Source of the DNA: Burkholderiales bacterium
GTDB taxonomy: Bacteria; Pseudomonadota; Gammaproteobacteria; Burkholderiales; SG8-41
Direction: 5' to 3'
Assembly: GCA_040081205.1 (NCBI GenBank)
Contig: JBEBHE010000002.1
Coordinates: 1-41,847, forward strand
Length of the DNA: 41,847 bases
Shown: in pieces, positions 1 through 41,847 of the stretch
Layout of the letters: each line of letters begins with the position of its first letter
Position numbering within the stretch: position 1 is the first letter of the stretch
Program-made: the position numbers and the translations under genes
Notes under the pieces: generated by a model
What the model saw: only the letters and a program-made list of their open reading frames with translations
Databases searched by the model: none
Told to the model about the DNA's origin: nothing

Positions 1-1
1 T

Positions 2-661
2 GACTACATGGTGAACGAACAGAAAACGATACCCGCGCCGCTAAACTATTGCCCACCCGGCTATTCTCCCTATCCAAAATCCATCTGCACGTCGGTTAAC
101 CATGTGATTTGCCACGGCATCCCTGGCGAGAAAAAGCTCAAGAACGGTGATATTGTAAACATTGATATCACCGTCATCAAAGACGGTTATCACGGGGATA
201 CCAGCCGCATGTTTTACGTAGGCGTGCCTTCGATTCAGGCCAAACGTCTATGTGAAATCACCTACGAGTGCATGTGGCGTGGCATCCGCAAAGTAGCGCC
301 CGGTGCACGCCTTGGCGACGTAGGCCACGCCATCCAAAGTTATGCCGAAGCCAACGGTTTTAGCGTGGTACGCGAGTTCTGCGGCCACGGTATCGGCAAA
401 AAATTTCACGAAGAACCACAAGTTGTTCACTATGGCCGTCCAGGCACGGGGGTGCCATTAAGCACCGGCATGACGTTTACTGTAGAGCCCATGATTAACG
501 CCGGCAAAGCCGACATACGAGGACTCGCCGACGGCTGGACCATCGTCACCAAGGATCATAGTCTTTCGGCGCAGTGGGAGCACACGGTTCTGGTCACGGA
601 AACCGGCTTCGAGGTGCTGACCGTATCGGCAGACATGCCGCCGGAACCCGTGCTCGTCTGA
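2..661 (+). CDS. map: Methionine aminopeptidase type I, C-terminal ~220 aa; the 5' end is cut by the window edge
   Basis: The frame is open from nt 2 (DYMVNEQ...). It aligns by eye with E. coli Map from NDYIVNEQ onward, including ICHGIP, NIDITVIKDGYHGDTS, REFCGHGIG, HEEPQV, TVEPM and SAQWEHT. It sits directly upstream of glnD, as in many proteobacteria. Confidence 0.9.
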   Translation, partial: DYMVNEQKTIPAPLNYCPPGYSPYPKSICTSVNHVICHGIPGEKKLKNGDIVNIDITVIKDGYHGDTSRMFYVGVPSIQAKRLCEITYECMWRGIRKVAPGARLGDVGHAIQSYAEANGFSVVREFCGHGIGKKFHEEPQVVHYGRPGTGVPLSTGMTFTVEPMINAGKADIRGLADGWTIVTKDHSLSAQWEHTVLVTETGFEVLTVSADMPPEPVLV

Positions 662-665
662 GATT

Positions 666-3254
666 ATGGCCGGCCCCCTGCCTGCAAAATCCGAGCAAGA
701 CGGCACGTCAAGTATGGAACGCTGGAAACAGACGCTCGATAGCGGTCGCGCTGCGCTGCGTGCAGCGTTCGAGCAAAAACCTTCCGCGCCCGATCTGTTG
801 CGTAAATACTGCGCTCTGGTCGATCAACTACTGCGCGATGTATGGCAAGTGCATGATCTACCTGCAACACTGGCGCTAGTGGCGGTCGGCGGTTACGGAC
901 GCGGGCAGCTTTTCCCCTACTCCGATATCGATTTGTTAATTCTGCTGGATCATCCCGCAGATGAAGCCCTGCAGGAGAAACTGCAACGGCTAGTTGGCGC
1001 ATGGTGGGATATCGGACTTGAAACGGGCCACAGCGTGCGCACTGTTGCCGAATGCGTGGAAATCGCAACGCAAGATATCACGGTGCAAACAAACCTGCTG
1101 GAACCACGACTGATCGTGGGTAATCGCAAGCTCTACAAACATTTCGTGGACGACACATTGGCCGTGCTCGATCCACTGTCGTTCATGCAGGCCAAGCGCC
1201 TCGAACAACAACAGCGTCACACACGCTATGAAGAGACCAACCTCGAGCCCAACGTCAAGGAGCGCGCTGGCGGCCTGCGCGACCTGCACTACATCCTGTG
1301 GATCGCGCGTGCTGCGGGTTACGGCAAAAGCTGGCGCGACCTGGTGCGGCGCGGTGTCATCATTGATGCGGAATCCCGGGATATTCAACGCCACGAACGG
1401 TTTTTGCATACGCTGCGCATACGTTTGCACTATCTCGCGGGCCGACGCGAAGACCGGCTGATATTTGATTTGCAGTCGGCGCTTGCAAAACAATTCGGCC
1501 TGATAAATCGCGCAAACCGCCTGGCGAGCGAACAATTAATGCAGCGCTACTACCAGTCTGCAAAAGCCGTTTCGCAGATTGACAGTATTGTGCAGCAAAA
1601 TCTGCGCGCGCGACTGACCGGCGTACGGTCCATCAAACTACAGCCGCTCAATGACAATTTCGGCGTGCGCAATGAAGTGCTTTCGATGCGCGGCGACGAT
1701 GTTTATGAAAAACATCCGGAGGCCATACTAGAAACGTTCCTGCTGCTGCAACAGCACCCTGAACTCAAAGGCATCGGCGCCAATACGCAACGCGCGTTAT
1801 GGCGCGCACGCAAGTTAATCGACCCGAAATATCGCCGCAATCCGCATCATCGTGAGCAATTTTTGAACATCCTGCGCAGCCCCGATCGGGTGATTCGAGA
1901 ACTGCGCCGTATGAATCAGCTAGGCATTCTCGGCAGCTACCTGCCCGCGTTTGGGAAAATCGTCGGACAGATGCAGCACGACCTGTATCACGTCTATACT
2001 GTCGATGAGCATATTCTGCGCGTCATTCGCAATCTGCGCCGCTTCGCCGTACCGGAACTAGTGCATGAATTTCCATTGTGCAGCCGGTTGCTGTCCGAAT
2101 TCGACAAACCCGATGTGCTGTACCTCGCAGGCCTGTTTCATGATATCGCCAAAGGTCGTGGCGGCGATCACTCGACGCTCGGCAAAGCAGATGCTGCGCG
2201 CTTTTGCAAGGCACACGGCTTGTCGAGCGAAGACTGCACTCTGGTCGTGTGGCTGGTCGAACAGCACCTGATGATGTCGAGCACCGCACAAAAACAGGAT
2301 CTGTCCGATCCTGACGTAATACAAGCGTTCGCGGCCAAAGTATTGACCGAGCGACGGTTAATTGCGCTGTATCTGGTAACGGTAGCGGATATCCGCGGCA
2401 CCAGCCCGAAAGTGTGGAACGCGTGGAAGGGCAAGTTACTCGAAGACCTGTTTCTGATTACGCAGCGTTTGCTCACTGGCAACATGCCAACGGTGGAAAA
2501 CAGCCAGCGCGCGCGGCAGGACGAGGCACGCAGCAAGCTGAGACTGTACGCACTGGACGATAGTGCGATCGATAAATTCTGGACTAAGCTCGATACTGCG
2601 TATTTTTTACGACACGACCCGCAGGAAATCGCATGGCACACACGCACGCTTTACTATCGTGCACAAACAGCGGATCCGATCATCAAAGCGCGTCCGTCGC
2701 GTGCCGGCGAAGGATTACAGGTCATGGTGTATGTTGTCGATCAGCCGGAATTGTTTGCACGTATTTGCGGTTTTTTTGAAGGTATCCGTTACAACATTCA
2801 CGAAGCGCGCATCTACACCGCACCCTATGGCTACGCACTCGACACATTTCAGGTGCAAGACCCGGACAATTCAAAAGTCGATTATCGCGATCTCACAGCC
2901 TACATTGAACATGAACTGGGCGAACGGTTGCGTTTGAAAGCGCCCCTGCCGGCACTGACAACCCCACGCCTCAGCCGCCAGTTACGGCATTTCCCGATAT
3001 CGCCCGAAGTCAGCATACAAAGCGATGAGCGCGGGGTTTACCAAGTGCTTTCCATTATTGCCGGCGACCGCCCTGGATTGTTGTCGCGCATCGCGCGACT
3101 ATTTCTCGCTTACGGGATCAATCTGCATACGGCCAAAATCAATACATTGGGCTCGCGCGCTGAAGATACTTTTCTGATTACCGGCGATGCGCTCAACGAC
3201 CCAAAAAAAGTCGTGCGCATGGAGAATGATTTGATCGAAACACTGAAGATTTAG
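666..3254 (+). CDS. glnD: [Protein-PII] uridylyltransferase / uridylyl-removing enzyme
   Basis: The 862-aa protein has the nucleotidyltransferase motif GGYGRGQLFPYSDIDLLILL and an HD domain (LFHDIAKGRGGDHS). Two C-terminal ACT-like repeats are present (VMVYVVDQPELFARI, LSIIAGDRPGLLSRI). The map-glnD synteny is conserved. Confidence 0.95.
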   Translation: MAGPLPAKSEQDGTSSMERWKQTLDSGRAALRAAFEQKPSAPDLLRKYCALVDQLLRDVWQVHDLPATLALVAVGGYGRGQLFPYSDIDLLILLDHPADEALQEKLQRLVGAWWDIGLETGHSVRTVAECVEIATQDITVQTNLLEPRLIVGNRKLYKHFVDDTLAVLDPLSFMQAKRLEQQQRHTRYEETNLEPNVKERAGGLRDLHYILWIARAAGYGKSWRDLVRRGVIIDAESRDIQRHERFLHTLRIRLHYLAGRREDRLIFDLQSALAKQFGLINRANRLASEQLMQRYYQSAKAVSQIDSIVQQNLRARLTGVRSIKLQPLNDNFGVRNEVLSMRGDDVYEKHPEAILETFLLLQQHPELKGIGANTQRALWRARKLIDPKYRRNPHHREQFLNILRSPDRVIRELRRMNQLGILGSYLPAFGKIVGQMQHDLYHVYTVDEHILRVIRNLRRFAVPELVHEFPLCSRLLSEFDKPDVLYLAGLFHDIAKGRGGDHSTLGKADAARFCKAHGLSSEDCTLVVWLVEQHLMMSSTAQKQDLSDPDVIQAFAAKVLTERRLIALYLVTVADIRGTSPKVWNAWKGKLLEDLFLITQRLLTGNMPTVENSQRARQDEARSKLRLYALDDSAIDKFWTKLDTAYFLRHDPQEIAWHTRTLYYRAQTADPIIKARPSRAGEGLQVMVYVVDQPELFARICGFFEGIRYNIHEARIYTAPYGYALDTFQVQDPDNSKVDYRDLTAYIEHELGERLRLKAPLPALTTPRLSRQLRHFPISPEVSIQSDERGVYQVLSIIAGDRPGLLSRIARLFLAYGINLHTAKINTLGSRAEDTFLITGDALNDPKKVVRMENDLIETLKI

Positions 3255-3263
3255 ACACGCTCG

Positions 3264-3797
3264 TCAATCGTCAGCGACCTCTTCACCGGGAAACAGCTCT
3301 GCGGTAAAACCGAAGTTCCGCATATCGCGTATGCGCATCGGATACAAAATACCCGCCAGATGATCACATTCATGCTGCACAACGCGCGCATGGAATTCGC
3401 CTACCGTGCGATCGATTTTCTTGCCGTTTTCGTCAAAGCCCTGATAACGAAGATTTAGAAAACGCGGCACCAACCCGCGCATACCCGGAACAGACAAGCA
3501 GCCTTCCCAGTCTTCTTCCATCTCGTCGTTCGTGGGTGTAAGGGTCGGATTGATGAGTATGGTGAAGGGCACCGCCTCGGCATCGGGGTAACGCGGATTC
3601 ACGTCAACGCCGAAGATGACCACTTGCAGATTTACCCCGATCTGTGGCGCCGCCAACCCGGCACCATTTAACGAAGCCATGGTGTCGCGCATATCTGAAA
3701 TGAGTTCCTTTAATTCGGCGGTGCGGAAGTTCTTCACCGGCCGCGACGGCGCCAACAACCGCGGATCACCCATGCGTAACACCGGCTTAATTGCCAT
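3264..3797 (-). CDS. def: Peptide deformylase
   Basis: The 177-aa protein carries the three deformylase motifs [18 protein letters not shown] and HECDHLAG. It is not next to fmt and overlaps the upstream phosphorylase gene by 11 nt. Confidence 0.93.
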
Positions 3798-4530
3798 CTG
3801 ATGCCACCGCTTCTAATATTTTGACCACTCGCACCATCAACGAGCGGCCCAATGATTCCGCTTGCGGCAAATCGATCGCTATCGCGCTCGTCCCGGTACC
3901 CGCTGCAGCGTTCACCACGACCGCCAGCGTCGCGTAGCAAAGACCCAGTTCACGCGCGAGGGCCGCTTCGGGCATTCCGGTCATACCCACCATGTCGGCG
4001 CCATCACGAGCCAGTTTTGTGATTTCGGCAGCGGATTCGAGTCGCGGGCCTTGCGTGGCCGCGTACGTACCACCGGCATGCATCGACTCGCCAGCGCGTT
4101 GTGCCGCACGCACTAGGGTTGCGCGCATCGATTCGCAATACGGTTGCGTGAAATCAATATGTTTTATTTCGCCGCTCTCACCGTCAAAAAAAGTGGAAGC
4201 CCTGCCCCACGTGTAATCGAGAATCTGATCAGGAATCGCCAGCGTGCCCGTGCCGAAGCCTGACCCTATTCCACCCACGGTTGCCACTGCCACAATGTTT
4301 TTAACCCCTTGCGCATGCAATGCCCACACATTCGCGCGATAATTTATTTTGTGCGGCGGCAATCGATGGTCTTCACCATGCCGCGCCAGAAACACCACGT
4401 CGCATTCGTTCAGCCGCCCGAACACCAACTGCGCCGACGGCTTGCCGTAAGGCGTGGAAACGGTCACTTGCCGTGCAGATTCCAGCGCCGACAATCGATC
4501 AAGTCCGCTGCCGCCGATAATCGCCAGCAT
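3787..4530 (-). CDS. PNP/MTAP-family nucleoside phosphorylase (methylthioadenosine or methylthioinosine phosphorylase-like)
   Basis: The 247-aa protein has the N-terminal IIGGSG motif, [15 protein letters not shown] and DMVGMTG, all typical of MTAP/MTIP enzymes. It lies in an operon with hpt. Confidence 0.85.
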
Positions 4531-4533
4531 GAT

Positions 4534-5088
4534 TTATTCCGGATCCTTCATAGCGTAGATTGACGGCAGATTGCGCCAATAACCGTGAATATCCATGCCG
4601 AATCCAAATACATAACGGTTCGGCAGAGTTACGCCGACGAAATTCGCAATGAGCGGTTTTGCCTTGCCCGTCTGCTTGTCCGCGAACACCGCGATCACGA
4701 CTTTGTGTGCATTCATGAGCAGCAGTTTATCGCGTATTGCTTTCAGCGTAATGCCTTCGTCCAGAATATCGTCAACCAGCAACACCGTACGTCCGGCGAC
4801 CTCTGAGACAGGCATCGCACGAAAAATAATTTCTCCGCCACATGTGCCGTCGCTATACCGGGTAGCATCAATGCTATCGACGTGTAACGGAAACGTGAGC
4901 TGCGGCAGCAATTGGCCAGCGAATACCACCGCGCCGCGCATCACCACAATCACCAGTGGGTTGGTGTCAGCCAATGCAGCGCAAATTTGGTGAGCAACGC
5001 GTGATACGGCTGCATTGACTTGCGCGGCCGGGCAAATTTCTTCAGAGCGCTTCAGTATTTCGCATGCACGCAATGGGGATATTTTCAT
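4534..5088 (-). CDS. hpt: Hypoxanthine-guanine phosphoribosyltransferase (type I PRT)
   Basis: The 184-aa protein has the PRPP-binding motif VLLVDDILDEGITL and C-terminal VFGFGMDIHGYWRNLP, as in Hpt-family proteins. Confidence 0.8.
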   Translation of the reverse strand: MKISPLRACEILKRSEEICPAAQVNAAVSRVAHQICAALADTNPLVIVVMRGAVVFAGQLLPQLTFPLHVDSIDATRYSDGTCGGEIIFRAMPVSEVAGRTVLLVDDILDEGITLKAIRDKLLLMNAHKVVIAVFADKQTGKAKPLIANFVGVTLPNRYVFGFGMDIHGYWRNLPSIYAMKDPE

Positions 5089-5102
5089 TAAAAATGAATA
5101 TC

Positions 5103-5121
5103 CAATAAAAACAAATACTTA
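5103..5121. repeat. AT-rich 19-mer motif, copy A (CAATAAAAACAAATACTTA)
   Basis: It lies in the ligA-hpt intergenic region and ends 14 nt upstream of the hpt start. It is 18/19 identical to copy C. Confidence 0.6.
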
Positions 5122-5153
5122 TATAAGAATCTGACAAAGCAGTATGCGCATGA

Positions 5154-8278
<3,125 letters not shown>

Positions 8279-8300
8279 GGGCGCGCCATCATGATATTCG

Positions 8301-11300
8301 TTACGCAGCCTCGGACAACTTCATGGCTTCCTCGATGTCCACCGCTACCACGCGCGACACGCCAGGTTCCTGCATGGTGATTCCAAGCAACTGGTTGGCG
8401 ATTTCCATGGTGATTTTGTTGTGGCTGATGAACAGAAATTGCGAGCCCGCGGACATTTTTTTCACCAATTCACAGAAGCGCTCAGTATTATGATCATCAA
8501 GCGGCGCGTCCACCTCATCCAACAAACAGAACGGCGCAGGGTTCAGCTGGAAAATCGCGAACACCAGCGACAGGGCCGTGAGCGCTTTCTCGCCGCCCGA
8601 CAGCAGATGAATGGTACTGTTTTTCTTGCCCGGCGGCTGCGCCATCACATGCACACCGCAATCAAGAATCTCTTCGCCGGTGAGTGTAAGTTTCGCTTGT
8701 CCACCGCCGAACAACGCGGGGAACATCTCGCTGAAATGGCGGTTCACTTCATCGAAAGTCGTTTGCAGCCGATCACGTGTTTCTCGATCGATGCGCTTGA
8801 TCGCATCCTCCAGAGTGGTCATCGCTTCCGTCAAATCACGCGATTGCGCATCAAGATAGTCACGCCGCTCCTGCGCGGTTTTAAGTTCTTCCAATGCCGC
8901 CAGATTCACGGCACCCAACGCACGAATTTCTTCGTTAATACGATTGATCTCGGACTGCAGGGCGTTCGAACGCGTACCCTTTTCCAGCAACGCAGCAAGT
9001 TCTTCTTCGTTGGCGCCAGCTTCCGCGAGTTGTTGCGCATATTGCTCTTCAGTCAAGCGCGCCTCTTGTTCTTTCAAACGCACCTCGGCAATGCGTTCGC
9101 GTAGCGGCTCCAATTTTTGTTCGACGGAAAGGCGCTCCTGCTCCACCGTACGCAACTGCGTATCCATGCCTTCCAGCGCATCGCGCGCCTGCGCCAGTGC
9201 TTGCTCGCGCGTCACACGCGTTTCGAGCATCGCCTGCAACTGCGTTTGCCACGGTGCCTCATCGAAGCCCGAAAGATCTTGTTCAGCTTCGCTGATGCTC
9301 GATTCCGTAGCGGATATCGAAGTTGACAAACGTTGAATGGAATTATCTGTCTCTTTGATTTTATTTAGTATTGTTTTTTGAACATAAAGTGCTTCCTGAT
9401 GCGCTTGGCGCGCCTGTTCCAACGCCTGCCGCTGCGCATTCAGGGCGGATTCAGCGCCGTGATAATCCTCGGCGGACCGCTCAACACGCAACGCCAATTC
9501 GACGCTTTCCGTTTGCAATTGCTGAAACGCAACATCCGCTGAAGTGCGCTGAGCGGCTTCAACCGTAGCCAACGCAGCAATTTCGGCAATCTCGGCAGCA
9601 ATCTGTTCACCGCGCTGCGTCGCGCGCTGCGATTGCTCGGACAGACGCAGAGATTCCATTTGCGCATCGTGAAATTGCTGCTGCAAGGTATTCACGCCGG
9701 CGCGCAGATCCATCGCCTCGTCCCGGCATCGCTCTATCGCCTGATCTGCCGCTGTGACAGCTGATTTGAAGCGATCCAGCGCGGCACGCTCGTATTGCAA
9801 ATCACTTTCGAGTTTTTCGATTTCGCGCTGCCGCGACAACACGCCATGCAATTCGCTGTCGGGTGCGTGAAAGGTCACGCTGTGGCGGGTAAACACGTAA
9901 CCATTGACCGACACCAGCACCCCGCCCGGCGCCAAGTCCGCGCGTCGTGCCATACCGGTGGCCGTATCAGACACGGTATAAACGCCATGAAGCCATTCGT
10001 TGACGACGGCCTGCAAACGGTGATCGCGGCATGTGACGTATCGTGTTAAAGGCTCCAGGCCCATGCCGCCCGCATCGGGCAACGATGCGCCGTTGCCCCG
10101 CAAATCGATCACCGTCATCTTGCCCGGCGGCGGTTGCGACAACCAGTCGGCAACGCTATCGACTTGCTCCAACGCGATGCCATTGAGCCGTTCACGCAAT
10201 ACCGCTTCCAGCGCATCCTCCCAGCCAGCGGCAATCTCAATGCCCTGCCACAATCGCGGCGCTTTATCCAGATTCCGGCGAGCTTGCCAGCCCTCCATAT
10301 CGTTTACATTGGCACCGCGTGCGAGCTTCGCCTGCAACTGCGACAGCACATGAATGCGCGCTTCGATGGCTGCGAGTTTTTGCGTGGCGGCATCCAGTTC
10401 GGTTTGACGATCCCGCGCCGCCTGCTCCAGACCGGGCAATTCCCCCTCTTTGACCTCAAGTTGGGTGCGCCGCTGGGATAGTTGTGCCTCGCATTGCTGC
10501 ACACGCTCGTTCAGTTGTGCCAGCGCAGCAACATCTGGCGCCGGTAGCGCATTGCGCTCTTCCGTCAGCCGCACTTGCCGTTGTGCAAACTGCTCCAGCA
10601 GGCGGACGGCATGGCCAATCTTGGTTTGTTCGACCTGCAAGCGTTGCCGGGTTTGCGCCAGCGAGTGCTGCAACGCTTCGCGCTGCTGATAGAGGGTACG
10701 GTGCGCCGCTTCCGCCAGTGGCAGCTTTTGCCCCTGTGCGTTCACTTCCGCTCCGGCAACCACGACGCTTTCATCGGCGTGCAATTGTTCCGCTCGCGAT
10801 TCGTCCATGCCACGTTGTGCATCCAGCAACTGCGTTTGATTGCCATCCAATTGCGACCGTAAGGTCGCAATGTGGTGCTCGATGCGGCTGCGATTTTCGC
10901 GAATGTGGGCAATCTGCTGTTCGAGGCGAGCCACTTCGGCATTCGCTTCATATAACGAACCCTGACACGCGTGCAGCGCATCTCCCGATTTATAGTGTTC
11001 GGCGCGCAGCGTTTCAAGCCGGCTCTCGGCCTCGCGCAGCTTGGCCGTCTCGGCTTCCAGCTCAATGCCGGTACGCTCGATTTCTTTGGCATGGCGGTTA
11101 CGTGCCGCCGCTGCTTCTTTTCTGCGGGTGAACCACAGCAAGCCTTGCAGCGTGTTGAGTTCACCTTGCAATTCGTGATATTTACCGGCGACTTCCGCCT
11201 GTGCCTGTAAATGCTCAAGTTGCTTGGTCAATTCCTGACGAATATCCTCCACGCGCAACAGGTTTTCACGCGTATCACGCAAACGCAATTCGGTTTCGCG

Positions 11301-11831
11301 GCGCCGCTCGCGATATTTGGAAACGCCTGCGGCTTCTTCAAGAAATACGCGCAGGTCTTCGGGCTTGGCCTCGATCACACGCGAAATCATGCCCTGTTCA
11401 ATAATGGCGTAGGCGCGTGCGCCCAAACCGGTGCCAAGAAAAATATCGGTCACGTCACGACGGCGCACCGGCAAATTATTGATGTAATACGTGGAGTCGC
11501 CATCGCGCTCAATCACGCGTTTGACAGATATTTCACCGTAGGAAGACCACTGTCCTGCTGCTTTGCCGAGACTATTGTCGAATATCAATTCAACGCTGGC
11601 GCGATTGACCGGTTTGCGGTCGCCGGAACCGTTGAACAAAACGTCCTGCATGGTTTCGCCCCGCAAATGGCGGGCAGAGGTTTCACCGAGCACCCAGCGC
11701 ACGGCGTCGATGATGTTTGACTTGCCACATCCATTGGGGCCGACGATACCCACTAACTGGCCCGGCACCGGTATTGGCGTCGGTTCTACAAAAGACTTGA
11801 AACCCGCAAGATTGATATGAGTGAGGCGCAA
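8301..11831 (-). CDS. smc: Chromosome segregation protein SMC
   Basis: The Walker A motif is GPNGCGKSNIIDA. Long coiled-coil arms and a hinge are present, with the signature LSGGEKALTALSLVFAIF and Walker B LLDEVDAPLD. The ORF is open up to 11942, but the conserved N-terminus (M)RLTHINLAGFKSF begins at a TTG at 11829-11831. I call that start; the ATG at 11891 is an alternative. Confidence 0.93.
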   Translation of the reverse strand: MRLTHINLAGFKSFVEPTPIPVPGQLVGIVGPNGCGKSNIIDAVRWVLGETSARHLRGETMQDVLFNGSGDRKPVNRASVELIFDNSLGKAAGQWSSYGEISVKRVIERDGDSTYYINNLPVRRRDVTDIFLGTGLGARAYAIIEQGMISRVIEAKPEDLRVFLEEAAGVSKYRERRRETELRLRDTRENLLRVEDIRQELTKQLEHLQAQAEVAGKYHELQGELNTLQGLLWFTRRKEAAAARNRHAKEIERTGIELEAETAKLREAESRLETLRAEHYKSGDALHACQGSLYEANAEVARLEQQIAHIRENRSRIEHHIATLRSQLDGNQTQLLDAQRGMDESRAEQLHADESVVVAGAEVNAQGQKLPLAEAAHRTLYQQREALQHSLAQTRQRLQVEQTKIGHAVRLLEQFAQRQVRLTEERNALPAPDVAALAQLNERVQQCEAQLSQRRTQLEVKEGELPGLEQAARDRQTELDAATQKLAAIEARIHVLSQLQAKLARGANVNDMEGWQARRNLDKAPRLWQGIEIAAGWEDALEAVLRERLNGIALEQVDSVADWLSQPPPGKMTVIDLRGNGASLPDAGGMGLEPLTRYVTCRDHRLQAVVNEWLHGVYTVSDTATGMARRADLAPGGVLVSVNGYVFTRHSVTFHAPDSELHGVLSRQREIEKLESDLQYERAALDRFKSAVTAADQAIERCRDEAMDLRAGVNTLQQQFHDAQMESLRLSEQSQRATQRGEQIAAEIAEIAALATVEAAQRTSADVAFQQLQTESVELALRVERSAEDYHGAESALNAQRQALEQARQAHQEALYVQKTILNKIKETDNSIQRLSTSISATESSISEAEQDLSGFDEAPWQTQLQAMLETRVTREQALAQARDALEGMDTQLRTVEQERLSVEQKLEPLRERIAEVRLKEQEARLTEEQYAQQLAEAGANEEELAALLEKGTRSNALQSEINRINEEIRALGAVNLAALEELKTAQERRDYLDAQSRDLTEAMTTLEDAIKRIDRETRDRLQTTFDEVNRHFSEMFPALFGGGQAKLTLTGEEILDCGVHVMAQPPGKKNSTIHLLSGGEKALTALSLVFAIFQLNPAPFCLLDEVDAPLDDHNTERFCELVKKMSAGSQFLFISHNKITMEIANQLLGITMQEPGVSRVVAVDIEEAMKLSEAA

Positions 11832-11917
11832 TTTGTTACTTTGACAGAGGTTATAATCAAGGTGAATCGGCGTAAAAACGTCGCCCGTCATTCTAACTGA
11901 TTTACCTCTCGACGATA

Positions 11918-12334
11918 ATGCCAAGCAAGCCTTCCGCAGCACTTGAAACGTTCCCGAATCCCGCGCCGCGGCGCGACTACAGGATTCACATGGAAGTTCC
12001 TGAATTTACCTGCCTTTGTCCGAAAACCGGCCAGCCTGATTTCGCGACTTTGGTGCTGGATTACGTGCCGGACAAGCGTTGTGTCGAGTTAAAAAGCCTC
12101 AAACTCTATGCGTGGTCGTTTCGCGATAAGGGCGCATTTCACGAGGCCGTGACAAATCAAATGGTTGACGACTTGGTAAAGGCGCTGACACCACGTTTCA
12201 TAAGGCTGACTGCGCGCTTTTACGTGCGAGGCGGCATCTTTACCACGGTGGTTGCTGAGCACGTGAAGCGCGGCTGGAAAATATCGTCGCTGCCGGAATA
12301 TGCTGAGAACGCCAACTCGGCGAGCACACGCTAA
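11918..12334 (+). CDS. queF: NADPH-dependent 7-cyano-7-deazaguanine (preQ0) reductase, short type
   Basis: The 138-aa protein has the QueF motif [15 protein letters not shown] with the catalytic Cys, and a C-terminal GGI motif typical of unimodular QueF. Confidence 0.92.
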
Positions 12335-12397
12335 AACCTCGGTTGCCACGTCGTCCGCTTTAAATCCGCTTTATAATCCTCACCTTGTATCATTCTG

Positions 12398-13630
12398 GTG
12401 TTTCGCACTGCGAAGCGAACGGCAGCATTCCGAAAGCATCCTTTGAATCCCGATCTGGACAAACTCCAAAGCTATCCGTTTCAAAAACTGAGTGCACTGC
12501 TCGAAGGTGCCAAACCCGATCCCGGCCTGACGCCGATCTCACTTTACATAGGTGAGCCGAAACACCCGACGCCGGATTTCATCAAGCAGGCGCTGATCGA
12601 CAATTTGGCCGGCATGGCAATTTACCCGGCAACTGTCGGCAGCGAAGCGTTGCGTACGGCTATAGCGACATGGGCGAAGCATCGTTACCACGTCACACTT
12701 GATCCCGCGACGCAAGTGATACCCGTGACCGGCAGCCGCGAAGCACTGTTTTCGTTTGCGCAGGCGGTAATTGACCCGAGCAAGCCGGATCCCGTGGTTA
12801 TTTGCCCCAATCCGTTTTATCAAATTTACGAAGGTGCTGCACTGCTGGGACGCGCCACGCCTTATTTTCTGAATAGTCTGCCGGCGAATCGCTACGCAGC
12901 GAATCTCAATGACATCCCCGACACGGTTTGGAAACGCACGCAACTGATCTACACCTGCTCGCCAGGCAACCCAACCGGCGCGGTGATGTCATTGGCCGAA
13001 TGGAAAGCGCTGTTCGATCTGTCGGACCAATACGGCTTTGTCATCGCCTCCGACGAGTGTTATTCGGAAATTTACTTTGAAGAAGGCAAGCCGCCGCTCG
13101 GCGCGCTTGACGCCGCGAGGCAATTGGGCCGTGACGAGTTCCCACGGCTGGTCATGTTTTCTAGTCTGTCGAAGCGTTCTAATGTGCCCGGCATGCGCTC
13201 CGGCTTTGTAGCGGGGGACGCGGCGATTATCAAGCAGTTCCTGCTCTATCGCACATACCACGGTTGCGCCATGAGCGGCCCGGTGCAGGTCGCGAGTGCC
13301 ACTGCGTGGGGTGACGAGGTGCATGTCATTGAAAATCGCCGCCTGTATCGCGAAAAATTTGAGACGGCACTGTCAATCCTGAAACCGGTGTGCGATGTCG
13401 ATTGGCCTGACGCGGCGTTTTACTTGTGGCTCCCCACGGCGGGGAGCGATACGGATTTTGCAAGGCGGCTTTATATCGAGAAGAATGTGACCGTGCTACC
13501 CGGCAGTTTTTTAGCGCGCGACTCAGCCGGCGTGAACCCCGGCAAGAACCGTGTTCGCGTCGCCTTAGTATCCACGAGCGAAGAGTGCGCCGAAAGCGCT
13601 CGCCGCATCGCGGATTTTATTGTACAATAA
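12398..13630 (+). CDS. dapC: Succinyldiaminopimelate transaminase (class I aminotransferase)
   Basis: The 410-aa protein has a PLP-lysine region SSLSKRSNVPGMRSGF. The N-terminus NPDLDKLQSYPFQKL is as in betaproteobacterial DapC, and the gene is immediately upstream of dapD. The true start may be the TTG at 12443 ((M)NPDLDKL) rather than the GTG at 12398. Confidence 0.85.
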   Translation: MFRTAKRTAAFRKHPLNPDLDKLQSYPFQKLSALLEGAKPDPGLTPISLYIGEPKHPTPDFIKQALIDNLAGMAIYPATVGSEALRTAIATWAKHRYHVTLDPATQVIPVTGSREALFSFAQAVIDPSKPDPVVICPNPFYQIYEGAALLGRATPYFLNSLPANRYAANLNDIPDTVWKRTQLIYTCSPGNPTGAVMSLAEWKALFDLSDQYGFVIASDECYSEIYFEEGKPPLGALDAARQLGRDEFPRLVMFSSLSKRSNVPGMRSGFVAGDAAIIKQFLLYRTYHGCAMSGPVQVASATAWGDEVHVIENRRLYREKFETALSILKPVCDVDWPDAAFYLWLPTAGSDTDFARRLYIEKNVTVLPGSFLARDSAGVNPGKNRVRVALVSTSEECAESARRIADFIVQ

Positions 13631-13644
13631 TATCAATAATATTG

Positions 13645-13662
13645 TTTAAAAACATATAGTTA
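13645..13662. repeat. AT-rich motif, copy D (TTTAAAAACATATAGTTA)
   Basis: It lies in the dapC-dapD intergenic region, 5 nt before the dapD ATG. It is 16/18 identical to copy B. Confidence 0.5.
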
Positions 13663-13667
13663 AAATC

Positions 13668-14492
13668 ATGGCTCATACACTGCAAACCACTATCGATCAG
13701 GCTTGGGATGACCGGGCAAACATTTCCCCCGCCAAGGCGCCTGCTGGCGTATATGAAGCCGTGAGCGACGTTATCAACCAGCTCGATAAAGGCACGCTAC
13801 GTGTTGCCGAAAAAATCAATGGTGACTGGGTAACGCATCAGTGGATCAAAAAAGCAGTGCTACTGTCGTTCCGGTTGCAGGATAACGCCGTACTGAAAGA
13901 CGGCTACTCGCAGTTCTATGACAAAGTACCGTCGAAATTTGCAGGTTTCGGCGCCAACGATTTTGCACAGGCCGGCTATCGCGTAGTGCCGCCCGCTGCC
14001 GCGCGCAAAGGTTCATATATTGCAAAAAACGTCATTCTGATGCCGTCGTTCGTCAATATTGGCGCGTACGTTGATGAATCGACGATGGTCGATACCTGGG
14101 CGACAGTTGGCTCGTGCGCGCAGATCGGCAAGAATGTGCATCTCTCGGGCGGCGTGGGTATCGGTGGCGTTCTGGAGCCGCTGCAAGCCAATCCAACCAT
14201 CATCGAAGACAACTGCTTTGTCGGGGCGCGCTCCGAAATCGTCGAAGGCGTAGTGGTAGAAACCGGCTCGGTAATTTCGATGGGCGTGTTCATTGGTCAA
14301 AGCACCAAAATTTATCACCGGCAGACCGGGCAAGTGCTATATGGCCGGGTGCCGGCCGGTTCCGTAGTGGTATCCGGCTCTTTACCTTCCCCCGACGGCA
14401 AATGCAATCTGTATTGCGCTGTGATCGTCAAGCAGGTAGATGCGCAAACCCGCGCCAAAACCAGTATCAACGATTTGCTACGTGGCGATTGA
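13668..14492 (+). CDS. dapD: 2,3,4,5-tetrahydropyridine-2,6-dicarboxylate N-succinyltransferase
   Basis: The 274-aa protein has left-handed beta-helix hexapeptide repeats ([37 protein letters not shown]) and a DapD-type N-terminal domain. Confidence 0.95.
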
Positions 14493-14583
14493 ACGACGCT
14501 AGGCAAGTGCTTTGCAAATAGGCAAAATGCGTTAACAGAATTTTGTTGTAGCAATCGCTCGTACTACCGACCGGGAGAAAGCC

Positions 14584-15756
14584 ATGTTTGTTGACCCGTT
14601 GTTCAAGCTGATGGCCGATAAGCAGGCATCGGATATGTTTTTTACGGCAGGCGCGCCTATTCAGATCAAGATCAACGGCACCGTGATGCCGGTGAACAGC
14701 CAGTCTCTTGACCCGGCTCAGGTCAAGCAAATCTGCTACGAGCTGATGTCGCCGCAACAGGTCAAGGAATTCGAAGAAAAGCATGAAATGAATTTCGCGC
14801 GCCGCGGCGAAGCCGGTCCCGACGGTGCGATCGGCAACTTTCGCGTCAATATTTTCCAGCAACGCAATACCGTCGGCATGGTGGTGCGTTTCGTCAAGCC
14901 GGAGATTCCCGCGTTTGACTCGCTGGGGCTGCCACCGATCCTCAAAGAAGTCATCATGGAAAAGCTGGGGCTGATTCTGATTGTCGGCTCCACCGGCTCG
15001 GGCAAGTCCACCACCATGGCATCGATGATTGATTATCGCAATTCCACTCGCTCCGGTCATATTCTGACCATCGAAGACCCGGTGGAATTCGCCTTCAGGC
15101 ACAAAAAATCCATCGTTAATCAGCGTGAAGTGCGTGTGGACACCCTCACGTATGAGGCCGCGCTGATCAGTGCCATGCGCGAAGCGCCGGACTTGCTGAT
15201 GATCGGCGAAATCCGCGAAAAAGAAACGCTGCAAAGCGCGTTACTGTTCGCGCAGACCGGCCATTTGTGCATGACGACGCTGCACGCCAATAACAGCTAC
15301 AACGCGCTCAATCGCATCATCAACTTCTTCCCGCGCGATATGCGTGATGCGGTGCTGGCTGATCTTTCCATCGGCATACGCTGCGTGATTTCCCAACGTC
15401 TGGTGCGCACCGCGGATGGCCGGCGCGTACCGGCGGTGGAAGTATTGCTTAACACCAAATTCATTCAGGAACTCATCAATAAAGGCGAGCTAGGCGGCAT
15501 CAAGGAAGCCATGGAGCAAAGCATGGCACCCGGTTCGCAAACCTTCGAACAGGCGCTTTTCAAGCATTATGCCGCCGGCACCATTACGATGGACGAAGCG
15601 CTGGCCAACTCGGATTCGCCCACCAACTTGCGCTGGCTGATTGATAATGCTGCGAAATCAGACGGCAAACCCGGCGCGCCATCGTCGTCCGCAGGCGACA
15701 TGAAACCGCAGGAAGACATCACCAGTATTAAAATCAATCTCGACGCGCTTGGTTAG
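14584..15756 (+). CDS. pilU: PilT/PilU-family type IV pilus retraction ATPase (PilU-like)
   Basis: The 390-aa protein has the N-terminus LFKLMADKQASDMFFTAGAP and Walker A GSTGSGKSTT. It also has the Asp box ILTIEDPVEF, Walker B LLMIGEIR and the His box TTLHANN. No pilT or other pilus gene is adjacent. Confidence 0.8.
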   Translation: MFVDPLFKLMADKQASDMFFTAGAPIQIKINGTVMPVNSQSLDPAQVKQICYELMSPQQVKEFEEKHEMNFARRGEAGPDGAIGNFRVNIFQQRNTVGMVVRFVKPEIPAFDSLGLPPILKEVIMEKLGLILIVGSTGSGKSTTMASMIDYRNSTRSGHILTIEDPVEFAFRHKKSIVNQREVRVDTLTYEAALISAMREAPDLLMIGEIREKETLQSALLFAQTGHLCMTTLHANNSYNALNRIINFFPRDMRDAVLADLSIGIRCVISQRLVRTADGRRVPAVEVLLNTKFIQELINKGELGGIKEAMEQSMAPGSQTFEQALFKHYAAGTITMDEALANSDSPTNLRWLIDNAAKSDGKPGAPSSSAGDMKPQEDITSIKINLDALG

Positions 15757-16738
15757 CCGTAAACCCGCCGCCAGCATCACGGTTGGCGCGCTTGCGCGCC
15801 GCGGTGAGCGCTCATTCATCGCGTCCGGCCTTTCATACGGACACGGCACTACCAACGCTCGCGACGAAGCGATTTACCTTACGCTGCATGCCTTGGGGTT
15901 ACCACTGGCGCATTTTCCCATTGCGCAAATTGTCACAGCCGCGCAGGCCGCCCGAGTCACGGCATTATTTACACAACGAGTCCAGCAGCGTAAGCCCGCC
16001 GCTTATCTGACGAAAGAAGCCTGGCTTGGCCCGCATCGCTTTTACATTGACGAACGCGCGCTGGTACCGCGGTCCTACATTGCCGAATTGTTGCTGCAGG
16101 ACACTGCGTCGTGCTGGCCTGCGAATTTCCTCGTGCGCCGTGCGCTCGACCTTTGCACCGGCTCCGGCTGTCTTGCCATTCTGCTCGCCAAACACTTTCG
16201 CCACGCCATCATCGATGCGGCAGATTTATCGACGGATGCACTTGATGTTGCCTGGATAAACGTAAGGCGCCACCGGCAAACACGGCGCATTACGCTGCTC
16301 GAGTCAGATTATTTTCAGGCGCTGAAAAAATGCCGTTACGATCTCATCATAAGCAATCCGCCTTACGTGCGTGCGCCGGTGATGCGCAAACTGCCGCAGG
16401 AATATCAACACGAACCCACACTGGCCCTTGCCGGCGGCACCGATGGCCTGGATGCGTTGCGAATTATCCTGGCCCAGGCCGCTGCTCATTTAAATCCCGA
16501 GGGATTGCTCGTGGTGGAATGCGGTCACGCGCGCGAGCGCGTGGAGCGCACCTGGCCGCGCTTGCCGTTTTTCTGGCCGGAAACCAGCGGCGGCGATGAT
16601 TGCGTATTCGTTTTGCCCCGCAAGGAACTGGTGCGTCCCGGTGCTTTAGGTGCTGTGGGGCTACGCGCCTCCTTGGGCGGGCGTGCGAGCCAGGCAGTAA
16701 GACGGCGCACTTCATCAGGTTCCAGTTCGCTAACCTGA
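15749..16738 (+). CDS. prmB: 50S ribosomal protein L3 glutamine N5-methyltransferase
   Basis: It aligns by eye with E. coli PrmB (YGHGT, AYLT.EAW, FYIDERALVPRS). The SAM motif is LDLCTGSGCLAI and the catalytic motif is NPPY. A TTG start overlaps the pilU stop by 8 nt, and the C-terminal ~35 aa run into the convergent rluB. Confidence 0.85.
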   Translation: MVSRKPAASITVGALARRGERSFIASGLSYGHGTTNARDEAIYLTLHALGLPLAHFPIAQIVTAAQAARVTALFTQRVQQRKPAAYLTKEAWLGPHRFYIDERALVPRSYIAELLLQDTASCWPANFLVRRALDLCTGSGCLAILLAKHFRHAIIDAADLSTDALDVAWINVRRHRQTRRITLLESDYFQALKKCRYDLIISNPPYVRAPVMRKLPQEYQHEPTLALAGGTDGLDALRIILAQAAAHLNPEGLLVVECGHARERVERTWPRLPFFWPETSGGDDCVFVLPRKELVRPGALGAVGLRASLGGRASQAVRRRTSSGSSSLT

Positions 16739-17481
16739 CCCCGCTTGAGCCACGGCGGCAACGCCAGTATGCCGAAGCGCACGCGTATCAACCGGCTTAC
16801 CGTGAACCCCACGGCCTCGAACAGGCGGCGCACCAGCCGGTTACGCCCCTCCGTCACGACAATTCGATACCAGTGATTGGAACCCTCGCCACCTTCGTCT
16901 TCCAGTGATTCGAAATGCGCTTCGCCATCGTCAAGCGCGATACCTTGACGCAATTGAGCCGTCTGCTCAGCGGACAAAGTGCCAAAAATTCTCGCCGCAT
17001 ATTCGCGCTCTACCGAGAAGCGCGGGTGCATCATGGTGTTGGCTAGTTCGCCCGAGGTTGTAAATATCAGCAACCCGCTGGTGCTGATATCCAGGCGCCC
17101 TATCGATAGCCAGCGCGCACCACGCAAACGCGGCAACTTGGTAAATACGGTTTCGCGACCCTGCGGGTCTTCACGCGTAACGATTTCGCCTTCCGGCTTG
17201 TGATAAATCAGCACGCGTGCCGGTTGCGCCGCCGATTCGACGCGTACATCACGGCCATCCACCTGAATTTTGTCGGCGGATGTAACACGCGTGCCAATTT
17301 TGGCGGTCTTGCCATTGACCGTCACTCGCGCGGCTTCTATCCATACTTCCATCGTGCGGCGTGAACCCAGACCCGCCTGCGCCAGGACTTTTTGCAGTTT
17401 TTGAGATTCGGCGTCGCCGCCAGTGGATTGACGTGCCAGCGCTTTAGGTTTTGCTGACAAATTAGACTGCTCGCCGCTCAA
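16525..17481 (-). CDS. rluB: 23S rRNA pseudouridine synthase, RsuA/RluB family
   Basis: The 318-aa protein has an S4 domain ([15 protein letters not shown]), the catalytic motif [12 protein letters not shown] and a basic C-terminal tail. Its start overlaps the recR stop by 20 nt. Confidence 0.88.
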
Positions 17482-18061
17482 TTACAGCCTGCGCCAGCGT
17501 GCCCGCATCGACATGATCCAGCTCGCCACCCACCGGCAGACCACGCGCGATACGCGTCATGCGGATACCTCTCGCGCCAAGCAATTCACCGATGTAATGC
17601 GCCGTGGCTTCGCCTTCAGCCGTGAAATTAGTGGCAAGTACAACTTCGCGTACCGCGCCATCCGCGGCCCGCTTTAGCAAGCGGTCAAGATGTATCTCTT
17701 TCGGGCCAATACCGTCGAGCGGCGACAACACGCCCAGCAGCACGAAATACAGGCCGCGATAACTTTGCGTCTGCTCCACCATCAACAAATCACCCGGCGA
17801 CTCGACCACGCACAACAGCGTATCGTCTCGGCGCGGTGACGCGCACAGTTCGCACAGCACGGCTTCCGAAAAGCTATTGCAACGCTCACAGTGACGAATA
17901 CGATCAAGCGCGCCACGCAGCGCACCTGACAAGCGCCCTGCGCCGCTTTGGTCACGCTGCAACAAGTGATAAGCCATGCGCTGCGCGGATTTTGGACCGA
18001 CACCGGGCAGGCATCGCAGTGCCAAAATGAGTTCGTCCAAGGCTGATAGCGTTTGCATCAC
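17462..18061 (-). CDS. recR: Recombination protein RecR
   Basis: The 199-aa protein has an HhH motif ([13 protein letters not shown]), a C4 zinc finger ([16 protein letters not shown]) and a Toprim domain. Confidence 0.97.
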
Positions 18062-18086
18062 GTGTGCGCGGAATTCTTAATTTTTA

Positions 18087-18104
18087 TTTAAAAACAAATA
18101 CTTA
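18087..18104. repeat. AT-rich motif, copy B (TTTAAAAACAAATACTTA)
   Basis: It lies in the ybaB-recR intergenic region. Confidence 0.6.
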
Positions 18105-18113
18105 GCCTATACA

Positions 18114-18449
18114 TCAGAATGGCATCTTGAAACCGGGTGGCAGCGGCAAGCCCGCCGTCATGCCTGACATTTTTTCCTGCCGCGTGGATTCGGCCCGGCG
18201 CACGGCGTCGTTCATGGCAGCAGCGATCAGGTCTTCCAGCATGTCCTTATCATTTGCGACATCCTTCAGCAGACTGTCGTCGATGGCAACACGCCGCACG
18301 CCGTAATGACAATTCATCGTGACTTTCACCATGCCGGCACCGGCCTGTCCTTCGACTTCGACGGATGCAAGCTGATCCTGCATTTTTTTCATGTTGTCCT
18401 GCATTTGCTGAGCTTGTTTCATCAGCCCGGCGAGCTGGCCTTTCATCAT
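18114..18449 (-). CDS. ybaB: Nucleoid-associated protein YbaB/EbfC
   Basis: The 111-aa protein has the typical N-terminus [20 protein letters not shown] and sits in the dnaX-ybaB-recR arrangement. Confidence 0.93.
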
Positions 18450-18458
18450 AGTGCGCCC

Positions 18459-20030
18459 CTACGGTAAAGGTTGGATAGAATTTTTTCGGATACTGCCGCC
18501 AAACGATTCCTGCAATTCTTTGACGAACGGATCGTTTGCGATGGCTGCGACCGCCTGACCTTGCCGCTCGTCCTGCTCGCGTTTTTCCGCTACTGCCGGC
18601 GTATGCACGTCTCCCGACACCACTTTGAACGTCACGCGCAATGCATTGCCAAAACGCTGCTGCAACGCGGCTTTGAGTTTGCCTTGATGTGCGCCTTCCA
18701 GCATGCGCTCCTGCGCTTTGGGCAGGCTGAGTTCGATTTCGTCAGCGGTCAGCTTTGACATGGCACAATTGCGCGCCAACTGGCCGGTCATGGCGATCAA
18801 ACCCAGTTGCGCAACGATGGTTTCCCACGACGCGTTCACATCCAAAGCAGCATGACTAGTTGCGGGCGCCGTGGATGATCCAGCCAGACGAGGCTCGGAA
18901 ACTTTCCCTGTGGCGGCAACGCGTACCTGCGGCTGATAGCGATCACCGTCTGCTGGCATAAACGCCAGCATGCGCAGCAACGTCATGGTGAAGCCAGCGT
19001 ATTCGTCGGGTGCAAGGCCGATGTCGCTGCGGCCCTGTAAGGCAATCTGATAATACAACTGAATATCATCGGCAGCGAATCGCTGCGCCAGCGCCAGTAC
19101 CGTTTCCCGGTCGGGGTCGTCATCTGCCACCGACGCCGGCAATTGCTGTGCCAGCGCAAGCCGATGCAGCAGCGTGCCCATATCCAGCAGCGCCGCTTCA
19201 AATGACAAGCTACGCGCCGCCATCTCATCGGCCTTGGCCATCATCGCCGCGCCGTCACCAAGCGCAAGCGCATCGAGGATGGCATGCAGATGCCGTTGAT
19301 CCACCGCGCCAAGCATGGCGCGCACTGAAGCCTCATCCACGCGCCCGCCGCCGTGTGCAATGGCCTGATCGAGCAACGACAAAGAATCGCGCAGACTGCC
19401 TTGCGCGGCACGCGCGATCAACGCCAGCGCCGCCGGTTCGAACGCGATTTTTTCCGCGTCCAGGACAAAACGCAGGCGCTCGGCGATTTGCTGTTGGGGT
19501 ATCTGCTTGAGATTGAATTGCAGGCAGCGCGACAACACCGTCACCGGGATTTTCTGCGGATCCGTGGTGGCAAGGATGAATTTCACATGCGCTGGCGGCT
19601 CTTCGAGTGTTTTGAGCATCGCGTTGAACGCATTGCGCGACAGCATATGCACTTCGTCGATGATGTACACCTTGAAGCGTCCGCTCGACGGCGCATACAG
19701 CGCATTTTCCAGCAACTCGCGCATGTTATCGACCTGGGTGTTAGACGCCGCATCCAGTTCCACCAGATCGACAAAGCGACCAGCGTCAATCTCCGTGCAG
19801 GCAGTGCATTTTCCGCAAGGCGCATCGGTAATGCCGGTCTCGCAGTTCAACGCTTTGGCAATAATCCGTGCCAGCGTGGTTTTGCCCACGCCGCGCGTAC
19901 CGGTGAATAAATAAGCGTGATGCAGACGCTGCTGTTTGAGCGCATTGCCCAACGCCCGGACAACATGCTCTTGTCCGACAAGTTCGGCAAAAAATTTAGG
20001 GCGCCACTTACGGGCAAGAACCTGGGTCAC
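18459..20030 (-). CDS. dnaX: DNA polymerase III subunit gamma/tau
   Basis: The 523-aa protein has Walker A GTRGVGKTT, a Zn module (CETGITDAPCGKCTAC), the DEAH-like box IIDEVHML and sensor SRC. Confidence 0.95.
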   Translation of the reverse strand: MTQVLARKWRPKFFAELVGQEHVVRALGNALKQQRLHHAYLFTGTRGVGKTTLARIIAKALNCETGITDAPCGKCTACTEIDAGRFVDLVELDAASNTQVDNMRELLENALYAPSSGRFKVYIIDEVHMLSRNAFNAMLKTLEEPPAHVKFILATTDPQKIPVTVLSRCLQFNLKQIPQQQIAERLRFVLDAEKIAFEPAALALIARAAQGSLRDSLSLLDQAIAHGGGRVDEASVRAMLGAVDQRHLHAILDALALGDGAAMMAKADEMAARSLSFEAALLDMGTLLHRLALAQQLPASVADDDPDRETVLALAQRFAADDIQLYYQIALQGRSDIGLAPDEYAGFTMTLLRMLAFMPADGDRYQPQVRVAATGKVSEPRLAGSSTAPATSHAALDVNASWETIVAQLGLIAMTGQLARNCAMSKLTADEIELSLPKAQERMLEGAHQGKLKAALQQRFGNALRVTFKVVSGDVHTPAVAEKREQDERQGQAVAAIANDPFVKELQESFGGSIRKNSIQPLP

Positions 20031-20126
20031 GGCAGTAGTGTCACAAAAGATCGCGGCAATAATTCGTTCATGAAGAACAGCATTTTACGCCGCATCGCGG
20101 CACTGTTCATCAATGATTTCGCCGGT

Positions 20127-20663
20127 CTAAAACCAATACTGCACGCGCACCTGTGTAAAGTTGATACCGTTGTTGGGCTGTTTGATACTGGCATTGGACA
20201 GGTGCTGGTACCGCAGTCCAAGGTCAAGCGCGCCTTTGGGGCCGAAACGATAACCCACGCCCAGATGATTTCCGAACTGAAAAGGCGTGCCGAAACGCTT
20301 CGTGCCTAGCGACGTGCGCGACATCAGATGAAACCCTATGCCGCCTTCGGCATACAGCCCTTTACCGCTATTTTGCTGCAACCGAAGCGACGGCGTCAGA
20401 CCTATTTCCGTCAAATTGTCTTTTTGACCAGGCAGGGCATCCCGTGTCCAGTGTCCGAGGGCCAAATCCCAAAAACCACCGACATGCCATTGGTCGCCCT
20501 TGAGCCATTGTTTGTTCATATTCCACTGAAGCCCGACGCGGCCCATATTAGCGCTATCGCCCTGCCCCAGCTCGAACGAAACACCATCAACTGCCGCTGC
20601 TGAACCCCCAGTCAAATACCCGGAGAGCAAAACACCAGCCATGCCAAGTTTGCGAAGTTTCAT
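20127..20663 (-). CDS. Outer-membrane acyloxyacyl hydrolase / lipid A 3-O-deacylase (PagL-like)
   Basis: The 178-aa protein has a signal peptide (MKLRKLGMAGVLLSG), beta-barrel-like alternating pattern and a terminal aromatic (QYWF). The HLSNAS motif resembles the PagL His-x-Ser catalytic pair. Confidence 0.65.
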   Translation of the reverse strand: MKLRKLGMAGVLLSGYLTGGSAAAVDGVSFELGQGDSANMGRVGLQWNMNKQWLKGDQWHVGGFWDLALGHWTRDALPGQKDNLTEIGLTPSLRLQQNSGKGLYAEGGIGFHLMSRTSLGTKRFGTPFQFGNHLGVGYRFGPKGALDLGLRYQHLSNASIKQPNNGINFTQVRVQYWF

Positions 20664-20699
20664 ATGACCCTCGTCTTTTAGCTATCAAATCCCCTGCAC

Positions 20700-20822
20700 C
20701 AACCCCTCGCTACATCCCCAAATCGGGTGGCGAGCCTAACCCCCGGCACTTGCAGAGAATAGCTTTGGCTGCTTCCTTCCGGACCTGACCAGGTTCACTA
20801 CCATGCAATGCGGGGAGGCCCG
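20700..20822 (-). ncRNA. ffs: Signal recognition particle RNA (4.5S, small bacterial type); ends are approximate
   Basis: The minus strand reads ...GAACCUGGUCAGGUCCGGAAGGAAGCAGCCAAAGC..., which is the universally conserved SRP RNA domain IV (E. coli: ACCAGGUCAGGUCCGGAAGGAAGCAGCCAAGGC). Flanking segments CCCCGCAUUGCAU and AUGUAGCGAGGGG can pair to close the hairpin. The location upstream of dnaX is classic. Confidence 0.85.
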
Positions 20823-21061
20823 CCGTAAATCGTCAATACCGTATTGCAACTCTTAATAAATTAAATCGTAAGAATGACGTAAGTATATGCTAAATCAGGA
20901 GTTTTTACTACAGATATCAACCCCAACGACTTTACAAAATAGGCATTTAGTGTTTTTATCGCAACAATCAAAGAACAAAATCCCGTCCGCCCACGCATTA
21001 ATTAGGGTCAGCGCTCGCGGGATACGCAAATCCGTATAGTCATACCTTTCCGGAGGCATAT

Positions 21062-23029
21062 ATGTCCACGATCGAATCTGTATTAAGCGAAGAACGCCTG
21101 TTTCCACCCAGCGACGCGTTTATCAAACAGGCCAATATTTCAGGCATGGACGCCTACCGCAAGCTATGCGCCGAAGCCGAAAGTGACTTCGAAGGCTTTT
21201 GGGGCAACCTCGCGCGCAAGGAATTACTGTGGCAAAAGCCCTTCACCAAGACGCTAGATGAATCCAAAGCTCCGTTTTTCAAGTGGTTCGACGATGGCGA
21301 ATTGAATGCTTCATACAATTGCCTGGATCGGCACCTGAAAACACAACCAGACAAGATTGCGATTGTTTTCGAGGCCGATGATGGCAAGGTGAACACCATC
21401 ACCTACCGCGACTTGCATCGCGAAGTTTGCAAAGCGGCCAACGGTCTGAAGTCGCGCGGCATCCGGTTGGGCGACCGCGTCATTGTGTATATGCCAATGT
21501 CGATTGAGGCTGTGGTGTGCATGCAGGCCTGCGCACGCATCGGCGCGATTCATTCGGTAGTGTTCGGCGGCTTTTCTGCAAAAAGTTTGCAGGAACGCAT
21601 TATCGACGCTGGTGCGGTGGCGGTGCTGACCGCAGACGGGCAATTTCGTGGCGGACGTGAAATCCCGTTAAAGCCCGCTGTGGATGAAGCCCTCACGCTG
21701 GGTGGCTGCGAGTCCATTCACAGTGTCGTCGTTTACAAGCGCACCGGAACCACGGTTGCCTGGAATGCTAAACAAGATGTCTGGCTGCATGACCTGTTGA
21801 AAGACCAGTCCGAAACCTGCGAACCGACGTGGGTGAACGCGGAACATCCGCTGTTTATACTCTACACGTCCGGCTCTACTGGCAAGCCCAAAGGCATTCA
21901 ACATTCCACAGGTGGTTATTTGCTGTGGACTATCCTGACAATGAAGTGGACGTTTGACTACAAGCCGAGCGATGTGTTCTGGTGTACAGCGGATGTCGGC
22001 TGGGTGACCGGACATTCCTACGTTTGCTACGGCCCGCTGGCGTGCGGTGCGACCGAAGTTATTTTTGAAGGCGTGCCGGTTTACCCGGATGCCGGCCGTT
22101 TCTGGAAAATGATTCAGGACCACAAAGTCAGTGTGTTTTATACCGCACCGACGGCGATTCGTTCGCTGATCAAAGCCGGCGGCGATCTGCCCAAAAAATA
22201 TGACCTGAAAAGTCTTCGTATCCTGGGCACCGTGGGCGAGCCGATTAATCCCGAAGCGTGGATGTGGTACCACGAAACGGTTGGCGGCAGCCGTTGCCCG
22301 ATTGTCGATACCTGGTGGCAAACCGAAACCGGCGGACACATGATTACGCCGCTGCCGGGCGCCACGGCCACAAAACCGGGTTCAGCAACTTTTCCCCTTC
22401 CTGGCGTTATTGCCGATATTGTCGATGAAACCGGCCAATCGGTCGGCAGAGGCAAAGGCGGTATTCTGGTTATCAAAAAACCGTGGCCGTCGATGGTGCG
22501 CACGATTTGGGGCGATCCGGAGCGTTTCAAAAAAACCTACTACCCGGAAGATTTTCAGGGCAAGTATTACCTCGCCGGCGACGGCGCAACCTACGATTCC
22601 GAAGGCTACATTCGAATCATGGGGCGCATTGACGACGTGCTGAATGTATCGGGACATCGCCTTGGCACCATGGAAATCGAGTCCGCGCTCGTCGCCTATA
22701 AAGAACTTGTCGCCGAAGCGGCCGTAGTCGGACGCCCGGATGAACTTACTGGTGAAGCGATTTGCGCGTTCGTCGTGTTAAAGCGCTCGCGCCCCACCGG
22801 CGACGAGGCAAAGAAAATCGTCAAGGAATTGCAGGATTGGGTAGCCAAGGAAATTGGCCCCATCGCAAAGCCTCGCGACATTCGCTTCGGGGATAATCTG
22901 CCCAAGACACGTTCCGGAAAAATCATGCGTCGCCTCTTGCGCTCTATCGCCAAAGGCGAGGAAATTACGCAGGATGTTTCCACGCTGGAGAATCCGGCGA
23001 TCCTGGATCAGTTAAAACAACCGTTGTGA
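21062..23029 (+). CDS. acs: Acetyl-CoA synthetase (AMP-forming)
   Basis: The 655-aa protein has the AMP-binding motif [19 protein letters not shown] and YYLAGDGA. The C-terminus has [14 protein letters not shown] with the acetylatable Lys context. A GGAGG SD lies 7 nt upstream of the ATG. Confidence 0.97.
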
Positions 23030-23244
23030 GTCAGTCGAAGCCCATAGGCAACGAACAACGCGGGCAGCGCCTCGCGGCGTTGTTCCTGCTGGGTTGCTTG
23101 CTGTTCAACTACCCGCTGCTGCAATTGTTTGCGCGCGATGGCACCGTTCTGGGTATGCCGCTGCTCTATTGCTATGCTTTCGGCGCATGGGCCGTGTTAA
23201 TCGGGTTGATGGCGCTGGTGGTTGAACGCCGCGACCGCGACTAG
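23026..23244 (+). CDS. Small two-TM membrane protein resembling the DUF4212 symporter small subunit
   Basis: The 72-aa protein has two hydrophobic helices. A GTG start overlaps the acs stop (GTGA), and the gene ends 9 nt before the sensor kinase. It shares the pattern (F/Y)AR ... LG(M/F)PL ... Y ... G with the DUF4212 protein at 30269-30535. Confidence 0.6.
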
Positions 23245-23253
23245 GAAATCATT

Positions 23254-26046
23254 GTGCTAACCGGCGGCATTATCGTCGTCGCCTCGTTTGCCTACGTCGC
23301 CCTGCTGTTCGCCATCGCGGCTTACGGCGACAAGCGCGCCGATGCCGGGCGCAGCCTGATCGCCAATCCATACATTTACGCGCTGTCTTTGGCGGTGTAC
23401 TGCACGTCGTGGACCTTCTACGGCAGTGTCGGCCGTGCCGCGACATCGGGCATCGGCTTCCTGCCAATCTATCTCGGCCCGACATTGATGGCCGCGCTGT
23501 GGTGGTTTCTGCTGCTAAAAATGATACGCATCAGCAAGGCCAATCGCATCACCTCCATCGCCGACTTCGTTGCGTCGCGCTACGGCAAAAGCCAATTGCT
23601 CGGCGGACTGGTCACCATCATCGCGGTTATCGGCATCATTCCGTATATCGCGCTGCAATTAAAAGCGATCTCCACCAGTTTCTCCATCATCCTACACTAC
23701 CCGGGCGTCGCGATGCCTGAAAAACTCGGCGCGCAATTGTTCATCGGCGACAACACCTTTTATATCGCGATGATGCTGGCCGCGTTCACCATTCTGTTCG
23801 GCACGCGCCACCTGGATGCGACGGAGCGCCACGAAGGATTGGTCGCGGCGATTGCGTTTGAATCAGTAGTAAAACTGGTTGCCTTCATCGCCGTCGGTTT
23901 GTTTGTCACATACGGCATGTACAATGGCTTCACGGATATTTTTCAGCGCGCGCGCGAAAATCCGCAATTGCACGCGTTAATGGCCCAAGGCGGCGAATCC
24001 GGCAGTTACACGTCGTGGGCATCGCTGACGCTGCTGTCAATGTTTGCCATTCTGTTTTTGCCCCGCCAGTTTCAGGTTGCCGTGGTGGAAAATGTCGATG
24101 AGCGGCATTTAAACAAAGCGATCTGGCTGTTTCCGCTGTATTTACTCGTGATTAACATCTTTGTGCTGCCCATTGCGCTGGGCGGCCTGCTGCGGTTTCC
24201 CTCGGGCGGCGTCGATGCCGACACTTTTATGCTGACGCTGCCGATAGCCGAACAGCAGCCGTGGATCGCGTTACTCGCTTTCATCGGCGGCCTGTCCGCA
24301 GCGACGGGCATGGTGATCGTGGAAACCATCGCGCTATCAACGATGGTATGCAACGATCTGGTGATGCCGGTGCTGCTACGTTTACGCTGGCTGCGGCTTA
24401 CTGAACGGCGCGATTTGTCGCGCCTGCTACTGGGCATCCGACGCGGTGCAATTGTCGCAATACTGATGCTGGGCTATGTTTATTTTCATCTCGCCGGAGA
24501 GGCGTATGCTCTTGTTTCTATTGGATTAATATCGTTCTCTGCGGTAGCGCAATTTGCGCCCGCTATCATTGGCGGCCTGTTCTGGAAAGGCGGCAACCGG
24601 CTGGGGGCGATCTGTGGTTTGAGCGCGGGATTTCTGGTTTGGCTCTACACCCTGTTGCTGCCCTCCTTCGCAAAATCCGGCTGGCTACCCATTACATTTT
24701 TGTCGCAAGGCTTCGCGGGCATTGAACTGCTCAAACCGCAGCAACTTTTCGGATTGCAAGGCCTTGATGAAATTTCGCATTGTTTATTCTGGAGCTTGCT
24801 CGCCAATATCGGACTTTACGTTGCGATTTCTATGCTCCGCCGTCCCGACGCGTCGGAGCATAGACAGGCCGTGCTGTTCGTCGATGCCAATCGGCAGTCG
24901 CCCGCAGCGGGTTCGCGATTCTGGCGTGGCAGCGCGTCCATCAACGATTTGCTTGCGTTGTTGGGCCGTTTTCTCGGCCCGGCGCGCGCGCACGACGCCA
25001 TGACAGAATACGCGCGGCACCGCAGCGTGCAGACCATCGAAGCGATACCAGCAGACGCCGATACGGTTCATCATGCCGAGTCGCTGCTGGCCGGCGCTAT
25101 CGGCAGCGCCAGTGCAAGGGTCATGATGGCATCCGTTGTAGATGAAGAGCCGCTCGGCATTGACGAAGTTATGCACATCATCGACGAAGCATCGCAAGTG
25201 CTGGCCTACAGCCGGCAGCTTGAACGTCAATCACGCGAACTCGAAGCGGCGACCAACGACTTACGCAACGCCAACTCACGCTTAAAAGAACTTGACAGAC
25301 TGAAGGACGATTTCATTTCCACCGTCACGCATGAGTTGCGCACACCGCTGACCTCCATTCGCGCGTTTACCGAAATACTTCGCGACAATCCAAATTTAGC
25401 GCAAGTGCAGCGTGAGAATTTTCTGGGTATTGTCATTCGGGAATCCGAGCGCCTTACACGCCTTATCAATCAGGTGCTGGATCTGTCGAAAATCGAGTCC
25501 GGCAACGCGGAATGGCAATCGATTCAATTCGACATGCGCGATGTAATCAACGAATCCGCCTCTGCCGTTGGGCAGTTATTCCGCGACAGCGGCGTTACTT
25601 TGGCCATTCAACTTCCTGACGATGCGCCGGAAATCGTTGCTGACCGTGACCGCGTGATGCAAGTGATGTTGAACCTGCTGTCCAATGCAGCGAAATTCTG
25701 CGAAGCCGGCAAAGGCCAGGTTCGCGTCACACTCGCTTGCGAGCCCCATGCACTGCACGTGAATGTCATAGACAACGGCATTGGCATCAGCGCCGAGGAT
25801 CAGGCCGTGATATTCGACAAATTCCGGCAGGCCGGCGATACGCTGACGCAAAAGCCCAAAGGCAGCGGACTGGGTCTCGCGATCTCGCGCCAGATCATTG
25901 AGTTCCTTGGCGGCCGGCTCTGGGTTACCAGCCGCTTTGGTGACGGCGCAACCTTTTCGTTCACGCTTCCCATCAGCGGCGGGCACGTAGAACGACCATC
26001 ACAAATGAATGCGACCGAGTATGCCCAGGAAAATTCTCATCGTTGA
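23254..26046 (+). CDS. Sensor histidine kinase with an N-terminal sodium/solute symporter (SSS/SLC5) domain and STAC-like linker (CrbS/CbrA-like architecture)
   Basis: The 930-aa protein starts with ~520 aa of SSS-type TM helices (ITSIADFVASRYGKS, IPYIALQLKAIS). A STAC-like segment follows (AESLLAGAIGSASARVMMASV), then a coiled coil. The HisKA H-box is FISTVTHELRTPLTSI (His codon 25330-25332), and the HATPase has N, G1 and G2 boxes (LLSNAAKF, DNGIGI, GSGLGLAISRQI). I could recognise no PAS domain and no fused receiver. Confidence 0.9.
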   Translation: MLTGGIIVVASFAYVALLFAIAAYGDKRADAGRSLIANPYIYALSLAVYCTSWTFYGSVGRAATSGIGFLPIYLGPTLMAALWWFLLLKMIRISKANRITSIADFVASRYGKSQLLGGLVTIIAVIGIIPYIALQLKAISTSFSIILHYPGVAMPEKLGAQLFIGDNTFYIAMMLAAFTILFGTRHLDATERHEGLVAAIAFESVVKLVAFIAVGLFVTYGMYNGFTDIFQRARENPQLHALMAQGGESGSYTSWASLTLLSMFAILFLPRQFQVAVVENVDERHLNKAIWLFPLYLLVINIFVLPIALGGLLRFPSGGVDADTFMLTLPIAEQQPWIALLAFIGGLSAATGMVIVETIALSTMVCNDLVMPVLLRLRWLRLTERRDLSRLLLGIRRGAIVAILMLGYVYFHLAGEAYALVSIGLISFSAVAQFAPAIIGGLFWKGGNRLGAICGLSAGFLVWLYTLLLPSFAKSGWLPITFLSQGFAGIELLKPQQLFGLQGLDEISHCLFWSLLANIGLYVAISMLRRPDASEHRQAVLFVDANRQSPAAGSRFWRGSASINDLLALLGRFLGPARAHDAMTEYARHRSVQTIEAIPADADTVHHAESLLAGAIGSASARVMMASVVDEEPLGIDEVMHIIDEASQVLAYSRQLERQSRELEAATNDLRNANSRLKELDRLKDDFISTVTHELRTPLTSIRAFTEILRDNPNLAQVQRENFLGIVIRESERLTRLINQVLDLSKIESGNAEWQSIQFDMRDVINESASAVGQLFRDSGVTLAIQLPDDAPEIVADRDRVMQVMLNLLSNAAKFCEAGKGQVRVTLACEPHALHVNVIDNGIGISAEDQAVIFDKFRQAGDTLTQKPKGSGLGLAISRQIIEFLGGRLWVTSRFGDGATFSFTLPISGGHVERPSQMNATEYAQENSHR

Positions 26047-26389
26047 GGATGATCATAATATATTGATTTCATTAGATTTTTTAATGAGATCTGAAAACTA
26101 CGATACGCGCACGGCCGGTACCGGGAATGGAGCGCTTGCAATCGTTGGAGAATTCATCCCCGATTTGATACTGCTGGATGTGATGCTGCCTATGATGAAT
26201 GGCTTTGAGGTATGTCAAACCCTTCGTGCCAATCCAGCATTAAATGCACTGAAGATCGTTATGCTGACTGCCAAAGGCCGTGAATCCGAAATCGCAGAAG
26301 GCATGGCATCAGGAGCGGATGCCTACATCACCAAACCCTTTGCGACGCGCGACCTTGTGAAAATCGTAAAACAACTGCTGGGAGACTAG
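26021..26389 (+). CDS. Stand-alone receiver (CheY-like single-domain response regulator)
   Basis: The motifs are (M)PRKILIVEDD, phospho-acceptor context LILLDVMLP, conserved T (MLTAKG) and K (YITKPF). There is no output domain. It overlaps the kinase stop by 26 nt, or 38 nt if the ATG at 26009 is used. Confidence 0.85.
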   Translation: MPRKILIVEDDHNILISLDFLMRSENYDTRTAGTGNGALAIVGEFIPDLILLDVMLPMMNGFEVCQTLRANPALNALKIVMLTAKGRESEIAEGMASGADAYITKPFATRDLVKIVKQLLGD

Positions 26390-27904
26390 ATGCGGTCGCG
26401 TTTTGCGGCAGTGTGGGCGGTTTGTACAGGGCTGATCCTGTGTGGTGCGGCAAGCGTCTTGTTTGTATTGCATGGCGCCCTGGAACCGGCTGATCGCCTC
26501 ACGCTGCTTCGCATGCTCGCGGCAAACGTGACAGTACTCGTAATCCTGCTGATTTTTACGTGCGTGATTTCTGCATGGATAGCGAATTGGGTCATGCAAC
26601 ACTATGTCAAGCCATTGCACCGTTACGCTGACGGCATTGGATTGATCGCTGCTGGAAATCCGGCGTACCGGGTAGAAGCGGCGCCACCGGCGGAATTGCG
26701 GATCGTCGCTACCGCCATCAATGCATTGGCCGCTCGCCACGAAGCCACCTTGCGCGACGTTACCGCCCGTGTTCATGAAGCGCAGTCCAATTTGGAATTG
26801 GAGAAAAGCCATCTCGCCACGCTGATGTCGGAACTCGCGCAGAGTGTTGTGGTTTGCAATGCGCAAGGCGAAATCCTCCTCTATAACGAAAAAGCCCGCC
26901 ACTTGTTTTCATCCGTTCATGAAAGCACCGATGAAAAAGCCATGCCTTTTCTCGGGCTGGGTCGATCCATTTATGCATTAGCGGACCACGGTGCCGTACG
27001 TGCCGGTCTTGACGAACTGCGGCAACGACTGGCATCCAATGTGCCGAACCCGGTCGCTGATTTCACAATGCAGCTCGCAAACGGCAAAATCGCCCATGCG
27101 CGCATGGCACCGGCCCGGCATCAGGCTACCGCTTCCCCAACACCTGCGACCGAAATCGATGGTTTTGTATTATTGCTGACTGCCGTCAACGCCGAACATG
27201 AAGCACGGCCCTCCCGCCATTCGGAAACATTCGCGCCAACGGGTCGTCCCGTCTATTACGACTTCGACCTTTTTCATCAGGCCGGACAGACCAAGGAAAT
27301 AGAAGACCGCCCGCTATCGAAGATCGTCTACACCGCGTTCGACACCGAGACGACAGGACTTGAGCCGTCCTCTGGAGATGAAATCATCGCCATAGGCGCA
27401 ATCAGACTCGTCAATGGCCGGCTGCTGCATCAGGAACAATTCTCAAAACTTATTGATCCCCGTCGCCCGCTTTCGCCGGAATCCATTGCCATCCACGGCA
27501 TTACACCGGAGATGCTGCGCGGAAAGCCCACCATAGAGAAAGTGATCCCCGCTTTTTATCAATTCTGTGAAGACACCGTATTGCTGGGGCACAATGCGGC
27601 ATTTGATATGCGTTTTCTCGAGATAAAACAGCGGCAGACGGGAATAAAATTCACGCAGCCAGTGCTCGACACTCTGCTACTTTCTGCCGTGTTGCACGGC
27701 ACCTTGCAGGCCCATGGTCTTGATGCGATCGCGTTGCGCCTCGGCGTGGCTGTAGTGGATCGCCACAGCGCCATCGGGGACGCCGTAACCACCGCGCAGA
27801 TTTTCCTTAAACTGCTGCCCCTGCTTTCGCAGCGCGGCATTGTCACGCTTAGACAGGCTCGCGAAGCGTCCGCGACTACGTCCTATGCCCGACTTCGATA
27901 CTGA
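26390..27904 (+). CDS. Membrane-anchored HAMP-PAS protein with a C-terminal DEDDh (DnaQ/PolIII-epsilon-like) 3'-5' exonuclease domain
   Basis: The 504-aa protein has two N-terminal TM helices with a very short loop. A HAMP-like segment follows (KPLHRYADGIGLIAAGNPAYRV...AINALAARHEA), then a PAS-like segment (LMSELAQSVVVCNAQGEILLYNEKARHLF). The exonuclease motifs are ExoI FDTETTGL, ExoII GHNAAFDMRFL and ExoIII HSAIGDAVTTA. The ATG abuts the receiver stop (TAGATG). Confidence 0.85.
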   Translation: MRSRFAAVWAVCTGLILCGAASVLFVLHGALEPADRLTLLRMLAANVTVLVILLIFTCVISAWIANWVMQHYVKPLHRYADGIGLIAAGNPAYRVEAAPPAELRIVATAINALAARHEATLRDVTARVHEAQSNLELEKSHLATLMSELAQSVVVCNAQGEILLYNEKARHLFSSVHESTDEKAMPFLGLGRSIYALADHGAVRAGLDELRQRLASNVPNPVADFTMQLANGKIAHARMAPARHQATASPTPATEIDGFVLLLTAVNAEHEARPSRHSETFAPTGRPVYYDFDLFHQAGQTKEIEDRPLSKIVYTAFDTETTGLEPSSGDEIIAIGAIRLVNGRLLHQEQFSKLIDPRRPLSPESIAIHGITPEMLRGKPTIEKVIPAFYQFCEDTVLLGHNAAFDMRFLEIKQRQTGIKFTQPVLDTLLLSAVLHGTLQAHGLDAIALRLGVAVVDRHSAIGDAVTTAQIFLKLLPLLSQRGIVTLRQAREASATTSYARLRY

Positions 27905-29300
27905 ACAGATAGATCCGCCGCTCAGCGGGCTGATGCGCGCCGCGCCGGTATCTTGCCTGCCGGATACGCGTGTGGAAACCGTATTGAGCATCATGAAAGA
28001 CAAGCGTATTGGCTCCATGATCGTCACCGACCCTCAAATGAGACCCATCGGCATTTTGACGCTGCGTGATGTCCTGGACCGGATCGCACTTGCGCCCGGC
28101 GCTTTGCAAATGCCCATTGAGCGCGTGATGTCGCGTCACCCCTTGTGCATCCCGGTTGACAGCAGTGCCTATCAGGCATCGCTTGCCATGATTCGGCACG
28201 GCGTCAATCACATCATCGTGGTTAAAAACGAACTGCTTGCGGGACTCGTTTCGGCCCGGGATCTATTTGGCCTGCAACATAGCAGCGTAAAAACCCTATC
28301 CACAGCCATCCGCAGTGCGCACGATCTTGGCGCTATTGAAGCATTCGGTCGCGACATTGGCGTTCTTTCGCGCAAAATGCTTGCTCAGGGCATCGCAACA
28401 GGGCCGCTTTGCGCTTTTATCGCCTCACTCAACGATCTGCTGACACAACGCATCGTGGAAATGGAGTTCCGCGACGTGTCCATTCCCTATTGCTGGATAC
28501 TCATGGGCAGCGAAGGGCGCTCTGAACAAACGCTGGTCACCGATCAAGACAACGGCCTGATCTTTTCGCCGGCGGACGGCAGCGATCCCGAAGTAGCGCG
28601 CCAGGAATTACTGACGGTTGCGCGCCGCATCAACCTGGCCCTTGATCGTGCCGGTTATCAGCTCTGCCCCGGCGATATCATGGCCGGGAATCCGCGATGG
28701 TGTCTGACCTTGAACGAGTGGCGCAGCCGGTTTCAGCATTGGATCGCCTCCGGTGATCCTCAGGCAATATTACACGGCATGATATTTTTCGACCTCAGAC
28801 CACTGCACGGTGAAACCATGCTTGCGCAGCACCTGCGGGATTGGATAACGGAGAATGCGCGGCACAGCCAGCGATTCCTGCACCTGATGGCTCAAGGCGC
28901 GTTGAAGAATGGCGCCCCCCTTGGATTGCTGGGACGATTCAAACTGGATGCCGGCGGTTACCTCGACCTTAAAATCAACGGAACAACCCTGTTCACAGAC
29001 GCAGGCCGCATCTTTGCACTGGCGGCCGGGATTGACGAAACCAACACGGAACGCAGATTGCGCAGAGCAGGCACTGCGCTCAATATTCCGCTGGATGAAA
29101 TTGAAGCATGGATTGCGGCGTACTACTGCTTGCAAGGACTCAGGCTTCGAATGCAGGCAGCGGCGTTGGCGAGCGGAGGCTCAGCCGACAACCGATTGGC
29201 GCCCAGGCAGTTGCATGCGTTTGATCGCGAGGTTCTCACCCTGGCATTTCATCAAGCCACTAAGTTGCAGAAACGACTCCGCATGGAATACAGTGCTTGA
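27885..29300 (+). CDS. CBS-pair / DUF294-type putative nucleotidyltransferase (GlnD-like Pol-beta fold) with a DUF294_C-type helical domain
   Basis: Two CBS modules are present (VETVLSIMKDKRIGSMIV...GILTLRDVL; ASLAMIRHGVNHIIV...GLVSARDL). The NTase motif GSEGRSEQTLVTDQDNGLIF (nt 28506-28565) parallels the glnD motif in this same window. I call the start at ATG 27885, a 20-nt overlap with the exonuclease gene; the ORF is open from 27840. Confidence 0.85.
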   Translation: MPDFDTEQIDPPLSGLMRAAPVSCLPDTRVETVLSIMKDKRIGSMIVTDPQMRPIGILTLRDVLDRIALAPGALQMPIERVMSRHPLCIPVDSSAYQASLAMIRHGVNHIIVVKNELLAGLVSARDLFGLQHSSVKTLSTAIRSAHDLGAIEAFGRDIGVLSRKMLAQGIATGPLCAFIASLNDLLTQRIVEMEFRDVSIPYCWILMGSEGRSEQTLVTDQDNGLIFSPADGSDPEVARQELLTVARRINLALDRAGYQLCPGDIMAGNPRWCLTLNEWRSRFQHWIASGDPQAILHGMIFFDLRPLHGETMLAQHLRDWITENARHSQRFLHLMAQGALKNGAPLGLLGRFKLDAGGYLDLKINGTTLFTDAGRIFALAAGIDETNTERRLRRAGTALNIPLDEIEAWIAAYYCLQGLRLRMQAAALASGGSADNRLAPRQLHAFDREVLTLAFHQATKLQKRLRMEYSA

Positions 29301-29330
29301 TGAATAAAATTTATCTGCATGAAACGCATG

Positions 29331-30002
29331 CTAGGGAATTTCCTGCTCAAGCAAGTAGCCGCGCCCATAGATAGTACGCACCGCCACGCCGCTGCCGTCC
29401 AGCTTCTTCCTGAGGCGATGCACGTAGACCTCGATAGCGTTATGCGTCACCTCTTTGTCATAGCTGTAGAGTAATTCGACCAATTGCTCCTTGCTGACTA
29501 CACGCCCAAAGCGTCTCAACAAAATTTCCAGTACGCCGGATTCGTGCAGCGAAAGCGGCAGCGCTTTTCCTTGTACACTAGCGAGCCGTGACACCGTATC
29601 GAAGGCTAAATTTCCATATTGCAAGGTCGGAGATGCATCTCCTGCACCGCGACGCAACAGCGCGCGCACGCGCGCCTTCAGTTCATCCTGGCTAAATGGT
29701 TTGACCAGATAGTCGTCCGCACCAAGGTCGAGACCGATGACCTTTTCTTCAGACTGTTCACGCCCCGACAATATCAGCACAGGCAGCGTGGTATTACGCT
29801 TGCGCAGCCGGCGCAGCACCTCAAAGCCATCCAGTTTGGGTAGCCCCAAGTCAAGGATCAGCAGGCCAAAGCCATCACCTTTGAGTGCTTCATCCGCAGC
29901 AAGCCCATGCTCTACATGGTCAACCGCATAGCCCGCTTGGCTCAGCGAAAAACGCAACGCCTCTGACAGCGCCGCATCATCCTCCGCAATCAGAATTCGC
30001 AA
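29331..30002 (-). CDS. OmpR/PhoB-family winged-helix response regulator
   Basis: The receiver has (M)RILIAEDD, LLILDLGLP and YLVKPF. The winged-helix output has VEVYVHRLRKKL and RTIYGRGYLL. I call the start at TTG 30000-30002, preceded by a GGGGGAG SD; the ORF is open to 30047. Confidence 0.9.
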   Translation of the reverse strand: MRILIAEDDAALSEALRFSLSQAGYAVDHVEHGLAADEALKGDGFGLLILDLGLPKLDGFEVLRRLRKRNTTLPVLILSGREQSEEKVIGLDLGADDYLVKPFSQDELKARVRALLRRGAGDASPTLQYGNLAFDTVSRLASVQGKALPLSLHESGVLEILLRRFGRVVSKEQLVELLYSYDKEVTHNAIEVYVHRLRKKLDGSGVAVRTIYGRGYLLEQEIP

Positions 30003-30068
30003 TCGACTCCCCCAGAATCTTACCGCAAGAATGCTGTGCCGCAACAAAACTGCGGATTGAAAAATAAC

Positions 30069-30087
30069 TTAAATACTTGTTTTTATT
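30069..30087. repeat. AT-rich motif, copy E, inverted orientation (reverse complement AATAAAAACAAGTATTTAA)
   Basis: It lies in the divergent promoter region between the OmpR-type regulator and the DUF4212 gene. It is 16/18 identical to copy A. Confidence 0.45.
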
Positions 30088-30268
30088 TATATTTTTTTAA
30101 TAAACCCGAAGTTAAAAACATTTCTTATTGCGTGCCCTAGTTCAGGATTTTGTAAGCAACTTAAACTAGCATTAAAGCGCTAAAACGGGCGCTCAAGATC
30201 ACCAATATCAATACTTTATCTGGTCTTGGACGTTTGATAAATCAGGTTATTCACTCAAGGAGGGGTCT

Positions 30269-30535
30269 GTGCAACCTAGCGCAAAACACCAGGAATACTG
30301 GCGAAAAAATCTGGTCATTACGGCGATATTGCTTGTGATTTGGTTTGTTGTCACTTTCATTGAAGGGTGGTACGCCCGTGAACTGAACAGCATGACCTTC
30401 CTCGGATTTCCTCTCGGCTTCTACATGTCCGCGCAAGGCTCGCTAGCGATTTACGTGATCATTATTGGTTTCTACGCGATGTTCATGAAGAAACTCGACA
30501 AAGAGTACGGCGTTGACGAAGGAGACCTCGAATGA
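30269..30535 (+). CDS. DUF4212-type small subunit of a sodium:solute symporter
   Basis: The 88-aa two-TM protein has a GTG start preceded by an AAGGAGG SD. Its stop overlaps the ATG of the large SSS subunit (ATGA), the characteristic small/large subunit pairing of the VC_2705-type symporter family. Confidence 0.85.
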   Translation: MQPSAKHQEYWRKNLVITAILLVIWFVVTFIEGWYARELNSMTFLGFPLGFYMSAQGSLAIYVIIIGFYAMFMKKLDKEYGVDEGDLE

Positions 30536-32607
30536 GCCAAGCCACCAGTCACAGCGCATTTAACTCGCAGCTGAAAAAGTATTATACGTTCTACACTGGC
30601 GGATTCATCGCGTTTCTGATTTTCCTGGCCATTGCCGAGCAAATGGGCATGTCCAGGGCGATGATCGGCTACGTTTTTCTTGCCGCGACCATAGGCCTGT
30701 ATGCCGGCATCGGCATCATGAGCCGTACTGCGGAGGTATCGGAGTATTACGTCGCGGGCCGCCGGGTTCCAGCGTTCTTCAACGGCATGGCGACCGGCGC
30801 GGACTGGATGAGCGCGGCATCCTTCATCGGCATGGCGGGCACGCTGTATCTGTCGGGATTTGATGGCTTGGCCTTCGTCATGGGCTGGACCGGCGGCTAC
30901 TGTCTGGTAGCGTTTTTGCTGGCCCCCTATCTGCGCAAATTTGGGCAATTCACTATTCCCGACTTTCTGGGCGCGCGTTATGGCGGCAATATCATCCGCT
31001 CCATCGGCGTGATTGCCGCCATCACCTGTTCGTTTGTTTATGTGGTGGCGCAAATCTACGGCGTGGGCCTCATTACCAGTCGCTTCACGGGGTTGGAGTT
31101 CGGCGTAGGCGTGTATGTCGGCCTCGCAGGCATCCTCGTTTGCTCGATGCTCGGCGGCATGAAAGCCGTCACGTGGACACAGGTGGCACAGTACATCATT
31201 CTGATCATCGCCTATATGACGCCGGTGGTGTGGTTGGGCATCAAGCATACCGGCATCCCCGTGCCGCAAGTCGCTTACGGCCCTGTGCTGCAAAAGGTGG
31301 GCGACCTTGAAAAGAAAATCACCGCTGACCCGAAAGAGATCGAAGTTCGCAATATCTTCAAGGATCGCGCCGCTACCGCCAACGCAGGTTTGAAAGATCC
31401 GGCCAAGGTGTACGGTGAAGGCAAGGCCAAGCTTGAGAAAGCGGTCGCTGACGCCAAGGGCGTGGAGCCTGCGGATACGGCCAAAGTAGCCGCAGCGGAA
31501 AAGGCGCTGGCCGCGTATCCGAAAGACGAAGCAGCGGCAAAGGCACAGTGGAACAAGGACAAAGGCCTCGCTGCGCGTGCCGCGCCGCCAAGACCGCATG
31601 CCGATCCTTATCCGGGCAAGGACGAAGACGCACGCTTCACCGCCAAACTCAATTTTCTTGGCATAGTGTTTTGCATGATGTTCGGTACCGCAGCATTGCC
31701 GCATATCCTGATGCGTTACTACACCACGCCCAGCGTGCAGCAGGCGCGTGTGTCGGTATTCTGGTCACTGTTTTTCATCTTCCTGCTCTATTTCACCGCC
31801 CCTTGCCTCGCCGTGCTGGCGAAGTTCGATGTCTACAGCAACTTGGTGGGCAGTAGTTTTTCGTCGTTACCTGCATGGGCGGCGGCGTGGGCAAAAGTTG
31901 ATCCAACTCTGCTGAGTATTGTTGACATCAACATGGACGGCATAGTGCAACTCGCGGAAATTGTGATTGGCGGCGACTTGATTGTGTTGGCAACGCCCGA
32001 AATCGCCGGCCTGCCTTATGTGGTATCCGGGCTGGTTGCTGCCGGTGGCCTTGCTGCCGCGCTTTCTACTGCAGACGGGCTGCTGCTAACCATCGCCAAC
32101 GCGCTGTCGCACGATCTCTACTACAAGATGATTGACCCGCAAGCCAGTACCAAAACACGCGTGACCATCTCTAAAGTGCTGTTGATCTTTGTTGCGGGCG
32201 TTGCCGCATTCGTCACATCACTCAAACCTGGTGACATTCTGTTCCTGGTGGGCGCGGCGTTCTCGCTGGCGGCTTCGGCATTCTTCCCGCCGCTGGTCAT
32301 GGGCGTATTCTGGAAACGCGCCAACAAGTGGGGTGCTATCGTTGGAATGCTGGCCGGATTAGGCGTGTGCATGTATTACATGATGCGCACCTATCCGTTC
32401 TTCACCAATATGGGCGTACCGAAGATGGATCTCTGGTTTGGCCTTAATCCGATCTCGGCAGGTGTGTTTGGTTTGCCGATTGGCCTGCTGACCATCTTCA
32501 TCGTGAGCCTGCTGACGGCACCGCCCGATGCGGAAACGCAAAAGTTGGTCGAACACGTGCGTTACCCGAATCTGGTTGGCGACACTTACCAATCGCAAGC
32601 GACCTAG
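30532..32607 (+). CDS. Sodium:solute symporter large subunit (SSS family, VC_2705-like; probable monocarboxylate/acetate-type transporter)
   Basis: The 691-aa multi-TM protein has SSS hallmarks (YYVAGRRVPAFFNGMATGADWMSAASFIG, TIPDFLGARYG). It contains a ~119-aa hydrophilic Ala/Lys/Glu-rich insertion. The substrate is not determinable from sequence. Confidence 0.9.
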   Translation: MSQATSHSAFNSQLKKYYTFYTGGFIAFLIFLAIAEQMGMSRAMIGYVFLAATIGLYAGIGIMSRTAEVSEYYVAGRRVPAFFNGMATGADWMSAASFIGMAGTLYLSGFDGLAFVMGWTGGYCLVAFLLAPYLRKFGQFTIPDFLGARYGGNIIRSIGVIAAITCSFVYVVAQIYGVGLITSRFTGLEFGVGVYVGLAGILVCSMLGGMKAVTWTQVAQYIILIIAYMTPVVWLGIKHTGIPVPQVAYGPVLQKVGDLEKKITADPKEIEVRNIFKDRAATANAGLKDPAKVYGEGKAKLEKAVADAKGVEPADTAKVAAAEKALAAYPKDEAAAKAQWNKDKGLAARAAPPRPHADPYPGKDEDARFTAKLNFLGIVFCMMFGTAALPHILMRYYTTPSVQQARVSVFWSLFFIFLLYFTAPCLAVLAKFDVYSNLVGSSFSSLPAWAAAWAKVDPTLLSIVDINMDGIVQLAEIVIGGDLIVLATPEIAGLPYVVSGLVAAGGLAAALSTADGLLLTIANALSHDLYYKMIDPQASTKTRVTISKVLLIFVAGVAAFVTSLKPGDILFLVGAAFSLAASAFFPPLVMGVFWKRANKWGAIVGMLAGLGVCMYYMMRTYPFFTNMGVPKMDLWFGLNPISAGVFGLPIGLLTIFIVSLLTAPPDAETQKLVEHVRYPNLVGDTYQSQAT

Positions 32608-32628
32608 CACCTTGTGCGCGTAACTGAC

Positions 32629-32656
32629 AAAGCCCGCTTCGGCGGGCTTTGTTTTT
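32629..32656 (+). terminator. Rho-independent terminator of the symporter operon
   Basis: AAAGCCCGC-TTCG-GCGGGCTTT is a perfect 9-bp stem with a tetraloop, followed by GTTTTT. It lies 21 nt after the stop codon. Confidence 0.85.
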
Positions 32657-32672
32657 AGATTAGAATCAGCCC

Positions 32673-33236
32673 ATGAGTTTTCAATCCTGGTGGCACTTTC
32701 GACGCGCAAATTTTTTTCTGCTTGTCAACAAGCAGGCGCGTGCAATAGCTGCACTGGAGGATGTGCTCGCAGCGGAGCCCTCCAACACGCAGGCAGCCAG
32801 TTCGCTGGGATTTCTGCACGGCGAAAACAACAACCACGAACTCGCAATCGAAAGATTTCAATCGGTGTTGCGGCAATCCCCGAATGATGCCAATACGCAT
32901 TTCAATCTGGCTTACATCTACCAAAAACAGAACCGCCACGACGACGCTATTGCGATGCTCGAATCGGCTCTAAAAATAAACTCTGCGCTTGATCGAGCAT
33001 GGTTTGGTCTGGGCATGTCACAGGCTGCGCTCAATCGCCGCGATGAGGCCATCGCTTCATTCGAGCGTGCCGCGAAATTGCAGCCCATGAATCCGCATGC
33101 TTTGTATGAATTGGGAATACAGCATCACGAGCTCGGCCACGTGGACAAAGTCGCTGACGTTATCGAGCGCCTTAAGCAATTTGATCCCAAGGCGACGGCA
33201 CAACTGATTGCCGCGACACAAACCTCAGTCGTTTAA
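32673..33236 (+). CDS. Tetratricopeptide-repeat (TPR) protein
   Basis: The 187-aa protein has four or more 34-aa TPR-like units (e.g. ANTHFNLAYIYQKQNRHDDAIAMLESALKINS, DRAWFGLGMSQAALNRRDEAIASFERAAKLQP). No SD is visible upstream. Confidence 0.7.
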   Translation: MSFQSWWHFRRANFFLLVNKQARAIAALEDVLAAEPSNTQAASSLGFLHGENNNHELAIERFQSVLRQSPNDANTHFNLAYIYQKQNRHDDAIAMLESALKINSALDRAWFGLGMSQAALNRRDEAIASFERAAKLQPMNPHALYELGIQHHELGHVDKVADVIERLKQFDPKATAQLIAATQTSVV

Positions 33237-33254
33237 TCCCGAACCCCAGCCGAC

Positions 33255-33545
33255 ATGTACCAACTGGTTGTAATACTCAAAGCCATCAATGAAATCGCTC
33301 TGCTGGCACTGCTGGGCCAAGGCATACTTTTTTTGTTTGCCGGCGCCAAGCGCGATAGCAATCCGATCTATTTCATCTTCAAAACTATTACGTCGCCCAT
33401 GATGAGGTTGGCTCGATTGATAACGCCGCGCATCATCATTGATCAGCACATTGGCTTTGTCGCACTTTTCCTGCTCCTGGCGGCTGAAGCGCTACTTATC
33501 GCGGCAAAAATCTATCTATACCTTGAAGCCAGCGGTACCCGCTGA
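33255..33545 (+). CDS. Hypothetical small membrane protein
   Basis: The 96-aa ORF has two or three hydrophobic segments, and I recognise no family. It is called only from ORF length, hydrophobic periodicity and its position 18 nt after the TPR gene. Confidence 0.4.
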   Translation: MYQLVVILKAINEIALLALLGQGILFLFAGAKRDSNPIYFIFKTITSPMMRLARLITPRIIIDQHIGFVALFLLLAAEALLIAAKIYLYLEASGTR

Positions 33546-33567
33546 TTTTCCACAAAAAATCCGCGGG

Positions 33568-33596
33568 TTGCCTGCAAGCTCACTCTGCATTATGCT
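33568..33596 (+). promoter_or_regulatory. Candidate sigma70 promoter for tRNA-Ser
   Basis: It has -35 TTGCCT (33568-33573), a 17-nt spacer and -10 TATGCT (33591-33596). A GC-rich discriminator (TCGGCCCTCCC) runs into the tRNA 5' end at 33608. Confidence 0.45.
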
Positions 33597-33607
33597 TCGG
33601 CCCTCCC

Positions 33608-33699
33608 GGAGAGATGGATGAGTGGTTTAAGTCGCACGCCTGGAAAGCGTGTGTACGGTGAAAGCCGTACCGTGGGTTCGAATCCCACTCTCTCCGCCA
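33608..33699 (+). tRNA. tRNA-Ser (anticodon GGA), with encoded CCA
   Basis: The acceptor stem pairs GGAGAGA with TCTCTCC. The anticodon arm is CACGC-CUGGAAA-GCGUG, the long variable arm is GUACGGUGAAAGCCGUAC and the T-arm is GTGGG-TTCGAAT-CCCAC. It closely parallels E. coli tRNA-Ser(GGA). Confidence 0.95.
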
Positions 33700-33708
33700 T
33701 CAATAAAT

Positions 33709-33729
33709 GCCCCTTCATGGGGCGTTTTT
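33709..33729 (+). terminator. Rho-independent terminator after tRNA-Ser
   Basis: The GCCCC-TTCA-TGGGGC hairpin is followed by GTTTTTG, 10 nt after the tRNA 3' end. Confidence 0.7.
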
Positions 33730-33874
33730 GTTGATGGCACAGCGACTGTAGGTGAAAGCCCACTGGCTTGACCATCGGACACTACTCGCAAGGATGCGCT
33801 TTCGCGAAGTCCCGAAGGAATGGCGAGATCGCCTTAAAAAGAGGCCGATACAATCGCGCCCTCACCTTCCCATC

Positions 33875-34771
33875 TCACGCGACGCGCGTAACCCCTGCCT
33901 GCTCGCAGGTATTACCAATATCGCTCACCGTCACCCGCCGCATATCGCGCACATAACGAAGGTCGTCGTAATCCGTCCCACGATGCATGGTGCAGCGGTT
34001 GTCCCACATCACCAGTTCGTTAGGACGCCAACGATGCGTATAGACGAACTGGCGCCGCGTCACATGTTCGAGCAAACGGTCGATCAGTGCGCGGCCTTCC
34101 GTGTCGGGCATACCGAATATGCGCCCTGCGTGTGAGGCCACGTATAGCGACTTCCGGTGGTTTTGAGGTATTGTGCGCACCAGCATCTGCGGCACCGGCG
34201 GCAGTCGCCGACGTTCGTCTTCGTTGAAATCGCTGAATCCGCTGCGTTGTCTTGACGTGGCTATCCAATGCTCCACGATCAATCCTTCGAATTCTTTCTT
34301 TTCTTTTTCGGACAGCGCATCGTAGGCTGCGCGCTGGTCGGCAAATTCCGTGTGTCCACCGATGGGAACCGTGGTGCGCGCATGCAGAAACGACGCGAGC
34401 GCCGGCAGATATTTGAATGAGCTATCGGTATGCCAGAGTTTGTTGCCTGCTTTGTACATGCGCTGACGACTATCGGCCGCCCAAATCTTGCCATCGGCAG
34501 TCAGATTGGAAATATCCGAGAACGCACCGTCAAAGCGGCTGGGCGTGGCTTTGGGGTCGAGTGTGCGTTCTTTTTCCACCGCGCCGAACCGTTCCGCAAA
34601 TGCGAGTTGCTGTGCCTGCGTAATATCCTGTTCTGGGAATATCAAGACCGAATATTTCCAGAACGCGTTGGCGATGGCGGCAAAATCCGCGTCGGGAATC
34701 GCTCGAGTTAAATCGACATCAAAAACTTCCACTGCGAAATCCGGCGTGATGGCGGAAAGCGTAATTGTCAT
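33875..34771 (-). CDS. TauD/TfdA-family Fe(II)/2-oxoglutarate-dependent dioxygenase
   Basis: The 298-aa protein has the HxD iron motif in WHTDSSF and a distal His in TMHRGT. Overall it resembles TfdA-like enzymes; the substrate is unknown. Confidence 0.88.
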   Translation of the reverse strand: MTITLSAITPDFAVEVFDVDLTRAIPDADFAAIANAFWKYSVLIFPEQDITQAQQLAFAERFGAVEKERTLDPKATPSRFDGAFSDISNLTADGKIWAADSRQRMYKAGNKLWHTDSSFKYLPALASFLHARTTVPIGGHTEFADQRAAYDALSEKEKKEFEGLIVEHWIATSRQRSGFSDFNEDERRRLPPVPQMLVRTIPQNHRKSLYVASHAGRIFGMPDTEGRALIDRLLEHVTRRQFVYTHRWRPNELVMWDNRCTMHRGTDYDDLRYVRDMRRVTVSDIGNTCEQAGVTRVA

Positions 34772-34798
34772 CGTATATTTAATGAATCAACAATTATT

Positions 34799-34817
34799 CA
34801 ATAAAAACATATACTTA
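34799..34817. repeat. AT-rich 19-mer motif, copy C (CAATAAAAACATATACTTA)
   Basis: It lies in the mscS-tauD-like intergenic region, 27 nt upstream of the dioxygenase start. Confidence 0.6.
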
Positions 34818-34833
34818 GAAAATACCCTCTCAG

Positions 34834-35646
34834 TTATGCAGGGCGTTGCAGCATCACCTGATGCGGTGCGGGCACCGGCCACACGTTGCTCGCGCCGATT
34901 TCCTGAATCGCCTTGTTAGCGTCGAAGAATACCTGCCAGTAGTTGCTGTTGTGGCAATAGGGCCTTACGCCCAGCAATGTTCCGGCCGGATTAAATTCGA
35001 GGATTTCCACATCCGGCGCCGGTGTCGTCATTACATTCGGAATCTGCGTGAGCCGTGCTTTTAACTTCGCCATCGCATCACGCGGATCGACCGTGTGCGC
35101 GAGCTGGCACTTCAAATCCACACGGCGATACGAATTGTGCGTGTAGTTCACCACATTGTCGGAGAAAATTTTTCCATTACCGACATACACGCGAAGATTG
35201 TCCACGGTTTTCAGCGTGGTGACGAACAGGCCAACCTCCTCCACATCGCCGGTCACACCACCCGCGGTAATCATATCGCCAACCTTGAACGGCCGCAGCA
35301 CCATCAAAAACGCGCCGGCAGCAAAGTTTGAAAGCAACCCGGCCCATGCCGCGCCGATGGCCAGTCCTGCCGCCGCGAGCAACGCTGCGAAACTGGTGGT
35401 TTCAATACCGAAGATCGACAAAATCGCAATCACCAGCACGATGCGCAGCAAAACGCGTATCGACGAGTCCGCGTACTTGATAAGCGTCGGATCAACTTTG
35501 TGCGAGGCCATGCTGTTCGTCGACAATTTGATGATTAAATTGATGACGAAGCCACCGATAATCCACAACAACACCGCGCCAAGCACTTTAGTGCCGGCAT
35601 TGAGCGCATAGGCTGTCAGCGCCTGGGAATTCATCCATTCGGGCAT
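34834..35646 (-). CDS. Small-conductance mechanosensitive channel (MscS family)
   Basis: The 270-aa protein has three N-terminal TM helices including the pore helix (AAGLAIGAAWAGLLSNFAAGAFLMVLRPFKVGD), followed by the beta domain. An AAGGAG SD is present. Confidence 0.9.
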   Translation of the reverse strand: MPEWMNSQALTAYALNAGTKVLGAVLLWIIGGFVINLIIKLSTNSMASHKVDPTLIKYADSSIRVLLRIVLVIAILSIFGIETTSFAALLAAAGLAIGAAWAGLLSNFAAGAFLMVLRPFKVGDMITAGGVTGDVEEVGLFVTTLKTVDNLRVYVGNGKIFSDNVVNYTHNSYRRVDLKCQLAHTVDPRDAMAKLKARLTQIPNVMTTPAPDVEILEFNPAGTLLGVRPYCHNSNYWQVFFDANKAIQEIGASNVWPVPAPHQVMLQRPA

Positions 35647-35711
35647 GGTAATCTCCTTGGGTGATTTACCGCATTAGAGTGAAGCGGTTGAAATGAATAG
35701 TCTCACCAGCG

Positions 35712-37610
35712 TTATTTTATAGCGAGTGCACTCTTGATCTGATCCAGCGCAGCAGGGTCTTCAATCGTCGTGAGATCTCCCGGATCGCGTCCTTCGGCCA
35801 GCGCCTGTATGGAGCGCCGCAGCAATTTCCCGGAGCGCGTCTTGGGCAGCAGTGTCACGAAATGCACGCGCGACGGCCTGCCAATCGCGCCGAGTTGTTT
35901 GTCCACTGCCTCCATCACCTCCTTTTCCTGCACGGCTTTGAGTTCAGGGGTAGCGATTTTTGCGCCGTCTTTCAATACGACAAACGCAAGCGGCATCTGC
36001 CCCTTGATGGAATCGACTACGCCGACCACGGCAACCTCGGCCACATTAGCGTGAGACTGCACGGCTTCTTCGATCTCCCGTGTGCCCAGGCGATGGCCGG
36101 CGACGTTGATCACATCATCCGTACGGCCGAGTATGTAGTGATAGCCGTCCTTGTCGCGGATGCCCCAATCGAACGTGGAATAAACCTGCTTGCTGCGGAA
36201 GCTGGTGAAATAGGTATTCACAAACCGTTCGTCGTCGCCCCACACGGTCGTCATACAACCCGGTGGCAATGGCGGAACGATGCCGACCACACCCTTTTCA
36301 TCCGCATCAGCCTCACTGGCATCCGATTCGCGCAGAATTTGCAGATCGTAGCCGTATACCGGAAAGCTCGGCGTGCCGAGTTTGATCGACGTTTTCTCGA
36401 CACCATGCATCGCCGACAAAATGGGCCAGCCGGTTTCGGTTTGCCAATAGTGATCGATCACCGGTTTTTTTAACGCGTCTGCAATCCAGCGATGCGTCGG
36501 TTCATCCAGCGGTTCGCCCGCGAGAAACAGATGGCGCAACGACGACAGATCGTATTTTGTGAGGTACAGCGGATCCTGTTTTTTCAACACGCGCGCAGCG
36601 GTCGGTGACGAAAACATCACTGAAACCTTGTGGTCGGCGACAATTTTCCACCAGATGCCCGCATCGGGGCGTATCGGCAGCCCTTCATACAATATCGTTG
36701 TCATGCCTGTGATCAGCGGCGCATACACAATGTATGAATGCCCGACAACCCAACCAATGTCCGAAGTTGTGAACATGGTTTCGCCCGCGTTGCCGCAATA
36801 AATGTGCTTCATCGACGCGGCCAGAGCGACTGCGTAGCCGCCGGTGTCGCGCTGCACGCCTTTGGGGCGACCGGTCGTCCCTGATGTATACAGAATGTAG
36901 GAAGGGTCGCTCGACTCCAGCCAGGTCACCGGCGTATTCACATTGGCGTGCGCCTTGCGCAGCGTCGCGTAATCCAGATCGCGTCCGGCAACAGGTTTAA
37001 AATCCTTGTCGATACCTCGATTGACGACGATCACATTGCGCGGCGGATGCTTGGCGAGCCTCATCGCTTCGTCTACCAAAGGCTTGTACGGAATTGCACG
37101 TCCACCTCGCATGCCTGCATCGGCGGTAATCATCAGCGCCGGCTTGGCGTCGTCGATGCGCGTGGCGAGGCTTGCCGCTGCAAATCCGCCGAACACCACC
37201 GAGTGAATGGCGCCGACACGTGCGCATGCCAGCATTGCGAACACTGCCTCGGGGATCATCGGCATGTAGATCAACACACGATCGCCCTTGCCCACGCCTA
37301 ACGTGATTAGCATGGCTGCCGCGCGATTGACCTCTTTGTAGAGTTCGCGATAGGTGTAGGTTTTTTCCTGCCCGGTTTCGGTCGAAATATAGATCAGCGC
37401 TTTCTGATCACCGCGCGCAGTGAGATGCCGGTCTATCGCGTTGTGACACAGATTGGTTTCGCCGCCCACAAACCACTTGGCGAACGGTGGGCGTGAAAAA
37501 TCGCAGACCTGGGAAAACGGCTTGTGCCAGTCAATCAGCGCCGACTGCTCGGCCCAGAATCCATCACGCTCCTGGAGCGAGCGTTTGTGAAATTCCTGAT
37601 AGGCGCCCAT
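35712..37610 (-). CDS. prpE: Propionate--CoA ligase (acyl-CoA synthetase, PrpE-like)
   Basis: The 632-aa protein has the PrpE-type N-terminus YQEFHKRSLQERDGFWAEQ, the AMP motif YTSGTTGRPKG, YWQTETGWP and C-terminal PKTRSGKLLRR. It is distinct from the acs copy at 21062. Confidence 0.85.
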   Translation of the reverse strand: MGAYQEFHKRSLQERDGFWAEQSALIDWHKPFSQVCDFSRPPFAKWFVGGETNLCHNAIDRHLTARGDQKALIYISTETGQEKTYTYRELYKEVNRAAAMLITLGVGKGDRVLIYMPMIPEAVFAMLACARVGAIHSVVFGGFAAASLATRIDDAKPALMITADAGMRGGRAIPYKPLVDEAMRLAKHPPRNVIVVNRGIDKDFKPVAGRDLDYATLRKAHANVNTPVTWLESSDPSYILYTSGTTGRPKGVQRDTGGYAVALAASMKHIYCGNAGETMFTTSDIGWVVGHSYIVYAPLITGMTTILYEGLPIRPDAGIWWKIVADHKVSVMFSSPTAARVLKKQDPLYLTKYDLSSLRHLFLAGEPLDEPTHRWIADALKKPVIDHYWQTETGWPILSAMHGVEKTSIKLGTPSFPVYGYDLQILRESDASEADADEKGVVGIVPPLPPGCMTTVWGDDERFVNTYFTSFRSKQVYSTFDWGIRDKDGYHYILGRTDDVINVAGHRLGTREIEEAVQSHANVAEVAVVGVVDSIKGQMPLAFVVLKDGAKIATPELKAVQEKEVMEAVDKQLGAIGRPSRVHFVTLLPKTRSGKLLRRSIQALAEGRDPGDLTTIEDPAALDQIKSALAIK

Positions 37611-37660
37611 GAATCTGTCCTCCCATTAGTGAGTATTCGGGCATTATCAAACGATAGTGC

Positions 37661-38659
37661 TTACGAAAGTCTGACCACCGCCCTGCCGCGCATGCCGCCC
37701 TTCAGTATCTGCTCAAAGGTTGCGCCGAGGTCATCAAGTGTTATGGTCTTTGCGATATCAGCCAGGTGCCTCGGCTTGAGATCGCTCGCCAGCCGCTGCC
37801 ATACTTTACGCCGCAGCGGCATGGGCGTCGCCGCGGAATCCACGCCGATCAAGCGCACGCCGCGCAGAATGAACGGCAACACATTGGTTTTAAGCTCTAT
37901 GCCTCCGGCATTACCGAAGCTCGCGATCAAACCATTTTGATTCATCGTGCGTGTCAGCCACGACAATTGATCGCCGCCCACCGAATCAAATGCCGCCGCC
38001 CACTGCGATTTCTCCAATGGCCGCGTGCCCATGTCCATAGCCCCGCGCGCGAGTATCTCCTGTGCGCCGAGCTTGCGTAGAAACGCGTGTTCGTTGTCTT
38101 TGCCAGTGACTGCGGTTACGGCATAACCTTTGCCCGCCAGCATATCGATGGCAAGACTTGCCACGCCACCCGTCGCACCGTTTACCAGCACTTTGCCCTT
38201 ATCACCTTCCACTGGCGCCAATCCGTTGATTTCCAGCAACTCAATTGCCAATCCAGCGGTGTAGCCGGCAGTGCCCAGTGTCATTGCTTCGAACAGTGAC
38301 AGCCCGTGCGGCAACGGTACCACCCAATTCGCGGGAACACGGCACACTTGCGCAAAGCCGCCGTCATGCGCGACGCCAAAATCATAGCTGGTGCATATCA
38401 CTTCGTCACCCGCTTTGAATCTCGCGTCGGTTGATGACACCACCACGCCTGCCGCGTCGATGCCGCCCACCAATGGATATTTTCGTATCACTTTGCCGCC
38501 TACGCCGGTGGCGGCCAGCGCGTCTTTGTAATTGACGCCCGAATACGCATTCTTGAATACCACTTCACCGGGCATCAAATCGCCCACTGTCAGATCGGTG
38601 ATTCGGCCGTGTATTTTGTTGTCGTCGTTGAACACCCGGTAAGCCTTGAAATTTTCCAT
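37661..38659 (-). CDS. acuI: YhdH/AcuI-family NADPH-dependent acrylyl-CoA reductase (MDR superfamily)
   Basis: The 332-aa protein has the N-terminus GEVVFKNAYSGVNYKDALA and the nucleotide motif VNGATGGVAS, both typical of the YhdH subfamily. It is adjacent to prpE. Confidence 0.82.
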   Translation of the reverse strand: MENFKAYRVFNDDNKIHGRITDLTVGDLMPGEVVFKNAYSGVNYKDALAATGVGGKVIRKYPLVGGIDAAGVVVSSTDARFKAGDEVICTSYDFGVAHDGGFAQVCRVPANWVVPLPHGLSLFEAMTLGTAGYTAGLAIELLEINGLAPVEGDKGKVLVNGATGGVASLAIDMLAGKGYAVTAVTGKDNEHAFLRKLGAQEILARGAMDMGTRPLEKSQWAAAFDSVGGDQLSWLTRTMNQNGLIASFGNAGGIELKTNVLPFILRGVRLIGVDSAATPMPLRRKVWQRLASDLKPRHLADIAKTITLDDLGATFEQILKGGMRGRAVVRLS

Positions 38660-38667
38660 ACGGTTTC

Positions 38668-39822
38668 CTACGGCAGATGCGGTTGGGCGAGGTAATCATG
38701 CGTTTGCATTTCAGTGAGACGGCTCACCAAACGATCCTTCAGCGACGCATTGAGATTGGCTTGGAAAGCATCCGCAGCATCAGCGTCCAGAATCAGTTCA
38801 TCGGCCGGCACATCCGCCGACAGAATGAGCTTGACGCGACGATCATAAAACTCATCAATCATCCACACGAAGCGGCGCAGTTTGTCCGCCATGCCTCCAC
38901 CGAATCGCGGCACGTTGGATACCATCACCGTGTGGTAACGCTTGGACAGCTCGATGTAGTCCGGTTTACCGCGCGGCCCATCGCACAGTGCGCCAAATTC
39001 GAACCACACCACATCACGCGCGTGACGGCGTACCGGCACCGGGCGGCCTTCTATTTCCAGCGCTGTTTCGTCAGACGCGTCGTGCCGCGCAATCGCAATA
39101 AATTCTTTCGTCATGCGTTCGTCCGCATCCGCACCCGTGTGGTAAACGCCGTCTTTCTCCAGTTCGCGCAAGCGGTAATCCACACCGTCATCGACGTTCA
39201 CGATATCGAAGTTTTGCTTAATCAGATCAATGGCCGGCATGAACTGATTGCGCTGCAAGCCGTGCAGATACAACGCATCCGGCTCGAAATTCGATGTGGT
39301 CAACACCACTACGCCCTGCTCCATCAAACCTTCGAGGAGCTTGCGCATCAGCATGGCGTCGGTAATGTCGGTAATATGAAATTCATCCAGACATAACAAT
39401 CGCGTGTCTTTGGCCAGATCGCGCGCGACACTCGCCAGCGGCTCGGCCTGCCCGGTGAGCGCATTCATGCGTTGATGCACTTCTTGCATGAAGCGATGGA
39501 AATGGATGCGCCGCTTGCGCGCCACAGGCGCGCAGTTGAAAAAACTGTCCATCAAAAAACTCTTGCCGCGCCCCACACCACCCCACAAATACAGCCCTTT
39601 CACCACGCGCTTGCGCGCGAGCAACCGCACCAAAAGGGATTCCAGCTTTTCAAGACCGATCAGATCTTCGTATAGGCGCTCCAAATGCGCAACCGCATTG
39701 AGCTGCGAAGCATCAAGCGTGAAGCCATGCTCGGCTGCGTGCTGCACGATCCACTGCGCCGCATCAGCGCTGTCGCGCGCGAGGGTAGTGTGGCCGTACT
39801 GGGAAGGTTGAGACTCGTTCAC
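38668..39822 (-). CDS. zapE: AFG1-like ATPase / cell division protein ZapE
   Basis: The 384-aa protein has Walker A GGVGRGKSFLMD and Walker B LLCLDEFHITD. It has a GTG start and the conserved position downstream of lpdA. Confidence 0.88.
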   Translation of the reverse strand: MNESQPSQYGHTTLARDSADAAQWIVQHAAEHGFTLDASQLNAVAHLERLYEDLIGLEKLESLLVRLLARKRVVKGLYLWGGVGRGKSFLMDSFFNCAPVARKRRIHFHRFMQEVHQRMNALTGQAEPLASVARDLAKDTRLLCLDEFHITDITDAMLMRKLLEGLMEQGVVVLTTSNFEPDALYLHGLQRNQFMPAIDLIKQNFDIVNVDDGVDYRLRELEKDGVYHTGADADERMTKEFIAIARHDASDETALEIEGRPVPVRRHARDVVWFEFGALCDGPRGKPDYIELSKRYHTVMVSNVPRFGGGMADKLRRFVWMIDEFYDRRVKLILSADVPADELILDADAADAFQANLNASLKDRLVSRLTEMQTHDYLAQPHLP

Positions 39823-39826
39823 CCGC

Positions 39827-41260
39827 TCACAGATTCAACGTGCGTCCATCCACCGCCAGCGCTGCTTCTTTCATCGCCTCGGACAGCGATGGGTGCGCAT
39901 GACAAATCATGGCAATGTCTTCGGAAGAGGCACCGAATTCCATCGCCACCACTGCCTCAGCGATTAGCTCCGAAGCCATTGGCCCGATGATATGCACACC
40001 AAGGATCCGGTCGTTTTTTTTGTCAGCAATGAATTTGACGAAGCCGGAAGTGTCGCCCAACGCGCGCGCGCGGCCATTCGCCATGAACGGAAACGAACCG
40101 GTGCGGTATTCGATGCCTTCCGCTTTAACCTGCTGTTCGGTTTTACCGACCCAGGCAATTTCCGGCGAAGTGTAGATCACCCACGGCACGGTGTTGAAAT
40201 CGACATGGCCGTACTTGCCGGCAATGCGCTGTGCGACCGCGACACCTTCTTCTTCGGCCTTATGCGCGAGCATCGGTCCGCGCACTACGTCGCCCACTGC
40301 CCAGATGTTAGCCAGGTTCGTTTTACAATTTTCATCCACCGCAACGAAACCGCGCTCATCGAGTTTGAGGCCTACCGCCGCCGCATTCAGGCCTTCGGTA
40401 TGTGGCACGCGGCCTATGGAAACAATGAGCTTATCCACCGTCAGCGATTGTGCTTTGCCTGCACTGTCGGCATAGTTAATGGCCACATCCTTGCTGCACT
40501 TGACATTGCCGACCTTCACGCCAGTATGTATCGCGAGCCCCTGCTTTACGAATGTTTTATTGGCTTCTTTGGCCACCGCCTCATCCGCGGCGCCAAGGAA
40601 CGCAGGCAGTGCTTCAAGGATGGTAACGGTCGAGCCGAGCCGCCGCCAAACACTACCCATTTCCAGGCCGATAACACCTGCGCCGATGACGCCAAGCTTC
40701 TTCGGCACCTCGGTGATCGCCAGTGCGCCGGCGTTATCCAATATCAATTTATTGTCGAAAGGCGCGCCGGGCAAAGCACGCGGGCTGGAACCTGTCGCGA
40801 CGACAACGTGCTTCGCGATCAATGATTCTTCGACTTTGCCGCTGACGTTGATCTGCCAAGCGCCCGCAGCACCGCCGGCAAATGCACCTTTACCGTGAAA
40901 AAAAGTAACTTTGTTTTTTTTCAGCAAATAAAGAATGCCGTCGTTGTTCTGTTTGACGACCTTATCCTTGCGCTTGAGCATTTGCGCCACGTCCATGGAC
41001 AAGCTGCCTACTTTGATGCCGTGGTCGGCGAACGCATGCGCCGCATGATCGTAGTTCTCGGATGATTGCAGCAGCGCCTTGGACGGAATGCAGCCGACAT
41101 TGGTGCAAGTGCCGCCCGGCGCGGGCTTGCCGTCAGCGGTTTTCCACTCATCGATGCAGGCGACCTGCATACCTAATTGCGCCGCGCGAATCGCCGCGAT
41201 GTAGCCACCGGGGCCCGCGCCGATCACCACCACATCAAAAGCTTTTAACGGTTCAGCCAT
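39827..41260 (-). CDS. lpdA: Dihydrolipoyl dehydrogenase (E3)
   Basis: The 477-aa protein has the FAD motif VIGAGPGGY, the redox disulfide GGTCTNVGCIPSK, the NAD motif GVIGAGVIGLE and C-terminal HAHPSLSE. Confidence 0.96.
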   Translation of the reverse strand: MAEPLKAFDVVVIGAGPGGYIAAIRAAQLGMQVACIDEWKTADGKPAPGGTCTNVGCIPSKALLQSSENYDHAAHAFADHGIKVGSLSMDVAQMLKRKDKVVKQNNDGILYLLKKNKVTFFHGKGAFAGGAAGAWQINVSGKVEESLIAKHVVVATGSSPRALPGAPFDNKLILDNAGALAITEVPKKLGVIGAGVIGLEMGSVWRRLGSTVTILEALPAFLGAADEAVAKEANKTFVKQGLAIHTGVKVGNVKCSKDVAINYADSAGKAQSLTVDKLIVSIGRVPHTEGLNAAAVGLKLDERGFVAVDENCKTNLANIWAVGDVVRGPMLAHKAEEEGVAVAQRIAGKYGHVDFNTVPWVIYTSPEIAWVGKTEQQVKAEGIEYRTGSFPFMANGRARALGDTSGFVKFIADKKNDRILGVHIIGPMASELIAEAVVAMEFGASSEDIAMICHAHPSLSEAMKEAALAVDGRTLNL

Positions 41261-41261
41261 G

Positions 41262-41847
41262 TTAGATATCCAGCAGCATGCGCGCCGGATCTTCCAGCGC
41301 GTCTTTCATCGCCACCAGCGACAGCACGGCTTCGCGGCCGTCGATAATGCGATGGTCGTACGACATGGCGAGATAATTCATCGGGCGAATCACGATCTGG
41401 CCGTTTTCCACCACCGCGCGTTCCTTGGTGGCATGCACACCCAGAATCGCGCTCTGCGGCGGATTGATAATCGGTGTGGATAGCATCGAGCCGAACACGC
41501 CGCCGTTGGAAATCGAGAACGTGCCGCCGGTCAATTCCTCAATCGTGAGCTTGCCTTCCTGCGCACGCTTGCCGAAATCGGCGATGTTTTTTTCGATTTC
41601 CGCGAGGCTCATCTGATCGGCGTTTCGCACAATGGGCACTACCAAGCCGCGCGGACTGCCTACGGCTACGCCGATGTCGTAATAGCCGTGATAAACAATA
41701 TCGTTGCCATCAATCGATGCATTGACCAGCGGGAATTTCTTCAGCGCATAGACGGCCGCCTTGACGAAAAACGACATGAAACCGAGTTTGACACCGTGTT
41801 CTTTTTCGAACTTGTCTTTGTAACGATTGCGCAGATCAATCACCGGC
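41262..41847 (-). CDS. sucB: Dihydrolipoyllysine-residue succinyltransferase (E2 of 2-oxoglutarate dehydrogenase), C-terminal catalytic domain; the N-terminus lies beyond the window edge
   Basis: The catalytic motif is [13 protein letters not shown] with [14 protein letters not shown]. The stop is 1 nt before the lpdA start. The ORF is open to the window end. Confidence 0.92.

Follow-up and report, generated by a model that had tools for sequence, protein, structure and literature searches.

A betaproteobacterial gene island, related to the CrbS/R (MxtR/ErdR) systems, in which an exonuclease/DUF294 enzyme pair directly follows a sensor kinase and a small receiver

The island described here, part of a 41,847-nucleotide stretch of DNA (the window), is real and chromosomal. 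It comes from a betaproteobacterium and is related to the CrbS/R (MxtR/ErdR) systems for acetate and pyruvate. Its importance lies in the placement of an unexplained enzyme pair, an exonuclease and a DUF294 nucleotidyltransferase, directly after a kinase and a small receiver protein; it also brings sensing, uptake and activation genes together at one locus. Six genes form a tightly packed string on one strand, in the order acs, CbrX-like peptide, SLC5/STAC kinase, receiver, exonuclease and DUF294 nucleotidyltransferase; convergent with them is an OmpR-type gene, from which a DUF4212/SSS symporter operon diverges. All nine ORFs of the preliminary description are present, with each gene and junction readable at its position, and phospho-acceptor and catalytic motifs are intact throughout the island proteins. 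Profile searches of these proteins returned the domain identities expected from that description, save for the SSF domain of the kinase.

The first gene, acs (21062–23029, +), encodes an acetate-CoA ligase of 655 aa with ACAS_N, AMP-binding and AMP-binding_C domains, and is a true AcsA by score (995.6 bits on TIGR02188, cutoff 725). That acs heads the sensor operon, and that both enzymes lie within it, had been proposed earlier; gene order bears out both points. A block at 20930–20959 (+), CTTTACAA-N8-TTTAGTG-N-TTTTAT, is kept 5′ of acs in the window and in related loci L001, L081 and L082 (alignment A4): it is a putative promoter (−35 TTTACA, 17 nt, TG-n-TTTTAT), and was not flagged by a consensus promoter scan. 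The acs stop and the start of the next ORF share GTGA (23026–23029), a 4-nt overlap peculiar to the window; L081 has a 49-nt gap. This second ORF (23026–23244, +) specifies a 72-aa peptide with two hydrophobic segments, predicted to be membrane helices. In position it is an analogue of CbrX, and in 27 of the 41 kinase-positive loci of our neighbourhood survey a small ORF was detected ahead of the kinase gene. Pfam and NCBIfam gave no significant family match (DUF3311 sub-threshold only, E=0.024), and similarity was found neither to DUF4212 by comparison nor to any chain in a PDB search. Between its stop (23242–23244) and the GTG of the kinase at 23254 is a gap of 9 nt.

The kinase (930 aa; 23254–26046, +) is clearly placed, by structure and profile matches, among the SLC5/STAC “transceptor” kinases, the family of CbrA, CrbS and RpuS. 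Its predicted layout comprises an SLC5-like membrane domain (residues ∼1–530), a STAC-like domain (∼540–640), HisKA (684–750) and HATPase_c (797–907). It matches the CbrA SLC5-STAC chain 10ED_A (phmmer, E=8.9e-76), which comes from the P. putida CbrXA structure; profile A1 aligns residues 7–627 with 10–589 of 10ED (E=3e-93), and SSS symporters match the kinase profile at 96.9% (hhalign). The earlier label of symporter-type kinase thus stands on homology to the CbrA structure and on the SSS profile match, but not on a domain call: neither Pfam nor NCBIfam reports SSF there, even with the threshold relaxed to E<10. These libraries call HisKA and HATPase_c in the protein but, as first described, neither a PAS domain nor a fused receiver. 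The best NCBIfam matches of the transmitter core are PhoR/WalK/PnpS-type kinases. Kinases of these families partner OmpR-class regulators.

The kinase stop (26044–26046) falls within the receiver gene, the overlap being 26 or 38 nt depending on whether the receiver starts at ATG 26021 (MPRKILIVEDD) or 26009. The receiver (122 aa; 26021–26389, +) stands alone: Response_reg (6.5e-27) is the only domain found, and its phospho-acceptor motif is intact (DD, LLDVMLP, T, K). It abuts the exonuclease gene (TAG/ATG, 26387–26392). The latter (504 aa; 26390–27904, +) encodes a predicted membrane-anchored sensor exonuclease: two TM helices, a HAMP/coiled coil, a PAS-like domain, a disordered linker and a DEDDh 3′–5′ exonuclease (AlphaFold model, pLDDT 81). 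RNase_T is matched at residues 316–472 (Pfam, 1.3e-36), and D318, E320, D406, H459 and D464 are invariant (alignment A6); HAMP is weakly matched in the window's protein, HAMP and PAS weakly in homologues. Homologues of ∼715 aa bear an additional DHp-CA-like insert. Since this module is a degenerate histidine-kinase core (hhalign 97.6%, E=3.5e-12, 205 columns), the long forms are pseudokinase-exonuclease fusions; the short protein of the window has lost the DHp-CA part.

Whether receiver and exonuclease are functionally joined bears on the reading of the whole island. The receiver could be a phosphate sink only, like the dispensable fused receiver of CrbS, leaving the exonuclease and DUF294 as co-expressed cargo outside the phosphorelay. 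In CrbS, signalling persists when the receiver is deleted or mutated, and acsA expression rises, for which the authors propose a sink (PMC5436829). In L104-type loci it is a LuxR-type regulator, not the exonuclease, that comes after the receiver. The DHp domain of kinases is the docking surface for the receiver; because the window's exonuclease is without this module, an argument from docking covers its relatives only. Nevertheless, several observations make the sink-and-cargo reading rather unlikely. Kinase, receiver and exonuclease are colinear, the last two genes touching or overlapping at their stop and start codons, in 39 of 41 kinase-positive loci across Burkholderiales, Anaerolineae/Caldilineaceae, Anaeromyxobacter and Actinomycetota MAGs, and the long-form exonucleases are built on a kinase-like scaffold. 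The receiver, ∼48% identical to same-position receivers of L104 and P. denitrificans, shows no special closeness to a fused CrbS/RpuS-type receiver (28.6%) when compared with ordinary OmpR-class receivers. Finally, the module of P. denitrificans PD1222 (DUF294, small ORF, kinase, receiver and exonuclease, with stop/start overlaps of 4–11 nt) has no DNA-binding regulator, symporter or acs nearby at that locus. Also in favour of a receiver-exonuclease link, exonucleases that lack the sensor module adjoin DUF294 rather than a receiver. Against the overall reading, in Accumulibacter long-form exonucleases occur with kinase and receiver absent within 10 kb.

The DUF294 gene is close by in most of the ∼40 kinase-receiver-exonuclease loci, in several phyla. 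Conversely, an exonuclease gene adjoins DUF294 in 58 of the 78 DUF294 loci surveyed, while acs (in several different gene orders), the SSS symporter and the kinase accompany it in 36, 38 and 31 of the 78, respectively, so that the association mentioned in the preliminary description is borne out. The whole island recurs in L001, L081 and L082, the second of which also shares the recR-dnaX-PagL and TPR flanks. Found in dozens of independent genomes, the arrangement is more than chance. The DNA-binding regulator near the kinase differs by lineage (OmpR-type, LuxR-type or none), and sister clades share the kinase and receiver but have a LuxR-type regulator instead; the kinase-regulator pairing is therefore not fixed.

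The nucleotidyltransferase (471 aa; 27885–29300, +) begins at an ATG 20 nt inside the exonuclease gene (stop 27902–27904). Pfam calls two CBS domains, DUF294 and DUF294_C in it, without a cNMP-binding domain, and the GSEGRSEQTLVTDQD motif is present. The best fold matches of its model (pLDDT 87.6) are the protein adenylyltransferases GlnE (1v4a, 3k7d) and DrrA (6yx5); at a TM of about 0.5 the match is moderate and cannot name a substrate. An alternative is that the pair acts on RNA, adding 3′ tails and then trimming them, or that the exonuclease alone degrades particular mRNAs or small RNAs; either would control how abundant the transcripts for the symporter or for central metabolism are. Poly(A) polymerases and CCA-adding enzymes are nucleotidyltransferases of the polymerase-beta type, and the exonuclease domain is nearest in sequence to the proofreading domains of PolC and epsilon, whose substrates are nucleic acids. 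Henriquez et al. offer the speculation that TCA-cycle, glyoxylate-shunt or transporter mRNAs are degraded by pp_0353 (PMC9927547), and Price et al. that symporter expression needs the neighbouring gene (10.1101/072470). Action on RNA nonetheless seems distinctly unlikely, given top folds that are not RNA-tailing enzymes, no RNA-binding domain detected in domain searches of the island proteins, and no RNA gene within the island in an Rfam scan at gathering thresholds. Nucleotidyltransferase and nuclease pairs are also common in defence systems, and PADLOC matches the DEDDh domain to generic models (CRISPR-associated DEDDh, PDC-S48). However, an anti-phage or second-messenger (CBASS-like) module lodged by chance in a metabolic island is highly improbable: PADLOC gives no meaningful match for DUF294, receiver or small ORF, the flanks are housekeeping genes, the DUF294 model is GlnE-like rather than cGAS/DncV-like, and the pair, a member of a carbon-source regulon, travels with acs, symporters and the carboxylate kinase across phyla.

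The regulator (Response_reg and Trans_reg_C by Pfam) is OmpR/PhoB-family, as first described. Its gene lies at 29331–30002 (−) in an ORF open to 30047; the TTG at 30002 (MRILIAEDD), with GGGGGAG before it, is the probable real start, and orthologues in L081 and L082 are called at 223–224 aa. TctD is its best NCBIfam model, below the TctD cutoff. Divergent from it are the DUF4212 small subunit (30269–30535, +; PF13937 2.5e-30, TIGR03647) and, overlapping by 4 nt, the large subunit of a VC_2705-family sodium:solute symporter (30532–32607, +; TIGR03648 772 bits, cutoff 321; SSF 9.5e-57). An intrinsic terminator follows (32626–32660, +; 12-bp stem with 7 GC pairs, hairpin and T-run at 32626–32653). 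Upstream of the importer genes is a candidate regulator box, TCAGGAT-TTTG-TAAGCAA (30142–30159, +), followed by a −10-like TAGCAT at 30167–30172, the whole element spanning 30142–30172. The box is one 18-mer, TCAGGATTTTGTAAG, which we read as a direct repeat of 11-bp period. It is invariant at eight loci whose flanks are otherwise unconserved (alignment A3), is limited to loci with a divergent OmpR-type gene, and at ≤2 mismatches matches these sites alone in 1.53 Mb. A matrix scan found no convincing copy in the acs promoter region (acs-linked matches in L008, L082 and L077 are weak); its best non-training match (score 16.6) is a tentative second box, TCAGACTTTCGTAAGCAC, at 37657–37674 (−), ∼50 nt upstream of prpE (35712–37610, −; TIGR02316, 1074 bits) and followed after 11 nt by GATAAT. 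For this second box, the three matches at ≤3 mismatches, against 0.79 expected, are not significant by themselves.

We consider it fairly probable that the island is a betaproteobacterial SLC5/STAC two-component member serving monocarboxylate use, of the CrbS/R, MxtR/ErdR and RpuS/R type, working broadly as follows. The transporter-like domain of the kinase would bind a small carboxylate: acetate most likely, because acs is present, with propionate or pyruvate possible. The kinase would then phosphorylate the OmpR-type regulator, its presumed partner, which would bind the box overlapping the −35 of the symporter promoter and activate transcription, and perhaps bind the similar box before prpE. 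The stand-alone receiver may take phosphoryl from the same kinase as a sink, as a link to the exonuclease, or both. Exonuclease and DUF294 would work as a pair; for its biochemical role and substrate we infer, as a preferred guess, that a nucleotide is added to and removed from a protein target, the CBS pair gating by adenylate level, and that symporter expression or activity is tuned post-transcriptionally.

Acetate as the signal is itself suggested by context, and another monocarboxylate (pyruvate, lactate, propionate or D-alanine) might be sensed and imported, with acs adjacent for a secondary reason. In Shewanella and P. stutzeri, VC_2705-type DUF4212/SSS symporters gave phenotypes on lactate and on D-alanine (10.1101/072470); MxtR/ErdR, pp_0353 and actP-I play a part in growth on pyruvate (PMC9927547), RpuS/R is a pyruvate sensor, and the second candidate box precedes prpE. 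With a true acs as first gene of the operon and acs adjacent in so many DUF294 loci, we regard a signal other than acetate as somewhat unlikely.

Together the kinase family, the surveys and the published associations support the overall reading of the locus as a carboxylate switch. The link of DUF294 and PolIII-epsilon-like genes to acetate genes is documented (PMC5715377, PMC9927547, PMC9765439, 10.1101/072470): the pair is already known as a direct, unexplained target of CrbS/R (MxtR/ErdR) systems and is co-induced with actP. In P. fluorescens pflu5625 belongs to the CrbS/R regulon (PMC5715377), PA3232-PA3235 are co-induced on propionate (PMC9765439), and a DUF4212 symporter is cofit with an adjoining gene labelled COG2905 (10.1101/072470). 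In P. putida, pp_0354/pp_0353 form an operon that ErdR binds directly; on pyruvate the exonuclease mutant behaves like the actP-I mutant, the DUF294 mutant has no phenotype, and growth on acetate is unaffected in either (PMC9927547). To these systems our analysis adds the order kinase, receiver and HAMP-PAS exonuclease, recurring across phyla with a changing regulator, together with the pseudokinase-exonuclease long forms, the candidate OmpR-linked box and the resemblance of the DUF294 model to GlnE and DrrA.

The island is a tightly packed run of genes, and the ORF list together with direct reading of the junctions bears out every coordinate of the preliminary description. The stop codon of acs shares the bases GTGA (23026-23029) with the GTG start of a 72-codon ORF; nine bases then separate that ORF from the GTG of the kinase gene at 23254. 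The receiver gene starts at ATG 26021 (or 26009), inside the 3′ end of the kinase gene, whose stop codon extends to 26046. Receiver and exonuclease abut, TAG being followed directly by ATG at 26387-26392, and the exonuclease and DUF294 genes overlap by 20 nt (DUF294 ATG at 27885, exonuclease stop at 27904). A scan of the acs-to-DUF294 stretch found neither a strong terminator nor a consensus promoter in between. Convergent with this operon, as had been claimed, lies the OmpR-type gene, which is likely to start at TTG 30002 rather than at 30047. The DUF4212 and SSS genes overlap by 4 nt and do end in a strong terminator, a hairpin with a T-run at 32626-32653.

HMM searches, which the preliminary description had proposed, assigned Pfam/NCBIfam domains to acs, the kinase core, the receiver, the exonuclease, DUF294, the regulator and the symporter, with AcsA reaching 995.6 bits on TIGR02188. 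Outside the island the window is given over to housekeeping genes (map, glnD, def, ligA, zipA, smc, dapD, recR, dnaX and PagL), with a TPR gene, tRNA-Ser, tauD, mscS, prpE, an acuI-like gene, zapE and lpdA downstream of the island. It holds no histidine kinase besides that of the island.

The island is real and conserved. A survey seeded with the exonuclease returned 80 loci, 69 of them with enough upstream sequence; the kinase is present in 41 of these 69, and in 39 of the 41 kinase, receiver and exonuclease are colinear. Within 10 kb of the kinase-positive loci lie DUF294 (30 loci), SSS (22) and DUF4212 (17) genes. Hosts of the surveyed loci include Burkholderiales, Anaerolineae/Caldilineaceae, Anaeromyxobacter and Actinomycetota MAGs. 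The order of genes varies by lineage – in Caldilineaceae, for example, it is DUF4212-SSS-DUF294-x-kinase-x-receiver-exonuclease-ACS – and varied order with constant content argues for selection on the combination of genes. The full nine-gene island is found in the closest relatives (loci L001, L081 and L082), L081 also having the same flanks. The preliminary description had further called for a neighbourhood survey of the DUF294/exonuclease pair: when seeded with DUF294 (78 loci), such a survey finds an adjoining exonuclease in 58, acs in 36, SSS in 38 and the kinase in 31, and the pair thus co-occurs with acs, SSS and kinase genes.

There is a second common layout: acs, cNMP-CBS-DUF294, a 232-aa exonuclease, small ORF, kinase, receiver, LuxR-type regulator, DUF4212 and SSS. 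Comparison of the two layouts shows that an exonuclease lacking the sensor adjoins DUF294, and that a sensor-bearing exonuclease comes after the receiver. Near kinase-positive loci with the sensor exonuclease the regulator is OmpR-type in 15 instances and LuxR-type in eight, while in 32 the fetched flanks contain none (counts that are not deduplicated, about four contigs being present twice). The partner that stays constant is the stand-alone receiver, the DNA-binding regulator being the one that varies. Beside the module in seven loci there is also a conserved ORF of ∼130–150 aa with no Pfam match, including the Caldilineaceae/Anaerolineales loci L014 (8646-9044, between kinase and receiver), L060 (14100-14558) and L009.

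Of particular interest is a bare five-gene core on plasmid 1 of Paracoccus denitrificans PD1222 (L163:6278-13178; PDEN_RS25395-25415), consisting of DUF294, small ORF, SLC5/STAC kinase, receiver and long exonuclease joined by stop/start overlaps of 4–11 nt. Symporter, acs and DNA-binding regulator are not found nearby. The core is probably present in Cupriavidus necator as well, where the kinase homologue is what was seen (megaplasmid-borne, 63–64% identical).

The kinase had been described as symporter-type. This holds by comparison with a known structure and between profiles and fails at the level of family models, Pfam and NCBIfam returning no SSF match within residues 1–640, at a threshold as loose as E<10. 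The structure is 10ED, the cryo-EM structure of the Pseudomonas putida CbrX-CbrA SLC5-STAC fragment (PMC13488458): phmmer aligns kinase residues 8–474 with 10ED_A (E=8.9e-76), and a profile of 24 orthologues aligns 7–627 with 10–589 (E=3e-93). In hhalign the kinase also matches the SSS symporters of these loci, profile against profile, over TM8–13 (96.9%), and a crude hydropathy count gives about 13 hydrophobic segments, in keeping with the ∼13 TM helices of an SLC5/SSS-type membrane domain. In CbrA, STAC residues 531–582 touch SLC5 (PMC13488458); the profile alignment spans that region, and it is the profile alone that detects the STAC domain, the single-sequence alignment to 10ED ending at residue 474. 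The transmitter is plain (HisKA 5.3e-20, HATPase_c 6.5e-28), and Pfam/NCBIfam searches of the 930-aa protein give no PAS or Response_reg match. This gives the architecture SLC5-STAC-HisKA-HATPase. Identity to a CrbS/RpuS-like Azospirillum hybrid is 47% in the SLC5-STAC part but only 27% in the kinase core; the best models for the core are of PnpS/WalK/PhoR type. Judged by sequence, the kinase is a sensor module common to the SLC5/STAC family joined to a transmitter of another type. A further SLC5-STAC module, 56% identical over residues 6–659, occurs in the L016:6631-8600 region of NC_020548.1 (H16, Azoarcus sp. KH32C plasmid), where the annotation makes it part of a protein with an EAL domain; this type of sensor is thus also tied to c-di-GMP turnover outputs.

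The 72-aa product of the small ORF has two hydrophobic helices, and 27 of the 41 kinase-positive loci have the ORF detected ahead of the kinase gene. Helices and placement together make it a positional and topological analogue of CbrX, a two-helix hairpin that is translationally coupled to cbrA and packs on TM3 and TM8 (PMC13488458). Sequence similarity to CbrX or other PDB chains is not detectable. We rejected a DUF4212 paralogue, for which BLASTP gave no alignment; the lone family match, DUF3311, is sub-threshold and we make no claim of homology. A separate gene encodes the receiver, which is a receiver domain alone (122 aa). It does not look like a split-off CrbS receiver: identity to the receiver domain fused within an Azospirillum hybrid is 28.6% (E=0.002), against 33% for the OmpR-type receiver, and its likeness to the fused domain is one of position only.

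The exonuclease (504 aa) is itself a sensor-bearing protein. Its layout was drawn from an AlphaFold model (pLDDT 81) and from weak Pfam matches, to HAMP in the window protein and to HAMP and PAS in homologues. Two TM helices with a short loop between them are predicted at the N-terminus, followed by a HAMP/coiled-coil stalk to about residue 150, a PAS-like fold (152–265) and a disordered linker (268–300). Pfam places the DEDDh domain at 316–472 (RNase_T, 1.3e-36), and the DEDDh residues D318 and E320 (FDTETTG), D406 (HNAAFD), H459 and D464 (HSAIGD) are invariant in the exonuclease alignment (A6). The N-terminal 300 residues constitute a family of their own, with 838 cluster representatives at E≤1e-3; among the best 150 of these, most non-fragments are either about 500 aa or about 700–730 aa in length.

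The difference is an insert of ∼215 residues carried by the long forms at the position of window residue 272. This insert aligns over 205 columns with the DHp-CA core of the neighbouring kinases (profile A7 against A8; hhalign 97.6%, E=3.5e-12). At the phospho-acceptor position it does not have His (THELRTPL in the kinase, TETARASL in the insert), and no N or G box can be recognised in its consensus. Homology to DHp-CA, combined with the missing acceptor and boxes, defines the long forms as pseudo-histidine kinases fused to an exonuclease. Examples are the P. denitrificans protein (PDEN_RS25415, L163:11058-13178), those of L007, L025 and L027, and the ∼700-aa proteins P0003–P0120. The window exonuclease has no DHp-CA module: it shows a gap at residue 272, within the segment modelled as disordered, and belongs to a short-form clade (50–60% identical) that lost the module. 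A literature search for kinase-like or HAMP/PAS exonucleases found nothing relevant. In Candidatus Accumulibacter (L027, L058 and about 24 other loci) a long form, at about 10001-12154, has neither kinase nor receiver in the 10 kb around it. No conserved neighbouring partner was found for these orphans, whose neighbours vary by species: one has PFK and DUF4178 there, another an acyl-CoA dehydrogenase and a thioesterase.

The DUF294 protein (471 aa) consists of two CBS domains, DUF294 and DUF294_C (Pfam). The full COG2905 architecture adds a cNMP-binding domain to these; it is present in homologues of 600–650 aa (e.g., those of L014 and L104) and absent here, so that the window protein is a Pfam DUF294 family member of truncated architecture. 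The polymerase-beta-type motif G-S-x(9-13)-D-x-D is present as GSEGRSEQTLVTDQD, with G208, S209, D220 and D222 invariant in the DUF294 alignment (A5). The nearest folds to the predicted structure (pLDDT 87.6) are two domains of GlnE (glutamine synthetase adenylyltransferase) and the Rab AMPylase DrrA, and the modelled CBS pair resembles adenine-nucleotide-binding CBS proteins; a PDB sequence search returned CBS matches only and no solved DUF294 structure. A canonical glnD (NTP_transf_2, GlnD_UR_UTase, HD and ACT) lies in the same window at 666-3254 on the plus strand, and the DUF294 enzyme is thus not a stand-in for PII uridylyltransferase.

What might the two enzymes do together? We favour a nucleotidylylation writer and eraser, on account of the GlnE/DrrA-like predicted fold, the strict pairing of DUF294 with a hydrolase and the inferred DEDDh chemistry, in which a 5′-NMP would be released from a phosphodiester. 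The pairing, by analogy, recalls the transferase/removase pairs of the GlnE/GlnD type; unlike GlnE/GlnD, with their HD or second nucleotidyltransferase domain, DUF294 has a DEDDh exonuclease as its partner. That the pair instead tails and trims RNA is a serious rival. A role in defence is unlikely, for PADLOC returned only generic DEDDh matches.

The proposed transcriptional arm leads to a candidate site. The symporter is VC_2705-type: its small subunit (TIGR03647, 104 bits against a cutoff of 26) is encoded directly upstream of the large one (TIGR03648, 772 bits, cutoff 321). The regulator is an OmpR/PhoB protein (Response_reg 2e-27, Trans_reg_C 1.3e-18) above the cutoff of no equivalog model, the best being TctD (228 bits against 337). 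In an alignment of the regulator-DUF4212 intergenic region from eight loci, TCAGGATTTTGTAAG is invariant (30142-30156) amid unconserved surroundings, and in seven of the eight a TAnnAT hexamer follows 10–11 nt 3′ of it. We read this box as a putative direct repeat of 11-bp period, T(C/A)AGnnT-N4-TAAGnnn, standing in place of a −35 element, as pho boxes likewise do. With up to two mismatches allowed, the only matches in 1.53 Mb of fetched loci are the eight alignment sites, each with a divergent OmpR-type gene. A sigma-54 reading of TCAGGATTTTGTAAG was discarded (alignment A3): the GG-to-GC spacing is 9, not 10, and the GC varies. The same intergenic region holds another conserved block, TTGTTTTTATT (30065-30082), about 60 nt upstream of the box and at the same position in L001, L081 and L056; this might serve as a divergent promoter for the regulator gene itself or be bound by an architectural protein.

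Outside the symporter region the signal is fainter. The minus-strand gene prpE (propionate-CoA ligase; TIGR02316, 1074 bits) lies in the 35712-37674 region, 3 kb downstream of the island, and about 50 nt upstream of it is the best non-training match to the position-weight matrix, TCAGACTTTCGTAAGCAC followed after 11 nt by GATAAT. This tentative box resembles that of the symporter promoter, with the same spacing to GATAAT, and overlaps the stop codon of the acuI-like gene (acrylyl-CoA reductase family). The next-best matches, upstream of acs in L008, L082 and L077, are suggestive but weak. The sequence block conserved ahead of acs is promoter-like. A TTGTAA-like core common to the acs and symporter upstream regions proved too short to be meaningful (9 matches against 5.9 expected), and inspection by eye of the regions upstream of acs and DUF4212 in L104 found no CrbR-type ACTU palindrome. 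Just upstream of acs, in the PagL-acs intergenic region, is the minus-strand SRP RNA gene ffs (20726-20824; Rfam RF00169, 79.8 bits), so that the ffs and acs promoters are divergent and have ∼240 nt in common; L082 appears to share the arrangement, with a near-identical stretch in its acs upstream sequence.

The preliminary description took the locus for a carboxylate switch, and our data support this. Acetate-responsive control is suggested by context, namely acs in the operon and the box before the symporter; a substrate other than acetate was considered. A branched phosphorelay would be the most likely mechanism. Along one branch the kinase would act through the OmpR-type regulator and the box to switch on the symporter. 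Along the other it would act on the stand-alone receiver, serving either as a sink or as a link to the exonuclease/DUF294 pair; that it is a sink alone was also weighed. A bolder proposal is one that we consider improbable as a whole: the output of the core pathway (SLC5/STAC kinase, stand-alone receiver, kinase-derived membrane exonuclease and CBS-DUF294) would be mainly enzymatic rather than transcriptional, with the phosphorylated receiver docking on the pseudokinase scaffold of the exonuclease and the writer/eraser pair reversibly nucleotidylylating a protein in control of carboxylate uptake or activation or, alternatively, acting on a 3′ RNA tail.

The idea of an acetate switch is itself already established. 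The interest lies in the wiring of receiver to exonuclease, in an exonuclease family derived from kinases and in the availability of tractable organisms. For nearly a decade the DUF294/exonuclease pair has been known as a conserved, directly regulator-bound member of the acetate/pyruvate regulon; mutant phenotypes are weak and an evidence-based mechanism has not yet been proposed. In P. fluorescens pflu5625 (cNMP-CBS-DUF294) is a member of the regulon, mutation of which gave no phenotype (PMC5715377). ErdR binds the pp_0354/pp_0353 operon of P. putida, where exonuclease and actP-I mutants are both impaired on pyruvate by a mechanism that the authors call unclear (PMC9927547), and PA3232–PA3235 are co-induced on propionate (PMC9765439). 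Lactate and D-alanine symporters need the DUF4212 small subunit, and in the same preprint DUF4212 shows cofitness with a neighbouring gene labelled COG2905 (RNase T domain protein) (10.1101/072470). In the window island and its relatives the pair shares an operon with a sensor kinase and a single-domain receiver; this, together with the dead histidine-kinase scaffold of the exonuclease in many lineages, suggests a testable wiring of kinase, receiver and exonuclease. P. denitrificans PD1222 and C. necator (the latter a probable carrier of the core) are cultured and genetically tractable, which opens an old question to experiment; the bare core of P. denitrificans is a handy experimental system.

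A close parallel is CrbS/CrbR of Vibrio and Pseudomonas (= MxtR/ErdR), which likewise has an SLC5/STAC kinase. It controls acs and an SSS monocarboxylate permease, genes of both kinds being present in the island, and a DUF294 and RNase_T exonuclease operon is there a direct target (pp_0354/pp_0353, pflu5625, PA3232-3233). CrbS/R (VC0303/VC2702) and MxtR/ErdR control acs, and the fused CrbS receiver is dispensable and has a negative effect (PMC5436829). The four differences from described systems that were originally listed survive. The window kinase lacks both the PAS domain that CrbS carries between STAC and DHp and the receiver fused to the CrbS C-terminus, its receiver being a separate gene. 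CrbR is LuxR-type, and the window regulator is OmpR-type with Trans_reg_C and no LuxR/GerE domain, a LuxR-type regulator being found in sister loci. Finally, acs and the enzyme pair lie within the kinase operon rather than scattered. In addition, the window exonuclease has a TM-HAMP-PAS module and the window DUF294 protein lacks the cNMP-binding domain, unlike their CrbS/CrbR counterparts.

Nearer at hand, the L104-type loci (Usitatibacteraceae and other Burkholderiales MAGs), which show the second layout described above, have an orthologous kinase (∼64%), a stand-alone receiver (∼48%), acs first and DUF4212/SSS last, but their exonuclease is without the sensor module and not beside the receiver, and their regulator is LuxR-type. 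CbrXA of P. putida is the best structural relative of the window sensor domain, and in both a gene for a small two-helix peptide sits tight upstream of the kinase gene; unlike the window kinase, CbrA has a PAS domain and an NtrC-type partner, CbrB, and senses histidine (PMC5715377, PMC13488458). RpuS/RpuR of Sinorhizobium fredii also employs an SLC5/STAC kinase to activate, via a promoter motif, an adjacent SSS monocarboxylate symporter operon that includes a small membrane protein, and does so in response to pyruvate (PMC9100948). However, RpuS is a hybrid kinase that contains PAS and works with a LuxR-type regulator, MctP with DUF3311 takes the place of VC_2705 with DUF4212, and no DUF294/exonuclease pair is reported there. 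All characterised family members – CbrA, CrbS and RpuS – have PAS, and CrbS and RpuS a fused receiver besides (PMC5715377, PMC9100948). Set beside them, the locus shows modular exchange in SLC5/STAC systems: the sensor is kept, while transmitter, DNA-binding regulator and promoter box are swapped together.

Follow-up and report, generated by a model that had tools for sequence, protein, structure and literature searches.

What is a nuclease doing at the end of a membrane receptor? The question is raised by a gene at positions 26390..27904 (+ strand) of the window, by which we mean the whole stretch of 41,847 nucleotides analysed here. Its product, a protein of 504 aa, is made up of two transmembrane (TM) helices, a HAMP domain, a coiled coil, a PAS domain, a flexible linker and a DEDDh exonuclease, in this order. 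An earlier note on this DNA had read a 2 TM - HAMP - coiled coil - PAS - DEDDh layout from the letters alone, and Pfam matches to the protein or its homologues, hydropathy and an AlphaFold2 (AF2) model bore it out; the ORF is a real, conserved gene, a chance ORF being excluded. The note knew of no described function for this architecture, in agreement with our literature searches, which returned no publication on a HAMP-PAS-DEDDh exonuclease. Catalogued receptor outputs comprise kinase, cyclase, phosphodiesterase, methyl-accepting and DNA-binding modules. The DEDDh exonuclease is absent from this catalogue, yet the family is common, and it sits in an operon controlling the assimilation of acetate and short-chain fatty acids. 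This assimilation is important in wastewater phosphorus removal (Accumulibacter), in denitrifiers and in pathogens. The protein is receptor-like and probably part of some unfamiliar kind of regulation; solving its role would account for the DUF294/exonuclease genes that belong to the CrbS/R regulon, give DUF294 a function and reveal the use to which a conserved dead histidine kinase is put.

The N-terminal part is a membrane-anchored, receptor-like module

Kyte-Doolittle windows above 1.6 were restricted to residues ~5-34 and ~36-70 of the protein, the regions of TM helix 1 (26402..26476, +, residues ~5-29) and TM helix 2 (26522..26593, +, residues ~45-68). The N-terminal helices of the AF2 model span residues 2-30, 33-45 and 47-88, and the second of these is an amphipathic helix that, together with a short loop, precedes TM helix 2. 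Both hydropathy and the model left a loop of ~12-15 aa between the two TM helices, just as the earlier claim of two N-terminal hydrophobic helices with almost no periplasmic loop had it. Intramembrane-sensing kinases of the BceS/LiaS type have a minimal extracytoplasmic loop, and the loop found here is similarly short, which may point to sensing through the membrane or through a partner. Positive residues, read from the sequence, lie at the cytoplasmic flanks of both TM helices, a placement that fits an N-in/C-in topology. With this 2-TM hairpin as its inner-membrane anchor, the protein has its HAMP, coiled coil, PAS and DEDDh domains in the cytoplasm, and the presence of HAMP and coiled coil suggests that it is probably a dimer. 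The TM helix sequences were poorly conserved, both in the short-form alignment and in the 120-sequence alignment, and lend no positive support to any specific intramembrane partner.

The HAMP region (26594..26749, +, residues ~69-120) sits directly after the last TM helix and consists of two amphipathic helices and a connector, namely AS1, the connector GNPxxR and AS2 (AELRxxAxAINxLA), modelled by AF2 as a helix at 47-88, a 12-residue connector at 89-100 and a helix at 101-150. On the protein itself, the Pfam HAMP profile (PF00672) scored below threshold (13.9 bits vs a gathering cut-off of 25), but it exceeded the cut-off in the aligned homologues P0004 (32.7 bits) and P0062 (33.2 bits) and matched 3 of the 15 full-length orthologues, all short forms, over which Pfam domains were counted (E<=0.001). 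Conserved columns further supported the assignment: among the short forms, E102 was invariant and P75 nearly so, and across all 120 sequences E102 was again nearly invariant; we take these residues to be the usual conserved AS1 proline and AS2-start glutamate of HAMP domains. The AF2 helix 101-150 runs on into a coiled coil or signalling helix (26750..26839, +, residues ~121-150), which joins HAMP to PAS and gave weak profile matches to the helix-PAS junction of VicK and WalK.

The cytoplasmic PAS domain (26840..27187, +, residues ~151-266) had no direct Pfam PAS match on the protein, but PF00989 (PAS) and PF08448 (PAS_4) each matched 8 of the 15 orthologues at E<=0.001, and two orthologues of 52-55% identity, scanned individually with PF00989, reached 34.5 and 31 bits (gathering cut-off 22.6). 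Residues 152-265 of the AF2 model, with pLDDT mostly >80, form an antiparallel sheet (strands 152-157, 161-165, 223-229, 234-242 and 258-265) flanked by helices (167-174 and 200-215), that is, a PAS fold of ~110 residues. Its motifs SELAQSVVVCN..G.ILLYN and GLGRS are invariant. After the PAS domain comes a linker (27188..27244, +, residues ~267-285) that is variable in alignments and modelled with a pLDDT of 31-39. A low-confidence linker precedes the nuclease in the AF2 models of both the short and the long form described below, and at ~30 residues in the short form it makes the nuclease more likely to be tethered, as far as the models tell, than to be driven via a rigid helical output as in a kinase or cyclase. 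The N-terminal layout is shared with WalK and VicK (2TM-HAMP-PAS-DHp-CA), but the output here is a nuclease and no kinase, and the sensor module co-occurs essentially only with this nuclease.

The C-terminal domain is an intact DEDDh exonuclease

Profiles, Foldseek and catalytic residues all identified the C-terminal domain (27317..27874, +) as a 3'-5' exonuclease of the DEDDh (DnaQ/PolC) type. Pfam RNase_T matched residues 316-472 (E=1.3e-36, 127 bits vs a cut-off of 24) and TIGR00573 scored 121.7 bits (cut-off 71.5). Among solved relatives, 2p1j, a PolC-type exonuclease from T. maritima, matched best (E=8e-41), along with the epsilon subunit, and Foldseek returned PolC, DinG-exo and epsilon, with a TM-score of about 0.85 normalised to epsilon, which identifies an RNase H-like fold. 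The complete catalytic set claimed in the earlier note was found with all five residues exactly where it had placed them: D318 and E320 (Exo I) in FDTETTG (nt 27341-27349), D406 (Exo II) in HNAAFDMRF, and H459 and D464 (Exo III) in HSAIGDA, a pentad invariant in 120 homologues. By sequence, the protein belongs to the DEDDh (DnaQ-like) superfamily and its catalytic residues are intact.

The database name for the family is 'DNA polymerase III subunit epsilon', and PolC and DnaQ epsilon (2p1j, 9qpc, 1j53/2ido) as well as the N-terminal exonuclease of DinG (8zef) indeed share the fold and the same five catalytic residues, at about 30% identity to epsilon. Unlike them, the protein has no polymerase or helicase partner domain; it carries instead a membrane anchor, an RPxYYDFDLF motif and a C-terminal tail of its own. 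It also missed the equivalog cut-offs (TIGR01406, 106 vs 222.7 bits; PRK05711, 107 vs 196; PolC, 146 vs 873), and on these scores, together with the membrane-anchored sensor layout in a metabolic operon, we rejected the DnaQ/PolC identity given in databases. The motif, RPVYYDFDLF, lies just upstream of the exonuclease fold (27245..27274, +) and is family-specific: R286, P287, Y290, D291, F292 and L294 are invariant in 120 sequences, and variants of it are retained in distant Geobacter, Rhizobium and Ruegeria members. The tail (27875..27901, +) is conserved in alignments as ...T.YAR[IL]RY, with the invariant Tyr504 as its last residue, although the C-terminal end differs in a few distant family members.

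A short form of a family of dead histidine kinases fused to an exonuclease

The 504-aa protein represents the short form, a minority within a large and unstudied family of bacterial proteins, and its placement within that family, whose members are mostly dead histidine kinases fused to an exonuclease, is new here. The GTDB species hits that encode a relative number at least 589, and for the sensor module there were 489 matching clusters (50% identity) at E<=1e-10; among the hosts are Paracoccus denitrificans, Cupriavidus necator, Thauera, Azoarcus, Accumulibacter and Geobacter. Most members are ~715-730 aa long; between PAS and exonuclease they hold a histidine-kinase core that is complete yet dead, a pseudo-kinase DHp-CA module of ~215 aa at the position occupied by the linker in the short form. 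When the kinase-motif residues were scored in 104 long forms, the phospho-His position was E in 86, Q in 15 and H in none, the N-box Asn had changed to R in 94, and the G1 Asp was W in 104/104. Long forms keep the DHp-CA fold with its catalytic residues replaced, and DHp and CA are absent from the 504-aa protein; a sensor histidine kinase identity was accordingly rejected for both. The 15 closest short forms were monophyletic in an NJ tree, which is consistent, on these sequences, with a single loss of the pseudo-kinase core. The short form is a natural minimal version (sensor plus nuclease) and is suited to biochemistry.

Long-form relatives match WalK (4.7e-20) and VicK (6.6e-15) across the whole sensor and kinase core, and the long-form model aligned with WalK, VicK and LOV kinases over 380-480 columns in Foldseek, exceeding the kinase core alone. 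DivL (4q20) and HK853-RR468 complexes were among its fold matches. DivL and RetS have kinase cores without a phospho-accepting His and act by binding a receiver or another kinase; they carry no nuclease, and the comparison covers the long-form relatives and not the 504-aa protein. As an analogy only, the arrangement is also reminiscent of the eukaryotic proteins Ire1, which is at the membrane, and RNase L, where a nuclease at the C-terminus is under the control of a sensor and a (pseudo)kinase scaffold, but those proteins join a Ser/Thr-kinase-like domain to a KEN/HEPN endoribonuclease, whereas the long forms join a histidine-kinase-like core to a DEDDh exonuclease, and the folds are unrelated.

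The gene belongs to an acetate operon with conserved linkage

The operon is tightly packed, in the order acs, a 72-aa membrane ORF, a transporter-like kinase, a REC-only gene, the exonuclease and a CBS-DUF294 gene. Annotation and synteny identify the first gene as acs, for acetyl-CoA synthetase (21062..23029, +). Its stop is overlapped by the 72-aa ORF (23026..23244, +), which has two hydrophobic stretches, a weak DUF3311 match and counterparts of 73 and 81 aa upstream of the kinase in other loci, and may encode a small subunit of the transporter-like sensor. The 930-aa histidine kinase (23254..26046, +) joins a multi-TM N-terminus of ~540 aa to HisKA and HATPase_c. The earlier note had called it an SSS kinase: a transporter-like kinase is indeed there, but the SSS part held only partly, since Pfam SSF gave no match at the N-terminus and hhalign aligned just the last TM segments with the VC_2705 symporter family (probability 96%), so that a distant relationship of this domain to SSS transporters is partly supported by sequence. 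The stand-alone receiver follows (26009..26389, +), and its TAG stop codon abuts the ATG of the exonuclease gene, which is preceded by GGGAGA. At the other end, the exonuclease gene is overlapped by 20 nt by the start of the gene for a CBS-pair/DUF294/DUF294_C putative nucleotidyltransferase (27885..29300, +), a neighbour that the note had named and that the CBS and DUF294 profile matches confirmed; its Pol-beta signature, GSEGRSEQTLVTDQD, is intact. Some DUF294 relatives reach ~600 aa, long enough for an additional N-terminal domain. DUF294_C has been grouped with the C-terminal domains of GlnD and GlnE (PMC3710099), but a canonical GlnD is encoded elsewhere in the window (666-3254), so the DUF294 protein is not GlnD. 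In two papers, text matches for 'DUF294' turned out to be DUF2946.

Beyond the operon, profile matches identified an OmpR/TctD-type response regulator (29331..30047, -), probably the DNA-binding partner of the transporter-like kinase, a DUF4212/TIGR03647 small symporter subunit (30269..30535, +) and an ActP-related Na+/solute symporter of the VC_2705 family (30532..32607, +; TIGR03648, 772 bits). The exonuclease gene is co-transcribed with acs, the transporter-like kinase, REC and CBS-DUF294, and the VC_2705-type symporter is nearby. The dnaX gene is also nearby, on the opposite strand, with a PagL gene and the SRP RNA between it and the operon; Rfam found no RNA element in the operon, only the SRP RNA and a tRNA elsewhere in the window.

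Linkage to acetate-uptake operon genes is repeated across proteobacteria. REC lay directly upstream of the exonuclease gene in 54/73 loci and DUF294 directly downstream in 39/64, and the gene order was identical in three short-form loci. Among the 48 GTDB loci flanked on either side by 7 kb or more, DUF294 was present in 34, DUF294 or the symporter in 39, the kinase in 39 and REC in 38, while 14 had no DUF294 within 10 kb. In Thauera, Azoarcus and related taxa, the symporter takes the place of DUF294 directly downstream of the exonuclease gene. Alphaproteobacterial 2TM-HAMP-PAS-exonuclease variants lack kinase and REC and still follow DUF4212-SSS-DUF294, so that DUF294 and the symporter recur in both contexts and the kinase and REC do not.

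Comparison with Pseudomonas PP_0354/PP_0353

A paired DUF294 gene and DEDDh exonuclease gene is also found in Pseudomonas as PP_0354/PP_0353 (PA3232-PA3235 in P. aeruginosa; PMC9927547; PMC9765439), linked there too to acs/actP and a transporter-type sensor kinase (PMC9927547; PMC9765439; bioRxiv 10.64898/2026.09.07.749794). PP_0354 (DUF294) and PP_0353 (RNase_T exonuclease) are direct targets of MxtR/ErdR (= CrbS/CrbR), and deletions in their operon have mild pyruvate and propionate phenotypes (PMC9927547; bioRxiv 10.64898/2026.09.07.749794). Deletion of the exonuclease gene impaired growth on pyruvate, like deletion of actP-I or yjcH, and deletion of the DUF294 gene did not, but both deletions lowered growth on propionate (bioRxiv 10.64898/2026.09.07.749794; PMC9927547). 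The pyruvate phenotypes are the pattern expected for an inhibitory writer and an activating eraser, whereas the propionate phenotypes speak against simple antagonism.

The two systems also differ. In the papers, PP_0353 is described with an RNase_T domain alone and without a secretion signal, and the exonuclease here has two TM helices, HAMP and PAS; PP_0354 is reported with a cNMP-binding domain (bioRxiv 10.64898/2026.09.07.749794), which the DUF294 protein here lacks; the symporter is of the VC_2705 type with DUF4212, against ActP/YjcH in Pseudomonas; and the response regulator is OmpR-type, unlike that of the Pseudomonas system. The gene set, an RNase_T exonuclease and CBS-DUF294 operon linked to acs and a symporter, is nevertheless the one that characterises the PP_0353 type. 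On published description and gene setting, PP_0353 is a putative relative of the exonuclease here. No PP_0353-type exonuclease beside DUF294 was found in the plasmid collection, which gave membrane-anchored members, PolC and unrelated DEDDh genes, and the Vibrio, Acinetobacter and Aeromonas matches had no DUF294 neighbour.

A possible eraser of nucleotides added by DUF294

The reading that we favour, with a probability of about 0.4, is that the exonuclease would be a membrane-tethered hydrolytic 'eraser' paired with the DUF294 protein as 'writer', the two controlling monocarboxylate uptake. DEDDh enzymes cut the R-O-P bond and release 5'-NMP; 3'-extended oligonucleotides contain this bond, and in formal terms so does a Tyr-O-NMP adduct. 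Under the control of its CBS pair, the Pol-beta-type putative nucleotidyltransferase would add a nucleotide or several to a membrane-located macromolecule, be it the side chain of a protein, an oligonucleotide or the 3' end of an RNA, and the tethered DEDDh domain would take them off as 5'-NMPs. A ligand site in the periplasm does not fit into the TM hairpin, which would therefore position the enzyme beside the transporter-like kinase or the symporter and perhaps report on either, in the way that intramembrane-sensing kinases report on partner transporters; the PAS domain would supply a cytoplasmic metabolite input, and the net result would be a tuning of monocarboxylate uptake and assimilation. 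MNT-type nucleotidyltransferases, of the same superfamily, oligo-AMPylate a protein tyrosine (MntA/HepT). The abutting REC stop and exonuclease start, the 20-nt DUF294 overlap and the intact nucleotidyltransferase motif support this reading, as do the domain layout and topology, the PolC/epsilon-type fold, the conserved linkage, the tethering, the invariant catalytic pentad and, should PP_0353 be homologous, the Pseudomonas deletion genetics. Against it stand the lack of any known substrate of DUF294 or of this exonuclease family, the 14/48 loci without DUF294, the propionate phenotypes and the closeness of the exonuclease domain to DNA-proofreading domains.

The linkage to DUF294 also bears on a rather unlikely alternative, a membrane-localised regulatory RNase that would act independently of DUF294 and trim or degrade the 3' end of specific mRNAs or sRNAs, for example acs, symporter or actP transcripts, on HAMP/PAS signals. 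Bacteria do have membrane-tethered RNases, the DEDDh enzymes RNase T, Orn and ERI-type RNases were among the Foldseek matches, and an Rv2179c-like exoribonuclease profile matched 9/15 orthologues; the Pseudomonas exonuclease mutant, moreover, resembles a transporter-deficient strain (bioRxiv 10.64898/2026.09.07.749794). However, the best sequence and structure matches are DNA-proofreading domains and not RNases, the operon has no Rfam RNA element, and the conserved translational coupling with DUF294 would be left unexplained.

The earlier note had suggested a nucleotide signal or a nucleotidylyl-protein adduct as substrate, and either is plausible. The second leads to a narrower and unlikely version of the eraser/writer pair, a signal-gated de-nucleotidylylase: DUF294 would mono- or oligo-nucleotidylylate one of the acetate module's membrane proteins, be it the symporter of VC_2705/ActP type, the transporter-like kinase or a partner, the membrane-tethered DEDDh domain would strip the nucleotides off, and the dead histidine kinase would serve as a regulatory scaffold in most species. 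In GlnD/GlnE and MntA-HepT, the nucleotide is placed on a protein tyrosine by a Pol-beta-type nucleotidyltransferase that has a helical domain for substrate binding, and a separate activity takes it off again. To our knowledge that removal falls to an HD domain (GlnD) or a second nucleotidyltransferase domain (GlnE) and never to a DEDDh exonuclease, and we know of no demonstrated protein de-nucleotidylylation by a DEDDh enzyme. If true, it would amount to a reversible post-translational switch on carboxylate uptake and to an 'exonuclease' acting on a protein-nucleotide adduct.

A nucleotide signal as substrate appears improbable. DUF294 would then make a linear or cyclic oligonucleotide messenger and the exonuclease would degrade it (or pNpN/nanoRNA), comparably to Orn on pGpG or to CD-NTase-associated exonucleases. 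That DUF294 is a Pol-beta-superfamily nucleotidyltransferase with an intact motif and regulatory CBS domains would suit this, as would its relatives of ~600 aa, the cNMP-binding domain reported for PP_0354 (bioRxiv 10.64898/2026.09.07.749794) and the CBASS Cap18 exonuclease (7t2s) among the fold matches. Yet the locus holds nothing resembling a messenger receptor or effector, the exonuclease domain is not Orn-like in sequence, and the breakdown of a diffusible signal needs no membrane tether. PADLOC returned generic DEDDh-domain matches for the exonuclease and none for DUF294, a result on which, together with the metabolic context, anti-phage defence (CBASS Cap18, Cas-associated DEDDh) was rejected as well.

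It is improbable, too, that the protein is primarily a regulator or scaffold of the two-component system, with a sensor and pseudo-kinase part that binds REC or heterodimerises with the kinase, as DivL binds DivK~P and RetS pairs with GacS, and a nuclease of secondary importance. In about 75-80% of loci, the genes directly upstream are those for the kinase and REC; by hhalign (probability 98.4%, E=7e-15), the long-form pseudo-kinase core specifically resembles the DHp-CA found in the family of the neighbouring kinase, and the DivL and HK853-RR468 fold matches point the same way. The short clade, however, lost DHp-CA and yet retains the upstream REC and the nuclease catalytic residues, the pentad is invariant in 120 aligned members, and the alphaproteobacterial members have no kinase or REC nearby. 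Docking of REC on a pseudo-DHp was rejected for the 504-aa protein, since the short clade keeps REC without a DHp.

An ordinary proofreading or repair DNA exonuclease is hardly credible: the closest relatives (the PolC and epsilon proofreading domains and DinG-exo) and the database name speak for it, but the scores far under the dnaQ and polC equivalog cut-offs, the membrane anchor, HAMP and PAS, and conserved neighbours (acs, the symporter and signalling genes) of which none is replicative, dnaX being on the other strand, all speak against it. Such an enzyme might be clamp-recruited through DFDLF; this motif lacks the canonical Gln, and we take its loose resemblance to the clamp-binding consensus QL[SD]LF as a low-probability lead.

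Domain architecture of the window exonuclease

The ORF at 26390-27904 (+) encodes a protein of 504 aa. GGGAGA precedes its ATG, which comes immediately after the upstream gene's TAG. The two N-terminal hydrophobic helices described in the earlier note held up: hydropathy analysis revealed only two hydrophobic stretches in the protein (residues ~5-34 and ~36-70), and an AlphaFold2 model obtained from an input of 120 homologues (mean pLDDT 85.5) placed helices at 2-30, 33-45 and 47-88, followed by a 12-residue connector, a single long helix (101-150) and a PAS-type alpha/beta domain (152-265). Residues 268-288 were modelled with low confidence, no regular secondary structure followed up to ~300, and an RNase-H-like domain occupied 310-495. 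The protein is anchored in the membrane and its sensor module is cytoplasmic. The HAMP and PAS segments proposed from the sequence were recovered by profile searches in the relatives but fell short of the cut-off or were missed in the window protein itself: its HAMP score (13.9 bits) was sub-threshold, whereas those of aligned relatives (32.7 and 33.2 bits) passed the cut-off, and Pfam gave no direct PAS match in it, while PF00989 and PF08448 were each detected in 8 of 15 full-length orthologues (E<=0.001), with PF00989 above the gathering cut-off in both orthologues scanned singly.

RNase_T (Pfam) spans residues 316-472 (E=1.3e-36). The complete DnaQ-type catalytic set was found where the earlier note had located it, and its residues (D318, E320, D406, H459 and D464) are invariant in 120 sequences. 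The nearest solved structures to this domain were the T. maritima PolC-type exonuclease (2p1j, E=8e-41), PolC, the epsilon subunit and DinG-exo. By these residues the DEDDh domain is catalytically intact, and in the model it is held on a flexible tether.

Most relatives carry a pseudo-kinase

A database search retrieved ~8000 relatives, whose names do not go beyond 'DNA polymerase III subunit epsilon' and 'exonuclease domain-containing protein'. The component domains are all of known kinds, and thousands of copies are deposited under such generic names; what is undescribed is their combination: a receptor, in most cases a dead histidine kinase, whose output is a DEDDh exonuclease, set in the acetate module. 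We found no description of a HAMP/PAS or pseudo-kinase exonuclease in the searchable literature.

The majority of the relatives are ~715-730 aa long and, compared to the window protein, harbour an insert of ~215 aa between the PAS and the exonuclease (examples of this long form are P0004, P0009 and P0017 in the homologue alignment, and proteins among loci L004-L080 and at L083, 7540-9660). In the model of P0004 (pLDDT 79) the insert forms a helical hairpin (268-341) and an alpha/beta domain (349-487); the best Foldseek matches of this model were whole sensor kinases: WalK (4.7e-20), VicK (6.6e-15), LOV-kinase chimeras, ThkA, HK853 and DivL. Profile alignment of the insert with the DHp-CA region of the neighbouring kinase family gave a probability of 98.4% (E=7e-15). 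The insert has the histidine-kinase-core fold. Among 104 long forms, however, the phospho-His position was taken by Glu (86) or Gln (15) and never by His, the N-box Asn was replaced by Arg in 94, and the G1 Asp by Trp in all 104. These substitutions within a kinase-core fold define the common form as 2TM-HAMP-PAS-pseudoDHp-pseudoCA-DEDDh, whose kinase core is a catalytically dead but conserved pseudo-kinase.

With the N-terminal sensor module (residues 1-285) as query, 1.84 billion representative proteins yielded 822 matching clusters at E<=0.001, of which 489 reached E<=1e-10. Complete proteins accounted for 84 of the best 150 matches (about 74 long, 9 short and 1 with only DHp-like helices); the exonuclease-less matches among those 150, all below 545 aa, did not reach the length of the complete ones and have the look of fragments cut off at contig ends, so the sensor module seems specific to the DEDDh nuclease of this family. 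The 15 closest short forms were monophyletic in a neighbour-joining tree, consistent with the pseudo-kinase having been lost once in this clade. Separate reductions were found in the Geobacter/Desulfuromonadales short forms and in alphaproteobacterial forms of 479-562 aa, and the reduced Desulfobacterales forms retain the DHp-like helices alone. Short forms from Pelotalea, Geobacter and Desulfuromonadaceae (loci L001, L002, L003 and L010) carry within the PAS a Cys/His-rich insert, FSFHCxQHxECxxCxRR, suggestive of a metal or redox site; the window protein lacks it.

Gene neighbourhood and linkage across genomes

The exonuclease gene lies in a packed run that begins with acs (21062-23029) and continues with a 72-aa membrane ORF overlapping the acs stop (23026-23244, +; two hydrophobic stretches), a 930-aa histidine kinase (23254-26046, +) and a REC-only protein (26009-26389) whose stop codon abuts the exonuclease start. 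Downstream, a CBS-DUF294-DUF294_C gene (27885-29300) overlaps the exonuclease gene by 20 nt and encodes an intact NTase motif, GSEGRSEQTLVTDQD. The exonuclease frame is closely packed between those of REC, which it abuts, and of the intact Pol-beta-type NTase, which it overlaps. A convergent OmpR/TctD-type regulator (29331-30047, -) is followed by a DUF4212 small subunit (30269-30535; TIGR03647) and a VC_2705-type Na+/solute symporter (30532-32607; TIGR03648, 772 bits).

The adjacent kinase had been taken for an SSS kinase. Its ~540-aa multi-TM N-terminus gave no match to SSF or any other Pfam family, but hhalign aligned it with the VC_2705 symporter family at 96% probability over the last TM segments only, so that the designation SSS-like is plausible and partly shown. 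CrbS/MxtR are hybrid kinases; the window kinase, in contrast, lacks a C-terminal receiver and is followed by the separate REC-only gene. The 72-aa ORF just upstream of it showed a weak DUF3311 match (E=0.024), has counterparts at the same position of 73 aa (L081, L082) and 81 aa (P. denitrificans), and might serve the transporter-like sensor domain of the kinase as a small subunit, much as DUF4212 accompanies the symporter.

The remaining window is ordinary chromosome (glnD, ligA, zipA, smc, dnaX, SRP RNA, lpdA). The bacterial small SRP RNA (20726-20824, -; 79.8 bits) separates the PagL gene from acs, a tRNA (33608-33696, +) is found downstream of the TPR gene, and a second Acs-like acyl-CoA synthetase is encoded at 35712-37610 (-). 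Since a canonical GlnD (NTase, GlnD_UR_UTase, HD and ACT) is encoded at 666-3254 (+), we discarded DUF294 as the PII uridylyltransferase.

Two short-form orthologues from other assemblies showed the same gene order as the window. Across 80 loci from GTDB species representatives, REC was directly upstream of the exonuclease in 54 of 73, the kinase was upstream in 46 of 65, and DUF294 directly downstream in 39 of 64. In the 48 loci flanked by 7 kb or more on each side, the kinase was present in 39, REC in 38, DUF294 in 34, and DUF294 or the symporter in 39; 6 had none of the four. Paracoccus denitrificans PD1222 carries DUF294-orf81-HK-REC-exonuclease as one overlapping operon (exonuclease of 706 aa, WP_011751332.1), and Cupriavidus necator also has a copy of the exonuclease. 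Rhizobium oryzihabitans and Ruegeria sp. TM1040 have DUF4212-SSS-DUF294-(172-174-aa protein)-2TM-HAMP-PAS-exonuclease, and kinase and REC are absent from these loci. DUF294 and the symporter thus recur both with and without kinase and REC, which do not themselves recur in both contexts, and linkage to a monocarboxylate-type symporter extends across the family.

The 172-174-aa protein (L084, 5452-5976; L086, 5742-6260) occupies the place of kinase and REC, with DUF294 on one side and the exonuclease gene on the other; the Rhizobium copy had no Pfam match, and the N-terminus of that in Ruegeria is hydrophobic. In L021, from a MAG of an uncultured beta proteobacterium, the exonuclease-DUF294-DUF4212-symporter unit occurs twice in tandem within about 16 kb, indicating duplication of the module.

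Possible role of the exonuclease

The nearest literature, set beside this family through published descriptions, concerns Pseudomonas. There, MxtR/ErdR (= CrbS/CrbR) directly activates an operon of PP_0354 (cNMP-CBS-DUF294) and PP_0353 (RNase_T-family exonuclease), and the P. aeruginosa PA3232-PA3235 cluster encodes a putative ActP; deletion of the exonuclease impaired growth on pyruvate, as did deletion of actP-I or yjcH but not of PP_0354, growth on propionate was reduced by both the exonuclease and the PP_0354 deletions, and the authors consider the function of PP_0353/PP_0354 unknown (PMC9927547; bioRxiv 10.64898/2026.09.07.749794; PMC9765439). Homologues of both genes adjoin actP and yjcH in P. 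aeruginosa (PMC9927547). By analogy, this pattern, indirect and incomplete as evidence, would fit an activating eraser that counteracts an inhibitory writer: on pyruvate, loss of the exonuclease looks like loss of the transporter, and loss of the writer has no effect.

We favour, with a probability of roughly 40%, an explanation in which the exonuclease is paired with DUF294 and tunes uptake and assimilation at the membrane. The nuclease would be a hydrolytic 'eraser', counterpart of a DUF294 'writer', and its substrate at the membrane would be a macromolecule tagged with nucleotides; the loop-less TM hairpin may position the enzyme or sense a partner in the membrane, and the PAS may read a cytoplasmic metabolite. 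A regulatory RNase that works independently of DUF294 seems unlikely to us. A more far-reaching reading, a signal-gated de-nucleotidylylase that would undo the DUF294-dependent nucleotidylylation of proteins in the transporter system, is also rather unlikely, and an enzyme degrading a small nucleotide signal is improbable. The long-form pseudo-kinase shows specific similarity to DHp-CA of the kinase whose gene lies two genes upstream; a scaffolding role in the kinase/REC pair is improbable in general, and particularly so for the window short form, which has lost the DHp. PADLOC lent no support to a defence system, and an ordinary enzyme for DNA proofreading or repair is very improbable.

Two motifs flank the exonuclease fold. 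RPxYYDFDLF, just N-terminal of it (RPVYYDFDLF at 27245-27274 in the window), is kept in the 120 closest relatives and occurs in variant form in distant members; its DFDLF loosely resembles the sliding-clamp-binding consensus, QL[SD]LF. The C-terminal tail ...AR[IL]RY (...YARLRY, 27875-27901) is kept in the same 120 sequences, with the terminal Tyr invariant, and in variant form in distant members, a few of which end otherwise. The tyrosines of both motifs could be modification or docking sites.

Follow-up and report, generated by a model that had tools for sequence, protein, structure and literature searches.

A CBS-DUF294 nucleotidyltransferase and a membrane-anchored DEDDh exonuclease as a candidate antagonistic pair in an acetate-related gene cluster of a Burkholderiales bacterium

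Analysis of a 41,847-nucleotide stretch of DNA from a Burkholderiales bacterium (hereafter the window) supports, by sequence comparison and structure models, the view that the gene at 27885-29300 (plus strand) encodes a GlnD/GlnE-type nucleotidyltransferase (NTase) of the Pol-beta fold with intact catalytic residues. Comparative sequence data likewise support an evolutionary tie between this enzyme and a DEDDh exonuclease whose catalytic residues are intact. Such a pair has been described before: PP_0354/PP_0353 of Pseudomonas putida and PA3233/PA3232 of P. aeruginosa correspond to it in domain architecture and in the pairing of the genes, and its assignment as the betaproteobacterial form of the COG2905/DUF294 NTase plus DnaQ-like exonuclease module is well supported. 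As to function, we favour, with a probability of roughly 35%, an antagonistic, sensor-gated pair that tunes monocarboxylate uptake, in which the NTase would mark a protein and the exonuclease would remove the mark.

Domains and active site of the nucleotidyltransferase

With the ATG at 27885 as start codon, the NTase comprises 471 amino acids, and its length and N-terminus agree with those of about 120 homologs (466-484 aa) whose alignment to it begins at residue 1. An in-frame TTG at 27840 is unlikely to serve as alternative start. The AF2 model of the protein reached a pLDDT of 87.5 and a pTM of 0.85. Pfam searches agreed with the domain order proposed in the first-pass annotation, with all domains encoded on the plus strand: (i) a CBS pair or Bateman module (aa ~15-130, nt 27927-28274), matched in two stretches (E 2.6e-21, 76.1 bits); (ii) the DUF294 Pol-beta-fold core (PF03445; aa ~159-293, nt 28359-28763; E 2.4e-42, 144.5 bits versus a cut-off of 21); (iii) after this core, the helical 'substrate-binding' domain DUF294_C (PF10335; aa ~329-469, nt 28869-29291; E 9.7e-34, 116.7 bits versus a cut-off of 22.5), in which K363, R375, R391 and R420 are invariant in the homolog alignment. 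The 471 residues yielded no Pfam match to a cNMP-binding domain, as had also been predicted, and the DNA upstream is occupied by the exonuclease gene. An N-terminal cNMP-binding domain is present in the majority form of COG2905/DUF294 NTases, which measure 620-650 aa; the short, cNMP-less form was seen in about 10 of 82 loci. Assignment of the NTase as GlnD proper, the PII uridylyltransferase, was rejected because Pfam detected no GlnD_UR_UTase, HD or ACT domain in it; the true GlnD of the window is encoded at 666-3254 (1275 bits).

Both CBS halves retain the ribose-binding motif G-h-h-[ST]-x-x-D, as GILTLRD (G56 to D62) and GLVSARD (G120 to D126), and all 113 homologs compared keep G56, T59, D62, G120, S123 and D126. 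In Foldseek searches with the AF2 model the CBS pair resembled AMP-bound CBS pairs (2rif; rmsd 1.6 A, TMt 0.80) and, judged by PDB titles, adenylate-bound AcuB (acu-operon CBS protein).

The active-site motif GSEGRSEQTLVTDQDNGLIF, which includes the NTP loop G208-S209 and the metal ligands D220-x-D222, is located at 28506-28565 (plus strand) and its counterpart in the window's own GlnD at 888-947, exactly as the first-pass annotation had it. A candidate third carboxylate is D303 in the motif FFDLR (codons of D303-L304-R305 at 28791-28799, plus strand). In 42 homologs of 31-56% identity, G208, S209, R212, E214, Q221, D222, D303 and R305 are invariant, and D220 is found in at least 90%. The AF2 model places the GS loop after strand 202-206, the DxD at the opening of strand 220-227, and D303 just before strand 305-309. 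In an hhalign comparison (E 0.019, a marginal likeness), GSEGR..TDQD..FFDxR of the NTase ran in the same order and register as GGYGR..SDID..LLEPR of GlnD, with D303 and R305 aligned to the E and R of LLEPR, and the N-terminus of the window's GlnD matched the DUF294 Pfam model weakly (E 0.0085). The loose pattern G-[SG]-x9-13-D-x-D, which had been put forward as the NTase signature, is present but weak evidence when taken alone: it occurs three times in the window's long stop-free stretches (18,186 residues), once as a chance match within a kinase (at 24181). Its stricter GlnD/GlnE-type form GxxGR...[ST]DxD is confined in the window to GlnD and the NTase. The assignment draws its main support from the Pfam score and from residue invariance.

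When the AF2 model was compared with PDB entries, the only non-CBS matches among the Foldseek top 50 were GlnE (3k7d, E 1.2e-6; 1v4a, E 7.5e-6) and DrrA (6yx5, E 2.6e-6, TMt 0.63); no CCA-adding enzyme, poly(A) polymerase, MenT-like protein or other NTase class was found among these 50. GlnE and DrrA modify protein tyrosines. The likeness to GlnD/GlnE is remote (Foldseek TM 0.42-0.63 and the hhalign value given above). GlnD, GlnE and Legionella DrrA (SidM) share with the NTase the Pol-beta core with its G-x-x-G-R...[ST]-D-x-D motif and a helical domain behind it, and they are part of reversible nucleotidylylation under metabolite sensing, the same logic that we propose for the pair in the window. 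However, the NTase lacks the HD and ACT domains of GlnD, the second NTase domain of GlnE and the GEF and P4M domains of DrrA, and is predicted to sense by its CBS pair instead. A further difference is that erasure would fall to a second protein, of the DEDDh type.

The exonuclease partner and conservation of the pair

The exonuclease gene (26390-27904, plus strand) encodes a membrane-anchored protein of 504 aa with the architecture TM-TM-HAMP-PAS-DEDDh (RNase_T, PF00929, E 1.3e-36; AF2 pLDDT 81.7). Its sensor part (26390-27184, plus strand) was delimited from the AF2 secondary structure as a TM hairpin (aa 2-65, with two hydrophobic segments in the sequence), a HAMP/coiled-coil region up to aa 147 and a PAS domain (aa 152-265); Pfam thresholds are exceeded in homologs, with 32.7 bits for HAMP in P0273 and 34.5 bits for PAS in P0275. 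The DEDDh domain (aa 305-500, nt 27302-27889, plus strand) contains D318, E320, D406, H459 and D464, all invariant in 86 homologs. Its best PDB matches are the exonuclease domain of PolC, the DinG exonuclease, Pol III epsilon and ExoX (E 2.8e-33 to 2p1j; Foldseek E 1.5e-13 to 9qrn); Orn and RNase T are less similar to it than these DNA proofreading enzymes. The domain has the fold and the full D-E-D-D-H set of DnaQ/PolC-type 3'-5' exonucleases, but the protein differs from them in that HAMP, PAS and a membrane anchor are fused to this domain, in having no link to a polymerase or helicase, and in its genetic tie to NTase and transport genes. Homologs are often annotated as DNA polymerase III epsilon, and longer ones possess an additional degenerate DHp-CA kinase module.

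The exonuclease stop codon (27902-27904) lies behind the NTase start, and the predicted 20-nt overlap of the two genes was recovered. The 'stoichiometric co-expression' that had been deduced from it is an overreach; the spacing is tight and conserved (-20 to +21 nt in window-like loci, -4 to +6 nt in Bacillaceae), which suggests that the genes are co-transcribed and perhaps translationally coupled. Of 73 proteobacterial-type loci, 65 have the two genes as same-strand neighbours and 69 have them no more than about 5 kb apart; in Bacillaceae they are adjacent in all 59 loci. Juxtaposition at near-zero intergenic distance is kept across Pseudomonadota, Bacteroidota and Bacillota. The cNMP-bearing NTase is paired with a short exonuclease in 61 loci, and the cNMP-less NTase with a HAMP-PAS exonuclease in nine to ten. 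Such shuffling of sensor domains between the partners is as expected of signalling output enzymes. In Bacillaceae the pair forms a stand-alone two-gene unit whose neighbours are unrelated and include no acetate genes.

Gene neighbourhood and Pseudomonas counterparts

A tightly packed string of plus-strand genes is headed by acs for acetyl-CoA synthetase (21062-23029; NCBIfam acetate--CoA ligase, 1048 bits). Next after acs comes a conserved small ORF of 72 aa with two TM segments (23026-23244; weak DUF3311 match), homologs of which are located directly upstream of the kinase gene in 18 loci. The kinase gene (23254-26046) encodes a fusion of an SLC5-like membrane domain and a histidine kinase (HisKA, HATPase_c), of CrbS/CbrA-type, non-hybrid architecture; its N-terminal 600 aa match TIGR03648 (E 2.9e-8) and, in BLASTP, the window's own symporter (E 8e-6). 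The gene of a stand-alone receiver (26009-26389; Response_reg, E 6.5e-27) shares 38 nt with the kinase gene and ends immediately before the first base of the exonuclease gene. An OmpR/TctD-type response regulator (29331-30047, minus strand; Response_reg and Trans_reg_C) is encoded convergently to the NTase; its 228 bits to the TctD model are below the cut-off of that model. Genes for a DUF4212 small subunit (30269-30535, plus strand; TIGR03647) and a VC_2705-family sodium:solute symporter (30532-32607, plus strand; TIGR03648, 772 bits) precede a strong terminator (32626-32653). The acs, SLC5-like kinase, DUF4212 and symporter genes are all within 7 kb. Among 54 loci, an SSS symporter gene is present within 6 kb in 31, and at least one of the SSS, acs and SLC5-kinase genes in 39; acs is found within 8 kb in 11.

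The counterparts in P. putida KT2440 (PP_0354/PP_0353), P. fluorescens (PFLU5625) and P. aeruginosa (PA3233/PA3232) have the same core of two CBS domains, DUF294 and DUF294_C beside an RNase_T/DEDDh exonuclease, and they are likewise linked to acs, SSS-type acetate/pyruvate symporters and an SLC5-type sensor kinase. The Pseudomonas module belongs to the acetate and short-chain-acid regulon of CrbS/R (MxtR/ErdR), of which PP_0354/PP_0353 and PA3233/PA3232 are direct targets. Unlike its Pseudomonas counterpart, the NTase of the window has no N-terminal cNMP-binding domain; the gene order is reversed, with the exonuclease first; and only the exonuclease of the window bears a TM-HAMP-PAS sensor, whereas that of Pseudomonas is a protein of about 210 aa. 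A CrbS/CrbR-type combination of hybrid kinase and LuxR-type regulator is absent here: the kinase is non-hybrid, the receiver is separate, and the sole DNA-binding regulator nearby is of the OmpR/TctD type in place of the LuxR-type CrbR. Instead of being a distant regulon member, the pair of the window is part of a predicted transcript with kinase and stand-alone receiver, and this placement inside an operon of acs, small ORF, SLC5-kinase and receiver genes is distinctive, as are the cNMP-less NTase and the sensor-bearing exonuclease.

Published genetics of P. putida bear on the roles of the two enzymes. On pyruvate, deletion of PP_0353 (exonuclease) impaired growth in the same way as deletion of actP-I or yjcH, whereas deletion of PP_0354 (NTase) did not (PMC9927547). 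PP_0353 also resembled actP-I in low-acetate fitness assays, and both mutants were mildly impaired on propionate. Neither had a phenotype at 20 mM acetate, a condition under which acsA-I is nevertheless essential. Cofitness of one of the paired genes with the DUF4212/SSS symporter is on record for Shewanella amazonensis and P. stutzeri.

Candidate functions of the pair

The antagonistic pair tuning monocarboxylate uptake is favoured because loss of the exonuclease, unlike loss of the NTase, phenocopies loss of the transporter. In the mechanism that we propose, binding of an adenosyl nucleotide to the CBS pair would set the activity of the GlnD/GlnE/DrrA-class NTase, which would then attach an NMP to a hydroxyl group on a protein of monocarboxylate uptake or activation and thereby lower that protein's activity. 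The membrane-anchored HAMP-PAS-DEDDh enzyme would cleave the phosphodiester, release 5'-NMP and restore target activity. The signs of these effects, negative for the NTase and positive for the exonuclease, are inferred from the mutant phenotypes cited above. The acceptor is the weakest step; an SSS-type symporter system would be the most likely one, with Acs or a signalling protein less likely. We know of no DEDD-fold enzyme that de-nucleotidylylates proteins. Snake-venom phosphodiesterase, a 3'-5' exonuclease releasing 5'-NMPs, strips AMP or UMP from modified tyrosines, which makes removal of a protein-bound NMP by a DEDDh enzyme plausible. No report of nucleotidyl transfer by any DUF294 protein was found in the literature searched; the nucleotidylylation hypothesis itself is already in print as speculation (PMC5715377; bioRxiv 10.64898/2026.09.07.749794). 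The writer/eraser pairing proposed in the first-pass annotation gains from the evolutionary tie and from the P. putida data (PMC9927547), which fit antagonism; the mild propionate defect of both mutants departs from simple antagonism, and the Bacillaceae pair, stand-alone among unrelated genes, speaks for a substrate that may be generic rather than an adjacent transporter.

Closeness of the exonuclease to DNA proofreaders such as PolC, epsilon, DinG and ExoX indicates nucleic-acid 3' ends as its natural substrate, contrary to the favoured view. The NTase might then add untemplated nucleotides to RNA (tRNA, sRNA or an mRNA such as the symporter transcript) and the exonuclease trim them, giving post-transcriptional control of uptake with parallels in CCA-adding enzyme and RNase T, or in MenT-type tRNA nucleotidylation and exoribonuclease. 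This we hold to be unlikely. The typical DnaQ/PolC-type 3'-5' domain with all catalytic residues and numerous invariant Arg/Lys residues in the NTase fit it, the Bacillaceae unit is compatible with a universal substrate such as RNA ends, and mRNA degradation has been speculated on by Henriquez et al. However, in structure the NTase is closest to protein AMPylators, and the RNA-modifying classes named above are absent from the Foldseek top 50; Pfam recognised no RNA-binding domain in it, and no Rfam element was found near the operon.

Somewhat less probable still is a second messenger: the NTase would respond to adenylate or cNMP status by making an (oligo)nucleotide, linear or cyclic, or a nucleotide conjugate. 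This signal would inhibit monocarboxylate uptake, and the exonuclease with its coupled sensor would degrade it. Both proteins are signalling-like, with cNMP, CBS, HAMP, PAS and degenerate kinase modules fused to catalytic outputs and shuffled between the partners, and the pair is self-contained across phyla. The Pol-beta fold includes OAS, cGAS and CD-NTases, and Orn is a DEDDh enzyme that degrades dinucleotides. Against this, the fold neighbours of the NTase are GlnE and DrrA, the exonuclease is nearer to proofreaders than to Orn or RNase T, and the nearby genes include no obvious receptor. PADLOC, with models of CBASS and similar defence systems, left the NTase unmatched, so that no CD-NTase likeness emerged, and assigned the exonuclease to generic DEDDh models only.

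The first-pass annotation had named Acs, the receiver, the kinase or the transporter as nucleotidylylated targets. Of these, Acs is a weaker candidate than the SSS-type transporter, since mutant phenotypes follow the transporter and not Acs. Modification of Acs (or of receiver or kinase) would resemble lysine acetylation of Acs by the mycobacterial cNMP-GNAT acetyltransferase or by Bacillus AcuA. These Acs-modifying systems, cNMP-GNAT and AcuA/AcuB(CBS)/AcuC, also join cNMP or CBS sensors to a protein-modifying enzyme in an acetate-activation setting, but they acetylate where nucleotidylylation is presumed here, and the catalytic domains are unrelated. We consider Acs, receiver or kinase improbable as targets. 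The acs gene leads the same gene string and is linked in 11 of 54 loci, the CBS pair is similar to AcuB, and AcsA-I may activate propionate, on which both P. putida mutants are impaired. Linkage to SSS symporters (31 of 54) nevertheless exceeds that to acs, neither mutant has a phenotype at 20 mM acetate, and the exonuclease phenotype tracks actP-I on pyruvate, where Acs is irrelevant.

That the two enzymes share no chemistry, with the exonuclease serving in DNA repair or housekeeping and the NTase as an inactive or unrelated regulator that only shares its operon, would agree with the mild mutant phenotypes and the frequent epsilon annotation, but is very improbable in view of their adjacency across three phyla, the invariant catalytic residues of both proteins and their complementary sensor domains.

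Candidate substrate classes for the pair are thus a protein, a nucleic-acid 3' end and a nucleotide signal. We give only a small chance to the boldest readings, in which the pair makes and destroys a nucleotide messenger or, alternatively, a DnaQ-fold exonuclease is dedicated to erasing a nucleotidyl mark that a GlnE-class enzyme sets on a protein or an RNA end. If the eraser reading is true, the writer would be gated by CBS or cNMP domains and the eraser by a membrane HAMP-PAS module, and the pair would represent a hitherto unrecognised, phylum-spanning reversible modification switch that controls Na+/solute symporter activity.

Active site and fold of the nucleotidyltransferase

The nucleotidyltransferase (NTase) gene at 27885-29300 (+ strand) starts at ATG 27885 and encodes 471 aa. 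Initiation at an alternative in-frame TTG (27840) would lengthen the protein by just 15 residues, and the ATG is supported by about 120 homologs (55-67% identity), whose lengths are 466-484 aa and whose alignments begin at residue 1. Pfam searches identified two CBS stretches, DUF294 (PF03445, E 2.4e-42) and DUF294_C (PF10335, E 9.7e-34) but no cNMP-binding domain in the NTase, and this bears out the domain layout described in the first-pass annotation. The motif positions given there for the NTase (28506-28565) and for a bona fide GlnD (888-947) are exact; the glnD ORF spans 666-3254 and scores 1275 bits with the GlnD model. The 20-nt overlap with the upstream exonuclease gene was likewise found, the stop codon of the latter (TGA) being located at 27902-27904. 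At the sequence level, the annotation's observation is confirmed as accurate.

Matches to the loose pattern G-[SG]-x9-13-D-x-D carry no significance by themselves: the window's long stop-free stretches (18,186 residues) contain three, one of them a chance match inside the sensor kinase. The extended GlnD/GlnE-type form (GxxGR...[ST]DxD) was detected in these stretches in GlnD and the NTase only. Among 42 NTase homologs (31-56% identity), residues G208, S209, R212, E214, Q221, D222, D303, R305, K363, R375, R391 and R420 are invariant, and D220 is kept in at least 90%. An hhalign comparison of the NTase family profile with the N-terminus of the window's GlnD gave a weak match (E 0.019, probability 2.5%) with GSEGR, TDQD and FFDxR of the NTase in register with GGYGR, SDID and LLEPR of GlnD; given the right register and the weak score, it was taken as supporting evidence only. 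In the reverse direction, the GlnD N-terminus matched the DUF294 Pfam model with an E value of 0.0085.

In the AlphaFold2 model of the NTase (pLDDT 87.5, pTM 0.85), the GS loop follows strand 202-206, strand 220-227 begins with the DxD motif, and D303 immediately precedes strand 305-309. When the model was compared with the PDB using Foldseek, the N-terminal third matched CBS proteins, and the sole non-CBS matches among the top 50 were GlnE (3k7d, E 1.2e-6; 1v4a, E 7.5e-6) and DrrA/SidM (6yx5, E 2.6e-6, TMt 0.63). The enzymes GlnE and DrrA/SidM catalyse the addition or removal of AMP at protein tyrosines. PDB sequence searches with the single sequence and with a profile yielded CBS proteins only and no solved DUF294 structure.

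Both CBS halves retain the ribose-binding motif G-h-h-[ST]-x-x-D (G56..D62 and G120..D126), which is invariant in 113 homologs, and in the AlphaFold2 model the pair superposes on AMP-bound CBS pairs (Foldseek; 2rif, rmsd 1.6 Å). Many of the top structural matches to the CBS pair (27927-28274, +) are AcuB with bound AMP, ADP, ATP or Ap4A. In Bacillus, the CBS protein AcuB is encoded in the acuABC operon, which controls acetylation of acetyl-CoA synthetase; the parallel between AcuB and the NTase is confined to the generic level of the CBS fold.

The exonuclease partner and distribution of the pair

The gene directly upstream of the NTase gene (26390-27904, +) encodes a DnaQ-like exonuclease of 504 aa with two hydrophobic segments at its N-terminus. 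In its AlphaFold2 model (pLDDT 81.7), a transmembrane hairpin leads into a long HAMP/coiled-coil region, which is followed by a PAS fold (aa 152-265) and, after a disordered linker, by the DEDDh domain (aa 305-500). The predicted sensor portion (TM-HAMP-PAS) is encoded by 26390-27184 (+); in close homologs, the HAMP (32.7 bits) and PAS (34.5 bits) matches pass the Pfam thresholds. The DEDDh residues D318, E320, D406, H459 and D464 are invariant in 86 homologs, and the closest solved domains are the PolC exonuclease, the DinG exonuclease, Pol III epsilon and ExoX. A class of homologs of 710-725 aa carries an additional module of about 210 aa, which is absent from the window copy. In hhalign, this module matches the DHp-CA segment of the kinase encoded in the window (probability 88%, E 3e-6); it is a degenerate version, in which Glu takes the place of the phospho-acceptor His. 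Judged from their sequences, these longer homologs would be kinase-like scaffolds with a nuclease output.

The DUF294 family is large, comprising 1,489 clusters at 50% identity with E < 1e-30, and is present in Pseudomonadota, Bacteroidota and Bacillota, where its members are nearly always genetically coupled to a DnaQ-like exonuclease. The NTases are either about 470-500 aa or about 620-650 aa in length, and those of the second class have an N-terminal cNMP domain. Loci were gathered by an alignment-based scan, as a scan with the single protein gave two loci only. Of the 73 loci whose flanks were adequate, 65 have a DEDDh exonuclease gene adjacent to the NTase gene on the same strand, and 69 have one within about 5 kb. 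In the commonest form (61 loci), a short exonuclease comes after a cNMP-bearing NTase, and very often DUF4212 and an SSS symporter come next. The form found in the window, i.e., a HAMP-PAS exonuclease before a cNMP-less NTase, behind an SLC5 kinase and a receiver, is represented by 9-10 loci. In six Dechloromonas/Rhodocyclaceae loci (L063, 4236-9428; L069, L070, L071, L076, L079), a long exonuclease gene precedes two NTase genes, the first for a sensor-less DUF294 + DUF294_C protein (346 aa), the second for a cNMP-CBS-DUF294 protein (643 aa). A further architectural variant occurs on the Ruegeria sp. TM1040 megaplasmid (L085, 7391-9351), where a 172-aa hypothetical gene lies between the NTase gene and the gene for a 479-aa exonuclease whose N-terminal ~270 aa have no Pfam match.

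An SSS symporter gene is located within 6 kb of the pair in 31 of 54 loci, and an SSS, acs or SLC5-kinase gene is nearby in 39 of the 54. The gene order in annotated records is DUF485, ActP, cNMP/CBS protein and 3'-5' exonuclease in P. aeruginosa, and DUF4212, SSS, DUF294, a hypothetical gene and exonuclease in Ruegeria. In Bacillaceae (L086-L148), all 59 loci have the exonuclease gene directly after a cNMP-CBS-DUF294 gene, with gaps of -4 to +6 nt (mostly 1- or 4-nt overlaps) and one exceptional overlap of 35 nt. The neighbours there are unrelated to transport and include genes for a sigma-54 activator, aspartokinase, proline metabolism and a dynamin-like GTPase. Outside Proteobacteria the pair is a self-contained unit. 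Because of this survey, the pair is regarded as the conserved unit and the acetate/monocarboxylate context as a proteobacterial theme. Footnote d to Table 1 of PMC3412718 reports amtB-DUF294-dnaQ operons for some Bacillales (Geobacillus, Anoxybacillus, Paenibacillus, Brevibacillus); glnK is missing from most of the rows concerned. This record is a hint that other transporters may also be associated with the pair. The 59 Bacillaceae loci (Rossellomorea, Pontibacillus and others) did not bear the amtB link out, as the neighbours of the pair there are unrelated.

Mutant phenotypes and proposed activity of the pair

Targets of the acetate-switch two-component system CrbS/R (MxtR/ErdR) include PFLU5625, PP_0354/PP_0353 and PA3232-PA3235 (PMC5715377, PMC8402216, PMC9927547, PMC9765439). 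In pseudomonads the pair is among the genes that depend most strongly on this system, which influences carbon use and host interaction. In P. putida, neither the NTase (PP_0354) nor the exonuclease (PP_0353) mutant was impaired on 20 mM acetate, and both were mildly impaired on propionate. On pyruvate, the exonuclease mutant was impaired like actP-I and yjcH mutants whereas the NTase mutant was not; in low-acetate fitness assays PP_0353 was akin to actP-I. For two other species, Price et al. observed cofitness between one of the two genes and the DUF4212/SSS symporter, and guessed that this gene is required for symporter expression. The searchable literature yielded no report of an enzymatic activity or a biochemical test for the DUF294 family. 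Protein nucleotidylylation responding to cNMP or adenylate has been proposed by Sepulveda and Lupas and in a 2026 preprint.

The two proteins can be assigned securely to the DUF294/COG2905 plus DnaQ-like module, of which they form a variant. The leading reading of its activity, protein nucleotidylylation by the NTase, is tentative, with a probability of about 35%. The NTase would lay an inhibitory nucleotidyl mark and the exonuclease would take it off; in Proteobacteria, the process governed would be SSS-mediated monocarboxylate uptake. Such an antagonistic pair is favoured by the homology and fold shared with GlnD, GlnE and DrrA, by the signalling-type architecture of both proteins and by the asymmetric mutant phenotypes. 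Release of 5'-NMP from a tyrosyl phosphodiester by a DEDDh enzyme would be chemically reasonable because snake-venom phosphodiesterase carries out this reaction; we know of no precedent for it among DEDD enzymes.

Two other readings are kept in play by the similarity of the exonuclease to DNA proofreaders and by the occurrence of the pair on its own in Bacillaceae. Tailing of RNA or DNA 3' ends by the NTase, with trimming by the exonuclease, is unlikely, and production of a nucleotide messenger is slightly more so. As to the substrate of nucleotidylylation, it is doubtful that Acs or a signalling protein is the specific target. That the NTase and the exonuclease share no joint chemistry is very improbable. 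The writer/eraser interpretation offered in the first-pass annotation is partly supported, by the GlnD/GlnE/DrrA-type homology and fold and by the asymmetric phenotypes, and had largely been anticipated in print.

Once the chemistry of the DUF294 family is known, thousands of genes that now carry the label 'CBS domain protein' or 'DNA polymerase III epsilon' would gain a function. A new type of enzyme that erases nucleotidyl marks could come to light, or a further level at which the uptake of short-chain acids is controlled.

The signalling operon of the window

What is new here is the architecture of the variant in the window, not the kind of system. The variant is a useful entry point in that its sensors are distributed differently and a single operon holds the whole signalling chain of small membrane ORF, SLC5 kinase, receiver, exonuclease and NTase. 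The gene string starts with acs (21062-23029, +) and continues with a small ORF (23026-23244, +), an SLC5-like sensor kinase (23254-26046, +), a stand-alone receiver (26009-26389, +), the exonuclease and the NTase; the successive junctions are -4, +9, -38, 0 and -20 nt. The seeming 224-nt gap between acs and the kinase gene is occupied by the small ORF, whose GTG start overlaps the acs stop. It encodes a 72-aa protein with two TM segments and a weak DUF3311 match, and in 18 related loci a homolog immediately precedes the SLC5 kinase. The product may serve the transporter-like sensor as a small subunit, by analogy with CbrX, DUF4212 or DUF485.

Downstream of the NTase gene are a convergent OmpR/TctD-type regulator gene (29331-30047, -) and then genes for DUF4212 and a VC_2705-family symporter. 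The SLC5-type kinase is non-hybrid and accompanied by the stand-alone receiver and the OmpR/TctD-type regulator, where Vibrio and Pseudomonas have the LuxR-type CrbR. The layout of the window was also found in three other loci (L003, L004, L060). A search upstream of acs, the kinase and the symporter for a shared regulator-binding repeat yielded no convincing candidate, the sole find being a pair of AT-rich 12-mers with one mismatch. PADLOC returned no match to the NTase, and on this ground a defence system was rejected. Apart from a strong terminator after the symporter gene, a promoter and terminator scan of the window was uninformative. An Rfam search of the whole window found no RNA element near the operon other than a bacterial small SRP RNA (20726-20824, -; 79.8 bits) just upstream of the acs promoter region; the only further match was a tRNA of 89 nt (33608-33696, +) downstream of the symporter cluster.
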